Origin: a virus
Taxonomy: Duplodnaviria > Caudoviricetes
IMG/VR virus record: IMGVR_UViG_3300009661_000074
Location: 1 to 54,318 of that record
DNA: 54,318 nt
Reading direction: 5' to 3' (one strand)
Numbering within the stretch: position 1 is the stretch's first letter; every line of letters begins with the position of its first letter. The translations under genes were made by a program, and so were the position numbers. The notes below the pieces were generated by a model. That model was not told the origin of the DNA. It saw nothing but the letters and a program-made list of their open reading frames with translations, and did not search any database. This document shows, in pieces, positions 1 to 54,318 of this stretch.

Positions 1-1197
1 TCATCCCGTCTTCCTCCTCAAGATGGTCAGCGCTGGCCCGCGAGAGTCAGTAGCTGATACTTTGTTCGCAGCCTCAATCAGATGCTGCAGCTCCGGGGTA
101 GAATAGTGGCTCGTAATGCTGCCGTTCTTATGCCCCAACAACGCTTTACGATCCTCCTCTGTCACGTTCGCAGCACGCAGCCTTCTGCCAAAGGTGTGCT
201 TCAAGTCGTGAATCCTGATCGATCTGAACCCAGGGTGTGCCGGTGAATGGTGGGCCTTCTCCCATTTGTCCGCAGCGCGCACCCTGGCTTTTTTCCAGGC
301 TGTGTCGTTCATTCGATGGATCGCTGTGGCCCCGAATTGGTTCGGTTGCCCGTAAGGGAACACCAGGTCCTTATGCAGCCCGCGTTGCTTATCGATGATG
401 TTCATCGCCACTTTGTTCAGGATCACCAGGCGGTCATCGCCGTTCTTCACTCCCGCTTTTTCACTTCGCCCGCCGAATCCGGCTGGTATCAGGAATACGC
501 TGGTGTTCAGGTCCGGTACCCGTATTTCCCATTCCCACCGCAATTTGCAGACTTCCTGTTCCCGGCAACCGGTGTTCACCTTGTAGAGGGCCATCCTCAA
601 CAGATGGTCAGGTAGTTCAGCGAACAGCACCGACTGCTCTTCCCACGAAATCGGATAAGGTTTTCGGCTCGCGCGCTTTTCTTCCAGCATCGATATCATC
701 GGGACACTCTCCAGCCAGGGTCGTTTTTCGGCATCGCGCCACTTGCGGTGACACAGGTTCAAGATCCTGACGACTCTTTGCAGAGCGATGTTGACCGTCC
801 TGTTCGATACCCCCGGTTTCACCTTGCCTTTTGCTGTCTTGGTGGGTTTCTGTCGATCCCGCACGAACGTGGCAAGTGTCCCGTCGTCGATGTGCGTTAT
901 CGGCAGGTCACCGATGTACGGGTCTAACTGCTCAAGATGCAAAGCGGATAAAGCAATTGACGCTTGGTCTCTGAACTCCACCAGGAACCGTGTCGCGGCC
1001 TCGCGCCAGGTTCGAACCTGACGCACGCCGTACACCTTTTCCTGCCTAAGCTTTTCGAGCCGGTGTATCAGGTACTGCTCCGCTTCTTCCCTTTCGCTTG
1101 TTCCAGTGCTTTCTTGAAGTCGCTGACCTCGGACGACTTTGTCGATGTGCCAAATGCCGTTCCTCTCATAGAGGCCTGACATTGTTTTTCGCGCCAT
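1..1197 (-). CDS. int: Phage integrase (tyrosine recombinase)
   Basis: 398 aa; TGCR, HDLKHTFGRRL, LLGH, ITSHY catalytic motifs; at prophage end. Confidence 0.93.
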   Translation of the reverse strand: MARKTMSGLYERNGIWHIDKVVRGQRLQESTGTSEREEAEQYLIHRLEKLRQEKVYGVRQVRTWREAATRFLVEFRDQASIALSALHLEQLDPYIGDLPITHIDDGTLATFVRDRQKPTKTAKGKVKPGVSNRTVNIALQRVVRILNLCHRKWRDAEKRPWLESVPMISMLEEKRASRKPYPISWEEQSVLFAELPDHLLRMALYKVNTGCREQEVCKLRWEWEIRVPDLNTSVFLIPAGFGGRSEKAGVKNGDDRLVILNKVAMNIIDKQRGLHKDLVFPYGQPNQFGATAIHRMNDTAWKKARVRAADKWEKAHHSPAHPGFRSIRIHDLKHTFGRRLRAANVTEEDRKALLGHKNGSITSHYSTPELQHLIEAANKVSATDSRGPALTILRRKTG

Positions 1198-1469
1198 TTA
1201 TTCACTCCTTGGCGCCCACTGCGGGGCGGATTGTTGTCTTCATTGCTCGCTTTTTCAATCGCCATTGACTCGATGTAATCGTCGGCCCACCGGTCCAGTT
1301 CATGCCGGTCAAAGGCAACTCCCTGTTTTCCAATAGGGAACTCCCGGACGTGGGGGCGGACAGTTGCTGTGAACTGTGCTCGGCACATTCCGAGATACGC
1401 CGGAGCTTTATGTGCCCGGATGAAGCGAGGCATGGTCTCAACGACCGTCGCTGCAGTTGTGTTGGCCAT
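1068..1469 (-). CDS. Putative excisionase/recombination directionality factor overlapping the int 5' end
   Basis: PRFIR..APAYLGM..FDRHELDRWAD resembles a winged-helix Xis; directly upstream of and overlapping int; GAGG RBS. Confidence 0.6.
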   Translation of the reverse strand: MANTTAATVVETMPRFIRAHKAPAYLGMCRAQFTATVRPHVREFPIGKQGVAFDRHELDRWADDYIESMAIEKASNEDNNPPRSGRQGVNKWREKQCQASMRGTAFGTSTKSSEVSDFKKALEQAKGKKRSST

Positions 1470-1556
1470 GTGGATACCTCGCCCGCCGACACTGGCAGGC
1501 CTTATTAAATGGAGGTAATCGAAGATCGGGGCTTGGTGATGATTTCGGCTATTCGT

Positions 1557-1766
1557 TCAGGGCGCCACGTTGGCGGCGGCAGCGGCCAGTACATCGAGCA
1601 GCAACTCTTGGCGCTTCTGTCCTTCGAGGTGCTGCCGTACTGCCTGGACAAAGATCGTATTCATGCTGACGCAGCCGGCGTCGGCGGCTTCTTCAACCTG
1701 CCTGCGCAGGCCATCGGGTAGACGAACAACGAATTTGTCTGCTTCACGGGATGGTGTGGTTTTCAT
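1557..1766 (-). CDS. Arc family ribbon-helix-helix DNA-binding protein
   Basis: SREADKFVVRLPDGLR..SMN Arc signature. Confidence 0.88.
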   Translation of the reverse strand: MKTTPSREADKFVVRLPDGLRRQVEEAADAGCVSMNTIFVQAVRQHLEGQKRQELLLDVLAAAAANVAP

Positions 1767-2116
1767 GGCAATGCCTTCTGAAGTACTTCAATGATTTCGC
1801 GGATGCCCTGGGCAAAGCTGGCGGGCTTGTTTGCGGTGGAGCGAGTCAGCCTGGAGATGACTTCCTTAATGCCGTGGGTCGTGCTGAGTTGGGTTCCAGC
1901 CGATTCCGCGATGTCGATGGCGTGCTGGCGGCCTTGCACCAGCTGATAGCGGTTGATCGGTCCTTGGGTGGCGGGCATCGACACTGCCGCAGTGATAGGG
2001 AGAGGTATCGGCTTTGGCGTGGGCGGTACTTGCCTAATGAGCTGTATCCGGCTTGCGGACGCCTCGGGTACTGACGAGCGGGCACGAGCCAGTGCTTGCT
2101 GGGCAAGTGGGGTCAT
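1763..2116 (-). CDS. Hypothetical phage protein
   Basis: 117 aa; AAGGA RBS; ATGA overlap with the Arc gene. Confidence 0.7.
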   Translation of the reverse strand: MTPLAQQALARARSSVPEASASRIQLIRQVPPTPKPIPLPITAAVSMPATQGPINRYQLVQGRQHAIDIAESAGTQLSTTHGIKEVISRLTRSTANKPASFAQGIREIIEVLQKALP

Positions 2117-2222
2117 ATAGGGGTTTCCTTTACGCGAATTACTTCGCCGGTAGTCGGTGAGTTGAATGGAATCGGGGAGGGCGATCTAAGCTGGAAATGC
2201 AGCATGGAGGAGGGAATCAACC

Positions 2223-2453
2223 ATGAGCGAAGACAGCGAAATGGAGTTGAAACAAGCCTTAATCACCGTCATCGCGACGGCGGCATGCATGGGTATTGAT
2301 GTGGACGTGCTATGCCAAGAAGCAAGTGAAGCGTTATCTGACACACGCCAGGCGTATTGGTTAAAACAATTCGTTCCGGGCGCAATAGATCAGATTCGAC
2401 ATTGCACTGCTTACGCCAAAGGCTTTGATCTGGTGGATGGCGATTTGGATTGA
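2223..2453 (+). CDS. Hypothetical protein (opposite-strand moron)
   Basis: 76 aa; strong GAGGGA RBS; fills the gap between minus-strand genes. Confidence 0.65.
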   Translation: MSEDSEMELKQALITVIATAACMGIDVDVLCQEASEALSDTRQAYWLKQFVPGAIDQIRHCTAYAKGFDLVDGDLD

Positions 2454-2472
2454 GGAACGGGACAAGGGGCAG

Positions 2473-4542
2473 TTATGCAGCTCGAGCTTGGCGCTTTTCT
2501 GCGCGCCACGGATCGTTTGCCCGGGCCAGTGCTGCCATCGGTGGCGGCGAGACACTGTTGCCGCACATGTGCACCTTCTGCGTGATTGTGAACGGAACGC
2601 CGTCGGCGCCGTAATCGATGATGTAGTCACGCGGAAAGCCTTGGGCTCGATACAGCTCGGGCGGCTTGATCATCCGAAGGCAGATGTCGACGATCACGTA
2701 AGGCGTGCCCTTTACCAGCACTGTTACCAAGCCTATGCGGTCCTTGGTGGTGATGGTAGGCGCTGGCGAGTCGCAGCCGCTGATGTTATCGGTGCCGTAA
2801 TAGCTGATCAGGAAAGCCGCGACGCGCAGCGCGCCCGCTTCATGCTCTGACGACAAGCGCAGCGAAACCACCGAGCTTTTGCCGCCACCACCTGCTGTGA
2901 TGGTGGGGGCCGGTTCATCCAGAGCCTGGCCGACGCTGTTGCCGAACTGGCGCTCCATGAATGCCGTGACCAGGCCGTGGTGCTGGCCGCCGGCGCTGAT
3001 GGTGTGCAGTGGCTCGGCGACGTCTCGGGCATCACAGTTGCCGCGCAGGTGGACCAGTTGAGCCGCCACCAGCTGCTGCTGGCTGCCGGTGCTGGTGACG
3101 GTTGTCATCGGCTCGTCTGCGCCCTTGGCGACCGTGGTATTGAAGCCGCCGTTCATCTGCGCGATGAATGCGGTTGCCAAGGCGTATTTCCCGCCAGAGG
3201 CCATGATCGTGCCCAGCGGTTTCGCCATGTCAGCCGTGCGCGGGGCACTACCTGGTTTATCGCCATTGCCCAGCTGGACCAGCGCAGCGGCGGCCAGACC
3301 TTTGTGGTTCTGCGTGAGGACCGTGCCGATAGGTTGGTCTGCCGGGGAGGGCTTGCCCGAGTATTCAGGACCACCAGTGCCGACCAGAACAGGGCTGATC
3401 AGTGTCAGTTCGCCCCGGTTGGCACAAGTGATCGTCGGCAGCGGCTCTAGGGGATCATTGATACGGTCGCTGCCCTGGTGAGTTGCAGGTGCAATGATCG
3501 GGCTGACAACCGAGAACGAGCCGCCCTTGGGGTATGACGTGATGGTGCGCAGCGGCTCGTTCGTAGACTGGACGTTCCCGACCGACCAGTTCGCGATCGG
3601 CACAATGAACGGGTCGGCGCTGTCGATGACAAACTTCTTCATACCCTTGGCGATGCGCCGCAGGGTGGCGGGGGCCAGGTCCTTCTTGCGGCCGAAGATG
3701 CTCCGGCCCAAGTCGCTGAAGTCGATGCATTCGGCAGCAGTGCGGTACTTCTGCTGGCCCTTTACGGGGCTCTTCGCGTGCGTGGGCTCCGGCCATACGA
3801 TTGGCTGTCCGTCGCAGCGGGCGATCATGAACAGGCGTTCACGGCTGGTGGGTGCGCCAAAATCACAGGCCTTAATGATTCGCCACTCGACCTGATAGCC
3901 CATGCCCTCCAGCAGGGCCACGAAGCGGCGCCAGGTAGTGCCCCGGCGTTTTGGGTCGGGTACCAAGAACTGCTGACCGACCGGAACAATCTCGCCCGGC
4001 TCTGCAACCACCCTCTGAATGATTTCCTTTTTCTTCGGGCCAATGACCGTCACCAGCTTGATGACGCGGCCGGTGGCCGGGTCACGTTTGGCGATCAATG
4101 GACCCCACTGCAGGATCTGCTTCACGTTTTCGAGGCTGATTACCCGGGGCTTTTTCTTGCCTCCCCATTTGAGCCCGATCCATGAAAGGTTGCGGATTTC
4201 GCGCTTACGTGGCTGGCCGCCAGCGGCCTGGCTGTGGTGGGTGCAGTCCGGCGACATGTGGAACCATCCCACAGCCCGGCCACCGCATTCCGTATCCGGA
4301 TCACCCTCGAAAACGTCCGTGGTGAAGTGCTTGGTGCCGGGATGATTGACGGTGTGCATGCTGATCGCCGCCGGGCTGTGGTTCTTGGCCACATCGACCT
4401 TGCGGCCCAGACCCATTTCCAGACCGGTACCGGCGCCGCCACCCCCGCAGAAGAAGTCGACAACGATTTCATCGTCTTGAGGGTTGAAGCCGAGTCCGTA
4501 TTGCGTTTTGAAATCGAAGGGAGGTTTCTGAAATGCGGTCAT
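2473..4542 (-). CDS. DNA (cytosine-5)-methyltransferase, phage type
   Basis: Motif I FCGGGG, catalytic SPDC, motif VI ENV, motif VIII RERLF, motif X GNSV. Confidence 0.93.
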   Translation of the reverse strand: MTAFQKPPFDFKTQYGLGFNPQDDEIVVDFFCGGGGAGTGLEMGLGRKVDVAKNHSPAAISMHTVNHPGTKHFTTDVFEGDPDTECGGRAVGWFHMSPDCTHHSQAAGGQPRKREIRNLSWIGLKWGGKKKPRVISLENVKQILQWGPLIAKRDPATGRVIKLVTVIGPKKKEIIQRVVAEPGEIVPVGQQFLVPDPKRRGTTWRRFVALLEGMGYQVEWRIIKACDFGAPTSRERLFMIARCDGQPIVWPEPTHAKSPVKGQQKYRTAAECIDFSDLGRSIFGRKKDLAPATLRRIAKGMKKFVIDSADPFIVPIANWSVGNVQSTNEPLRTITSYPKGGSFSVVSPIIAPATHQGSDRINDPLEPLPTITCANRGELTLISPVLVGTGGPEYSGKPSPADQPIGTVLTQNHKGLAAAALVQLGNGDKPGSAPRTADMAKPLGTIMASGGKYALATAFIAQMNGGFNTTVAKGADEPMTTVTSTGSQQQLVAAQLVHLRGNCDARDVAEPLHTISAGGQHHGLVTAFMERQFGNSVGQALDEPAPTITAGGGGKSSVVSLRLSSEHEAGALRVAAFLISYYGTDNISGCDSPAPTITTKDRIGLVTVLVKGTPYVIVDICLRMIKPPELYRAQGFPRDYIIDYGADGVPFTITQKVHMCGNSVSPPPMAALARANDPWRAEKRQARAA

Positions 4543-4642
4543 GGGGCGTCCTCGCCTGGGTGGTGGCGTGATTCGTTGAAGTGGGGGAAGTGCCGTTCGG
4601 CGCCGCTCAGCTACAGTTGAACGACTAATAGCGGAGGTGATT

Positions 4643-4882
4643 ATGGAATGCGTGATCTGCAGGATTGATGTTCGACAACAGCTTGAGAATGATGAGAGCG
4701 GTTATTCGGCAGTGTGCGGCGATTGCGGGCCATACAAGATTGACCCCGCCGTAATGCGGTTCATTAATCAGGGGCGACAACTGCATGCCGGTCTAACTAA
4801 AGCCTGGCTAGCGGAGAGCTACGACGTCCACTCAAACCCGATCCCTATAATCACAATACAAAATGCGAAATGGGCGAGCTGA
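4643..4882 (+). CDS. Small zinc-ribbon hypothetical protein (opposite-strand moron)
   Basis: CVIC..CGDC pairs; GGAGG RBS before ATG 4643. Confidence 0.65.
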   Translation: MECVICRIDVRQQLENDESGYSAVCGDCGPYKIDPAVMRFINQGRQLHAGLTKAWLAESYDVHSNPIPIITIQNAKWAS

Positions 4883-4894
4883 ATTGACGACCCT

Positions 4895-5766
4895 TTAGTC
4901 GCCGCAAAAACAATCTATGGATTCGTCGTGCTCGGCGAACATATCGATCTGGATATCGGAATAGTCGAGCATCTGCTGGTAGCTGGGCCGGTCGAAACGG
5001 AACAGTGCGCCTTCACCGGTAGTTCCGTTACTCGACTTGGCGTTTCGTTCCTGTCGAGCCCACCAGTCGCCCTTACGCTCTGGCTGCCCCTGATCACTTG
5101 CGATGATCGAATAGACCTGCTTGGCGCCCTTCAGGAAGCACAAGTCGCAGTTGCCTTCTAGCGTCCGGCCGTTGATCGTCGACAGCATCAGGTCAAAAGG
5201 CTGTGCCGCCCAGAAGTCAGTGACATCCTGAACGCCGACCCCGGCGTCAGCCAGGGGCACGATCATCGTGGCGTGCTTACTCTCGCTGGTGCTGCCACGA
5301 TTTTGCGGATCTTGGCAACCCGGCGCGGCTCATCGGCGCGAATGCCAGTCATCATGTCCACCGGCTCATCCTCCGTCGAAAGGCCCAAGCTGCGCAGGTA
5401 CTTGTGGATGATCCTGATTTTCAGGTCGATGGTGCAAAAGCGGGTGACGGGGTTCGGCAGATAGCTGCGCTTCTTGATCAGGGCTTCGAATGGCTCGCCC
5501 TGGCGGCTGGCGCTGGCGAAGTCTACGACCGCAAAACCCGTCTCATCATCTCGAAACTCTAGCCATGTGATCGGCACCCCCCATCGTTCGGCACAGTCCT
5601 GCACGAAAGCCAAGGTTGCCGAGTGTTCTTTACCGGTGTTGGCGAACAGCACCAGTAGGTCGCTGTGATCCTCGTTGGCATCCAGCACCTGGCGCAGCAT
5701 GTAGGCGCTGGTGCGGCCGCCGGAAAAACTCACGACGGTCTTGCCGCGCAGGGCATAGGGGCTCAT
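4895..5766 (-). pseudogene. PAPS reductase/PP-loop family protein split by a frameshift near 5301-5304
   Basis: N-part has SFSGGRTS, NTGKEH, RFCT, GIRADE; C-part has GNCDLCFLK and terminal CFCGD; the alternative frame RGSTSESKHATMIVPL links the halves. Confidence 0.8.
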
Positions 5767-5847
5767 CGGGCATCCTCGCCATTGGCGTGATTCGGGGTTA
5801 TGGGCTATTGCTTATGGCCCGGCATGGAGCCGGATCAAGGAGAAAAA

Positions 5848-6162
5848 ATGTCAGTAAAAATTGATCTAAGTGGCCTGAAAAAGCTGACCCAGAACGCAAA
5901 GGAGCTTGATGGCACCCATACGGTTAGGCTGGTAGATATGCTTAGTCCGGAATTCGTCTCGTCACACAGCAAATTCGCGGATCTTAATGACCTCTTTGCC
6001 GCGTCCGGCTTTAAAATTGATAGCCCTGAGGATTTTGTAGCAATACCAGATGATCAGTGGGACGCATTCATTGCAAAAAGTACTGATTTCGGGAGCTGGC
6101 TTGAAATGCAGAAATCCGGCCATCTCCATTATGTGAAGGCGAAACTTCACAAGGGGCTTTAA
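5848..6162 (+). CDS. Hypothetical protein (AT-rich moron, gene 1)
   Basis: 104 aa from ATG 5848 after AAGGAG. Confidence 0.75.
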   Translation: MSVKIDLSGLKKLTQNAKELDGTHTVRLVDMLSPEFVSSHSKFADLNDLFAASGFKIDSPEDFVAIPDDQWDAFIAKSTDFGSWLEMQKSGHLHYVKAKLHKGL

Positions 6163-6263
6163 AGGATCTTTTTCAGCACATAACTTCGTCGCTTGCGTAG
6201 CAGCAGGCTTTGGAGTTATAGGCTGTAAAGTAAAAGGCTTAATTTATAGGACTTAATATTCAT

Positions 6264-6983
6264 ATGTCTGCAAAGGATTTTCGTGAGAAAGGGTTTCTGT
6301 CCGATTATGTTTACGAGTACAGGGATGAGATCAGGGGAAAGTATGCAGGCGAATTTTCTGAATGTGAGGAAATATCCTTCAAGGCCCATCAGCTATTTTT
6401 GAAAACAAGTGTTAAGGATACCGATAGGCCCTTGCTCTGCTCATTGCTATTCTTCGATAGAACGATTAGAACAGCACAGGCTGCAATAAGACTTTGTGAG
6501 ATTGGCTTAGTACAGGAGGCCCAGATCCTCGTTAGGACCTCTTATGAAACTGTACTTCATGCATCAGCCCTACTAAAACAACCTGACATATTTAAAAAAA
6601 TTGGTGATCTAGAAGTTTTTGAAGATACCAAGCAAGCAAGGGCTATGCTTGACGACATTCCATCAGAAGAGCTAACCGAATTAGATAGGGAAGATCTCGA
6701 AGAATTTTTGCATAAAGACGGGAAAAAGAATTTTACAGTGTACAGTTCGGCAGCAATAGCGGGAATGGAAAATCTGTATAGCGTAGTCTATCGAAGCCTT
6801 TCGTCATCGGCTGTGCATGCTACATTTCGCTCGTTAGACAGGTCACTTGATGAGGAGGAAAGTGGGCTTACCTTATACGTTGGTCCGACGGAGAATCAGC
6901 TTATATTTACGTTGAGTCTTATCGCTCAGTGCCTAAATATTTCCATGCAGGGCTTGAATGATATAAACGAAAAGAGTTCTTGA
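6264..6983 (+). CDS. Alpha-helical hypothetical protein, DUF5677-like (AT-rich moron, gene 2)
   Basis: 239 aa; EAQILVRTSYE and YRSLSSSAVH motifs recall DUF5677; family call from memory. Confidence 0.6.
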   Translation: MSAKDFREKGFLSDYVYEYRDEIRGKYAGEFSECEEISFKAHQLFLKTSVKDTDRPLLCSLLFFDRTIRTAQAAIRLCEIGLVQEAQILVRTSYETVLHASALLKQPDIFKKIGDLEVFEDTKQARAMLDDIPSEELTELDREDLEEFLHKDGKKNFTVYSSAAIAGMENLYSVVYRSLSSSAVHATFRSLDRSLDEEESGLTLYVGPTENQLIFTLSLIAQCLNISMQGLNDINEKSS

Positions 6984-7003
6984 GAGTATTCGCTGCAGCT
7001 GGC

Positions 7004-7201
7004 TTATGCGCTCCAGCGAGTGCGGTACTGAACAATGTCCCGAACAGTTGTGATGCCGCAGCTGTAGCGTCGGGACAATTCCACATAGCCGCCCAGGCCG
7101 GCGTCATAGTCGGCGCGCATGGCGGCTACTTGCGCGTCGGTGAGTTTCGCTTTCTGGTGGCATGCTCCGCAGCGGTGGCCGGTATGGTTTCTGGTGATCA
7201 T
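7004..7201 (-). CDS. Small HTH-like protein
   Basis: HQKAKLTDAQV..ELSRRYSCGITTVRDIV..RTRW resembles a phage HTH module; ATGA overlap with upstream gene. Confidence 0.65.
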   Translation of the reverse strand: MITRNHTGHRCGACHQKAKLTDAQVAAMRADYDAGLGGYVELSRRYSCGITTVRDIVQYRTRWSA

Positions 7202-7449
7202 GCTGGCCCCACCTTCAGAACGATGTGGACCGGTCCCTCGCGCATGTTGCCGTCGACCTTGCCGTCGAGTTGCGCGATTTCCTTCTTGGTTAGGTTTTTC
7301 CATTTGGCGATAACGAAGTCGCCCTTCAGCACTGGCATCGGGTGCATGGCGCTGCCCGGCCCGTAGCTGTATCCGTTGTCAGCCAGCCACTTCTCGGCCG
7401 CGTAAAGCGCCTGGAAGGTGCCGGGCTCGGTGAATGTCTTCGTGAACAT
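7198..7449 (-). CDS. Hypothetical phage protein
   Basis: 83 aa; AGGAG RBS. Confidence 0.7.
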   Translation of the reverse strand: MFTKTFTEPGTFQALYAAEKWLADNGYSYGPGSAMHPMPVLKGDFVIAKWKNLTKKEIAQLDGKVDGNMREGPVHIVLKVGPA

Positions 7450-7505
7450 CGGTTTCTCCTGCTAATAAATGGGTCACCCATTCGCTTGAATAGGTGACCT
7501 ATTCG

Positions 7506-8318
7506 TTACGCCGCGAAGCTACCCAGCGAGAGCTTCGCCGCAGCCCCGATCTTGTCTTCCAGCACCGCCTTGAATTCCTGCGCAATCGACTCACGCTGAA
7601 CTTCTTCGCCGATCCAGCGCAGTTTGAGGATCGGGTGCGGGCCGCTGGTGATCACGGTCACGCGCAGACGAATTTCCTGCTGGATCAACCCTTCGAACGG
7701 GATGACGTTGAACAGCAGTGCCGTGGGCAACGTTTCCTTGCTCTTGGCTTCGATCTGGTCCATTGCGCTGCGGCTGGCGCTGGTATCGCCGACAGTGGTT
7801 TCCGACTCACTGGTAGCTTTTACCGTGATGGTGCGGACCGCCGCGATAGCCTTGCTCAGCGGAACCGGATTATCGTCTGCGTCGACCGGCGTCAGGTACT
7901 GGTGCCAGTCTTCGATCCAGTCGCTCAGGTCCTTTTGGCTCATCGGGCTACTGGCGATTTCTTGAACCGCCTTGTAACCGGCGGTGGCTTTCAGCTTCAG
8001 CACGGCGCGGTCGTCGGCGTGGCCCGGCGTCTCGGCGTCGCCGATGTTGAACAGCACGTTGCAGCTCATGCCGTCTTGATCAATGAAGCCGCGGGCGCCT
8101 GCCGCAGCCCGGTCCGCAACGTAGACGCTGTAGTCCGCCAGGGAATGTGTGGAGAACACACCACGGAAGCGGCTACGGCCTTTCTGGAATTTCTCCAGAT
8201 CCAGCACTTTTGCGCCTTCGGGGATGACGGCGGTCGGTGTGAACGTGTCGAGCGTCTTGCCGGTGGCCAGCAGGGCGTTGTCGTTGATGAGCTGGATTGC
8301 TTCTTTCGTGAGGGACAT
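7506..8318 (-). CDS. DUF2303/YfdQ family protein
   Basis: 270 aa; RSRFRGVFST, PGHADDRAVL, DWIEDW motifs; paired with the upstream YfdP-like gene. Confidence 0.85.
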   Translation of the reverse strand: MSLTKEAIQLINDNALLATGKTLDTFTPTAVIPEGAKVLDLEKFQKGRSRFRGVFSTHSLADYSVYVADRAAAGARGFIDQDGMSCNVLFNIGDAETPGHADDRAVLKLKATAGYKAVQEIASSPMSQKDLSDWIEDWHQYLTPVDADDNPVPLSKAIAAVRTITVKATSESETTVGDTSASRSAMDQIEAKSKETLPTALLFNVIPFEGLIQQEIRLRVTVITSGPHPILKLRWIGEEVQRESIAQEFKAVLEDKIGAAAKLSLGSFAA

Positions 8319-8357
8319 GTGTCAGGTCTCGATGGGGAGGGAGGTTGTTGCGGTGGA

Positions 8358-8705
8358 TCAGGTACGGGGATTGATCGGCGCCTGGTCTCGGGTGAACAAC
8401 TGATCGTGCTTCTCAGCGAACAGCGTTACCCGGCCGCCGGTGCCGACGTGCATTGGGGTATCCAGGGCGGTGTTCTCGCTGCGGGTACCGCGTTTGGTCG
8501 GCACCTTGTAGTCGAGCTTGTGCTTGATCTTCACTTGGCTGGATTCGCCGATCTGGGAGAAGTCCAGAGTGATGACCAGTTTCCCGGCCTTGCCGTGATC
8601 AACCACCCCCGCGGCGACTTCGGAAAGGGCATGGCCGATCTGGCTGGCGAACGCGCCGCCGTTCAATTCGTTGAGGAACTCGGTTGTATCGGTAGCAGTG
8701 GACAT
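8358..8705 (-). CDS. YfdP-like phage protein
   Basis: MSTATDTTEFLNELNGG..TPMHVGTGGRVTLF; GGAG RBS; usual partner of DUF2303. Confidence 0.78.
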   Translation of the reverse strand: MSTATDTTEFLNELNGGAFASQIGHALSEVAAGVVDHGKAGKLVITLDFSQIGESSQVKIKHKLDYKVPTKRGTRSENTALDTPMHVGTGGRVTLFAEKHDQLFTRDQAPINPRT

Positions 8706-8802
8706 AGGGTTTTCTCCGGCTTGGCCAATAGGCCGCTGGGTGGGAGGTGGAGTTGTGGTTGTCGGCGCCGCTGGGTTGCCTTGGTACTGGGCGATCTGCG
8801 CA

Positions 8803-8994
8803 TCAGGACTTGGTTTTGAGGCGCGGGTCTTTGAGTGCGGGCGGTGGAGAGACAGCGCCAGTAATCCGCTTATCACCGGTCACCCCACGGGGTATCTGCT
8901 GCACTGAGTGCCCAGTCGCGAAAAAAACGGTGATCTGATCGTTGAGATCGGCAGTGACCTTTGCGCGAGGATCCGCAATTGGGTCGCCGATCAT
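8803..8994 (-). CDS. Hypothetical phage protein (possibly truncated)
   Basis: 63 aa; ATGA-coupled to the upstream ORF. Confidence 0.5.
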   Translation of the reverse strand: MIGDPIADPRAKVTADLNDQITVFFATGHSVQQIPRGVTGDKRITGAVSPPPALKDPRLKTKS

Positions 8995-9272
8995 TTCGAG
9001 CCACCTGGTACGAATGCGGTAGTTGCAGCCTTCGCCTCCAAGCTCTTGGCCAATTCGACGGCCGCGTTATGCGTGAAGCGAAACCCGCGAGTTTTGCCGC
9101 TGATACGATCCACAATGTGGTACGCGCTGGGCCCGACTGTCCGCACCTGGTAGCGTAGCGGCTGAGGTGGTTGCTCCCGACCAATCATTGCAAAAAGCTC
9201 GACGGAAGCGGATTTGACTCGGGCGCGCATGGCGTTCAAGCCATCCACGCGCTGTTGTAGTTTTTGGTGCAT
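8991..9272 (-). CDS. Hypothetical phage protein
   Basis: 93 aa; purine-rich RBS; directly downstream of a long hairpin. Confidence 0.7.
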   Translation of the reverse strand: MHQKLQQRVDGLNAMRARVKSASVELFAMIGREQPPQPLRYQVRTVGPSAYHIVDRISGKTRGFRFTHNAAVELAKSLEAKAATTAFVPGGSK

Positions 9273-9374
9273 GGCCTTTCCCTTTTTTAGTTCGCGTTTA
9301 TTCGTCAGCGCTCTTGATGCCTGCTGCTTGCCGTTGGGCGCAGGGGAGAGTGCTGACGAATAAATGCGGGCAAT

Positions 9375-9398
9375 AAAAAGCCCGGTCGAAACCGGGCT
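9375..9398 (-). terminator. Rho-independent terminator in the leftward operon
   Basis: Minus strand AGCCCGG-TTTCGA-CCGGGCT followed by a T-run. Confidence 0.75.
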
Positions 9399-9703
9399 CT
9401 GTTTGCTTGTACAAACGCCGCCGTATGTGACAAGCCTGATCCGGCGCGCTGCTGACGAGCACCGGTTATTTGAAGTTCACATGGCTGCAAATCCTCTTTT
9501 CATTCGCTCACTGGGTTGGCAGTGGCCACCGGGGTAGGGGAGTGATGCAGGGGGCCGCGGTCGCGGTGTGGACTCTTCCGCATCGGTCAGATGCCAGGCG
9601 CGGGTGACCAAACCCAGCCGTGAGACTGGCCTGGCATCTGCCGATGCGGCCTGGGGAACCAGGAATCAGGCTTTGTCGGCTGTGCTGCCGTGGCGCTGGT
9701 TGT

Positions 9704-10123
9704 TCAGTCGCTGCTGCTGGAGCTGGACGAGCTGCTGTCGCTCGATGAACAGCTCGAGCTGTCACTGCTGCTCGAGCTGCTATAACTGTCGCTGCTGCTG
9801 TACCCGTGGCATGAAGATCTGGTCGGCTCGTCATAGGAGGTGGTGTTAGCGAACGAATTCAGCGGATTGAGCGGATGAAGCGGGCTGCTGATTCCGCTGT
9901 CAGTGTTTCGCCGTTCTGACGTGTCACCCGTTCGTGGCGAGCTGCCTCGGCGAATCGGCGGCGGGGATGGTGGCGGCGGTGGTGGCGGCGGTGGTGCGCT
10001 CCGCACTACAGCGGTTGTGCGCGGCACCGGGGCAGCCGCACTGGCCTTCGGCGCCGCCGGTGGGTCTGATTTCTTCACTGCGGGTGGCCTACGGCCGAAT
10101 AGCCTGGCCAGGAACTTGAACAT
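9704..10123 (-). CDS. Pro-rich protein with a Ser-rich low-complexity C-terminus
   Basis: MFKFLARLFGRR start after GAGG; poly-Pro; SSSDS repeats at C-terminus. Confidence 0.65.
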   Translation of the reverse strand: MFKFLARLFGRRPPAVKKSDPPAAPKASAAAPVPRTTAVVRSAPPPPPPPPPSPPPIRRGSSPRTGDTSERRNTDSGISSPLHPLNPLNSFANTTSYDEPTRSSCHGYSSSDSYSSSSSSDSSSCSSSDSSSSSSSSSD

Positions 10124-10180
10124 TCTGTCGCCCTCGGTTGATTTCCCGTCTGACCCTGTCGCCAAGGCAAGTCGGTGAAA

Positions 10181-10483
10181 TCAGATAACCGCGGTCATCG
10201 TTTTCGAGCCGTCGCGATGGGTAGTTGTAATCATCATTGGCGCAGCTCGACCAGCGCGTCTGATGTGCGCATTGGCCTCCGCAAAAATTTGGTTCTGCTT
10301 GCCATCACCATCAGGCAGAAGAGTGCTGCACAACAGCGCAGAACAATCCTCACCATTAGGGCCTTCACCGTCGTGTGCAATGTCAAAACTCGCGATCATC
10401 GCTATGCCGTGCTCTCTGGTGATGGCGATGATTTGCTGCATCAGCGGGCTGATCTGCTCGTCGTAGACCTGTTCTTTGTTCAT
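10181..10483 (-). CDS. Hypothetical phage protein
   Basis: MNKEQVYDEQISPLMQQII; GAGG RBS. Confidence 0.75.
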   Translation of the reverse strand: MNKEQVYDEQISPLMQQIIAITREHGIAMIASFDIAHDGEGPNGEDCSALLCSTLLPDGDGKQNQIFAEANAHIRRAGRAAPMMITTTHRDGSKTMTAVI

Positions 10484-10554
10484 GTGTTGCCTCTTGATAC
10501 TGCTGGCTGAGGTTTCACTGCTTCCGTTTGAAGCAGCATCAGTGAATCGCCGAG

Positions 10555-10698
10555 TTAGGCCGCACATCCCATGGCTTTACCCAGCCCCGCAAGAACAAAA
10601 CCTGCGCAGTTAAATAAACCAACTACGAAGATGAATATCGCCGCTCCGGTGAGCACTCCAACCCCAGCTGCTTTCGCCATTCCCCAGTGGTTTCCCAT
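10555..10698 (-). CDS. Small hydrophobic membrane peptide (47 aa)
   Basis: AAGGA RBS; long hydrophobic stretch. Confidence 0.55.
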   Translation of the reverse strand: MGNHWGMAKAAGVGVLTGAAIFIFVVGLFNCAGFVLAGLGKAMGCAA

Positions 10699-10915
10699 AT
10701 GAATTTCCTTCTTTGATTTCCCAATACACCCGGGCAACCAGGTGCATTGGCGAAACGCTCGGTAAAGCCCCAGGCCCGCTACTGGCGTCGGTCATAGGTT
10801 TGAATCAGATGTGGTCGCCTGTTTTTACAGGGGCAGGCTCCCTGTTTCCTCGCTTTCCACAGTCGAGGGAAATCGCTAGGATCTTGGATCCACAGTCGAA
10901 AAAAGGAAGTTTTCA

Positions 10916-11200
10916 ATGCCGAAATATTTGGTGCGCGTTGAGCTATTTCACGCGAAGGGTGACGACTACAGCGCCCTGCATGAGGGGATGGCATCTTTAG
11001 GGCTTGATCGCACAGCCACTTTTGATGATGGGAAAAAATACAAACTTCCGACAGGGACTTACTTGGGCGAAAACGCATCAAGCCAAGTGCAACTTCGAGA
11101 CAAGGTTTGCAAGGCTGCAAACCCTCACTCACCCCACAAGGATGCAGCCGTTTTCGTCTGTCAGGCTGATGGCTGGTCCGCATGGCTGTATGCCGATTGA
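10916..11200 (+). CDS. GhoS/DUF2622-like small protein (opposite-strand moron)
   Basis: YLVRVEL..DY..LH..M...G..R...DDGKKYKLPTGTY pattern; AAGGA RBS. Confidence 0.7.
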   Translation: MPKYLVRVELFHAKGDDYSALHEGMASLGLDRTATFDDGKKYKLPTGTYLGENASSQVQLRDKVCKAANPHSPHKDAAVFVCQADGWSAWLYAD

Positions 11201-11361
11201 GCTGAGTCGCCTGCGCGACCCTCTCCCTTAGGGATGCAGTCAATCGCGTGATACTTGGCAATCCCCAGCACTCGCTCGAAGGCGGCATCGAAATCGGTGC
11301 CGCTTATCTCCGCAACCTCTTGAACTAGATCTTGAATCTGCTTTTCCTGGCTTTCGTTCAT
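11161..11361 (-). CDS. Hypothetical protein, first gene of the leftward operon
   Basis: 66 aa; GGAG/AAGGA RBS after a hairpin. Confidence 0.55.
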   Translation of the reverse strand: MNESQEKQIQDLVQEVAEISGTDFDAAFERVLGIAKYHAIDCIPKGEGRAGDSAQSAYSHADQPSA

Positions 11362-11885
11362 TTCCTTTCTCCGGTTTGATTTCCCTGATACCCCTCGCGA
11401 GAAGGGCATCGAGGAAATCTGTTGTTGCCCAGGCCCGCTACTGGCGACGGCCTGGGTTTGTTGCGTCAGCGGTGGTGGTGCTTCTGGTGCCTAATCCCCG
11501 CTGCTGATGGCAGGTTTCGGTTGTCGTGTGCGGCGGCGGGCTTCCCTGGTCACTCCAGCTTGATCAGCAGCGTTGCCGGTGTGGTCGTCGGGTATCTACA
11601 ACATGCGGCATACAGCCCTGTGCCTGGGTAGTTCGATTGGCACACCGCATGAGGTCCGGCGCTCCTCTTAGCCGAGGCTCGGAGCGCTAATTCGATTCGT
11701 TGTTCTCCCTTCTGCCGCTGGGATTCGCGGGGCACATTGCTTACCGGGTCGTTCTCGCAGTTCTGGCATGTCGCCATCGATCAGCCGTCCAGGGTTCTCC
11801 CTGTCGTGGGCAGGCTTTCCTCGTTCGCCTGTCTGATCGCCGGTCGCCGGTAGAGGCAATGCGGTCTGTTGTGTGTTGCCTTGGC

Positions 11886-11897
11886 TTTTAAAGAGCG
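11886..11897 (-). promoter_or_regulatory. boxA-like antitermination element
   Basis: Minus strand CGCTCTTTAAAA shortly downstream of the predicted pL; matches the lambdoid/rrn boxA consensus. Confidence 0.75.
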
Positions 11898-11959
11898 TTT
11901 CGGTTTCCCGAGGCTGTTGAGTGCCTACCGAGTTCCTGCGTAGTGGCTCGACGGGTACA

Positions 11960-12003
11960 AATATGAACTATAGGTTCAAATATAGTCAAGTACCAAAAGT
12001 ACA
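11960..12003 (-). promoter_or_regulatory. pL promoter with two OL operators
   Basis: -35 TTGACT (11984-11989, minus) and -10-like CATATT; operators TGAAC-N5-GTTCA (11964-11978) and AGTAC-N5-GTACA (11989-12003). Confidence 0.75.
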
Positions 12004-12096
12004 TATTTTGAAAGTGGTACAGAAACATGAAACATGTCGACGGCAGTCGTAGGGGGATTTACCGCGAACCGACGGTTCGTTATGATTTTGCTGTTA

Positions 12097-12112
12097 CTGG
12101 ATAAATATACAG
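12097..12112 (+). promoter_or_regulatory. LexA (SOS) box
   Basis: CTGGATAAATATACAG fits CTG-N10-CAG, just before the DUF1654 start. Confidence 0.85.
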
Positions 12113-12127
12113 TTATAGGGGGGTGAA

Positions 12128-12448
12128 ATGACTAAGTCGCAAAAGCAGGCAAAACCAGCAGGGCGTCAGGAGATAAGCGGGGTAGAGAGGCTGGGGTTAC
12201 GCGTATCGTCGATGATCAATCACCCGATTGCTCAGGAGCGCCGCTGGGCGAGGATTCACCGGCTCGATACCGACGGGGACCGAGAGTGGGATGAGGTGAT
12301 GGGTGTACTATCTGCAACGGACGGTATTGACCTGATCTTCAACGACGAGGATGAATCAGTGACACTGCGGTGGGAAGCTGATCCTGACGCGGAATGCCCG
12401 ACAGAAGTAGAGGATGCATTTGAGGCGGAGGAGGTGGCGCCTTTCTGA
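12128..12448 (+). CDS. DUF1654 family protein
   Basis: ERLGLRVSSMINHPIAQ..IHRLDTDGDREW..VTLRWE. Confidence 0.82.
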   Translation: MTKSQKQAKPAGRQEISGVERLGLRVSSMINHPIAQERRWARIHRLDTDGDREWDEVMGVLSATDGIDLIFNDEDESVTLRWEADPDAECPTEVEDAFEAEEVAPF

Positions 12449-12504
12449 GCGCCAGAACGCAAAAGCCCGGCAAGGGAGGCCAGGCTTTTAGGTGATGCTT
12501 TAGA

Positions 12505-12924
12505 TCAATGGATAAATTTGGCGGCCGTGAACGCTAGGCCTGCCAAAACTCCGGCCACACTGATGAATTTCCAGGTTTGATCATTCATGGATTTTTGCAC
12601 ATCAGTGATGGATTTCTGAAAGGTTACGGCGAGATCTTGAATGTCTTTTCCGGTGGATCGGATGAACCCATTCAGATCATCTTTCGAAGCTAAGCCTGCG
12701 AGATCAACTTTGGTCGCCATATTCGCGTCGATACCTTCAAGTCGCATTTCTATGCGCACAAGCTTCTCCCGTATTTCCGGGATTGCGTTCTCGAGAGCCG
12801 CTATGCGAGCCTCCATATCGCCACCTCCACCATTTCCGCCAGTATGGTTTCCTCCGCCTCCTTTGTCACCGGCCTTGAGGGTCCATTCGTTTCTAAGCTG
12901 ATGAACGTTGTCATCCTTACTCAT
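12505..12924 (-). CDS. Coiled-coil protein with a C-terminal transmembrane helix
   Basis: Gly-rich linker, MEARIAALE heptads, ATKxDL repeats, terminal hydrophobic segment; start overlaps upstream stop. Confidence 0.7.
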   Translation of the reverse strand: MSKDDNVHQLRNEWTLKAGDKGGGGNHTGGNGGGGDMEARIAALENAIPEIREKLVRIEMRLEGIDANMATKVDLAGLASKDDLNGFIRSTGKDIQDLAVTFQKSITDVQKSMNDQTWKFISVAGVLAGLAFTAAKFIH

Positions 12925-13189
12925 CTGACGGACCCTGGCCTGTTGCTTCTTCGACTTTTTGGTGAGCAAGTTCAAGCGATTTGATAATCTCATCCAGCTT
13001 TTTATAAACTGTGTCGCCTTCGACTTGAAGCTCTTCAATACCTGAGTTTCTCAGAGCCGTTGATACACTAATCATGCACGAACCAAGCCCCGCAATGGCG
13101 TCATTGTAGGGCTCAAGAATCGTAAGGAAGGTTCGCATTGTCATGAACTTGTCACTGGGATCAACATCCTTGCTCATAACGTCCCTCAT
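12917..13189 (-). CDS. Hypothetical acidic helical protein downstream of cI
   Basis: 90 aa ORF coupled to 12505-12924. Confidence 0.62.
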   Translation of the reverse strand: MRDVMSKDVDPSDKFMTMRTFLTILEPYNDAIAGLGSCMISVSTALRNSGIEELQVEGDTVYKKLDEIIKSLELAHQKVEEATGQGPSDE

Positions 13190-13271
13190 TTTAGAAAAAA
13201 TATGGTGGTCGCAAGAGAGGACAGTTGAGCTACCTCCCTCACAAAATCACGTTCGCGTCATTTGACTTGGC

Positions 13272-14144
13272 CTACAGCAGATGCGCACTCCATACGAGCA
13301 GGATGCGGGCCTGAATGTAGGTTTCTTCCGCCCAAATATCCTCGGGAGGATGCATGCTGTTGTCGGACAGCATCTTGTACTTGCCCTTTCCTTTTCTTTG
13401 CAGGCGCTTGATGTACTCAAAGCCCTGATAGGAAAACAGGTAAATTCCGTCGCCGACGAATTCACGAATGCTGATATCCACCAGCAGCGGGTCGCCGTGC
13501 TTGATGGTTGGGGTCATCGACTGCCCCCATCCGGTAACCATCTTCAAGTGGTAGTGCTCTTTGAACTCGACGCCCATCGCTCGGAGCTGGGAAGGGCTGA
13601 TGCGAACGTCTTGTAACATCTCGGGGTAGTCATGCGTTACCTCGCCGCCGCCCATGGCGCCTCGGATGTCGTAGTGAGCGATCCATACCTCATCCCCGAC
13701 TTTTCCGGGGCGCGAGAAGTCGCCGACGATCATGTTGTTCGCTTTCGCCTCCGCAGCATCTTGGGCAGCCTCGGTAATTTTCACCTTTGCTTCGTCGGAG
13801 AGGCCGTTGCCGTACTTGGCAAGCATGGCGCGAACCAGTTCGGCGGCTGATTTTGGCTCTTCAACCCTGAGCTGATCATCGGCACCGATCTCGTCCTTCA
13901 ACGGGTACTCGGCCGAGCCAAATTGAAGCCACTCAATCTTCACGCTCAGGAAGTCGGCTATAGCCCGCATTTTCGCAGGGCCTGGCATTGACTCGCCATT
14001 GAGCCACTTACTGGCCGCCTTCGGTGTCACCTTCGTCACTTCCGCCAGGCGAGCGCCCGCTCCCCATTCATCAACACCCTTGGAACTCAAGGATTGTTTA
14101 AGGCGGCGAACGAAAGCGGCGCGAATATCTTCTATGTGAACCAT
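13272..14144 (-). CDS. cI: CI-like repressor (XRE HTH + S24 peptidase)
   Basis: HTH ARLAEVTKVTPKAASKWLNG; AMG cleavage-type motif, QSM Ser and IKRL Lys; divergent from cro; likely start ATG 14144. Confidence 0.93.
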   Translation of the reverse strand: MVHIEDIRAAFVRRLKQSLSSKGVDEWGAGARLAEVTKVTPKAASKWLNGESMPGPAKMRAIADFLSVKIEWLQFGSAEYPLKDEIGADDQLRVEEPKSAAELVRAMLAKYGNGLSDEAKVKITEAAQDAAEAKANNMIVGDFSRPGKVGDEVWIAHYDIRGAMGGGEVTHDYPEMLQDVRISPSQLRAMGVEFKEHYHLKMVTGWGQSMTPTIKHGDPLLVDISIREFVGDGIYLFSYQGFEYIKRLQRKGKGKYKMLSDNSMHPPEDIWAEETYIQARILLVWSAHLL

Positions 14145-14208
14145 ACGTTCACTATCGCATGCGCTTGCATGTACTTTCAGTTCCGACATAATATGTACCG
14201 TAAGTTCA
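14137..14208. promoter_or_regulatory. OR region: three operators and pR
   Basis: TGAAC-N5-GTTCA 14137-14151, TGTAC-N5-GTTCC 14170-14184, TGTAC-N5-GTTCA 14194-14208; TTGCAT (14165)..CATAAT (14187). Confidence 0.8.
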
Positions 14209-14227
14209 TATATGACCCGGAGGCCCT

Positions 14228-14467
14228 ATGCGGCCGCTCAAGAAATCGATTGAAGATGCTGGTGGTGTAGCGGCCGTGGCCCTGGCCTGCGGAAAAACTC
14301 CGCGAGCCATCTACAAATGGCTTGTAGCTGACGCGCTCCCGCGCACCGAGTACACCGGCGAAACCCAATACGCCCAGAAGATCGCTGAAATGGCCGCCCT
14401 AAATGGCAAGCCATTCAAACCCGCCTGGCTGCTTGCCGAAGCGCACCCTAAGAAAACAGCCGCCTAA
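14228..14467 (+). CDS. cro: Cro-like repressor
   Basis: 79 aa HTH ([20 protein letters not shown]); GGAGG RBS; divergent from cI. Confidence 0.85.
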
Positions 14468-14497
14468 CCCATTCATCAGCCACAAGGAGCATCACCC

Positions 14498-14692
14498 ATG
14501 AGCAAAGAGCCACCAACCGTCTACAAGCACGAAAACGAAACCAAGGTCCGTCTCGATGATGACTACGAAGCTGCCCTGGTTGGCTTGGCGAAAGTCCACC
14601 GCACTCGTAAAGCAGTGCTGGCCCGCGAAGCACTTGAATCGTGGATCGACGGCATGAGGGAAGAGCTTAAGCGAAATACCCATGTGGCCTGA
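14498..14692 (+). CDS. Small RHH-like regulator at the cII position
   Basis: TKVRLDDD..KAVLARE; AAGGAG RBS. Confidence 0.65.
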   Translation: MSKEPPTVYKHENETKVRLDDDYEAALVGLAKVHRTRKAVLAREALESWIDGMREELKRNTHVA

Positions 14693-14721
14693 AGGCCCTC
14701 TTGAGTCCCTCCGGAGGGCCT

Positions 14722-14916
14722 ATGCCTACCAGCGAAAGAGAAATGACCGTTGGCGAACTGGTCGATGGTGATGATCTGGAATTTTTGAAGGTGCTGGCAG
14801 CAGAGCGGGGCGTAACTGTTCCAGAGCTGATCAAGGAAGGGATTCAGCATGTCATTGCAAAGAGAACACGGCCTAAGCCGATGAAGGGAGCGCTCCAAGC
14901 ATTTCGTCGAAGTTGA
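14722..14916 (+). CDS. Small hypothetical protein (possible RHH)
   Basis: GGAGG RBS before ATG 14722. Confidence 0.6.
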   Translation: MPTSEREMTVGELVDGDDLEFLKVLAAERGVTVPELIKEGIQHVIAKRTRPKPMKGALQAFRRS

Positions 14917-14946
14917 GTCGTAACCCAATCGTTACAGGAGATAGAA

Positions 14947-15519
14947 ATGGCAACACTACTGATCCCCAGCCAGCATCTGCAGTTACAAACAAAAATTCGT
15001 GAAATCGCCATAGAGGCCATTGGGCGGACAGTACGTGGCAATCCTTCTGACGCGGCTGCTCAGCTATTGAAAGGTATCGCGATCCTGGACGGGGTCAGCG
15101 CGCCATTTCTGATCTGGCCCCAAACCCTTTCTCCTGATGAGCAGATCCAATTTCTTGAATTGGAACTGAAAAAAACGCGCGACGGGGAGCGGTTCATTAC
15201 GGATAAGAGCGCGGATGCAGAAGACGCTGGCTGTGAATTGGCCCCAAAGCTAGACCCGCTCAAAACGAAGGCCGCTGTGGTCGAACCGAAACTTCCTGAT
15301 CAGGCTCTCCCCAGTCCTGTAGACGCCGTCAGATCACCGAGACCAGCAGAGATTGAAACCCTCCAGGCGCTGCTTTCTGAATCGTTGATTGAGGTGTGGG
15401 AGCAAGTCCCGGAAAAACTGACGGCCACGGCAGCTGCATTTGGGATGGCCGTCAGGGTTGCTTTTGACGAACTCTACGGCCCTGTTACGGCAGTTTCTCC
15501 ACCAATTTTTTCAGGTTGA
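14947..15519 (+). CDS. Hypothetical protein
   Basis: 190 aa; AGGAG RBS. Confidence 0.6.
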   Translation: MATLLIPSQHLQLQTKIREIAIEAIGRTVRGNPSDAAAQLLKGIAILDGVSAPFLIWPQTLSPDEQIQFLELELKKTRDGERFITDKSADAEDAGCELAPKLDPLKTKAAVVEPKLPDQALPSPVDAVRSPRPAEIETLQALLSESLIEVWEQVPEKLTATAAAFGMAVRVAFDELYGPVTAVSPPIFSG

Positions 15520-15730
15520 TTTTTTCTGGCTTTTTCTTGGAGGTATCTGATGGCGCGGGCGATTTCGGCAACTTGTAGTGCTGGTGAAGTTGAGCCTCAA
15601 CATCACCCAAAAGAGCGTTATCGAGAGTCAGGCGATCTTTTTGGAGTTTAAGCAGTTCCGGCGGGAAATAACCGCCCGCAATAAGTGCGTTAAGTGTTTC
15701 CCGAGCGTACTCGGCAGATTTATCAGTCAT
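15485..15730 (-). CDS. Hypothetical protein (opposite strand)
   Basis: 81 aa from MTDKSAEY; convergent overlap with the preceding ORF. Confidence 0.45.
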   Translation of the reverse strand: MTDKSAEYARETLNALIAGGYFPPELLKLQKDRLTLDNALLGDVEAQLHQHYKLPKSPAPSDTSKKKPEKINLKKLVEKLP

Positions 15731-15867
15731 GTCCGGCCCCCAAGGCCTTCGTTTGTGGAAATTCGAAACTACCACGGATGCGCCGGACGCCCATAACGCC
15801 TGAATCGCAGGCATAAAAAAACCGGGATTGCGGCCCGGCTTCTTCAACAACACTTGTGAGGTCGATT

Positions 15868-16623
15868 ATGCACACGATACCCACCCCGATCAATAGCAAG
15901 TCTGATTCGCCCGCGTCGCCTTACTCGCGAACCTCGGCGTGCCAGGTCATGTCGTCACGTGAAATTGGCGACCTGACCGGCAGCAGCCACGACAACGTAC
16001 TCAAGACCATCAGATCACTGATCCAAAAGGGGGTCGTTTCTTCGAACGAGACCCCCTATGTGCATCCGCAAAACGGTCAGACCTACTCAGAATTCCTGCT
16101 CTCGTACCGCGACACTATGGTTGTGGTCTCCGGGTACAGCGTTGAGTTACGGGCCAAGATCATTGATCGCTGGCAGGAGCTGGAGGCCAGGGTGATAGGG
16201 CAGTTGCAAATACCAACCAGCTTTGCGGAAGCATTGCGCCTTGCGGCCGACCAGGCAGAACAGAATCAGCAACTGCGGCAGGTTGTTCAACAGCAGGCAC
16301 CAAAGGTTGCGGCGATACAGCGTCTGGCTGCTGCTGGCGGTGCGATCTGCATCAGCGATGCGGCCAAACAACTGCAGGTCAAGCCCGCTCAGTTGTTCAC
16401 CTGGCTACAGCAAAACAAGTGGATTTTTCACCGTGGCGGCTCCACTCGCTGGATCGCCTTTCAGCCTCGCATCAACGCCGGCCTGATGGTTCACAAGGTG
16501 ACGGCTCTCAAGCCGGACGAAGAGACCGGCGCCGATCGCGCTGCGTTTCAGCCTCTCATCACCCCAAAGGGGCTGGCCCTACTGGCCGAGAAGAATTTGG
16601 CCGCCCTGGTCAAGAAGGTCTGA
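15868..16623 (+). CDS. Rha-family regulator fused to a KilAC/ANT antirepressor domain
   Basis: MSSREI..HDNVL..GYSVELRAKIIDRWQELE; PTSFAEALRLAAD; ITPKGL. Confidence 0.88.
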   Translation: MHTIPTPINSKSDSPASPYSRTSACQVMSSREIGDLTGSSHDNVLKTIRSLIQKGVVSSNETPYVHPQNGQTYSEFLLSYRDTMVVVSGYSVELRAKIIDRWQELEARVIGQLQIPTSFAEALRLAADQAEQNQQLRQVVQQQAPKVAAIQRLAAAGGAICISDAAKQLQVKPAQLFTWLQQNKWIFHRGGSTRWIAFQPRINAGLMVHKVTALKPDEETGADRAAFQPLITPKGLALLAEKNLAALVKKV

Positions 16624-16624
16624 C

Positions 16625-17602
16625 ATGCAATTCACCGTCACTATTAATCAGGCGAAGGCGTTGGAGTGGGGCTTGAACTCACAACAAGCGTTGCTGTTCG
16701 CCTTCGTTTACGAATGCCCAAGTTGGGCCAATCCGATAAAGACGGAAACGGGTATCTACTTCGCGCTGAGCAAGGCCAAGATCGTTGAAGAAGTGCCCTT
16801 GCTCACCGACAAACCAGACACCGCCTACCGCCTTTTGAAAGCTCTCAGCGATGCCGGCCTTATTGAGCTTTCCAGTACCTCGAGCATCACTCTGGTCCGT
16901 CTCACCGAGAAGGCTAAAGAGTGGAATCGCAAGCTGGATGGGTCGGAAAAATATCCGACCTCAGATACGGGTAGTGGTCGGAAAAAAATCCGATCTACCT
17001 CGGAAAAATCTCCGAGCAAGGTCGGAAAAAAATCCGATTCAGGGTCGGAAAAATCTCCGACAAATCAGGGTACCAATAATCAGGGTACCAATCAGGTAAC
17101 CAGTAATCAGGGTTTGCAGGACGGCGCGGACGAGCCGCCCCAGCCTGGAGGATTGGTGTTGGTTGTGGATCGCGCTGAGGCACCACGGGTTGAGATTCCT
17201 GCGGATATGCCAGGCCCCAAGGACCAGACCTGCAAAACTTTCAAGGTCTGGGCGAACTACGCAATGGCGTACCGCAAGTTCTACAAAACCTGGCCGGTAT
17301 GGAACGCCAAGGTCGGCGGCCAATTGGGCCAGCTTGTTGATCGCCTCGGCGCCGACGTCGCCCACCATGTGGCCGCCCACTACCTGAAAAACAGCGATGC
17401 AGGCGTTGTGCGCAAGTGCCACAGCATCAACGAGTTGCTGGCCAACGCCGAGAGCTACCACACCCAGTGGGCTACCAACCGCCAGATGAACGGCGCCACT
17501 GCTCGCCAGATGGAGAATACCCAGGCCAACGCCAACACCGCGGAAGCGGCCAAGGCGATGGTTCTTGAGGAGGGGCGGCAGAATGCTTTCCTCCGCCGAT
17601 AA
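16625..17602 (+). CDS. Phage replication initiation protein (O-like)
   Basis: MQFTVTINQAKALEWGLN N-terminal wHTH-type region; internal iterons. Confidence 0.85.
   Translation: MQFTVTINQAKALEWGLNSQQALLFAFVYECPSWANPIKTETGIYFALSKAKIVEEVPLLTDKPDTAYRLLKALSDAGLIELSSTSSITLVRLTEKAKEWNRKLDGSEKYPTSDTGSGRKKIRSTSEKSPSKVGKKSDSGSEKSPTNQGTNNQGTNQVTSNQGLQDGADEPPQPGGLVLVVDRAEAPRVEIPADMPGPKDQTCKTFKVWANYAMAYRKFYKTWPVWNAKVGGQLGQLVDRLGADVAHHVAAHYLKNSDAGVVRKCHSINELLANAESYHTQWATNRQMNGATARQMENTQANANTAEAAKAMVLEEGRQNAFLRR
16943..17113. repeat. Replication origin: five 16-bp iterons plus AATCAGG repeats
   Basis: TCGGAAAAAWMTCCGA at 16943, 16978, 17000, 17022, 17045, then four AATCAGG-containing repeats. Confidence 0.85.
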
Positions 17603-18362
17603 GCTCGACCTGATCGATGCTCTGTGCGTCACCGCCGAGGCGATGGGCACCACGCTCACACCGAACGCTGCCAAGACCATGGCCGACGACCTGGAACTGT
17701 TCAGTGTCAGCGATCTGGTCATCGCGCTGCAGTCCTGCCGCCGCGAACTGACGGGTCGCCTGACGCTGGCCGCAATCCTGCAGCGCGCGCAAGCCGCTGA
17801 TGGTCGTCCGGGCAAGGATGAGGCGTGGGCTATCGCTTTAACCTCAAGCGATGAATCAGACACCGTTGTGATGACCGATGAGATTCAGGTTGCTCTTGGC
17901 GCCGCGCGTCCGGTGTTGAACCTTGGCGACAAGGTTGGGGCCCGCATGGCCTTCATCGGCGCCTATGAGCGGCTTATCCAAGCAGCTCGTAACGAAGCTA
18001 TTCCGGTCAACTGGCATGTCTCTATCGGATTCGATGCCGGTCGCCGCATCGAGGCAATCAATGCGGCTGTGCAGATGAAGCGGATCCCTCAGGAGCGCGG
18101 GAAGTTATATCTGACTGATCTGAACATTGTTCCTGTCACCCAGGACGGCTTGGCAATTGCCGGACTTCTCAGCGGCAAGGCAGCCATGCCATCACCAGAC
18201 GTCCGTGAAAAGCTCAAGACGATCAGCGACAGCCTGAAGGTCAAGGCTCGTCAAAAAGAAGCCGTGCGTGCGCACCAATCCCGGCAGGTTCGAAAAGACT
18301 TGAACGACCGTATTAATCGCCAGCTCGAACTGGCCGCTGCCGCGCAGAAGAGGGCTTCTTGA
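17583..18362 (+). CDS. Replication protein at the P position (helicase-loader-like)
   Basis: Overlaps the end of the O-like gene; DGRPGKDEAW..GARMAF motifs. Confidence 0.65.
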   Translation: MLSSADKLDLIDALCVTAEAMGTTLTPNAAKTMADDLELFSVSDLVIALQSCRRELTGRLTLAAILQRAQAADGRPGKDEAWAIALTSSDESDTVVMTDEIQVALGAARPVLNLGDKVGARMAFIGAYERLIQAARNEAIPVNWHVSIGFDAGRRIEAINAAVQMKRIPQERGKLYLTDLNIVPVTQDGLAIAGLLSGKAAMPSPDVREKLKTISDSLKVKARQKEAVRAHQSRQVRKDLNDRINRQLELAAAAQKRAS

Positions 18363-18880
18363 TGGCTATTACCGAATCTCGCCTGCAACAGCTATTGGCT
18401 GGACAGTCATCAATTGCCCGAAAGGTATTCGTGCATGTGCCCATTCAAGAATGCTGGAGCGCTCACGATGTCCACGGAGCTGCCTTGGCTGCCAATGCCA
18501 CCACCGTGTCAGCGCACGCGATCCGCCGAGCGCTTTGCGAGCTGAAGGATGCCGGGATCATCCGTGAGCCGATAGGCGGGAAGTTCCAGCGCGATGCAAT
18601 CACCATAAAACTAAAGAGCCAGCAGCCCATGACGAAAGCAGTCACCGAAACAGTTGTCTCGATCAAGAAGCTGGAGGTCCAGGCGCTGGACGCACTGGCA
18701 GGGCTTTCTGCCGAAGTTATCGACTTGTCCAACGAAGTGGCTTCGCGGCTGAAAGCGCTTGCCTGTCGCATTGAGGAGGTTGCGCTCGGCGTTGAGGCTG
18801 AGCGTGAGGGTAATGCCCAGGCTTCAGCCAAATTGAAGCAGCTGCAAAGCCTGCTCAAGGATATCGGAGGTGCCGCGTAA
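18362..18880 (+). CDS. Hypothetical protein (wHTH-like N-terminus, coiled-coil C-terminus)
   Basis: Translationally coupled to the preceding gene. Confidence 0.7.
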   Translation: MAITESRLQQLLAGQSSIARKVFVHVPIQECWSAHDVHGAALAANATTVSAHAIRRALCELKDAGIIREPIGGKFQRDAITIKLKSQQPMTKAVTETVVSIKKLEVQALDALAGLSAEVIDLSNEVASRLKALACRIEEVALGVEAEREGNAQASAKLKQLQSLLKDIGGAA

Positions 18881-19092
18881 TGTTTGTGCCACATGACTCG
18901 ATGCTGCTCTGTCCCCAGTTGAGCGATTACCGGTTTGCGGTGTACTCCCGAGGACATCTGATGGACCTGACAACGACGCCGCAACAGCCGGTGGCGCTCT
19001 TTAGCAACGAGCGAATTGCCTGCTCCTACGGCGCACGTATGTGGCCAACCACGTTCACCGTCGTTGACCTGGGCGAGGTCCGCCACGCATGA
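18880..19092 (+). CDS. Hypothetical protein
   Basis: TAATG coupling; GGAGG RBS. Confidence 0.6.
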   Translation: MFVPHDSMLLCPQLSDYRFAVYSRGHLMDLTTTPQQPVALFSNERIACSYGARMWPTTFTVVDLGEVRHA

Positions 19093-19535
19093 CCAGTAAA
19101 CTATCCCGGGTATTGGTTGGTAACCGCGCAGCTCGCCCCAAGCCCTCCCGTGCCAAGCCGGTGGACCGTGAAGGCCTGGAGCAGGCTGCACTGATCAGCG
19201 AAATAGCATTCCGTTACCCGGTCGCTGCCAAATTGCTTTACCACGTCCCGAACGGCGGAAAGCGGCATGTGGTAGTCGCCAAGAAGCTCAAGGCTCAGGG
19301 CGTAAAGGCGGGCGTGCCTGATCTGGTGTTGCCTATGGCCAGGGGTGGGCATTTCGGGCTGTACATCGAATTCAAGGCCAAGCCGCCATTCGACGCCGAT
19401 GTGTCGGCCAGCCAGCACGCCTACATGCACCTTCTGATTGAGCAGGGCTATCTCGCCACCGTTTGCCGTGGATCCTTCGACGCTATGGAGGCGCTGCGGG
19501 CATACCTGCGACTGCCCCAGACGGTGGCCGCGTGA
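19089..19535 (+). CDS. VRR-NUC domain nuclease
   Basis: HVPNGG, GVKAGVPDL, IEFK, Q motif of the PD-(D/E)xK fold. Confidence 0.88.
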   Translation: MTSKLSRVLVGNRAARPKPSRAKPVDREGLEQAALISEIAFRYPVAAKLLYHVPNGGKRHVVVAKKLKAQGVKAGVPDLVLPMARGGHFGLYIEFKAKPPFDADVSASQHAYMHLLIEQGYLATVCRGSFDAMEALRAYLRLPQTVAA

Positions 19536-20824
19536 GTAAGACTCGAGCGGTAAAGTTCACCGATGCCGAGATTCGACGCCAGGCCGCAGATCCTGCCGTG
19601 CATGACCTGCGCGACCCTCGCCACCCTGGCCTGTATCTGCGCTTTAGCCAAGCTCGGCCTCGCGGGTCGTGGTATCTGGTGAAGGGCAAGGCCTGGACCC
19701 AGATCGCGCGGTTTCCCGAGTTGGGTGCGTCTACCGTGTTGGCGGAACTGCCTGCCCTGCGTCAGCGCCTATTGCGTGACCCCAGCGCAATCGTCGCTCT
19801 GGGCGGCCTGGCCACGGTAGGTCAATTGTTGGACTGGTATGGCGACCGTATGGCGCGTGATCGGTCTCTGTCTGCCAAGCGCAAGAGCGGTGCAAAGTCG
19901 GCCATCGCCTGTCACCTCAAGCCACGGCTGGCCGAGCTGCCAATCCGTGACGTTTCGGCGCCGGAACTGGACAAGCTGCTGATGTGGCCAGCCCAGGAGA
20001 TTTTGTCGCTGTCCTACGTGCGGCAGTTGTTCGGCCTGTTGGTCGTCGCGTTCCGCCAGGCTCACAAGCTGGGGCTTATCGACGGCAACCCTATGGCAGG
20101 GTTGAAATTCGTGGACTTCACGAAAGCCAAAATCATGCCCAAGGCAGCCCGGCTTCGCGGTGTGCACCTGGTCAATCTTGTGCCCATGCTGGCCGGGCTG
20201 TTCGAAACCGCGCCGGCTGAAGCCATGTTGGCCCTGATGATGCTGTGTCACGGCACCCGGGTGGGGGAGACCCGCCTATCCCGGTGGCCGGACATTACCT
20301 TGGCAGATGCTGAGTGGTTCATCCCTGCCGAGAACACCAAGACCCGGACCGAACACCGCCTGCCATTGACTGCCCAGGTGCAGGCCCTGCTGCGCCGGTA
20401 CCGAGCCATTCAGGTTGCCCAGGGTTATGAGGGCACCTACCTGTTCCCGTCACGCCGGGGACGGGCATTGACCGAGGGTCAGGCTAGTGCCGTGTTTACG
20501 CGGATGGGGAAGGGGGAATGGACCAGCCACGACCTGCGCAAAGTCGCCCGTACCGCTTGGACTGACCTGGGCATCGATGGGCACATCGGCGAGATGCTGC
20601 TGAACCATTCGCTGGGCAAGATCGCATCGACGTACATCAATACCCAGGCTCGGGCACAGCGCCTGATCGCCTTAGAAAAGTGGCATCACCTGTTAGATGC
20701 GCGTGGCTTTAAGAAGATTCACAACCTGACAGACGCCCAATACGAAGAATCGGATAAACCAGCGCAGCCCGCTAAAGACGTGGCCTGCGAGGTAATTTCT
20801 AACATTGTTAATGGCGAGGTTTAA
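19532..20824 (+). CDS. Second tyrosine recombinase (nin-region)
   Basis: HGTRVGE, NTKT, HDLRK, LLNH, TY catalytic set; GTGA overlap with VRR-NUC. Confidence 0.88.
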   Translation: MSKTRAVKFTDAEIRRQAADPAVHDLRDPRHPGLYLRFSQARPRGSWYLVKGKAWTQIARFPELGASTVLAELPALRQRLLRDPSAIVALGGLATVGQLLDWYGDRMARDRSLSAKRKSGAKSAIACHLKPRLAELPIRDVSAPELDKLLMWPAQEILSLSYVRQLFGLLVVAFRQAHKLGLIDGNPMAGLKFVDFTKAKIMPKAARLRGVHLVNLVPMLAGLFETAPAEAMLALMMLCHGTRVGETRLSRWPDITLADAEWFIPAENTKTRTEHRLPLTAQVQALLRRYRAIQVAQGYEGTYLFPSRRGRALTEGQASAVFTRMGKGEWTSHDLRKVARTAWTDLGIDGHIGEMLLNHSLGKIASTYINTQARAQRLIALEKWHHLLDARGFKKIHNLTDAQYEESDKPAQPAKDVACEVISNIVNGEV

Positions 20825-20828
20825 AAAC

Positions 20829-21143
20829 GTGAAAAAGAGCCACGGACCCGCCTTCAGGAAGCAACTGATCGAGCTGTCCGCCTGCCCAACCTGCCGGGGC
20901 AGCGGTTTCACGAAGGGGCTTTTTCATCAGCTGGAGTGCAGCCACTGCCATGCATCCGGCTGGGTAGCCGCCGAGTCAGGTGAGCCGCTTTCGCTGCCTG
21001 ACCTGGTGCTGCAACTCGGGCTCAGATTGAAAGCAGCAGACCAGATGATTGCGTCTCTCCGGCGCCCAGCGGGTGGTGCGGACCAGCAATACATGCAGAA
21101 CAACCGTCGCGGTGCCGGCGGATCGAACCACACCGGCGATTGA
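20829..21143 (+). CDS. Zinc-finger protein (CxxCxGxG-type)
   Basis: CPTCRGSG..CSHCHASG; likely GTG start at 20829. Confidence 0.7.
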   Translation: MKKSHGPAFRKQLIELSACPTCRGSGFTKGLFHQLECSHCHASGWVAAESGEPLSLPDLVLQLGLRLKAADQMIASLRRPAGGADQQYMQNNRRGAGGSNHTGD

Positions 21144-21176
21144 CCGGTAAGAAATCTTGATCGGGGAGAGCAGCAC

Positions 21177-21863
21177 ATGAAGTTGATAGGGGCTCGTCAG
21201 GCCTGGACCGACTCGCAGCATGAGTCAGGAACCTCAATCTCGGCTGTAGCCATTGAGACCGCGAAAAACGGCATTAAAAAAAGCAAAACCCGAATCCAAA
21301 AGCGCGATGCCTTTTTCCCAGCCATGGGTACCGAAGAAAATGAGAGGGAAGGTCGCTTTCCAGTTTTGGGTCAACGCATCAGCATCAGCGAGACTCGCCA
21401 GAGTGCCGCCGGGCGATCCACTGACCGTGCTGCGCATCTGGCGATGATGGGAAAGTTTCAGCGTGCGATCGCCACGCTACCTTTCCAGGTTCAGCAGTTC
21501 GGGCACTTCATGTACTCACCCATCCCGAACATGCGCTACGTGCTGAATGCTGTGCTGCTGATATTCACCAAGGCCGAACTGTCTGAGCTGACACCACTGA
21601 AGCGTGCGCGGGCCTTTTACCTGGTGACTGCCGCTTTGCAATCCTTCAAAGCCGAGGTCACTGGTGCTTGTGAATGGGGGCCGGCGCGGGTCGCGGCGGA
21701 GGTCGAAGAGTTTTATGGGGTGGTGATCGACGTCAACAACTGGAATAGGGATTGGCGTACCACCTGGAATTTGCTGAAAGCCACCATTAAGGAAGTCGAT
21801 ATCGATGCGCAATCACCACTTTGGCAGGTGATTCACTCGGAAAAATCGGAAGGGGCAGCATAA
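21177..21863 (+). CDS. Putative late antiterminator (Q-like)
   Basis: Last early gene, directly before a sigma70 promoter, terminator and holin; function inferred from position. Confidence 0.6.
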   Translation: MKLIGARQAWTDSQHESGTSISAVAIETAKNGIKKSKTRIQKRDAFFPAMGTEENEREGRFPVLGQRISISETRQSAAGRSTDRAAHLAMMGKFQRAIATLPFQVQQFGHFMYSPIPNMRYVLNAVLLIFTKAELSELTPLKRARAFYLVTAALQSFKAEVTGACEWGPARVAAEVEEFYGVVIDVNNWNRDWRTTWNLLKATIKEVDIDAQSPLWQVIHSEKSEGAA

Positions 21864-21867
21864 AATC

Positions 21868-21896
21868 TTGCATTGAATGGAAAACCACGTTACATT
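21868..21896 (+). promoter_or_regulatory. Late promoter, pR'-like
   Basis: TTGCAT-17 nt-TACATT. Confidence 0.7.
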
Positions 21897-21935
21897 TTCC
21901 ATAGTGCACAAGTTACAACCGATGCACACAAGCAT

Positions 21936-21967
21936 TTAAACCCGGCCAGCGCGCCGGGTTTTTTATT
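21936..21967 (+). terminator. tR'-like terminator
   Basis: AAACCCGGC..GCCGGGTTTTTT. Confidence 0.8.
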
Positions 21968-22014
21968 CTCGGCAGTCATGGCACAGTCATCCTAATTTCA
22001 AGGGAGTGATGTGT

Positions 22015-22386
22015 ATGGAAATGTGGGAGCTGGCTAAGCGAATTCTGGCTTCGGCCAACGAGGGGCAATCGTTTACTCCATCCCTTGCGGGATCTGCATA
22101 CCGCAGAGTGCTCGAAAGTTCTGGACAGACAGACCTTCCGCCATTGGAAGACTTTCATAACTGGGCGGAGACGCTGGCAGCACAAATGCAGTTCGTTGGT
22201 CTGCTTGAGAAAGCTTCAACGCCAATTCGTGGCAGTAGAATCCTAGGAGTTGTTCGTAGAACCGAGTTCGGTGATGAGCTTTACGATGCTCTGCAAGGTC
22301 AAAACGTGGTCTTACTCTTCCAGTCAATGCAGGCGACGATTGATGCTGGAGAAATACGTAGAATTTTGCATCAGCTAGAAGCTTGA
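22015..22386 (+). CDS. Hypothetical moron protein (possible wHTH)
   Basis: AGGGAG RBS; lies between two near-identical terminators. Confidence 0.65.
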   Translation: MEMWELAKRILASANEGQSFTPSLAGSAYRRVLESSGQTDLPPLEDFHNWAETLAAQMQFVGLLEKASTPIRGSRILGVVRRTEFGDELYDALQGQNVVLLFQSMQATIDAGEIRRILHQLEA

Positions 22387-22399
22387 GTTCTCGTACTTG

Positions 22400-22430
22400 T
22401 TAAACCCGGCCTGGCGCCGGGTTTTTTATT
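22400..22430 (+). terminator. Terminator, near copy of 21936-21967
   Basis: TTAAACCCGGCC..CGCCGGGTTTTTTATT. Confidence 0.8.
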
Positions 22431-22654
22431 GCCCAAATGCAGGTAATCGCGCAGGCAGCTGCGCTAAGTCGGTAGTGGCATCGCCTATATCCCGTGCGGA
22501 CCCTGGGCGTTTACGCGATGAGAAGGCGGGGTACGTGACCCAGCGAGCCGCCTCACCAGAGCTGGATATTTGCACCAGCCACCTGCGCCCATTCCAAGGC
22601 TCGCCACATCGGCGGGCCTTTTTCATTTCTGCTCCCTGAGAGGGAGGACTTTGG

Positions 22655-22978
22655 ATGCCGCACATGCCTGAAAAAGATCCGTCCTTTTGGGCATTTGTCC
22701 TGAGTGCTCTCCGGGATAACGGCCTGGCCATGGCACTGACTGTGGCGTTGACCTGGCTGCGCATTCAGTACGATGGCAAGAGGCCCAGCCCGATCCGCCA
22801 GCTCATCGAAGCAGCACTTGGCGCGTTGATCGTCATGGTTGTCGGACTGACCGTCAAAGAGCTTGGGCTCAGCATCGGCTGGTCGTTCTTCGCATCAGGT
22901 TTCATCGGCGTCCTGGGCGTGGATTACGCCCGCCAATTTGGTCAGCGCTGGGCCGAGCGCAAGGCAGATTCCCTATGA
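22655..22978 (+). CDS. Holin, lambda S family
   Basis: MPEKDP..W N-terminus, three hydrophobic segments, GFIGVLGVD. Confidence 0.88.
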   Translation: MPHMPEKDPSFWAFVLSALRDNGLAMALTVALTWLRIQYDGKRPSPIRQLIEAALGALIVMVVGLTVKELGLSIGWSFFASGFIGVLGVDYARQFGQRWAERKADSL

Positions 22979-23190
22979 AGTTGATCGACGACGTGGGTCA
23001 GTGCCACCGACTCTGGTCTGTTCGCCTGGCACTGGCCGGCGCGGTATTGAACGCCGGTGCAATCGGTTGGACGGTGTTCCAAGGCGCCGTGAATCCGATG
23101 CTGTACGCCTCGATCAATATGGCGTTGGGCATTGGTGTAGCCGTCGTTCGCGTTCTGTCGCAAACCCCGCCCGATGGTGGACCGCAATGA
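22975..23190 (+). CDS. Small two-TM membrane protein (holin/antiholin-like)
   Basis: WSVRLA..RVLSQ; ATGA-coupled to the holin. Confidence 0.65.
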   Translation: MKLIDDVGQCHRLWSVRLALAGAVLNAGAIGWTVFQGAVNPMLYASINMALGIGVAVVRVLSQTPPDGGPQ

Positions 23191-23528
23191 ATCTCCTGAA
23201 AACATTCCTCGCATGGATTGCGAACACCTTCACCCGCACTCCTATAGAGGAAACGAAAATGCCTGATGACCTGATTCAGTCCGGTGTTGTAGCCGATACC
23301 GCCCTGATTGCTGCCGACGTGCCAGCAATTCCTGCGGCCCCGATCCTGCCAACCCCTGCTGCCGCCGATACTCCAGCTGTGGCCGCAGCTCCGGCTGTTG
23401 TTGCAACGCCTGCTGCAGCCGTTGCGCCGGTTAACACCGACATCTTGAAAGCTCTGCTCCTGACGTTGGGTCATGACATTGAAGCCGAATGGGACCACTT
23501 GGTTGCTCTCGCCAAGAAAACCCTATGA
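23187..23528 (+). CDS. Ala/Pro-rich hypothetical protein (alternative start 23259)
   Basis: ATGA coupling; second RBS before MPDD. Confidence 0.6.
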   Translation: MNLLKTFLAWIANTFTRTPIEETKMPDDLIQSGVVADTALIAADVPAIPAAPILPTPAAADTPAVAAAPAVVATPAAAVAPVNTDILKALLLTLGHDIEAEWDHLVALAKKTL

Positions 23529-23542
23529 AGGAGGCTCATGAT

Positions 23543-23770
23543 ATGGCCAAGACCGAAACAGCAGCCCCAACCGACAGCTCATCTTGCGGGCTGATTGCTG
23601 GCTCATCCATAGCGGGGCCGGACGTGGTCGAATCTACCCTGTCCGAAGTACTGGTTTCGCGTTTGGCCTCGTGTTCAGTCGCGCACTTGCAGTCTGAGGC
23701 AACAGCCTGCGCCGAGGCAGTCAAGGCAGCTTTTGAAACGCTGCGCGCAAAGCCTGCAGAAGCGGAGTAA
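23543..23770 (+). CDS. Hypothetical protein
   Basis: AAGGAGG RBS; start could be 23525. Confidence 0.55.
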   Translation: MAKTETAAPTDSSSCGLIAGSSIAGPDVVESTLSEVLVSRLASCSVAHLQSEATACAEAVKAAFETLRAKPAEAE

Positions 23771-23773
23771 CAA

Positions 23774-24439
23774 ATGGCGAGCCCAATCGATCTTTCAGTG
23801 CGTTCCAACGTCAAAGAGTTGTCCAAGAAGTTATCCGCTCTGGCTTACAAACAGATTGGGTTCGCCACGGCTCAGGCTTTGACGGCCATCGCCAAACAGG
23901 TGCAGGCCGATGAAACCCGCAACATCGCTCACACGTTCAAGAAGCCTAAACCGTTCACTCAGAATTCAGTGGGTGTAAGGGGCGCTCGCAAAGACAACCT
24001 GGTAGCGACGGTGTTTGTTCGTCCGATCGCTGCCAAATACCTCGCGCCTTATGAAGACGGCGGTGTGCATTTCCTGTCTGGTCGTGCGCTGTTGAACCCC
24101 AAGAACCTGAAACTGAATGCTTACGGGCAGTTGCCTCGTGGTGTGCTGGCTCGACTCAAAGCGCGCAAAGACATTTTCATTGGGCCGGTGAAAACCAAAG
24201 CCGGCTCAGTCAATGGCGTTTGGCAGCGCATACCGCCAAAGGATGGCAAGGCTGCAAGAAGAGGGCGTGCAGCAGTCGCGGCACAGCCTGGGCACCTGAA
24301 GTTGTTGATTCGTTTCGGTGATGCGATCCAGGTGAACAAGCGGCTCAACTACCGCAGTCGGGCGATGGCGGTGGTTGAGCGTGGGTTCGCAGCCGCGTTC
24401 CGTGAGTCGTTAGGCAGGGCGCTGGAAACTGCCAAATAG
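23774..24439 (+). CDS. Basic phage late protein, gpZ/tail-completion-like
   Basis: KQIGFATAQALTAIA..FKKPKPFT; very basic; family assignment tentative. Confidence 0.6.
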   Translation: MASPIDLSVRSNVKELSKKLSALAYKQIGFATAQALTAIAKQVQADETRNIAHTFKKPKPFTQNSVGVRGARKDNLVATVFVRPIAAKYLAPYEDGGVHFLSGRALLNPKNLKLNAYGQLPRGVLARLKARKDIFIGPVKTKAGSVNGVWQRIPPKDGKAARRGRAAVAAQPGHLKLLIRFGDAIQVNKRLNYRSRAMAVVERGFAAAFRESLGRALETAK

Positions 24440-24649
24440 AACGGATGAATTCCACTATTTGCCAATGATCGGTCTGTACTGTCCGACCCAAAGCGGTCTT
24501 TAGAATACATCTGACTTCTAAACGGGGTCTGCGTTTTTACATGGTCTGGGCCTATTGCTGCCGGCCGCAAACTGACTTGGGCGACCCTAAACAGGACTAT
24601 AGGGAGAGGCTGAAAAAACCCATTTTTTCACCAGAATTGCGTACAGAAC

Positions 24650-25651
24650 CTAAAGATTAAAAAATTGGTTTCTGCCCCGTTTTTTTGCTATGTAGAGAGC
24701 TTTATCGGCTCGGGCTAGTAGTACGTTATACGGGTGCAGTGGACCAAATGTATGTACTGAAAAACCAACGCTTATAGTTAAGTATCCCGTGCTGGAAGCT
24801 GCGTGCGGTATTCTCAAGTTACGTACTAGTTGGCATAAGTTTTCGACGTGCCGAGCTGATTGGTCTTTCGTCATGCCGCTGGAAAGAATTACAAACTCTT
24901 CACCCCCATACCTGGCTGCAAAATCAGAGCCTCGCTGGAAAGACTTATTCAAACTATCAGCAACACGTATTAATGCTTCGTCGCCAGCTTGATGTCCATA
25001 AATATCATTGAATGACTTGAAGTTATCAACATCAATCATGGCAAGAGTCAATGAGTCGCTGTTGCGGCATGCAATTTTACATTGAATTTCGAACTGTGTA
25101 TCAAAAAAGCGACGATTGTAAATTCTTGTCAGTCCATCTTTTATGGATAGTTGTTCGAAGTGTACTTTCATTTCCTCTAGGGATTGATGCTCATCGCGAA
25201 GTTGCTGTTGTATTAGCATGCGAGATGTTACATCTTTTTGTATGCCTAAAAAATTGGTTACAGCTCCATTTTCATCATGAATTGGAGATATGCTTAGCTC
25301 ATTCCAAAACATCGTTCCATCCTTGCGATAGTTTCGCAAGGTTACGAGGCAATACTCACCTTTTTTTATGGCGTTGTGAACAATTTCAAGTTCAGGCTGT
25401 TCTTGATCGTTTTTTTGTAGGTATCGACAATTAATGTTAGTGCTTTCTTCAAACGAGTAACCGGTCATGCGCTCAAAAGCAGGATTTACAAATATCAGCG
25501 GATTGTCGTCAATACAATTATCGGAGATGGTGATGCCATCTCGCGAATCCATAACTGCCTGTTTGAGAATTTCAATCTTCATACAAATTCCGTTAGTAGG
25601 ATTGAATTGAGGAGCGCTGCTTTGAAACGGTATGATCTCTAGGTAGTGCAT
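24650..25651 (-). CDS. LOV-type PAS + GGDEF diguanylate cyclase (moron; alternative start 25582)
   Basis: NPLIFVNPAF..TGY..NCRYLQ..NYRKDG..FWN..GIQKDVT; DGLT..NRR, IDVDNFK..ND..GH..GD, RGSD I-site, RYGGEEF, ADKALY. Confidence 0.93.
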   Translation of the reverse strand: MHYLEIIPFQSSAPQFNPTNGICMKIEILKQAVMDSRDGITISDNCIDDNPLIFVNPAFERMTGYSFEESTNINCRYLQKNDQEQPELEIVHNAIKKGEYCLVTLRNYRKDGTMFWNELSISPIHDENGAVTNFLGIQKDVTSRMLIQQQLRDEHQSLEEMKVHFEQLSIKDGLTRIYNRRFFDTQFEIQCKIACRNSDSLTLAMIDVDNFKSFNDIYGHQAGDEALIRVADSLNKSFQRGSDFAARYGGEEFVILSSGMTKDQSARHVENLCQLVRNLRIPHAASSTGYLTISVGFSVHTFGPLHPYNVLLARADKALYIAKKRGRNQFFNL

Positions 25652-26082
25652 TTAATTAATTTGCTTAATGTATAAGTGTAGTCGTTGAGAGAATAAAATG
25701 TTTTTTTATGCTTTCGATAGCCGTTGCGATTAATTCCAGTCAAAAGCTCCGCAGAAATAGCCTTGGCTGCCTGATTGCGTCAGAAATCACCGGCATTAGG
25801 GCACAAGTATTAAAGGCTTAACTGGCCACTTTTTTTTCGCGCGACCGCTTGGTGACCGGCAGCTTTTGGCCGATTTCTGTCAGTCGTGTCTAGCGTGCTT
25901 ATTGAATCAAATGTAAAGGCTGGTCTCAGCCTATCCGCCAGGTGACCTTCTTGGGGGCAACCGTGCAGCCTCGCTACCAGAAGGCCATGGGTCCCTCCGC
26001 GCCCTTCTGGCACCGAGGGCATTGCGCGCCGTGCTGCTTCACTAGCTAAAAAAAATTGAAATTTGGGTAACGGGGGTAACGA

Positions 26083-26622
26083 ATGACGATCGTCTCCCAA
26101 GCCGAATACGCTCGCCTGCGCGGCGTCAGCAAAAAGACCGTGACCCAATGGAAACGGGATGGAAAGCTGGTTTTGGGTGATGGCGGCGTCGATGTCGAGG
26201 CGTCCGATGCGTACCTGAAAAAGTACCGCGCAGCCGGTTTAAAAGGTAACGATCAGGGTAACGGGGGTAACGCGTTACCTGCAGCGCTCGAATTGGAAAC
26301 GCTCGAGCAAACGGCGTTCCGAATCCTTGCGACCCAGGGCGCTGATATGTCGCTCGAGGAAGCGAAGCGCGTAAAAGAAAACTACCTGGCCCTGCTTAAC
26401 CAGCTTGAGTACGACCAAAAATCAGGGGCTGTTGTGCTGGTCGCCGACGTTGCTGCTGCCGTGGGGCTTGAGTATTCAAAGGTACGCACGCGGCTTCTCG
26501 CCATACCTGCCGAGCAGGCGCCGCGTATCCATCGCCTGAAAACTGTGACCGAGGTCCAAGACGTCCTTCAGGAACTAATCACCGAGGCCCTTGAGGAAAT
26601 GATCAGCGATGGAGGCGACTAG
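26083..26622 (+). CDS. terS: Terminase small subunit (Nu1-like)
   Basis: N-terminal HTH SQAEYARLRGVSKKTV; overlaps terL start. Confidence 0.82.
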   Translation: MTIVSQAEYARLRGVSKKTVTQWKRDGKLVLGDGGVDVEASDAYLKKYRAAGLKGNDQGNGGNALPAALELETLEQTAFRILATQGADMSLEEAKRVKENYLALLNQLEYDQKSGAVVLVADVAAAVGLEYSKVRTRLLAIPAEQAPRIHRLKTVTEVQDVLQELITEALEEMISDGGD

Positions 26623-28579
26623 CAGATATGCCAGCGGCCTGGAATCGCTTGCCCTCCAACTACGTCTTGCCCGACTGAAAAACCTGCAGCCTCCACCCAA
26701 ACTGACCTTGAGTCAGTGGGCTGAGCGCTACGCTGTGCTGTCGAAAGAAACGAGCGCCCAGACGGGTCGCTTCCGTGCTTTCGCGTACCAGAACGGCATG
26801 ATGGATGCCATTTCTGACCCGGCTGTGCACACCGTCACGGTGAAAAAGTCGGCCCGGGTGGGTTACACCAAAATCCTCGATCACGTGGTCGGCTATTACA
26901 TTCACCAGGACCCGTCTCCAATCCTGATGGTGCAGCCTCGGGTCGAGGACGCCGAGGACTACAGCAAGACCGAAATCGCTCCTATGCTGCGCGATACGCG
27001 AGTGCTGAGAGAACTGACCGGCGACAGCAAGGCCAAGGATAGTAATCAGACGATCCTGAAAAAGACCTTTCTCAACGGGGCGAGCCTGTCTCTGGTGGGC
27101 GCGAACTCGCCTGGTGGCTTTCGTCGGATCACGTCGCGAATCATCCTGTTCGATGAAGTGAACGGTTATCCCGTTGGCGGTGCGGGCTCCGAAGGCGATC
27201 AGATAGCCCTTGGCAAGAAACGTGGCGAAACGTTCTGGAACCGCAAAGTCGTTCTGGGCAGTACCCCGACAGTTAAGGGTGCAAGCCGTATTGACCGCAG
27301 CTGGGAGGAGAGCGATCAACGCCGGTATCACGTGCCATGCCCTCACTGTGGTGAAAAGCAGGTACTTGAATGGGGCGGCCCAGATACTCCCTACGGTTTT
27401 AAGTGGGACACCGACGAGGCCGGTGTAGGCCTTCCCGAAACCGTCTTCTATGTGTGCAGGGCAAACGGCTGCGTTATTCACGATATCGACAAGCCCGACA
27501 TGGTGGCTGCGGGCGAGTGGATCGCTGGCAAGCCATTCGCAGGGCATGCAGGCTTCCATATTTGGGCAGCCTACAGCCTGTTCCCGAATGCCTCCTGGGT
27601 GAACCTGGTCACCGAATGGCTGCGGGTAAAGGATGACCCGCTTTCGCGGCAAACCTTCATCAACCTGGTGCAGGGCGAGGACTACGAGGACCGTGGCGAG
27701 AATGCTCTTGCTGAGTCTCGATTGGTTGCCCGCTGTGAGGTATGGGGGGCGGAAGTACCGGATGGCGTGGCTGTGATAACCGTTGGCGTCGATACCCAGG
27801 GCGATCGCTTCGAATGTGAAGTGGTTGGTTGGGGCATGAACGAGGAAAGCTGGTCCATTGATTTCGAAATCATTGCAGGCGACATGGAAACTCCTGATAT
27901 CTGGGATCGGCTCGACGCCTATCTGAAACGGATCTGGTACCGGGCTGATGGTCGCGGGTTTGAAGTCATGGCGGTCTGTCATGACTCCGGTGGCCACCAC
28001 TCACAGAAAGTCTATGACTTTGCCAAAGCTCGCATAGGCCGCCGGGTTTGGGCCATCAGGGGCGAGTCAGCGGTAGGCGGCAAGCGCTCACCGGTCTGGC
28101 CGACCAAGATACCCAGCAAGCGCAACAAGTCCTCGTTTCGCCCGGTGATTATCGGCGTCAACGCGGCCAAGGATTCCATTCGGTCGCGGCTACATCTCAC
28201 CCAGTCAGGTCCGGGTTACATGCACTTCCCGACCGATCGCGATATCAACTACTTCGCGCAGATGACGTCGGAGCGTTCTGTACGGAAAACCTCTGGCGGC
28301 CAGCACTATCGGGTGTGGGAGCTGCCGCCAGGTCGTGCCAACGAGGCGCTCGACTGTCGGGTGTATGCCTACGCGGCACTGTGCGGGCTGATGCATATGT
28401 GGCTCAAGTTGAACAAACGCGCTGAAGAGGTCGGTGCTTCGATTGGGCCCGTTCTCTTGCGGGCACCTGTACCCGTTTTGCAAAGCCCCGATGTTGTACC
28501 GGCCACTGTTGAAGTAACGCAGGGCGTGAGCCAGGCCAAACCCATCAAACGTAAGTCAGCCATCGCAAAAATGGCGTAG
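26609..28579 (+). CDS. terL: Terminase large subunit, lambda GpA family
   Basis: KSARVGYT Walker A variant, FDEV Walker B, STPT, CPHC, GVDTQ, NEALDC. Confidence 0.95.
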   Translation: MEATSRYASGLESLALQLRLARLKNLQPPPKLTLSQWAERYAVLSKETSAQTGRFRAFAYQNGMMDAISDPAVHTVTVKKSARVGYTKILDHVVGYYIHQDPSPILMVQPRVEDAEDYSKTEIAPMLRDTRVLRELTGDSKAKDSNQTILKKTFLNGASLSLVGANSPGGFRRITSRIILFDEVNGYPVGGAGSEGDQIALGKKRGETFWNRKVVLGSTPTVKGASRIDRSWEESDQRRYHVPCPHCGEKQVLEWGGPDTPYGFKWDTDEAGVGLPETVFYVCRANGCVIHDIDKPDMVAAGEWIAGKPFAGHAGFHIWAAYSLFPNASWVNLVTEWLRVKDDPLSRQTFINLVQGEDYEDRGENALAESRLVARCEVWGAEVPDGVAVITVGVDTQGDRFECEVVGWGMNEESWSIDFEIIAGDMETPDIWDRLDAYLKRIWYRADGRGFEVMAVCHDSGGHHSQKVYDFAKARIGRRVWAIRGESAVGGKRSPVWPTKIPSKRNKSSFRPVIIGVNAAKDSIRSRLHLTQSGPGYMHFPTDRDINYFAQMTSERSVRKTSGGQHYRVWELPPGRANEALDCRVYAYAALCGLMHMWLKLNKRAEEVGASIGPVLLRAPVPVLQSPDVVPATVEVTQGVSQAKPIKRKSAIAKMA

Positions 28580-28588
28580 GAGAATCCT

Positions 28589-28843
28589 GTGTTTACACCA
28601 CGCCTCAACAACTTCAGCGGCGTGGCCCCGGCCACGTTGCAACAATGGCTGGCTGAATCGCAGCAGGCACTTCATGACCTGAGTACCGGCGCCAAGGGCG
28701 AGTCGTACAGCTACACCCAAGGCGACGGCGCCAAATCGGTGACTTACACCCGTGCTGACATCGGCGCGCTGCAGGCTCACATCAACGCGCTGTTGTATGC
28801 CCTGGGCATGCGTCGGCGCCGTGCTATCCGGCCGGTGTTCTGA
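28589..28843 (+). CDS. gpW-like head-tail joining protein
   Basis: Between terL and portal; LSTG..SVTYTRAD..RRRAI. Confidence 0.8.
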   Translation: MFTPRLNNFSGVAPATLQQWLAESQQALHDLSTGAKGESYSYTQGDGAKSVTYTRADIGALQAHINALLYALGMRRRRAIRPVF

Positions 28844-30501
28844 TGACGACTGAATCCTTGATTGTCGACTCTCGCGGGCGGCCCCTGATGCCCATGCCGC
28901 CGAAGGCCAAAGGCAACGCCACGACGCTCACCGAGGGCATGGCGGGCCAATCGGTTTTCCCCTACGAGGCCTCGAACTGGTCGACGCAGGAAATGGGCAA
29001 CTGGCTGCCGTGGATTCGCTCGCCCGATGCTGAGATCAACCAGTTTCGTGATCGGATGGTGGCGCGTAGCCGCGACCTGGTACGTAACGACGGCTGGGCG
29101 GCGGGTGGTATCACCCGGATCCTCGACAACACCGTGGGCGCTTCACTGCGCTTGTCGGCTAACCCGGATTATCGGGCACTGGCCGCCATGACTGGCAACC
29201 GCAAGTTCGATTCGGTCTGGGCCGAGGAGTATCGCCGGGCCGCCGAAGCACTGTGGCGGGGTTATGCCGACGACATTGGGCGCTACAGCGATGTTTCCCG
29301 GCAATTGACCATTTCCCAGCAACTGCGCCTGGCGCTGCGCCACAAGCTGGTCGATGGCGATTCACTGGTGGTTGCCTACTGGATGCCGGAGCGCGTCGGT
29401 TATGGCCGTGCGACCTACTCGACGGCGTTCATGCTGGTGGACCCCGATAGGCTTTCCAACCCGTACCAGATGGTTGACAGCAAGTACATGCGCGGCGGCG
29501 TTGAGATCGATGATCACGGCGTGCCGGTGGCGTACCACATCCGCAAGGCGCATCAAAACGACTGGTACAACTCCGTGGAAAGCATGGAGTGGGAGCGGGT
29601 AGAGCGCGAGGACGACGACGGCTGGCATCGAGTCATTCACGATTTCGAACGTGACCGTGCCGGGCAGAACCGGGGCGTGGGTGTTTTCACGCCAGTGCTG
29701 GCGCGCTTCAAGATGTTGGCGCGCTACTACGGCGTTGAGCTGCAGGCCGCGACCATTGCTGCGACGTTTGGCACCTATGTCACCAGCCCTTACGACCCGG
29801 CCCAAGTGGCGGAAGCACTGGACGGTGGTGATGAGCTTTCTGCCTATCAGGGCATGCGAGCCGACTGGGCCGATGAGCGTCCGGCAATGTTGTCCGGGGC
29901 GCGGATTCCAACCCTGGCCCCAGGCGAGTCGATCACATCGGTTGGCGCCGCGCATCCACACAATGGCTTTGGCGAGTTCGCGCACGAGATGTTGCGCACC
30001 TTTGCCGCCGCTGCAGGGATTTCGGCTGAGCAGATCACCCAGGATTGGTCGAAAACCAACTACTCCAGCGCCCGGGCAGCCCTGCTAGAAAGCTGGAAGA
30101 CCCTGACCCGGCGCAACACTGAATTCAAAATCGGTACCGCGACCCCGGTGTTCTCCTGCTGGCTGCATGAGGCGATGGACCGTAATGACTTGCCGCTGCC
30201 CAACGGCGCACCTGACTTCATGGAAGCCCGTACAGCGTACTCGCGGTGCGACTGGCTGGGCGTTGCCCGTGGTTGGGTTGACCCTGTGAAAGAGAAGCAG
30301 GGCGCGATTCTGGGCATGGACGGCGGTCTGTCCACGCTTAAGCGCGAGTGCGCCGAGCAGGGCCTCGATTACGAGGAGGTGATTCACCAGCGTGCCGCCG
30401 AGGTGGCCCAGTTCAAAGAGCTGGGCTTGCCACCCCCGGCTTGGTTCGGCGACACCGCCGCCAATGCCTCAACCCCTGAAGAAGAGCCCGAAGCGCAATG
30501 A
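28843..30501 (+). CDS. Portal protein, lambda family
   Basis: RSRDLVRND, QNRGV, NYSSAR, WVDPVKE. Confidence 0.95.
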   Translation: MTTESLIVDSRGRPLMPMPPKAKGNATTLTEGMAGQSVFPYEASNWSTQEMGNWLPWIRSPDAEINQFRDRMVARSRDLVRNDGWAAGGITRILDNTVGASLRLSANPDYRALAAMTGNRKFDSVWAEEYRRAAEALWRGYADDIGRYSDVSRQLTISQQLRLALRHKLVDGDSLVVAYWMPERVGYGRATYSTAFMLVDPDRLSNPYQMVDSKYMRGGVEIDDHGVPVAYHIRKAHQNDWYNSVESMEWERVEREDDDGWHRVIHDFERDRAGQNRGVGVFTPVLARFKMLARYYGVELQAATIAATFGTYVTSPYDPAQVAEALDGGDELSAYQGMRADWADERPAMLSGARIPTLAPGESITSVGAAHPHNGFGEFAHEMLRTFAAAAGISAEQITQDWSKTNYSSARAALLESWKTLTRRNTEFKIGTATPVFSCWLHEAMDRNDLPLPNGAPDFMEARTAYSRCDWLGVARGWVDPVKEKQGAILGMDGGLSTLKRECAEQGLDYEEVIHQRAAEVAQFKELGLPPPAWFGDTAANASTPEEEPEAQ

Positions 30502-31361
30502 CCAATTATCCGCATCTGGCGCAGAAACTGTTCAACGTGCCGCTGGCGATCACCCCGCAAAAAGCTGAGATCGTCATGGCCGCCCTGGCTGACCGGTTCG
30601 GCCTGGCGCGGCTGTTTCATGCCGACGGCAAGGTGGTCGCGCTGGACAACTGGGATGGCGATATCGGCGAGCCTGCCGAGGCCAGAGCCTATGAGGTGGT
30701 CGCCGGTATTGCCGTCATCCCGGTGACCGGCACCCTTGTACAGAAACTGGGCACTCTGCGGCCTTACAGCGGGATGACAGGTTACGACGGGCTGCGCGCC
30801 TGTTTGAGCATGGCCCTGGCCGATGATGACGTTCGTGGCATCGCGCTCGATATCGACAGCCCGGGTGGAGAAGTGGCGGGGTGCTTCGACCTGGCCGACG
30901 ACATCTACCGCGCTCGCGGGAGCAAACCGATCTGGGCCATCCTCACCGAATCGGCTTACTCGGCGGCGTATGCTTTGGCCAGCGCCTGTGACCGCATCGT
31001 GGTCCCGCGTACGGGCGGTACCGGCAGTGTGGGCGTGATCTGCATGCACGTAGACATGTCCAAGGCGCTGGGCGCGGCCGGGGTCAATGTCACGCTGATC
31101 CACTATGGCGATCGCAAGGCCGATGGAGCTGACTCGAAGCCACTGTCGGACGAGGCGTTGTCACGATATCAGTCTGACGTCGACGCCATGGGCGAGCTGT
31201 TCGTAAAGACTGTTTCGCGTAATCGCAGCCTTTCTGTAAAGACCGTGCGTGCCACCCAGGCCACCACTTTTCTGGGCGCCGCTGGCGTCGAGATTGGCTT
31301 TGCCGATGCCGTCATGGCGCCGGACGAAGCGTTCCGTTCCCTGCTCGCCGAGCTGGGTTGA
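30498..31361 (+). CDS. S49 family head maturation protease
   Basis: DIDSPGG, AYSAAYALAS, GSVGV. Confidence 0.92.
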   Translation: MTNYPHLAQKLFNVPLAITPQKAEIVMAALADRFGLARLFHADGKVVALDNWDGDIGEPAEARAYEVVAGIAVIPVTGTLVQKLGTLRPYSGMTGYDGLRACLSMALADDDVRGIALDIDSPGGEVAGCFDLADDIYRARGSKPIWAILTESAYSAAYALASACDRIVVPRTGGTGSVGVICMHVDMSKALGAAGVNVTLIHYGDRKADGADSKPLSDEALSRYQSDVDAMGELFVKTVSRNRSLSVKTVRATQATTFLGAAGVEIGFADAVMAPDEAFRSLLAELG

Positions 31362-31392
31362 AGTTTCAACTCCCTTAAAAACCGAGGTTCAC

Positions 31393-32076
31393 ATGTCCAA
31401 GCTTTCCCGCGTGGCGAGCGCGCTTTCGTTCGCCCATTTGGCCGGTATCGGATCGATGCGCGGCAAGAATGCACGCGCTGATGACGATGACGACGAGCGC
31501 AAAGATGCTCGAGCAGATGACGATGAGCCGGACGACGGCAACGAGCAGGATCGCGATAACGGCGACAGCAAGAAATCGCGCAAGGCCAAAAAGGCCAAGG
31601 CCGGTGAAGACGCTGACGATGATGACGACGAACCTGCTGCAAAAGGTCGCGCTGCCGACGGCGATGATGACGACGACGATGAAGGTGATGGCAAGTCGTC
31701 TCGCCGCGCCAAGGGTAAGTCGGCATCCGATGACGATGATGCGGACGCCGAAGACGACGATGACGAAGATGAAATGCACGGCAAGAGCGCTGCCGCCAAC
31801 GCCCGTCGCCGTGAGCGTGCGCGCTGCGCTGCCATCTTCGGTTCCCGCTATGCCGCGCGTAACCCGGTGCTGGCAGCCAACCTGGCGTTCGGTACCAGCA
31901 TGACCCGTCAGCAGGTTCTGGCCGCCCTGCGTGATGCGCCGGCCGACAGCACTACCAACCGGTCCCGTTCGGCAAAAAATCCTGAACTGGGTTCGGGCGG
32001 TGAACAGTCACCGTCGCGCCAGGCTCACATCGAAGGCCGCTGGGACCGCGCCATGTCCAAGGTTCGCGGTCGCTGA
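31393..32076 (+). CDS. Putative scaffolding protein (Asp-rich, low complexity)
   Basis: GAGG RBS; poly-Asp tracts; ERARCAAI motif; between protease and decoration genes. Confidence 0.65.
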   Translation: MSKLSRVASALSFAHLAGIGSMRGKNARADDDDDERKDARADDDEPDDGNEQDRDNGDSKKSRKAKKAKAGEDADDDDDEPAAKGRAADGDDDDDDEGDGKSSRRAKGKSASDDDDADAEDDDDEDEMHGKSAAANARRRERARCAAIFGSRYAARNPVLAANLAFGTSMTRQQVLAALRDAPADSTTNRSRSAKNPELGSGGEQSPSRQAHIEGRWDRAMSKVRGR

Positions 32077-32112
32077 TCGGTTCCGTCCGTATTCATTTTC
32101 AGGAGATAGACC

Positions 32113-32808
32113 ATGTCTTATGTTCCACAGACGCCGCTGGTTGAACAGCGGCACGCGGGCGGCTTCATCGTTTCCCTGGCCAACGGTCATCAATCCATTG
32201 ACCAGGTGTTGTTGGCGCAAGGCTCCGGCCGCCTGCAACCCGGCACCGTGATCGGCTACGCCGCTGCGACCTACACCACAACCGGCGCGGCGACCGTAGG
32301 CAACACCGGCAACGGCACCTTGTCTGGCCTCGCGGCGGTCGCCCCGGCCTTGGCAGGCACGTACACCATCAGCCTGATTTCGGCCACCGAGTTCACGGTC
32401 ACCAATCCCAACGGTGAAACCGTTTAGGCGCAGGGCGGCACTGTTGACGTCAGCGAGGGTACGGTGGTGGTCGGCGCCGGTACCGTGGGCACGGTGTTCA
32501 ACGCGCAGGGCATCGGCTTTCTCGTAGCGGCCGGTGCCACTGCGTTTATCGCAGGCGACAGCTTCACCATTGCCGTCACCGATACCGGTGGCGGCTGGGC
32601 ACCCATCACCAGCGCTTCCAGCGGTGTAACGGCCTACGGTCTGCTGTACAGCGTGACCGACACCACCAATGGCCCGGTCAACGCGGCAGCCGTGGTTCGT
32701 CAGGCCGAAGTCAACGCTTCGGAACTGGTCTGGGACGCTTCCTTGAGCGCAGCCCAACAGAATACGACCGCTGCCGCCTTGAAGGCTCAAGGCATCCTTT
32801 CGCGCTGA
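32113..32808 (+). pseudogene. Head decoration protein interrupted by an in-frame TAG at 32425-32427
   Basis: ORFs 32113-32427 and 32464-32808 are in the same frame with a single stop; LQPGTVIG and VVRQAEV..LVW halves of the decoration fold. Confidence 0.8.
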
Positions 32809-32875
32809 TCCAAGCGCTTCAACTGTTCGATCAAAGCTCGCATTTGCGGGCTTTTTCTATTTTTAGGAGCCGCCC

Positions 32876-33919
32876 ATGGCCTCGTTGGACGTATTTCACC
32901 AGGACATCTTTTCCGAGATCGCCCTGACCACCGCCGTCGAAAAGTACCCGTTCAATCCGACGGGCCTCGGCGACCTGGAGCTGTTCGAGCCGGACCCCAT
33001 TCGTACCACCGCGCTGGCGGTCGAGCAGCGTCAGGGCAAACTGGTCCTGATCCCGTTCAGTGAGCGTGGCGAAGAAGGCACCCAGCGCACCACCGAAAAG
33101 CGTCAGGCGCGCTACTTCGACGTACCGCGTCTGATGCATTCGAACACGATCACCGCGCAGGAAATCCAGAACATTCGCGCCTTCGGCAGCGAAACCGAAC
33201 TGATGCAGATCGAAACCGAGGTGGCTCGCCGAATTAATGGCCCCACCGGTTTGACCAGCAATATCGAGTTCACCTGGGAGTTCCAGCGTCTGGCGGCGAT
33301 CCAGGGCTTGTGCCTGGACGCTGACGGCGAAGTGAAATTCGACTGGTTCCAGGAATTTGGCATCGACAAGCCCTCGGACATCATCTTTGACCTGAGCCTC
33401 AATGCCGATGGCTCGGCCACCAAACCGAACTCCATCCGTCCGATCTGCAACAACATCGTGCGCACCATGGCCCGTAAATCTCAGGGCGCGTTTCTGCCTA
33501 CCACGGAAGTCTATGCGCTGGTTGGCGATGACTTCTGGGACCAGTTGACCAATCACCCTGATGTGACCCGGACCTACTACAACTGGGCGGCGGCGCAAGA
33601 GCTGCGTCAGGGTAATGCGTTCCAGGCGATGCGTTTTGGCGGCGTGAACTGGTTCAACTACCGGGGTTCCGACGACGCAACCACGATCCGGGTTAAACCG
33701 AACGAAGCGAAGTTCTTCCCCAAAGGCGCACCGGGTATCTTCAAGGTGGCCTACGCACCGGGTGAGACGTTCGAGTGGGTCAACACCCCAGGCAAGCCGA
33801 TCTACATCCTGCCGATCTTCGATACGCAGCGCAAAATGTGGTGGAAGGTCGAGGCGTACAGCTACCCGCTGCACATCTGCACCCGCCCTGAAGTCCTGCT
33901 GTCCGCCAGGCTGAAATAA
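32876..33919 (+). CDS. Major capsid protein, lambda gpE family
   Basis: 347 aa; TWEFQRLAAIQG, APGET, SYPLHICTRP. Confidence 0.92.
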   Translation: MASLDVFHQDIFSEIALTTAVEKYPFNPTGLGDLELFEPDPIRTTALAVEQRQGKLVLIPFSERGEEGTQRTTEKRQARYFDVPRLMHSNTITAQEIQNIRAFGSETELMQIETEVARRINGPTGLTSNIEFTWEFQRLAAIQGLCLDADGEVKFDWFQEFGIDKPSDIIFDLSLNADGSATKPNSIRPICNNIVRTMARKSQGAFLPTTEVYALVGDDFWDQLTNHPDVTRTYYNWAAAQELRQGNAFQAMRFGGVNWFNYRGSDDATTIRVKPNEAKFFPKGAPGIFKVAYAPGETFEWVNTPGKPIYILPIFDTQRKMWWKVEAYSYPLHICTRPEVLLSARLK

Positions 33920-33922
33920 GCC

Positions 33923-34264
33923 ATGGCGATCGACTGGGACAAGGTGCTGCTGGGTCCGCTTGAGGGCGTATTTGGTGAAGGCGATCAGGCGGGTGGCTCG
34001 GTGATGTTCTATCCGCAGATCGGCACACCGTATGCCGTTGATGGTGTGTTCGATGCTGCCTATCGGGACGTAAACCTGGTCGATTCCATGGTTGATGCGA
34101 ACACCACTCAGCCTGTGCTGGGTATTCGCCTCGCCATTTTCCGCGCCGAGCCTCTGCAGGACGATCAGGTCTATATCCCCAGCACGGGAAACATGTACCT
34201 GGTCAAAGAGGTTCGGCCCGACAGCCATGGCTGGGCCAAACTGATGCTGGCGGTGATGGAATGA
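33923..34264 (+). CDS. Head-tail joining protein
   Basis: Position after capsid; GVFD..VRPDSHGW. Confidence 0.7.
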   Translation: MAIDWDKVLLGPLEGVFGEGDQAGGSVMFYPQIGTPYAVDGVFDAAYRDVNLVDSMVDANTTQPVLGIRLAIFRAEPLQDDQVYIPSTGNMYLVKEVRPDSHGWAKLMLAVME

Positions 34265-34950
34265 CCACGACCTCTGAACTGCGGCAATTGGCTGTTATCG
34301 GGCTGGCAGGCAAGACGCTGGCGGGTGACAACGTGTTCTCGGCCAGAACCTGGGCGACGTGGAAGGGCACCTACCCGGTGTTGTACCTGCATTCCCCCCT
34401 TGAGGACATGGATTCCCTTGGACGCAATGGTGGACCTCAATTCACCGTGACGGCCACGTTGGCGATCAGTGCCCGGGTAGAGGTAAAGGCCAAGCCGCGC
34501 AATGCAGGAGCGGGTGAAGCGCTGCTGGAGCTGGAGACGATTCAGAACCAGATCAAGATGGCGTTGATCAACTACCCGCCACTCATGAGCCGGTTGCAGC
34601 AGTACCCGTTCATTCGCTCTGAGATTCATGAAAACAGCGAAGGTGAAACGGAGCTGGCCGAACTGGTCATGCAAATCGGCATGGAGTTCTACCAGGGGCC
34701 AGAGGACTTTTACCCGCTGGAAGGGCCTGATGATTCACCGCCGTTCGATCCAGTGGCTGCGTCCATTGTTCAACCCATCGTGCCGTTGGCCGAACTAAAC
34801 ACCACCGACGACCTCACCAACGTTGCCGACCCATCGGGTACTTATCCAGACGCTGCGTTCCCCGGCGCGGTGACACCCGCTCCGCGTACTGCGGGCCCGG
34901 ATGGCCGCGCAGAAGGTGGCCTGACGATTGATTTTCCTCCTGTGGAGTAA
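34261..34950 (+). CDS. Putative tail terminator/neck protein
   Basis: Position before sheath; ATGA coupling. Confidence 0.62.
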   Translation: MTTTSELRQLAVIGLAGKTLAGDNVFSARTWATWKGTYPVLYLHSPLEDMDSLGRNGGPQFTVTATLAISARVEVKAKPRNAGAGEALLELETIQNQIKMALINYPPLMSRLQQYPFIRSEIHENSEGETELAELVMQIGMEFYQGPEDFYPLEGPDDSPPFDPVAASIVQPIVPLAELNTTDDLTNVADPSGTYPDAAFPGAVTPAPRTAGPDGRAEGGLTIDFPPVE

Positions 34951-34952
34951 CC

Positions 34953-35171
34953 ATGCGCATTTATCCCTCTCCGGGCCTGGTGGTCCGCGATCCGGTCAAG
35001 CGTGACGCTTTGCCTGACGCGGGCCGCGACGTGCCTGATGGCGACATTTACTGGCTTCGACGCCTGGCGTGTGGCGATGCCACGACGCAGGCGCCAAACG
35101 CGGCTGCGGCAGTGCCGGTGGCGCCCAAGGCCATCAACCCCACCGTGACAGTCGGGAGTGACCCTCAATGA
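34953..35171 (+). CDS. DUF2635 family protein
   Basis: VRDP..LPDAG..YWLRRLACGD; directly before a Mu-like sheath. Confidence 0.85.
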   Translation: MRIYPSPGLVVRDPVKRDALPDAGRDVPDGDIYWLRRLACGDATTQAPNAAAAVPVAPKAINPTVTVGSDPQ

Positions 35172-36646
35172 CCGTTCCATTCAGCAACATTCCGTCGAAC
35201 CTTCGGGTACCGCTGTTCTATGCCGAGGTCGACAACTCGCAGGCTAACAGCGGGACGCAGACTCAGCGGACGCTTATCATCGGCCAGATGACGTCTTCCG
35301 GTGCTGGTGTGGCGAACATCCCGGTGCTTGGCCAGGGTGTCAGCGATGCCAAGCTCAAAGGTGGTTTGGGCTCCATGCTGGCGCTGATGACGGCTGCTTA
35401 TGTGGCATCGGATGACTTCGGCGAGGTCTGGTTTTTGCCGCTGGCTGACGCTGCCGGGGCGGTTGCGGCCACGGGCTCGGTGCTGGTGGCAGGCAGTCCG
35501 ACCGCGACCGGCGTTATCTCTCTGTACATTGCGGGTCAACTGATCAGCCTGACGGTCACCACCGGCGAGGTGGCCGCCGATATCGCGACCGCGCTGGCGG
35601 CGCTGATCAACAGCACTCCCGACTTGCCGGTGACGGCCGCTGCGGCCACCGCTACCGTGACCCTCACGGCCAAAAACAAAGGGCTGGCGGGTAACGAGAT
35701 CGACCTGCGTCTGAATTACCTGGGCGCGCCAAGTGGTGAAGCAATTCCTGCCGGACTCACCCTGACGCTGACACCTGTTACTGGCGGCACGACTAACCCC
35801 GTGCTGGACACCGCGCTGGGTAACCTGGGCGACGAGGCATTCGATTTCATCGTCAGCCCGTACACGGACACCGCTTCCCTGAATGCGCTGCAAAGCTTGC
35901 TCAATGACAAGACTGGTCGTTGGAGCTACGCCAATCAGATCTACGGCCATGTCTTTGCTGCTCAGCGCGGTACGTTGGCCTCGGTGGCCACCGTTGGCAA
36001 TGCACGCAACAACCAGCATGAAAGCATCATGGGGTTTTACGATTCGCCGTCGCCTGCGTGGATCTGGGCCGCCGACGTTGCCGGTACCGCTGCTGTCGCG
36101 TTGCGCGCAGACCCGGGGCGTCCGCTGCAGACGCTGACCTTGAGCACCGTGCTGGCACCTCCGTCGTCTTCGCGGTTCATTCTGGGCGAGCGCAACACCT
36201 TGCTCTGGGACGGTATTTCCACCTTCACAGTGGGCGGTGACGGCACCGTGGCGATCGAGAACCTGATCACCACCTACCAGCAGAACGCTTTTGGCGCAGC
36301 CGATGACAGTTACCTGCAGGTCGAAACGTTGTTCCTGTTGGCGTTCGTTCTCCGTGCGCAGCGTGCCCTGGTTACTTCCAAGTATGCACGGGTCAAATTG
36401 GCTGCCAACGGCACGCGCTTTGCGCCAGGTTCTTCGATTGTTACACCCAACATGATCAAGGCTGATCTGATCGCCCAGTACGGTGAACTTGAGTTCAACG
36501 GCTACGTCCAGGACGCGGCCGGATTCTCGAAGGCCTTGATTGTCGAGAAGAACGCGACCAATCCGAACCGGGTTGACGTGCTGTGGCCTGGCACCCTGAT
36601 CAACCAGTTGCGTATTTTTGCGTTGCTTGCCCAGTTCCGCCTGTAG
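35168..36646 (+). CDS. Tail sheath protein (Mu gpL-like)
   Basis: RVPLFYAEVDNS, DPGRPLQTL, ERNTLL, NRVDVL..QFRL. Confidence 0.94.
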   Translation: MTVPFSNIPSNLRVPLFYAEVDNSQANSGTQTQRTLIIGQMTSSGAGVANIPVLGQGVSDAKLKGGLGSMLALMTAAYVASDDFGEVWFLPLADAAGAVAATGSVLVAGSPTATGVISLYIAGQLISLTVTTGEVAADIATALAALINSTPDLPVTAAAATATVTLTAKNKGLAGNEIDLRLNYLGAPSGEAIPAGLTLTLTPVTGGTTNPVLDTALGNLGDEAFDFIVSPYTDTASLNALQSLLNDKTGRWSYANQIYGHVFAAQRGTLASVATVGNARNNQHESIMGFYDSPSPAWIWAADVAGTAAVALRADPGRPLQTLTLSTVLAPPSSSRFILGERNTLLWDGISTFTVGGDGTVAIENLITTYQQNAFGAADDSYLQVETLFLLAFVLRAQRALVTSKYARVKLAANGTRFAPGSSIVTPNMIKADLIAQYGELEFNGYVQDAAGFSKALIVEKNATNPNRVDVLWPGTLINQLRIFALLAQFRL

Positions 36647-36702
36647 TCTAGGCAGAGCCAAACGACCGCCCTTGAGCGGTTTTTTTTCGCCTGGAGAAAG
36701 AC

Positions 36703-37071
36703 ATGGCTGATACCCCCAACCGCCTTGCGGGCACCTGTTACCTGAGTATCGACGGCGTGAGTTACATGCTGGCTGGCGACTTTTCTTACAAGATTTCCGG
36801 GGTCTCCCGCGAAACATTGAAGGGCCAAGACGGTGTCCATGGCTACAGCGAAACCCCGCAACCGGGCTACATCGCAGCAACCATCCGTGACGCTGCCAAC
36901 CTCAGCGTGGCGGACATCAACGCGATGAACAACGCCACAGTAGTGGCTGAGCTGGCCAACGGCAAAACCATCATCGGTCGCAACATGTGGACCACTGAGC
37001 AACAAGAATCCAAAGCCTCCGACGCCACTATCGAAGTGAAGTGGGAAGGCCCTTCCGTTACGGAGAATTGA
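36703..37071 (+). CDS. Tail tube protein (Mu gpM-like)
   Basis: GQDGVHGYSETP, AELANGK; after sheath. Confidence 0.88.
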   Translation: MADTPNRLAGTCYLSIDGVSYMLAGDFSYKISGVSRETLKGQDGVHGYSETPQPGYIAATIRDAANLSVADINAMNNATVVAELANGKTIIGRNMWTTEQQESKASDATIEVKWEGPSVTEN

Positions 37072-37074
37072 TCC

Positions 37075-37365
37075 ATGTTCGAAGAAGAAATCACCATCCC
37101 GCTGAGCAAACCTGTCGTCATCGGTAAAGGCGACGCGGCCATTAGCTACGTCGAACTGAAACTGCGTGAACCCACGGCGGGGGAGCTGGAGAAGGCGTCC
37201 CGCGCTGACACTTCTGTGGGTTCTGCCATCTCGCTGATCAGCCTGATTACCAAAATTCCGCGTTCTGCGGTCGAGCAAATCAGCAAGCGTGATCTGGTTG
37301 CCGCGAACAATTTCCTTGAGGGTTTTACCGCAGCTGGTCAGACGGAGGCGGCTGGCCAGAGCTGA
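37075..37365 (+). CDS. Tail assembly chaperone; -1 frameshift extends it to 37472
   Basis: LKLREPTAGEL motif; G-GGT-TTT slippery site 37320-37326. Confidence 0.85.
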   Translation: MFEEEITIPLSKPVVIGKGDAAISYVELKLREPTAGELEKASRADTSVGSAISLISLITKIPRSAVEQISKRDLVAANNFLEGFTAAGQTEAAGQS

Positions 37366-37477
37366 TTGCCGAGCTGACAAAACACTATGGCTGGGGCCCC
37401 CACGATGCGTGGGGGCTCAGCTTGAAGATGCTGGTTTGGTGGAATGACCAAGCCATACGAATGAAGGGGTAACGACT

Positions 37478-39517
37478 GTGGCGAATGCCTTCACGATCAC
37501 GATCAGCGCGGTGGATAAAGCCACGGCCACCGTGCGTAAGGTCAATGATTCCGTCAGCCGTCTGACCCGACCATTCGAAAATGTCGGCAAATCCTTCAAA
37601 AGCCTCGGGCGTGAGCTGGGTTTCGAAAAGATCGGTAAGAACCTGGCAAACATTGGGCGTGAAGCCGGTGGCGCAGCGCGCGGCATTGGTTCCATCGTTG
37701 CGCCCATGGCGGCGATCACGGGGCTGGGTTCAGTGGCGGGAATTGCGGCGCTGGCCAACAACTGGGCGCATCTGGGCCGCTCCATCGACAACAGTGCACA
37801 CAACATCGGTATTTCCACCGGGGAGCTGCAAAGCTTCCAGGGTGCGGCAAAGATGCTGGGCGTCGACACCGCCGAAACCACATCCAGCCTCGACGGCCTG
37901 GCCACCACCATGCAGGACGCGCAATGGGGCCGGAATCAAGGCGCCTTGCTGATGTTCAACAAGCTGGGTATTGGCCTGAAAAAAACATCCACCGGTGCCT
38001 GGGATGTTGTGGGCCAATACAAGGCGGTGGCCAACGCCATTGCCAAAGAGGCTGACCCGCAAAAGCAGAAACTCATCGCCAAGGCGTTCGGCCTGGAGGG
38101 CATGTTGCCGTTCCTGCGCGAAGGTGCCGACGGCATCGAGCGCTACGAGGCAATGGTCAAGCGTCTGGGGTTTGTGATGGGAGACGATGCCGTGAAACGC
38201 GGCAAAGAGTTTTCCCAAAGCCTGGCTGGACTGGGTATTGCGGTCGACGGTACCAAGAACGCCATTGGCGACAAACTGATTCCTGTGATGCAACCGCTGA
38301 TCGATCAGTTCACCAACTGGCTGGCCGTCAACCGCGATCTGATCGCCACTGACATCGGCAACTGGGCCCAGGGTTTCGCGACCTGGGTCAACAGCATCGA
38401 CTGGAAAAGTGTGGGCGATGGCATCGTCAACTTTGCCCACGGGATCGGCAAGGTGGTGGACTGGCTGGGTGGCTGGCAGAACGCAGCCCTGCTGGTGGTG
38501 GGCGTGATGAATGCCGGCCTGATCGTCAGCGTGCTGGCGCTGGGTGGGCAACTTGTCAAAGCGGGCGCGGGCATCCTGTCCTTCGTAGGCATTTTGTGGA
38601 AGTGGCAGGCGGCTGCCACGGCAACGGCGGCTGCACAGGAAGCGCTGTCTGTCGGTGCTGTCGCCAAGGGGTTGATCGGCAAAGCGGGGCTGATCGGTGG
38701 CGCCGCTGCTGCAGGTTACGGTGTCGGCACGCTGATCAATGACCACCTTATCGCCGGTACTTCAGCGCAGGAATGGATCGGCGACAAAGTCGCGCGTGGC
38801 CTGGCTATGTTTGGCAGCCAGGACGCCAAGGAGGCTGTCGCGGCCACAGACCGGGCTAACGGCGTTATTCCGGGCGGGCGTGACAAAGCCGATTCCGTGA
38901 CCAAGTTCTTCATGGGTCAGGGCTGGACCAAGGAGCAGGCCGCAGGCATTTCGGCGAATCTGGGCACCGAGAGCAGTTACGACCCCTCCGCTTATGGTGA
39001 TGGCGGGCGCGCCTATGGCCTTGGCCAGTGGCATGCGGATCGTCAACGCGAGTTCGCCAAGTGGTCCGGCAAGAACATTCACGGCTCCAGCGAGGACGAG
39101 CAGCTTCGGTTTGTTCAGTACGAGCTGACCCAAGGCAACGAAAAAGCGGCAGGCGACCAGCTACGCGCGGCGCGGACCGCGAAGGACGCTGGTGAAATCG
39201 TCTCTCGCAAGTATGAGCGGCCTGGTAATGCAGATTGGGACGCCAGGCGGCGCGGAAGCCTTGCGGCGGATCTGGCCAATCCAACTGCACTGCCATCCTC
39301 GACCGTGGCCAGTGCCCAAGCGGCTCCAGAACCTGCGCGAGCTGTTGCGGCACCTCAGGGGCCTGTCACCAGCAATACCGAACAAGGGGGCGGTACCGTG
39401 AAGGTGGAAATCGAACACAAGAACGCGCCCGAAGGCACCAAGGTCAACGTCAAATCCGAGGGCAATGTCCAGGCATCCAGTCGTATTGCCTACTCCGGTG
39501 TGGGGTCCATCGCATGA
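37478..39517 (+). CDS. Tape measure protein with a C-terminal tail-tip lysozyme-like domain
   Basis: FTITISAVDKAT start; Ala/Gly-rich helices; AAGISANLGTESS..AYGLGQW..YERP. Confidence 0.88.
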   Translation: MANAFTITISAVDKATATVRKVNDSVSRLTRPFENVGKSFKSLGRELGFEKIGKNLANIGREAGGAARGIGSIVAPMAAITGLGSVAGIAALANNWAHLGRSIDNSAHNIGISTGELQSFQGAAKMLGVDTAETTSSLDGLATTMQDAQWGRNQGALLMFNKLGIGLKKTSTGAWDVVGQYKAVANAIAKEADPQKQKLIAKAFGLEGMLPFLREGADGIERYEAMVKRLGFVMGDDAVKRGKEFSQSLAGLGIAVDGTKNAIGDKLIPVMQPLIDQFTNWLAVNRDLIATDIGNWAQGFATWVNSIDWKSVGDGIVNFAHGIGKVVDWLGGWQNAALLVVGVMNAGLIVSVLALGGQLVKAGAGILSFVGILWKWQAAATATAAAQEALSVGAVAKGLIGKAGLIGGAAAAGYGVGTLINDHLIAGTSAQEWIGDKVARGLAMFGSQDAKEAVAATDRANGVIPGGRDKADSVTKFFMGQGWTKEQAAGISANLGTESSYDPSAYGDGGRAYGLGQWHADRQREFAKWSGKNIHGSSEDEQLRFVQYELTQGNEKAAGDQLRAARTAKDAGEIVSRKYERPGNADWDARRRGSLAADLANPTALPSSTVASAQAAPEPARAVAAPQGPVTSNTEQGGGTVKVEIEHKNAPEGTKVNVKSEGNVQASSRIAYSGVGSIA

Positions 39518-40944
39518 GTTTGCTCACAGATATCGTTCAGATTGCGCTGGACTCCAACAGGACCTGGACGGAGTCGCTCAACAAGGCTTCGTTTCGCGGC
39601 GTCCCTTTTGCGGTTTATGGCGGCGATGCTCGTTTCGGTCGTCGCCTGGCGCTGCACGAATACCCGGGGCGCGATAAACCTTACATCGAGGACATGGGCC
39701 GTTCGACTCGCCGTATCCGCATGAGTGGCTTTCTGGTCAGTGACAGCCTGGTGTATGGCGGCGGCAACGTGATGGCCCAGCGTGACGCGCTGGTCGCGGC
39801 AGCGGAGAAGGCTGGCCCCGGGTCGCTGATGCACCCAACCCTCGGCGCGCTGAATGTCAGCGTACCAACGGAAGGGCTGAGCGTGGTTGAGCGCTGGGAC
39901 ATGGGCCGTTACTTCGAAATCAGTTTTATCTTCATTGAGTCGGGTGACCGGGTATTTCCCAGTATCACCAGCTCCACCGGTAGCCTGCTCGACAAGTTGG
40001 CGGCCGCGCTGGGCTTGTCATCTGTTCTCGACTTCGCGCGCAAGGTGATCGGCGGGGTGACCGCCGTTATCAACGCGGTTGAGGGCGTGATCAAGTTCGG
40101 CAAGGCCATCGTCGGTATGGTGGTTGGGGTAATTGCTGATTTCAAGGTGCTGGTCGGCCGCATCACCCGCGACGTGCGCAGTATCACCAGCCTGGCCGGA
40201 TTGCTGACCGGCGACTTTGGCCGTTATGCCAATGGCAACGTCAGCAGTGCGTTGATCACCAGCAAGAAGACCAAGAACAGCAGCGCGACCATGGCAGACC
40301 TGATCGCTAGGAACACGGCCAATCGTGCGGCGGTCGATGTCGCGATGGACAACCTGACCGATGCGGCGGCTGCGCTGGACGCAAAAAGTGGGCAATCATT
40401 CACTGATGCTGTTCAGAGTTTGATGAATGCTCTGGTGGCCAGTGTTGCCGATCCGGGGCGAGCCATTGCCTTGTTGGGGCCGCTTGCGACCTTCTCACCG
40501 ACTGCGTCCACCGGTAACGCCACGATTGGCGCTGCCAAAGGTGTTGCCCAGGACGCGACCAGCGCCTTGCTGCGTCGTGCCGCACTGGCAGCGATCGGCA
40601 ATGCGGTCGCAACCTACGTACCCACGTCCTACGACGAGGCGATCAGCACCCTGAATATCGTTACCGGTCTGATCGACGCGGAAATACTGGTGGCTGGTGA
40701 TGCCGGAGACGATGAAAGCTACAACGCGCTGGTGGCTATGCGGCAGGCCGTGGTCGCGGCGTTGACCACCAGTGGTGCGACGTTACCCAGGCTTGAGACA
40801 TTTACCTTTCGCACGCCTTTGCCGGCGCTGGTGCTGGCCAACCGGCTGTATCAGGACGCCGGCAGGACCGATGAACTGGTGCAACAGGCAAATCCGATTC
40901 ACCCGGCGTTCATGCCGACCACCATTCAGGCCCTGGCCACGTAA
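39514..40944 (+). CDS. DNA circularization protein (Mu-like)
   Basis: ASFRGVPF, HEYPGRD, EDMGR, LMHP, HPAFMP. Confidence 0.9.
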   Translation: MSLLTDIVQIALDSNRTWTESLNKASFRGVPFAVYGGDARFGRRLALHEYPGRDKPYIEDMGRSTRRIRMSGFLVSDSLVYGGGNVMAQRDALVAAAEKAGPGSLMHPTLGALNVSVPTEGLSVVERWDMGRYFEISFIFIESGDRVFPSITSSTGSLLDKLAAALGLSSVLDFARKVIGGVTAVINAVEGVIKFGKAIVGMVVGVIADFKVLVGRITRDVRSITSLAGLLTGDFGRYANGNVSSALITSKKTKNSSATMADLIARNTANRAAVDVAMDNLTDAAAALDAKSGQSFTDAVQSLMNALVASVADPGRAIALLGPLATFSPTASTGNATIGAAKGVAQDATSALLRRAALAAIGNAVATYVPTSYDEAISTLNIVTGLIDAEILVAGDAGDDESYNALVAMRQAVVAALTTSGATLPRLETFTFRTPLPALVLANRLYQDAGRTDELVQQANPIHPAFMPTTIQALAT

Positions 40945-40953
40945 GGACATCCA

Positions 40954-42048
40954 ATGGACGACGAGCTTTACCTGGTCAGCAATGACCAGGTGGTTACCGG
41001 CTGGACGGATATCCGGGTGACACGCGGTATCGAGCGTCTGCCCAGTGATTTCAACGTCGGTATGACTGAGCTGTACCCGAACGAGCTGGATCGGTTGGTG
41101 ATCGCACCGGGTGATTCGTGTCAGATCCGCCTGGGTGATGACCCGGTGGTGACCGGTTACGTTGACCACTTTGTGCCGAGCATGAGTGCTGGTGAGCATT
41201 CGATTCGCATCAGTGGTCGGTCCAAGTGCGCTGACCTGATCGATTGTGCCGCTGAATGGCCGGGTGGCCAGATCAGCAGTGCCACCGTGCTGGGCATCGC
41301 GCAAAAGCTGGCCTCAGTGTACGGGCCGTCCATCAACGGCGCGCCGCAAGGTATTCCCGTGACCACGGATGTCACGGACCTGATCATCTTGCCGCAGACC
41401 AACCTGATGCTGGGGGAGTCGGCGTTTGAGATCATCGATCGCATGGCGCGCTTCTCGGCAGTGCTGGCCTACGACCTGGCTGATGGCAGCCTGTTCCTGT
41501 CGAGGGCCGGCACACGTCGGGCTGCCAGTGGTTTTGCCGAGGGCGAAAACGTGCAGCAGGCGTACATCGATTACTCCGCCAATCTGATTTACTCCGATTA
41601 CAACGCCTATATCCAATCGGTGGATGCCTACACCGACGTGGGCCAGGGCGGTAATCAACTGGTCACGACCAAAGACCTGAACTGCAAACGGCACCGAACC
41701 ATGGTGATCATTTCCGAGGGCGGTGGTATGGGCAACGAAATTGCAGTCAAGCGATCACTCTGGGAGTCTGCTCGCCGCTTCGGCCGCTCCCGGGTCGTGC
41801 GCGTGACCACCGACAGTTGGCGCGATGCGTCCGGCGCGTTGTGGGAACCCAACACTCTGGTGCCGGTTTCGCTCCCACGGCTGAAACTGGTCGCCGATGG
41901 CTTGCTGATCAGTGAAGTGACCTTTCTGAAAAACGCCTATTCAGGCACCACCGCTGAACTGACGCTGATGGCACCCGAAGCGTTTCTGCCGCAACCGATC
42001 AACCTCACGCCGCTGTATGGCGAGTTTTCACAGGCAGTGCCCCAATGA
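40954..42048 (+). CDS. Baseplate hub protein (Mu gpP/gp44-like)
   Basis: [28 protein letters not shown]. Confidence 0.88.
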
Positions 42049-42626
42049 ACCAGCCCGTGGATTCGGAAGGCATCCTTCAGCGTTTATGGCGGCGGGTGCA
42101 ACTGGCCTCGGGGTGGGGGCGTGTGACCTTCAGCGACGATCGCAAGACCGCGCAACTGCTGCAGGTCAAACTCAACGATTCGGAAACCCGGGACAGTACC
42201 CCGCGTATCGCCGAGTTTGGGTTCACTTCCCGACCGCCGACCGGCTCCGATGTATTGGTTGTGTTCCTGGGCGGTGATCGCTCCAAAGGCGTTGTTGTCG
42301 CTACCGGGCATCAGGCCAGTCGGCCCACAGGTCTGGTCGAGGGCGAAAGCCAACTTTATGACCTGTGGGGTAAGTCGATATATCTGACGGAGAAGGGTGG
42401 CATTGTTGTTGAGGCCAATGGCACGCCGGTGACGGTCAATAACGCTACAACGGTGACCATCAACGCCTCGGAGAAAGTGGTTATAAATACCCCCACGCTG
42501 GAGGTCAGCGGCGACATCAAGGCGGGCGGCGACATCACCGACAAGGTTCGCAGCATGGCGGACGACAGAGTCATCTATAACGGCCATACCCATGGCAGCA
42601 GTCCTCCACCGGGGCAACAGCAATGA
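42045..42626 (+). CDS. Baseplate spike protein (Mu gp45/gpV-like)
   Basis: [14 protein letters not shown]-terminal YNGHTH. Confidence 0.9.
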
Positions 42627-43060
42627 GTGATATCGCAACAACCTGGCTTGTTGAAACGGGGGTAGGGGATTGGTCCATCAGTGGTGGTGCGCTGGCCAGT
42701 GGTGATGACCTCGGTTCTGCTGTGCTGATCAGCCTGTTTACCGATCGACTGTCCAATGACGACGACGTCCCGCCCGATGGCAGCAACGACCGGCGTGGCT
42801 GGTGGGGTGATGAGGGCGAGGATGTGCCCGTAGGCTCTCGGCTTTGGTTGCTGGACCGCTCGCGCCTCAACGCGGATGTAGCCAATACGGCCCAGATCTA
42901 CATGGAAGAGGCATTGAAATGGATCGTTGACGACCAGGTCGCCGCCAAGGTGACGGTCAATACGGTCATTGCCGGTGGTAGCCGGCTGGATGCCATCGTG
43001 ACGGTTACGCAACACGATGGAACGGCGACCCAACTGAAATATAACTGGGTGTGGTCCTAG
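42623..43060 (+). CDS. Mu gp46-like baseplate protein
   Basis: [22 protein letters not shown]. Confidence 0.92.
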
Positions 43061-43121
43061 GACCCTCAGTATGCCCCCCAACAACCCGCTTCGGCGGGTT
43101 TCTCGTTTCTGGAGCAATTGA

Positions 43122-44249
43122 ATGCCATTCACCAGACCGACACTTTCGGATTTGCGATCACAGGTCGCGGCCGATATCACCTCTGGGTTGCCGACTGCCG
43201 ATGGTCTATTGCGCTTTTCCAACCTGCAAATCCTCGGCAAGGCCGTCGCCGGGCTGGGGCATCTCAATTACGGCTATCTGGACTGGATTGCAAAGCAGGG
43301 CGTCCCCTTCACCTCATCGGGCGAGTTTCTGGAGGCCTGGGCCGCGCTGAAAAAGGTATATCGCAAAACGGCTTCCTACGCGGTCGGAGCGGTTACTTTC
43401 GTGGGAACACCCGGGACTGTGCTCGACGCGGGTACCGAGGTGGCGCGCGGTGATTCTGCAACTTTCACGGTCCAGGCCACGGCCACAGTTGGAAGCAGCG
43501 GTACGGTGGTGGTCACGGTGCAGGCCGATCTCGCGGGTGAGGCTGGCAATACCCCCATTGGCAGTTTGATGACTTTGGGCACATCGCTGGCGGGGATCCA
43601 GTCGAGCGGCGCGGTAACGGCGGTAATCACAGGCGGCGCAGATCAGGAGCTTGACGAGGCGCTGTTTGACCGCATGATCGATGCTTATCAGGCTACCGCG
43701 AACGGCGGGTCGAAGTCGGATTACGTCACATGGGCTGAAGACATCCCAGGAGTAACAAGGGCCTGGTCCAAACCAAACGGTTTCGGGACCGGGACAATCG
43801 TGTTGTATGTGATGCTCGATGACGCGAACGCGGCCTATGGTGGTTTTCCTCAGGGCAAGAACGGCATTTCCCAGAAGGATAACCGGGTGACTTCAGGCAG
43901 CATCGCGGCCGGTGATCAATTGAACATCGCAGACATCGTCTACGACGAGCAGCCCGCCACGGCCATGGTCTATGTCTGCTCACCGTTGGCAAACCCGGTC
44001 AACTTCACGGTCACCGGCATGACCAACGCCTCGACGGATGTCCGCGCGGCGGTTGCGCTGGCGATCACCGAAGTGTTTCTGGAACAGGGCGACCCGACTA
44101 CAGACAACCCAATAGTGGCGCTCAGTGACATCGAGTCGGCCATCGCGGCGATCTCCGGCACGAAGGGCTTCGTCATTACCTATCCGGCCGGAAACATCGT
44201 GAACACCATTGGCTACCTGCCGACCCTGGGCACCATCACATACCCCTGA
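43122..44249 (+). CDS. Baseplate J/gp47 protein
   Basis: MPFTRPTL, GGAD.E, GGSKSDY..WA..PGVTRAW. Confidence 0.92.
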   Translation: MPFTRPTLSDLRSQVAADITSGLPTADGLLRFSNLQILGKAVAGLGHLNYGYLDWIAKQGVPFTSSGEFLEAWAALKKVYRKTASYAVGAVTFVGTPGTVLDAGTEVARGDSATFTVQATATVGSSGTVVVTVQADLAGEAGNTPIGSLMTLGTSLAGIQSSGAVTAVITGGADQELDEALFDRMIDAYQATANGGSKSDYVTWAEDIPGVTRAWSKPNGFGTGTIVLYVMLDDANAAYGGFPQGKNGISQKDNRVTSGSIAAGDQLNIADIVYDEQPATAMVYVCSPLANPVNFTVTGMTNASTDVRAAVALAITEVFLEQGDPTTDNPIVALSDIESAIAAISGTKGFVITYPAGNIVNTIGYLPTLGTITYP

Positions 44250-44257
44250 GCCTGCTC

Positions 44258-44809
44258 ATGCCAAAACCTTCTTTTTCCAGTGCCGACTTCACGTCTGCGC
44301 TGCTTTCGCTGCTGCCTCGCGGCCGGGTTTGGCCGAAAGAGCTGAGCAGCGTTCAGGCGCAGTCGATTTCCTGTTTTGCTCCGACCTTCCAACGCATCAG
44401 TGACAGCGCCGTGAACCTGCTGGCCGACACGTTCCCGGCAACAGCCGTCGACTTCCTCGGGGAGTGGGAGTCCACGCTTGGCCTGCCTGACGCCTGCGCG
44501 GGTATTGCCCCTACCGAGGATGAACGGCGCAGGCAGGTGATTGCGCGGTTCACCAACAGCGGTGGCCAATCCATCGGGCATTTTGCGGCATACGCCTTGG
44601 GCCTGGGTTACACCATCACCGTCACCCAATACGCGCCGTTCCGGATGGGGCAGAGCGTCATGGGGCAGGCCCTTGGCAACGACGACTGGTTTTTTACCTG
44701 GACCGTCAATGCACCGCTCAGCAGTGGCGCGTATGGCAACAAGGTTCTTGAGTGCGAATTGAGAGAGGCCATGCCTGGGCACACCATCCTGAACTTCCAT
44801 TATTCGTGA
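44258..44809 (+). CDS. YmfQ/DUF2313 (Mu gp48-like) baseplate protein
   Basis: LLPRGRVW, EWE..LGLPD.C, LEC..PGHT. Confidence 0.88.
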   Translation: MPKPSFSSADFTSALLSLLPRGRVWPKELSSVQAQSISCFAPTFQRISDSAVNLLADTFPATAVDFLGEWESTLGLPDACAGIAPTEDERRRQVIARFTNSGGQSIGHFAAYALGLGYTITVTQYAPFRMGQSVMGQALGNDDWFFTWTVNAPLSSGAYGNKVLECELREAMPGHTILNFHYS

Positions 44810-44817
44810 GGCCATAG

Positions 44818-45777
44818 ATGTATCAAATTGACAATTCAACGGTGGCGTCGAGTATTCCGGCGAGCACGGCTGCCGGTTTGGCGGGCTTTTTTACCGATGG
44901 CGACCCTGTGCTCAACACGCCACCTACAGTGTTGCCCGCTGAATTCATGAACATGTTGATGATGGAACTGCTGAATGTGCTGGTCGCTGCGGGCGTCACG
45001 CCATCGAAGACCAGTTTCACACAGCTTGCCATCGCGATCAGTCAACTGATCCGCTCAGGCGCGGCCATATACGGTATCGATGCCGGGATCGCCAACGTCT
45101 ACGTGGTGCCTTATACCCCTGCGGTAACCGGTGCGGTCGACGGCATGGTTATACGGTTCCAGGCAAAGACGACTAATACCGGCCCCAGCACCTTCGCTCC
45201 TGATGCCTTAGCCGCCAATCCCCTTATAGGCCTTGGATCTATGCCGTTGCAAGGTGGCGAGATCGTTGCAGGTGGAACCTGCACAGTAGTTTGGCTTGCA
45301 GCTTTGAGTAAGTGGGTACTCCTGAGCTGTACCGGCGGATCGATCCAGGCAGCGCCAGGTAATGCATCTGCGCACGTCATGACCATTGCCCAGATGCAGG
45401 CAGCGTATGGCGTCTATGCGGCGGATACCGGCTCAGCGAATAGTTATGCTGCGGCGTTCACTCCCGCAATCAGCGTCCTTACAGACGGCGCAAAGCTCAC
45501 CTTCCAAGCGCTGACTGCGAACACCGGAGCTTCAACACTCAATGTCAACGGTCTGGGTGCCAAGCCCCTGATCGGAGGTGCCCAGCAGCCTCTGCAAGGC
45601 GGCGAGATCATCGTGGGCGGCAAAGCCGAGGTGGTCTACCACAGCAGTCTTGATTCCTGGATTTTGTGGACTGGTGGCGGCAGCCCGCAAGTCCCGACGG
45701 CCACCAAGTCACTGCATGCCGTAAACATGGCTCAGCTCTCCAATTCCTATATCACTTACTTCATGGGGCAAATCTAA
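44818..45777 (+). CDS. Tail fibre proximal protein with an internal domain duplication
   Basis: MYQID..FFTDGDP anchor; two copies of D.G.AN.Y..TP..DG...F.A...NTG.ST...PLQGGEI. Confidence 0.8.
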   Translation: MYQIDNSTVASSIPASTAAGLAGFFTDGDPVLNTPPTVLPAEFMNMLMMELLNVLVAAGVTPSKTSFTQLAIAISQLIRSGAAIYGIDAGIANVYVVPYTPAVTGAVDGMVIRFQAKTTNTGPSTFAPDALAANPLIGLGSMPLQGGEIVAGGTCTVVWLAALSKWVLLSCTGGSIQAAPGNASAHVMTIAQMQAAYGVYAADTGSANSYAAAFTPAISVLTDGAKLTFQALTANTGASTLNVNGLGAKPLIGGAQQPLQGGEIIVGGKAEVVYHSSLDSWILWTGGGSPQVPTATKSLHAVNMAQLSNSYITYFMGQI

Positions 45778-46110
45778 ATGGCCAGCGGAACACTCGGTAC
45801 GCCTGTAAGTCTTGCAGCGACTACTTACACGACTCTGTACACCGTTCCCACCGGGAAAGTCGCAACGGTAAACTTTAACCTGGTCAACACCAACGCCTCG
45901 GCGGTTCTTGTCCGTGTTGCAATTAGCGCCAGTGCAACCCCAGGGCCGACTGAGTGGGTTGAGTACGACGCTTATCTTCAGCCCGCCGGCGATCAGAGCA
46001 ACGGCAGCGTTCTTGAGCGATCAGGCTTTGTCTGTGAAGCCGGGAAAAACATCGTTTGCTATTCAAGCATCGCCGGGGTCGTTGCCCGTGCACACGGGAT
46101 GGAGGGTTAA
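45778..46110 (+). CDS. Small beta-rich tail fibre-associated protein
   Basis: 110 aa; starts immediately after the fibre stop. Confidence 0.7.
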   Translation: MASGTLGTPVSLAATTYTTLYTVPTGKVATVNFNLVNTNASAVLVRVAISASATPGPTEWVEYDAYLQPAGDQSNGSVLERSGFVCEAGKNIVCYSSIAGVVARAHGMEG

Positions 46111-46112
46111 CC

Positions 46113-47660
46113 ATGGGACGTTCGATTTTTTCGTCCAACAATTCCGGTCTTGCCAGCACAAGTACCAAACTAAAGGCTGCTGCAGCTTTCAACAGCAATG
46201 ATGTAGTTCAAATCATTCCCGGGGGGCAGGTAACGCCAGTCCGTGTCAGCGACTATGCCACTGTAGCGAACGCGGGTAGTCCGATTTTTGGGTACACGTC
46301 GGCCATAAGTAACGCCGTTTCGCAGGCCTATAACGGATCGCTGGCGGCCCAAGGGCCGGACGGTTCAATCTATTTCTTGAAGGCTGGGGCGATTGACAAA
46401 TACGCAGCTTCCGGAAGCCTGATCCAAAGTATCGCTGGAGGTGCGGGGTCGACACTTTGTAACGTGTTCTTCCTCGCGAACGGAAACCTGTGCACCACGG
46501 GCCTTGCTGTAAATGGGGCCTTCTATGCGATCTACAATCCGACGGGGATGATTCAGGTGGTTGCCCCAACCGCTCTTGTGGGCGCGAGCTCAAACAGCGG
46601 TAATTTGTCCACGATCCCGTTAGTAGGGGGTGGTTTTGCGGCTCTCTACAACAGCACGTCGACTACCGCCGCGACCCTGGCGATATACAACAACGCTGGT
46701 GTGCTGCTGAATTCGGCGACGATGACTACAAGCACAGGATCTCCCACGCCGCAGCTCAGCCTTGCCCAGCTTTCAGATGGCACCATTGCAGTGGCGTATC
46801 TCAATACGACTTATTTTGTAGCTGTTTACAATACGTCTGCTGTTCTTCAGGTCGCACCGTTCTCAACGGGCCTTTCTCAAGCGACCGGGCTGTACAACGT
46901 TTCGTGCCCCTATCTGTCTGTGCTACCGGGTTGTTTTGCCTTGGCTGTTCAGTCGGCTAGCTCAACCACCTCATGCATGGTCTTCAGCAACGCCGGTGCG
47001 CAACAAGGTCCTACGTATTCGGGAGCATCCGCTGCTCTATCCTATCCCGCCTATACCTGCTCTCTTGTAAACGACGGAACCAACTTCTGGCTGGTGTACC
47101 TGATAGCCACCACCGTCAACTACGTAAAGATCACTCAGGCGGGTGTAGCCATTGTCTACTCGCTGCTGGGTAGCGCTGTTGGGTCGTTCGGCGGAGGGAG
47201 CGCCCAGTGGAGTTACTACGACCCGACAACAGCCAGTATCGTGACGTGGTTTGGCGCTACTGCTTATTGCGTGTTCAGCACGGCGCTTATCATTCAGATT
47301 GTCCCAATTAACACAATTCAGACAGGGCTCAGCACCAACGCCTATTACTCCGCATCCGCTGGATTTACCAGCCAAACGGGCCTCCTGATGCTCAGTGATG
47401 GCGCGTTCTTTTGCTATGGCCAGAGCGGCGGCGGCAATACCTATTACTCACTTTGGAAATCGGTTAATACAGCCATTGTTGGCGTTGCGACAAGCTCGGC
47501 GGTTCCTGGCTCGCTAGTTTCATTCTTTCCGCAAGCTGGTGTGTATTACGTAAACGCGGTGAAGGGCTCTGGATCGAAAACGTTCGATCATTCAGCTGCA
47601 AATATTTACGGAAACAAGGGCGCACTTTTGACTAGCGGCATCGTGCTGAAGGGGATGTGA
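46113..47660 (+). CDS. Putative receptor-binding protein (beta-rich, propeller-like repeats)
   Basis: 515 aa S/T/G/A/Y-rich; recurring L.NG/L.DG..A..Y and IYN..G units; GGAGG RBS. Confidence 0.6.
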   Translation: MGRSIFSSNNSGLASTSTKLKAAAAFNSNDVVQIIPGGQVTPVRVSDYATVANAGSPIFGYTSAISNAVSQAYNGSLAAQGPDGSIYFLKAGAIDKYAASGSLIQSIAGGAGSTLCNVFFLANGNLCTTGLAVNGAFYAIYNPTGMIQVVAPTALVGASSNSGNLSTIPLVGGGFAALYNSTSTTAATLAIYNNAGVLLNSATMTTSTGSPTPQLSLAQLSDGTIAVAYLNTTYFVAVYNTSAVLQVAPFSTGLSQATGLYNVSCPYLSVLPGCFALAVQSASSTTSCMVFSNAGAQQGPTYSGASAALSYPAYTCSLVNDGTNFWLVYLIATTVNYVKITQAGVAIVYSLLGSAVGSFGGGSAQWSYYDPTTASIVTWFGATAYCVFSTALIIQIVPINTIQTGLSTNAYYSASAGFTSQTGLLMLSDGAFFCYGQSGGGNTYYSLWKSVNTAIVGVATSSAVPGSLVSFFPQAGVYYVNAVKGSGSKTFDHSAANIYGNKGALLTSGIVLKGM

Positions 47661-48082
47661 TGAGCACTTATCAACTGAAAGAAATCGCGACAGGCGACTT
47701 ACAGGATGCGCAAATGCTTCCTGAGTGGGCCACTGGGATCTGGAATTGCGGCAACTACCTGGTCGCAGACCCAGACGGAAAGTTGTATGAGGTCGTAGTC
47801 AACATCGTATATCCGGTGGTCAGCCCAATGACCTTTCAAATGCTGTTCACGCCCTTGGAAGAAATTGCGATCAAGAAGGTGGTGGACGGCGACCCTGCTG
47901 CAGAACCTCCCGTTGCTGCGAATCAGGAAGTCGCGATCTGGTGGGGGCGCTTGACGAACCCTGGTCTGACTGAGGTGGACCTTGGTTTGAAGTCTGTTCA
48001 AGGGGCATTGGAAGGGCTCGTTGCTTTGGGCGCCCTGGCTTCGGACCGGGTTGCCCAGATCCTCACGGGGAAGCTGCAATGA
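47660..48082 (+). CDS. Hypothetical protein, possible fibre assembly chaperone
   Basis: Follows the putative RBP; FQMLFT..E, VDL, R..QIL motifs. Confidence 0.6.
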   Translation: MSTYQLKEIATGDLQDAQMLPEWATGIWNCGNYLVADPDGKLYEVVVNIVYPVVSPMTFQMLFTPLEEIAIKKVVDGDPAAEPPVAANQEVAIWWGRLTNPGLTEVDLGLKSVQGALEGLVALGALASDRVAQILTGKLQ

Positions 48083-48483
48083 GCAAATTCCTTGTGACCT
48101 TGAAGACGGAACAGCTCGGCAAGTGGAACCACAAGCTGCTCGGTGACCTGGTGCTCGACGACGATCGACACGGCCGCCTGCTGGCCGAAATCGGTTTTGT
48201 CACCAACTTTGCCAGCCTGCAGGCCGTACACAACATCGTCCTGTTCCCGCTGTATGCCCTGGTGGCGGGTTACGGCAACTATGCGTCGACCATTCACGAC
48301 AAGCTGTACACCACAGGCCAACTGAGCCGCAGACAGGCTGACGATGTGTTGTACCGGGCGCTGCGCGCAGAGGGCGTGGCGAAGTGGCGGGCCTGGCTCT
48401 TCTGGGCCGGAGTTCGAATAGGCGGAGCTAGGCACTACACCAAAACCCCGAATCGATCGGGGTTTTCTGTTTCTGGGGATTGA
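48079..48483 (+). CDS. DUF1353 family protein
   Basis: GFVTNFAS, IHDKLY, R.QAD, GVRIGG. Confidence 0.82.
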   Translation: MSKFLVTLKTEQLGKWNHKLLGDLVLDDDRHGRLLAEIGFVTNFASLQAVHNIVLFPLYALVAGYGNYASTIHDKLYTTGQLSRRQADDVLYRALRAEGVAKWRAWLFWAGVRIGGARHYTKTPNRSGFSVSGD

Positions 48484-48541
48484 GTTTCCAAACTACTACC
48501 AGCCCGCCGCGTGCGGGCTTTTTTTTGTCCGGAGAAAAGCA

Positions 48542-49036
48542 ATGCCAAGAATCACCGCTCAGGCGGCCGGTGGACAGAACGTGCTGGCCTTCCTCGACAT
48601 GCTGGCCTGGTCCGAAGGCACGTCGATCAGCAAGTACACGCAGGACGACGGCTATGACGTGATAGTCGGCGGCATCAACAGCCCGAACACCTTCACGAAC
48701 TATGCGACTCACCCCAACGTACTGGTGACCGTAAACAGCGTCGGGCTCAAGTCAACGGCGGCGGGGCGGTACCAGCTGCTTTACCGTTTCTGGCTGGCCT
48801 ACAGCAGTCAGTTGGACCTGCTGGACTTCGGCCCGGTGAGTCAGGACCGGATTGCAATCCAGCAAATCACCGAACGACTGGCGCTGCCGGACATCCAGGC
48901 TGGCCGCATCGCCGTGGCTATCGGCAAGTGTTCGAACATCTGGGCAAGCCTGCCAGGCAATGCTTACGGCCAGCGGGTTCACACCGTTGACGACCTGGTG
49001 GCGCACTACATCGCTGCTGGTGGGGTGATGGCATGA
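48542..49036 (+). CDS. Endolysin, lambda R-like lytic transglycosylase
   Basis: AFLDMLAWSEGT, STAAGRYQ, DF.P.SQD, WASLPG..YGQ. Confidence 0.93.
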   Translation: MPRITAQAAGGQNVLAFLDMLAWSEGTSISKYTQDDGYDVIVGGINSPNTFTNYATHPNVLVTVNSVGLKSTAAGRYQLLYRFWLAYSSQLDLLDFGPVSQDRIAIQQITERLALPDIQAGRIAVAIGKCSNIWASLPGNAYGQRVHTVDDLVAHYIAAGGVMA

Positions 49037-49545
49037 CCACATACGCCAAAGCAGGCGCGATCCTGCTGCTGATCGCCCTGGCTTGTCTCGCACTATTCGG
49101 CGCATATCACCACGGCGAAACGCTGGCAGACGCTCAGTGGCGGGCCAAGTGGAACCAGCGTGACGCCGACGATGCCGCAGCCCGCGCCAAAGCCGAGGCT
49201 GACGCCCGTACCCAGGAACAGCAACGTGAACAATCCGCAGAGAAGGTGCAACGTGATGCAACTCAAAAACTGGAACAAGCGCGCACTGATGCTGATGGTG
49301 CCAACGCTGCTGCTGATCGGCTGCGCGAGCAGGTCAGAAAGCTACTCGGCGACGGTGAAGCCGGCCGCAATCCCAGCGCTGCCCCCAGCCGCACGCCAGC
49401 AACCAACCCCGGCAATCTGCTCGCCATCGTGCTCGATCAGTCTGTCGCACGAAATCGAGAGCTGGCAGCAATCGCTGATGCTGCCCGATTGAATGGCCTG
49501 GCGTGCGAAGCAGCCTATGAGTCGCTAAGGTTGAAACCAAAATGA
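49033..49545 (+). CDS. Rz: i-spanin (Rz-like, DUF2514-type)
   Basis: N-terminal TM, coiled coil, terminal GLACEAAY; follows endolysin. Confidence 0.82.
   Translation: MTTYAKAGAILLLIALACLALFGAYHHGETLADAQWRAKWNQRDADDAAARAKAEADARTQEQQREQSAEKVQRDATQKLEQARTDADGANAAADRLREQVRKLLGDGEAGRNPSAAPSRTPATNPGNLLAIVLDQSVARNRELAAIADAARLNGLACEAAYESLRLKPK
49256..49492 (+). CDS. Rz1: o-spanin lipoprotein embedded in Rz (+1 frame)
   Basis: Signal peptide with lipobox LLIGC, Pro-rich mature part; AAGG upstream of ATG 49256. Confidence 0.75.
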   Translation: MQLKNWNKRALMLMVPTLLLIGCASRSESYSATVKPAAIPALPPAARQQPTPAICSPSCSISLSHEIESWQQSLMLPD

Positions 49546-49730
49546 GGAGATATGGATGTTTGTGACAAGTTTTCTTGCAACGAATCAACAGCGGCAACAC
49601 GTTGGATGGCTTCAGAAAGCCATTTCTGAAGGTGTGCCGGCCTACTGCCAATCTCGCCCAATTCGTGCTGTGAAAGCTTTAACCGAACCCGTTCGTTTTT
49701 CAGGCGAGCACCTATTGTGTCCATGCGCAT
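49515..49730 (-). pseudogene. Probable truncated XRE HTH regulator remnant
   Basis: IGARLKNERVRLKLSQHELG is an XRE start, but the recognition helix pattern is lost afterwards. Confidence 0.45.
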
Positions 49731-49950
49731 TCATCACCGTTAATTCGCTATATGCCGTCTTAGTGAACTTCGGCTAATTCGCTCCGGGAGGTGGTTGGCC
49801 GTAGTGATTGCCTTGCATGTGGTCATGCTCTATCCAAATAAATGGGCTATTGGTGAGGAATACTCCCATTTGAATAGAGGCTGACCTTAACTCGACAAAT
49901 AGTTCAATATCGTTCAATTTGTTCGCTAATATAAAGCGTGGATCCATGGA

Positions 49951-50208
49951 GTGGGTGTGATGATTAGAGCAGAAATGATTAAACGAGGTGCGCGGTTACG
50001 GATAGAAGCCATTCTCGACGAGATTAACGAAGACGATCGTCCATATCAGAAAGGTTTTGCCGATGGGTATATCGCTGCGCTGGTCGACTTCACCGATCTA
50101 AAACACATCGATGGGATGGCTCCAACAAGAGGCGAAACAAGCCTATCTCAATCAATAGTTCAAGAGTCTCGTACATTAGGGGAGCTTCCGCAGGTAAGAA
50201 GGATATGA
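49951..50208 (+). CDS. Hypothetical protein
   Basis: ORF with GGAG upstream in an AT-richer patch; C-terminus uncertain. Confidence 0.4.
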   Translation: MGVMIRAEMIKRGARLRIEAILDEINEDDRPYQKGFADGYIAALVDFTDLKHIDGMAPTRGETSLSQSIVQESRTLGELPQVRRI

Positions 50209-50696
50209 AAATGTCCCAGAAACTCGATGTGTTTAAACATTGCACCACTCGCGGAAAAAATGAAGCGGTAGTTCAAGATCTTATTGGCTGGAGCGGGCGA
50301 TGGTCTCTGCTCGGTGGTCTCGTCGTTTGCTGCAGTTGCTTTGCGTCCCAAACGCCAGAAGACTCGCAGACCCCCTTCGTACATCTTCCTTGCTGCATCG
50401 CGATCAGTTCCGGCCTTTATCCTTGGCGTGAGCTTTCCGACATCCTTTCCGAAGTCTCGCCCACACAAATGCGTGCAGGTGATGAAGGCTGATCAATCCT
50501 AGTGACTGGCCTGACCCGTGAGGCGACGTTTGAGACGTTGACCACGCCGGCCTGGGCAAATAGACGCTTCATTCACATCAAAAGGAGCGGCCAACAGGAT
50601 GCGTCAACATCCCTGCTGGCCACAGAACCGCAGACTATTCCTGCAAGTCCCGCCAAGGCTCCCCGCTCTGTGCACAAAGCGCGGCGAGCCTAGCAC

Positions 50697-50712
50697 CTGT
50701 TTATCCATACAG
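50697..50712 (+). promoter_or_regulatory. LexA (SOS) box
   Basis: CTGTTTATCCATACAG, 15 nt before the methylase start. Confidence 0.85.
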
Positions 50713-50727
50713 TAAAGGCTTGCAAAA

Positions 50728-51498
50728 ATGACAAACCCAATCGTTCCATGGATGGGCGGCAAACGTCGCCTCTCAAAACGCCTCCTGGCTTTATTTCCTC
50801 CACACGAATGCTACGTCGAGGCTTTTGCGGGTGGCGCGGCTCTCTACTTCAAGCGGCCCGAGCCCGCCAAGGTCGAGGTGCTGAACGACATTAACGGCGA
50901 CCTGGTGAGCCTCTACCGGGTGGTGCAAAACCATTTGGAAGAGTTCGTGCGCCAGTTCAAGTGGGCGCTCAGCTCGCGGCAGATATTTGAATGGCAAAAA
51001 ATGACCCGGCCCGAAACACTCACCGATATTCAGCGCGCCGCACGGTTCTTTTACCTGCAGCAGCATGCCTTTGGGGGCATGGTCTCTGGGCAGACCTTCG
51101 GTACCGCGACTACCGGTAGGCCGATCAATCTCCTGCGCATCGAGGAAAACCTTTCAGCTGCATGGCAGCGGCTGGCGGGCACCTACGTGGAAAACCTGCC
51201 CTGGCTCAAGTGCGCTGAGAAGTATGACCGCCCGCACAGCTTTCACTACATGGACCCTCCATACTGGGGAACCAAGGGTTACGGCGTGGACTTTGGGTTT
51301 GAGGAGTACGAGCGCATGGCCGACTTCATGCGCAGGTGCCAGGGCAGGGTGATGGTCAGCATCAACGACCATCCAGATATCAGGCGGGTGTTCGAGGGCT
51401 TCCGGTTTGAAGCTCTGGACATCCGCTATAGCAATACCAACCAGCGTCAAGGTAAGGCTGAGGTATCTGGAGAGCTTGCGATCATGAATTGGGCATGA
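50728..51498 (+). CDS. DNA adenine methyltransferase (D12/Dam class)
   Basis: PWMGGK, YVEAFAGG, LNDIN, DPPY. Confidence 0.93.
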   Translation: MTNPIVPWMGGKRRLSKRLLALFPPHECYVEAFAGGAALYFKRPEPAKVEVLNDINGDLVSLYRVVQNHLEEFVRQFKWALSSRQIFEWQKMTRPETLTDIQRAARFFYLQQHAFGGMVSGQTFGTATTGRPINLLRIEENLSAAWQRLAGTYVENLPWLKCAEKYDRPHSFHYMDPPYWGTKGYGVDFGFEEYERMADFMRRCQGRVMVSINDHPDIRRVFEGFRFEALDIRYSNTNQRQGKAEVSGELAIMNWA

Positions 51499-51518
51499 AT
51501 CTTTAGAGGCATGACCCT

Positions 51519-51947
51519 TTAGCCCTGGGTCGTGATCAGCGGCCAGCGATCATGAACCCAGGCGAACTCCTGCGGCGGGGTGGTGGTCACCACATAAACC
51601 CGCCGCTCATCGTCTTTGCCTATTACCAGGCATTCCAATGCACACCCATTGTCAACATTGAACCAGTGCGATACGCGCTCGGCGTCCTTCTCCATGTACC
51701 GCTGCACGATGCCCAGCGCTCGTTGCGGTTGGTACCTGTCCCATCCGCCACGCTCCAGGGTTTCGAGCTTGGCCCAGCCACCTTGTGGACCGCTGCCTTT
51801 TTCCTCACGGCGACGGCCCCATCTGATCCACCCCAAATCCGTCCCGTCCTCGAGCATCACCGGAAACGCGGCTTTGGGATTCGGAAAATAAACTTTCACT
51901 GGTTCGTAGGCCCTTGCCTTGTCCGCTGCTTCGACGCCGCCGCACAT
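51519..51947 (-). CDS. Short SRAP/abasic-site-processing-like protein
   Basis: N-terminal MCG, internal WG, C-terminal VHDRWP. Confidence 0.65.
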   Translation of the reverse strand: MCGGVEAADKARAYEPVKVYFPNPKAAFPVMLEDGTDLGWIRWGRRREEKGSGPQGGWAKLETLERGGWDRYQPQRALGIVQRYMEKDAERVSHWFNVDNGCALECLVIGKDDERRVYVVTTTPPQEFAWVHDRWPLITTQG

Positions 51948-52052
51948 AAAATATCTCCTCTAAATGCTCACCTTGGTAGACCGGGGCTTGCCGCGAAGGT
52001 TGGGGCATCCTGACGAAACGCTCTTGATCAATCGGGTCATCCTCATAGAATT

Positions 52053-52068
52053 CTGGTTATTCGTACAG
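52053..52068. promoter_or_regulatory. LexA (SOS) box between divergent genes
   Basis: CTGGTTATTCGTACAG. Confidence 0.8.
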
Positions 52069-52082
52069 TATTTGAGGTTGGC

Positions 52083-52376
52083 ATGTATTTCCTAATCACG
52101 CCACGGCGTAGGCTTGGGATTGCCATCAGCAATCAAGACCTGAAGATGATTCTGCCCGTACGTGGGGATATTCATTTCACAGAGCTGGAGGACAAGCAGT
52201 TCGGCAGGACTACGATTTCGGCCTGGGTTTTCAATCCCTCGTCTGGGCCAGACATCTTGCCCAGGCTTTTGGATGCGCGTGTCACGGGCATGGCTCAGCA
52301 GGGTATGAACATTTCAGGCATTGAGCAGATCGGTGACGTCTTTTACGCTCAGTCGTGGTGGTGCAGGTTGGAGTGA
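52083..52376 (+). CDS. Hypothetical SOS-linked protein
   Basis: 97 aa; GAGG RBS; ends YAQSWWCR. Confidence 0.72.
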   Translation: MYFLITPRRRLGIAISNQDLKMILPVRGDIHFTELEDKQFGRTTISAWVFNPSSGPDILPRLLDARVTGMAQQGMNISGIEQIGDVFYAQSWWCRLE

Positions 52377-52535
52377 TTTTTGTACATCGGCAGGACGCCG
52401 GGGCAGGGGCTTTCTGTACGAAAGCCTGTAGGGACTTTTGCGGGACAACGTGAAGCTGCGCTAAACCACGTAGAACATCGATTGCAGTGGGCGTCTACGT
52501 AATAGGCTGTTATTTAAAGGGTTTCGGGACATCCG

Positions 52536-52585
52536 CTAGCATGGGGTGCTAGGGGTCGAGTGTTCGAATCACTCCGTCCCGACCA
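52536..52585 (+). repeat. att core: 3' portion of tRNA-Pro(GGG) (anticodon arm, T arm, CCA)
   Basis: CTAGC-ATGGGGT-GCTAG, GGTCGAGTGTTCGAATCACTC, CGTCCCGACCA; no 5' acceptor strand or D arm upstream. Confidence 0.9.
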
Positions 52586-52601
52586 TATTTTTCAATGACT
52601 T

Positions 52602-52630
52602 AGCCCAATCTGAAAAAGGTTGGGCTTTTT
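52602..52630 (+). terminator. Terminator after the tRNA fragment
   Basis: AGCCCAA..TTGGGCT followed by a T-run. Confidence 0.7.
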
Positions 52631-53040
52631 CATGTCTGAAAAAATACGCCCACATTTACTTCCACGGATATCTTGGATCTCGGTAGCTACACCATCTGAG
52701 AGGCGTTCGAGTCTCGTGTCTCCGGGTAGTAGCCCGTACCAATGCAAGAACCTGTAGATGCGAAGACGTTCGTCAATGAGTTGCTGATCTGGACATTCCG
52801 CGACGCAAGCTTCGGGCGATGGCTATAGGTAGCGCGGGGGCTCTCTGTTGCAGGCGAGGTGATCCGGACATTCGCTCAGGCTCTGGTAGAGTCATCGGAT
52901 ATCACATGCTTCCATCGACGGAGGTTCGTGTCGATGGGGGCTTTGAACTTCCTGGTGATGGAAGCATAGGGTCGATCAAGCGCAGCTGATTGTTGAAGCT
53001 AAGGTACTATCCGCTGCAGGTAGACCGATGTAAGCGGTTA

Positions 53041-54318
53041 CTAACCTTCAGTGCATTGGGTCAATGGTGGCAATGATTGATGCTCGCGCTGCAAGCTCCA
53101 TGAGCCAATCATTGTTGATAGACCCCTGAGCGGAGGAAGGTCGACTTGATAGTTCATTCTATACAACAACTGCGGAGTAGCCCGTGGTTCCAGCAACCCT
53201 GAAAGATGAAATTCCCCGGTGACATGACGAAGGACCCTGAGGGCCGCAACAATATGAGGCTTAGAGTACGTAATTCGCAGGTTTAGCCGTTCAAGCTCAG
53301 ATAGCCTTCGCTCAGTCTCGCTTTGACCAAATTTCTCCAGCCCACCCCAAGATTCAATCAGGGATGCGCAGCGATATCGAATGGTTGTCTCTGGAGTTCC
53401 TGCGCGCGCTAGGTCCTTGACCTGGGTTGTGAAAAGCTCGGTCCAGCCCAATGGATCGTTCACGAGCATCGCACCAGATGATGGGTTGGTGAGACGAGAT
53501 ACGGAGCTCACTTTTCTGTTTGTAGCCATCTGCATGCGGTAGTGAAGCGGCAACTCTTGCGCCGAGATCGCCCAGTCGTACCCCCAGCGATCAAGCAGAG
53601 AGCCAGCAAAAGAAGCTACGACATAGTCTTTAGTGTTTGCTAATGGTAGAACTCGTTCGACCCCATCGACGGCAATGGCTTCTTCGTCGCGGAAAAGCAG
53701 CTGAAGAGCTTCTGCTGGTTCATCCGAATCACCATTGAGAAGGCTATGCACCAGGCGGGTACTCAGTAGTCCTTTGGATGTGAGTAGTCTTACTGCTCGG
53801 TATCCGAGCGCCGAACTGTGCATTGCGGCTTCGACCACCACTCGCGGCGCCAAGCGGTGAGCTGCACCGTTGCCCTCCGTGAGGGCCATGCCTGAAAGTT
53901 GCTTCAGCGCCAATAGAATGCGTTCGCCACTGCCGCTAGGGTCTTGGCTGTCTGAGCTTTCAAGCAGATCTCCCCACAGTGAGTACTGCGGATTCTTCTT
54001 CGCTGGCAGCGCATATCCAAGTGTGTTGGAGTGTAGCCGTACCAGCAGCTCGAGAGCGCGCTTGGGGCTGCCAATTTTGGCGAATACCTTCGCTATGCCT
54101 GCAATCAGATCGATGTGTTCCTGCGGGGTGTTGCCATGCACCCTGCCGAGTAGTTCCTCTAGCCGGCCAAAGGCCGCTGTTGCATTCCCGTCGCTGCGAT
54201 ACGCCTCTTCAATGACGGCTATGCGGGAAGGAATGTTTAGCTTGTTGTCAGCCATGCGATCAGTGAGCGACGCATCAAATAAGCCAACTAATGCAGTGAA
54301 TTCTTGTTCGCCACTCAT
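53041..54318 (-). CDS. Hypothetical helical protein outside the prophage, possibly a fragment of a larger gene
   Basis: 425 aa ORF starting at the window edge; no recognisable motif. Confidence 0.5.
   Translation of the reverse strand: MSGEQEFTALVGLFDASLTDRMADNKLNIPSRIAVIEEAYRSDGNATAAFGRLEELLGRVHGNTPQEHIDLIAGIAKVFAKIGSPKRALELLVRLHSNTLGYALPAKKNPQYSLWGDLLESSDSQDPSGSGERILLALKQLSGMALTEGNGAAHRLAPRVVVEAAMHSSALGYRAVRLLTSKGLLSTRLVHSLLNGDSDEPAEALQLLFRDEEAIAVDGVERVLPLANTKDYVVASFAGSLLDRWGYDWAISAQELPLHYRMQMATNRKVSSVSRLTNPSSGAMLVNDPLGWTELFTTQVKDLARAGTPETTIRYRCASLIESWGGLEKFGQSETERRLSELERLNLRITYSKPHIVAALRVLRHVTGEFHLSGLLEPRATPQLLYRMNYQVDLPPLRGLSTMIGSWSLQREHQSLPPLTQCTEG

Follow-up and report, generated by a model that had tools for sequence, protein, structure and literature searches.

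A LadC-family LOV-GGDEF gene on a putative portable module in a temperate phage genome

In the stretch of viral DNA analysed here (54,318 nucleotides, hereafter the window) we found a gene whose product is, as sequence and fold show, a long-linker member of LadC, a characterised family of LOV-activated diguanylate cyclases. Sequence comparisons indicate that the gene originated outside phages and is the cargo of a low-GC module of ~1.3 kb with its own upstream region. We consider it likely that the product is a homodimeric, FMN-binding, blue-light-activated long-linker LadC, brought by this non-phage module into a prophage slot. The enzyme itself is of an ordinary, already known kind; its presence in a phage is unusual, and this context is new.

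The encoded protein and its family

The first-pass annotation had described an AT-rich gene on the opposite strand just ahead of the terminase genes. The program-made ORF list and translation agree that the frame is real (24650..25651(-), 333 aa from an ATG), and the GC profile and the annotation of the neighbours bear out its setting. GC falls to 0.38-0.44 over 24600-25800 against 0.55-0.60 on either flank, and the gene has 40.5% GC (GC3 37%) against 58% (GC3 66.5%) for the large terminase gene and 57% for the window. The existence of the frame, its strand and its low GC stood; its start at 25651 is probably wrong. Because relatives are ~310 aa long in all 120 cases among the matches listed (range 310-312 aa), and because six aligned copies of the upstream DNA differ by one-base gaps ahead of the second ATG and keep a CGGA 7 nt 5' of ATG 25582, the true start is most likely ATG 25582 (M24 of the 333-aa frame), giving 310 aa. 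The gene is intact and evolves under purifying selection (dN/dS 0.044-0.159 in 9 of 9 comparisons).

A LOV-linker-GGDEF layout had been read from the letters, and profile searches supported it. In the 333-aa frame Pfam matched PAS_9 at residues 38-142 (4.3e-21) and GGDEF at residues 171-329 (2.3e-44), the LOV part matched YtvA_fam (5.7e-41) and the GGDEF part TIGR00254 (1.8e-46). PAS_3 also matched (2.5e-11); beyond GGDEF and PAS_9 the Pfam search of the translation returned only overlapping PAS models and no EAL domain, as had been claimed. The translation carries all parts of the proposed LOV signature (NCRYLQ with the adduct Cys, NYRKDGTMFWN and GIQKDVT) together with FERMTGY, DGLT, IDVDNFK and an RGSD followed after five residues by GGEEF, and the best matches of the LOV region were solved LOV proteins (E 1e-38 to 1e-21). 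In an alignment of 13 sequences C52, N84, N94, Q115 and GGEEF are invariant, as are the intact DxLT wide turn, the metal- and GTP-binding Asp/Asn columns and RxxD. The AF2 model (mean pLDDT 82.2) has one helix over residues 119-147, which agrees, along with the ungapped alignment to MsLadC, with the helical linker proposed between the two domains. Its best Foldseek match is 8c05, the dark-state structure of a LOV-activated diguanylate cyclase (E 2.0e-31, 49% identity), at an rmsd of 22.9 A that is high because the model is elongated and the crystal is the bent dark state.

Comparison of the protein with known LOV-GGDEF proteins, which had been suggested as a check, gave a full-length, gap-free match of query residues 24-329 to chain residues 9-314 of PDB 8c05_A (MsLadC, E 2.5e-93); at E<=1e-40 there are 529 matching proteins. 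Identity to a protein of Serratia fonticola is 86%, with 100% of the length covered; SfLadC comes from the same species and may be another protein. We set the translation against the LadC motifs given in the Methods of PMC10396304 and found FERMTGY for FxxxT(G/E)Y, with the F, T and Y columns invariant in the alignment, NYRKDGTMFWN for N(Y/F)xxx(G/D)xx(F/L)xN, and DGLT and GGEEF for DxLT and GG(D/E)EF. Against the pattern Gx(N/D)C(R/H)(F/I)L(Q/A), NINCRYLQ has N, C, R, L and Q, with N replacing G and Y replacing F/I; both changes are common to the whole clade, including the S. fonticola protein. Taken strictly, the sequence departs from this pattern, though the functional Cys, Arg and Gln are in place. 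From the ungapped MsLadC alignment and the model helix, the linker is of the long (35-aa) coiled-coil kind of the switch-like subfamily, and the top structural match is itself a solved LadC.

The prophage slot and the ~1.3-kb module

The window is a provirus record of completeness 100 that encodes an integrase, a CI-like repressor, a Q-like protein, holin, TerS, TerL, portal, protease, major head, sheath, tape measure, baseplate and endolysin; it is a complete temperate myovirus-type prophage, and its host is probably a soil Pseudomonas. Sequence comparison with related prophages marks the slot between the phrog_1924 gene and the terminase genes as variable, with the LOV-GGDEF gene lying antisense in it (Table 1). 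A survey of this slot, also suggested earlier, found the gene missing from 3 of 3 related prophages (G286, G496 and G012; TerL ~71% identical). The slot is empty in G286 (55 bp between homology blocks) and in G496 (88 bp from the phrog_1924 stop to resumed homology; 188 bp intergenic), and in G012 it holds 516 bp of other DNA. The gene is thus found within a bona fide prophage between conserved genes, is missing from related phages and deviates in base composition; together with the LadC membership of its product, this upholds its description as a prophage moron with a LOV-GGDEF cyclase gene. Because it is absent from related prophages and ~1.3 kb around it recurs in unrelated neighbourhoods, the sequences point to a portable module that has inserted into a slot for morons.

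Table 1. Coordinates of the gene, its domains, the module and the bordering prophage genes in the window.
Feature	Position	Strand	Basis or remark
phrog_1924 gene, annotated 'minor tail protein', left border of the slot	23774..24439	+	8.5e-49; same position in G286, G012, G496
Whole extra segment without counterpart in the slot of related prophages	24440..25988		Comparison with G286, G012, G496
MITE-like repeat end fragment (hairpin + TTTTTACATGGTCTGGGCC) abutting the module	24513..24552	+	Sole motif copy in the prophage
Putative portable module: gene with ~290 bp of upstream and ~100 bp of downstream DNA	24549..25872		82-90% DNA identity with chromosomal copies
Downstream terminal arm, 23 nt, inverted copy of upstream arm	24549..24571		Pair I2; 74% complementary
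LadC-type LOV-GGDEF CDS	24650..25582	-	310 aa; probable start ATG 25582, stop 24650-24652
GGDEF catalytic domain, DGLT wide turn	24665..25141	-	Pfam GGDEF, TIGR00254, invariant columns
GGEEF	24893-24907	-	Sequence
RGSD I-site	24923-24934	-	Sequence
Helical coiled-coil linker, long-linker LadC type	25142..25225	-	Ungapped against MsLadC; helix in model
LOV (PAS_9) sensor core	25226..25540	-	PAS_9 residues 38-142 of 333-aa frame; YtvA_fam; solved LOV proteins
Adduct Cys codon TGT, inside NCRYLQ	25427-25429	-	Sequence
In-frame upstream extension, 23 codons, probably untranslated leader	25583..25651	-	One-base gaps between copies; homologues start at the MKIEILKQ equivalent
Upstream terminal arm (gene sense: GGCC AAAA GCTGCCGGTC...)	25849..25872		Pair I2
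Small terminase subunit, right border of the slot	26083..26622	+	phrog_57, 3.5e-32
Large terminase subunit	26609..28579	+	phrog_15, 4.4e-253

A point that goes beyond the first-pass annotation is that the gene is not phage-specific, the ~1.3-kb module being also chromosomal in related bacteria. We counted 11 copies in 9 of the 401 genomes searched (one genus of Pseudomonadaceae), and 44 of 45 locus pairs have only the gene region in common. The homology extends over 24549-25872/25869 in loci L124 and L125, 24616-25873 in L127, 24625-25873 in L128 and 24625-25879 in L110. Pair I2, an imperfect inverted repeat, falls exactly on both homology end points; 6 of 11 copies have its upstream arm, lying between -289 and -309 relative to the ATG, and the downstream arm end ...GCAGCAATnGGCC was seen in 6 copies. 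The region holds 33 inverted pairs, and pairs as good as I2 arise there by chance, so the weight of this pair lies in its coincidence with the end points and its conservation across copies. The end motif of the abutting MITE-like fragment has one match in the window and 33, against 0 control matches, in genome G591, and the fragment aligns with 167-bp doublets. In the closest module copies, common end points and short inverted arms adjoin MITE-like repeats. Features of a transposase-less mobile cassette (MIC/MITE-like) were found in the form of terminal inverted repeats at the ends of a unit that occupies several unrelated sites.

Comparison of the end sequences revealed no direct repeat flanking the unit as a target-site duplication, except the shared GGCC. 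No transposase was identified for the module and none lies inside it, and searching with the flanks of one copy found no clean empty chromosomal site. That search also exposed a widespread ~200-bp repeat beside the same copy. The degenerate arm pattern GGCCNNNNGCTGCCGGYC reached only about 1.5x the control in four genomes, which is too weak for genome-wide arm counts, and Rfam gave no match at E<=1 in the region 24300-26200. An integron gene cassette found no support, the boundaries reading GGCC-wwww-GCnGnC with no GTTRRRY core site there by inspection, and neither did a Xer/dif-type module, which the end sequences do not back. The tblastx matches that placed two chromosomal loci at scattered points of the window were discarded as short chance groupings.

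The phage collections gave a different picture for the domain combination and for GGDEF genes at large. Neither the 93 IMG/VR loci that carry GGDEF relatives nor the 50,697 phage records contained another LOV-GGDEF gene; in the phage records, full-length matches were all at <=27% identity and the LOV part matched only five short unannotated records; a megablast of window positions 21000-29000 against the same records gave no match. Predicted viral contigs often carry GGDEF genes (146 of 192 candidate stretches). The LadC literature searched did not mention a phage context or a cellular role of these enzymes.

Expression, function and rival explanations

Contigs from three soil metatranscriptome runs cover parts of the gene, and contig X8 (24452-25096) runs across the module end into DNA on the prophage side. 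We take them as a weak hint of expression, as they are assembled contigs from runs chosen for containing the stretch, carry no start, strand or level, and may include DNA carry-over. Since a second allele is present in the run contigs, some of the RNA signal may stem from other module copies. Contig depth cannot rank genes because the contigs come from runs picked for this stretch, and low-cover bins over the late genes are no evidence of silence. Contig X9 ends at 25879, near the module end, at either a transcript end or an assembly break. Upstream of the gene, scanning the minus strand for consensus sites gave no sigma-70-like promoter, and the promoter and terminator counts were no higher than in shuffles (4 vs 2.6 and 2 vs 2.3), so we draw nothing from individual sites. 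The conserved 290 bp upstream of the gene include a TTGACT box.

By analogy with MsLadC and SfLadC, the GGDEF domains would be held in the dark against the LOV core, inactive. Blue light would produce a Cys-flavin adduct at Cys52 (310-aa numbering), upon which the inhibitory interface would be released and the linker would form a continuous coiled coil; the paired GGDEF domains could then convert GTP to c-di-GMP, subject to product feedback via the RGSD I-site. Should a promoter of its own drive the gene in the lysogen, the host would gain a light-gated source of c-di-GMP. We infer that the protein binds flavin, photocycles and is active, that the lysogen expresses it, and whatever phenotype it may confer; down-regulation of phage receptors and effects on biofilm, as proposed earlier, are possible. 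Counting against this reading are the N and Y in the LOV signature, the Ser in place of Asp44 of the MsLadC inhibitory interface and the negative promoter scan. The most far-reaching version of this reading is possible, though we hold it to be doubtful: the gene would be a working blue-light switch for c-di-GMP in a temperate phage of soil Pseudomonas, making motility, biofilm and the display of flagellar or pilus receptors light-dependent in the lysogen, and it would have been delivered by a transposase-less module bounded by 24-nt palindrome halves, like the sites bracketing other single accessory genes in these genomes, which would amount to an undescribed shuffling of single genes between chromosomes and phages.

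The enzyme could also be functional and yet a neutral passenger, its module sitting in a permissive intergenic site with no advantage to the phage and without being a phage adaptation. We give this a substantial chance, short of an even one. With the same module at unrelated chromosomal sites (10 other loci in the 9 genomes, with unrelated flanks in 44 of 45 pairs), the presence of the gene in the phage may be incidental and need not reflect selection on the phage. That only one of four related prophages has the module, the lack of a second LOV-GGDEF gene in the viral collections and the flanking MITE-like fragments, which arrived together with the module, point the same way. However, since GGDEF genes are so common in viral contigs, c-di-GMP cargo may be selected in phages, and the intact coding sequence, its purifying selection and the RNA-library contigs over the gene also speak against mere carriage.

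The preferred reading, a light-activated LadC on a non-phage module, has further competitors to which we assign little weight. Degenerate GGDEF domains are common, and the domain might act as a c-di-GMP or GTP receptor with no cyclase activity, but this is the most improbable of all, as its catalytic, metal- and GTP-binding and RxxD residues are intact and invariant and dN/dS is low. Hardly more probable is an artefact of assembly or of provirus calling, in which host DNA was misjoined to phage DNA or the element is a defective remnant. The metagenome source and a contig break at 26002-26036 in run X1, near the insertion's right-hand edge, would favour it; yet a single X1 DNA contig covers 17427-26031, crossing both module ends (24549, 25872) and both segment edges (24440, 25988), and an overlap at 26007 connects it to the following contig. 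Six further DNA runs contain 0.74-0.99 of the words of a 1.9-kb stretch with both junctions (X1 is possibly the source sample, and three of the six are likewise possible sources), phage genes lie on both flanks and the gene set is complete. A PAS domain that senses temperature, as a thermoPAS of the TdcA kind, or redox through its flavin, leaving light without a physiological role, is also improbable, if slightly less so. In its favour are the PAS-linker-GGDEF architecture shared with TdcA, the PAS_3 match, the limited light of a soil habitat and the F-to-Y and G-to-N changes in the LOV signature. Against it, the adduct Cys and the flavin-contact Asn/Asn/Gln are kept and the best matches are all LOV photoreceptors, whereas TdcA, as described in the available text of PMC8012707, has no flavin spectrum and a PAS_3 sensor, and SfLadC, of the same species and clade as the 86%-identical protein, photocycles and is light-activated in that of PMC10396304. 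The thermosensor alternative raised in the first-pass annotation thus lost ground.

On the most far-reaching version given above, this would be, as far as the collections searched go, the first natural photoreceptor in a phage genome. Work on LadC enzymes treats them as near-binary optogenetic switches, and a copy within a complete prophage sets up a simple natural experiment in which the lysogen, the cured strain and a deletion lysogen are compared in light and dark. Our findings further show that such signalling genes travel in very small self-contained modules able to enter phage genomes, and that such entry is a route for spreading sensory capabilities.

Comparison with known systems

Phage morons are cargo genes found, for example, in the slot before the terminase genes. 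The LOV-GGDEF gene is like them in its foreign composition, its opposite strand, its place between conserved genes and its absence from related phages; unlike them, it belongs to a unit that is bounded by inverted arms and recurs as such at chromosomal sites. Mobile insertion cassettes and pdif modules are transposase-less gene modules bounded by inverted sites, and our unit resembles them in having one gene between short inverted repeats, no internal transposase and many contexts, although its arms (GnCnGC-wwww-GGCC) are unlike Xer/dif sites. TdcA, the thermosensory diguanylate cyclase of P. aeruginosa, shares the PAS-linker-GGDEF architecture and is likewise an accessory-genome gene on a mobile element, a Tn7-like transposon; its description as a flavin-free protein with a PAS_3 thermoPAS domain sets it apart from the LOV signature found here (Nat Commun 2021, PMC8012707).

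Among light sensors, the short Pseudomonas LOV proteins PF5-LOV (7R5N, E 2.6e-38) and PpSB2-LOV (7A6P, E 4.1e-36) have a closely related LOV core and no effector domain, to which the prophage protein adds a GGDEF output. The closest characterised systems are the LadC enzymes themselves. In the available text of PMC10396304, SfLadC and MsLadC bind flavin, form a cysteinyl adduct, are dimeric and are activated by light more than 10,000-fold; FMN binding, adduct formation in blue light and light-activated c-di-GMP synthesis were shown for other LadCs too. Long-linker LadCs have 35-aa linkers, and SfLadC, from Serratia fonticola AU-AP2C, is a long-linker enzyme that photocycles slowly and responds to light with very strong activation. 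The species of SfLadC has the same-clade, 86%-identical protein that shares NINCRYLQ, without this implying that it is the SfLadC accession. MsLadC (Methylotenera sp., 8C05; Sci Adv 2023, PMC10396304) resembles the prophage protein in architecture, length and its ungapped LOV-linker-GGDEF alignment, and the two have in common the adduct Cys, DxLT, RxxD, GGEEF and Arg174 of the inhibitory interface. They differ in about half of their residues, in NCRFLQ against NCRYLQ, and in Asp44 of that interface, which by alignment is a Ser in the prophage protein. The MsLadC gene is chromosomal and a phage context is absent from that available text, whereas the gene described here lies in a complete prophage.

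A variable slot ahead of the terminase genes

The provirus record, rated 100% complete, encodes a CI-like repressor with an S24 peptidase domain, a Q-like protein, a holin, the phrog_1924 gene and the small and large terminase subunits, together with a structural and lysis set of portal, head protease, major head protein, tail sheath, tape measure, baseplate proteins and endolysin. The phage is temperate and contractile-tailed. A second tyrosine recombinase (phrog_1 integrase, 4.7e-43; Pfam Phage_integrase, 9.7e-19) lies immediately 5' of the Q-like gene.

Positions of the LOV-GGDEF reading frame and of other genes in the prophage
Feature	Position	Strand	Remark
Integrase	1-1197	minus	left end
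C5 methylase domain, 689-aa protein	2473-4542	minus	accessory gene
PAPS-reductase-like / DUF5677 proteins	5263-5766; 6264-6983	minus; plus	accessory genes, in listing order
Second tyrosine recombinase	19463-20824	plus	mid-prophage
LOV-GGDEF ORF	24650..25651	minus	333 aa in the ORF listing
Dam-type N6-adenine methylase	50728-51498	plus	accessory gene

We found three related prophages, with ~71-72% identity in the terminase region. One is in G012, the only genome with matches longer than ~40 nt (1 of 34 in one genus), and the others are in G286 and G496 (2 of the 401 genomes sampled from a second genus). Because the 401-genome sample is also the one that holds chromosomal copies of the LOV-GGDEF gene, a Pseudomonas-type host is likely. 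Each of the three lacks the LOV-GGDEF gene and has its phrog_1924 gene next to the terminase genes. In G286, 55 bp separate the homology blocks; in G496, 88 bp lie between the phrog_1924 stop and the resumed homology (intergenic gap, 188 bp). The slot of G012 (8380-8895 of locus L112) is filled by 516 bp of different sequence, in which the only ORFs are small (82 aa, minus; 92 aa, plus), so the slot takes different cargo in different phages. The three slots together thus mark the site as variable and the segment 24440-25988 as extra in the window, the classical moron picture, and the first-pass annotation, which had placed a moron just before the terminase genes, is supported on this point.

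A terminator-like hairpin with a T-run lies on the plus strand at 24513-24538, directly downstream of the phrog_1924 gene and ahead of the terminase genes. It is a repeat fragment brought in with the low-GC module that carries the gene, and the terminator scan gave a count no higher than in shuffles; if the hairpin were active, antitermination would be needed for late transcription into the terminase genes. In the soil DNA run X1, contigs are interrupted at 26002-26036, just to the right of the inserted segment, where a 35-nt piece reaches ~3x the depth of its neighbours, and at 24270 they are joined by a contig whose left part differs; prophage variants with other slot contents may coexist in that sample.

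A small module flanked by palindrome halves

The GC content drops to 0.38-0.44 across 24600-25800, against 0.55-0.60 on either side, and the LOV-GGDEF gene has 40.5% GC and a GC3 of 37%, compared with 58% and 66.5% for the large terminase gene. Its translation contains NCRYLQ, NYRKDGTMFWN, GIQKDVT, IDVDNFK and an RGSD followed, five residues later, by GGEEF, so that both the AT-rich opposite-strand frame and the motifs read earlier were recovered. The frame itself stands, the 333-aa start does not: all homologues among the matches listed (n=120) are ~310 aa long, and the aligned upstream regions of six copies show single-base gaps ahead of the second ATG and, 7 nt 5' of that codon, a conserved CGGA. 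On these grounds we moved the start to 25582, most likely the true one.

The gene did not originate in phages. Eleven copies (80-94% protein identity) were found in 9 of the 401 genomes, proteins from Serratia fonticola, Caballeronia sordidicola and several species of Pseudomonas are among the named relatives, and a 70% relative occurs in a MAG of an uncultured gammaproteobacterium. We compared ten chromosomal copies with 20 kb around each. In 44 of 45 locus pairs the common DNA was only 0.9-1.5 kb round the gene (one such pair shared a further 113 bp elsewhere), and a single pair was syntenic. None of these ten 20-kb loci contains phage genes resembling the window's; in one, the gene's neighbourhood comprises an ABC transporter, a LysE exporter and a two-component system.

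Homology to the window extends past the ORF in six of the ten copies (L110 and L124-L128) and is confined to it in the four most distant. It ends on the downstream side at 24549 in three copies and at 24616-24625 in three, and on the upstream side at 25869-25879 in five and at 25781 in one. These end points carry an imperfect 23-nt inverted repeat (74% complementarity) whose arms read, in gene sense, GGCC-AAAA-GCTGCCGG... and ...CCGGCAGC-AATA-GGCC; the upstream arm lies at -289 to -309 in 6 of 11 copies, and the downstream arm is present in six. Inverted pairs of similar quality are frequent by chance in the region (33 pairs), and this one counts for its conservation and its exact coincidence with both end points, not for its quality.

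Directly outside the downstream arm in the window lies TTTTTACATGGTCTGGGCC, with a hairpin before it. The motif occurs once in the 54-kb window and is strongly enriched over the control in bacterial genomes G591 (33 vs 0), G459 (12 vs 1), and G653 and G647 (7-8 vs 1), but not in G362 (2 vs 2). Chromosomal occurrences are mostly paired, 148 bp apart, each pair marking the ends of a palindromic, MITE-like element of ~167 bp with GGCC at either terminus. A 186-bp element directly beside a module copy (9273-9458 of L124, in G459) likewise has GGCC at both ends, with 23-nt terminal inverted repeats 96% alike; of the 97 of 401 genomes matching a 6.2-kb query, many contain ~200-bp pieces of it (82-96% identity). 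The tally takes in one genome marked unpublished, whose sequence was otherwise left unused. The module and both elements are all flanked by halves of the palindrome GnCnGC-wwww-GGCC-wwww-GCnGnC. In G591 the stretches between successive repeats each contain one accessory gene or another (a MatE exporter, a dCache-HAMP-GGDEF protein, hydrolases, an MFS transporter, a PAAR protein and an IS5-like transposase). The ~167-bp repeats are spaced by 2.1-2.2 kb in L137 (G591:C69:44000-52000) and less regularly in L136 (G591:C19:57000-76999), and look like an array of single-gene units.

We conclude that the LOV-GGDEF gene travels as a small module delimited by the GGCC-centred palindrome sites, and that fragments of neighbouring repeats entered the prophage along with it. 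Movement could occur by transposition in trans, by site-specific recombination at the palindrome or by recombination between dispersed repeats. The module contains no transposase, and its ends show no evident target duplication. Its ends are unlike integron attC sites. A small portable module probably brought the gene into the variable slot of this complete prophage.

Occurrence in phages and in environmental libraries

Among 50,697 phage records, 146 match the protein, all below 60% identity; two cover at least 80% of the query, and none is a full-length match above 27% identity. With the LOV part as the sole query, five records match, namely four short unannotated 'Listeria phage' contigs (40% identity) and one faecal contig. 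GGDEF proteins are frequent in IMG/VR (146 of 192 candidate stretches in one search, 13 of 23 in another). These relatives (loci L139-L218), some of which have PAS-like N-terminal parts with 34-36% identity, may lie in phage DNA or in host flanks. The LOV signature was found in none of the 93 retained IMG/VR loci, the window itself being positive as control; these scans, built on a few peptide patterns, can overlook divergent cases. The literature searches gave no account of a LOV protein encoded by a phage, the one hit concerning phage-assisted evolution, nor, among the papers listed and judged by titles and abstract openings, of a diguanylate cyclase gene of this kind as a prophage moron, and the LadC papers examined do not mention phages. 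The phage context is unusual, and it is this context and the gene's way of travelling that are noteworthy, the enzyme itself being known.

The stretch is present in soil metagenomes of 2017. It occurs in part or more in six runs recorded as RNA, and three of these contain 0.40-0.73 of its sampled words. We mapped three RNA runs and one DNA run as assembled contigs on 12001-32000. One DNA contig of X1, which may be the source sample, spans 17427-26031, placing the module physically inside phage DNA. RNA-library contigs cover parts of the gene at 24452-25096 (X8, running 97 nt past the module end into the prophage-side flank), 25455-25879 (X9), and 24767-24935 and 25067-25303 (X10). They are a weak hint of transcription, being assembled from runs chosen because they contain the stretch, with strand, start and level not readable and DNA carry-over possible. 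The contigs also show a second allele at 24944-25040, so some of the RNA signal may come from other module copies. A consensus scan of the minus strand gave no sigma-70-type promoter; a TTGACT box lies in the conserved 290-bp region upstream of the gene.

The predicted enzyme and its relatives

The Pfam search assigned PAS_9 (4.3e-21, residues 38-142) and GGDEF (2.3e-44, residues 171-329) and found neither EAL nor HD-GYP domains, in agreement with the architecture first described. The closest solved relative is 8c05_A (E 2.5e-93; query residues 24-329 against chain residues 9-314, zero gaps), titled 'LOV-activated diguanylate cyclase, dark-state structure' in Foldseek. It was also the top Foldseek match (E 2.0e-31) of our AlphaFold2 model, whose mean pLDDT is 82.2, with 52-64 over the first 60 residues because the alignment held just 13 sequences; the large rmsd reflects an elongated model set against a crystal in the bent dark state. 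Other solved matches were, for the sensor part, short LOV proteins of Pseudomonas, YtvA, phototropin and aureochrome (E 1e-38 to 1e-21), and the catalytically active GGDEF domains of WspR and PleD; the NCBIfam YtvA-family model matched the sensor at 5.7e-41.

The LadC family is defined in PMC10396304, the source of 8C05. Of the five membership motifs given there, four correspond to FERMTGY, NYRKDGTMFWN, DGLT and GGEEF here, and the fifth agrees in its functional residues only (NINCRYLQ, Asn replacing Gly and Tyr replacing Phe/Ile), a clade-wide deviation that is invariant at 94% down to 51% identity. Flavin-contact Asn84, Asn94 and Gln115 and adduct Cys52 (310-aa numbering) are also invariant in the alignment. 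The protein is very likely, as predicted biochemistry, a LadC-type c-di-GMP synthase activated by blue light; the 8c05_A match, the LadC motifs and the LOV residue set support the central earlier proposal of a light-sensing LOV-GGDEF cyclase.

The ALTERNATIVES for the sensor would be a thermosensory role, as raised earlier by analogy with TdcA, or a purely redox one. As far as the available text of PMC8012707 goes, TdcA shows no flavin spectrum, senses through a PAS_3 'thermoPAS' and is carried on a Tn7-like transposon, whereas the sensor of the window has the full set of LOV residues, and we therefore consider such a role highly improbable. As to what the predicted light-activated cyclase would do for its carrier, the idea that the gene is a neutral hitch-hiker is a serious rival to a benefit for the phage, and we regard it as a real if not the favoured possibility. 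The prophage copy gave dN/dS values of 0.044-0.159 against nine other copies and so is under the same purifying selection as they are.

The enzyme is a further member of a known, well-characterised family. Four LadC proteins are described in the available parts of PMC10396304 as flavin-binding homodimers that form a cysteinyl adduct and are activated by blue light, and its long-linker members, MsLadC and SfLadC, as switching on >10,000-fold with product inhibition via RxxD. The window protein is 86% identical over its full length to a S. fonticola database protein with the same sensor motifs, which comes from the same species as SfLadC and may or may not be SfLadC itself. Mapped from the 8c05_A alignment, its linker is as long as that of MsLadC and the equivalent of Arg174 of the inhibitory interface is kept, whereas Asp44 of that interface is replaced by Ser.
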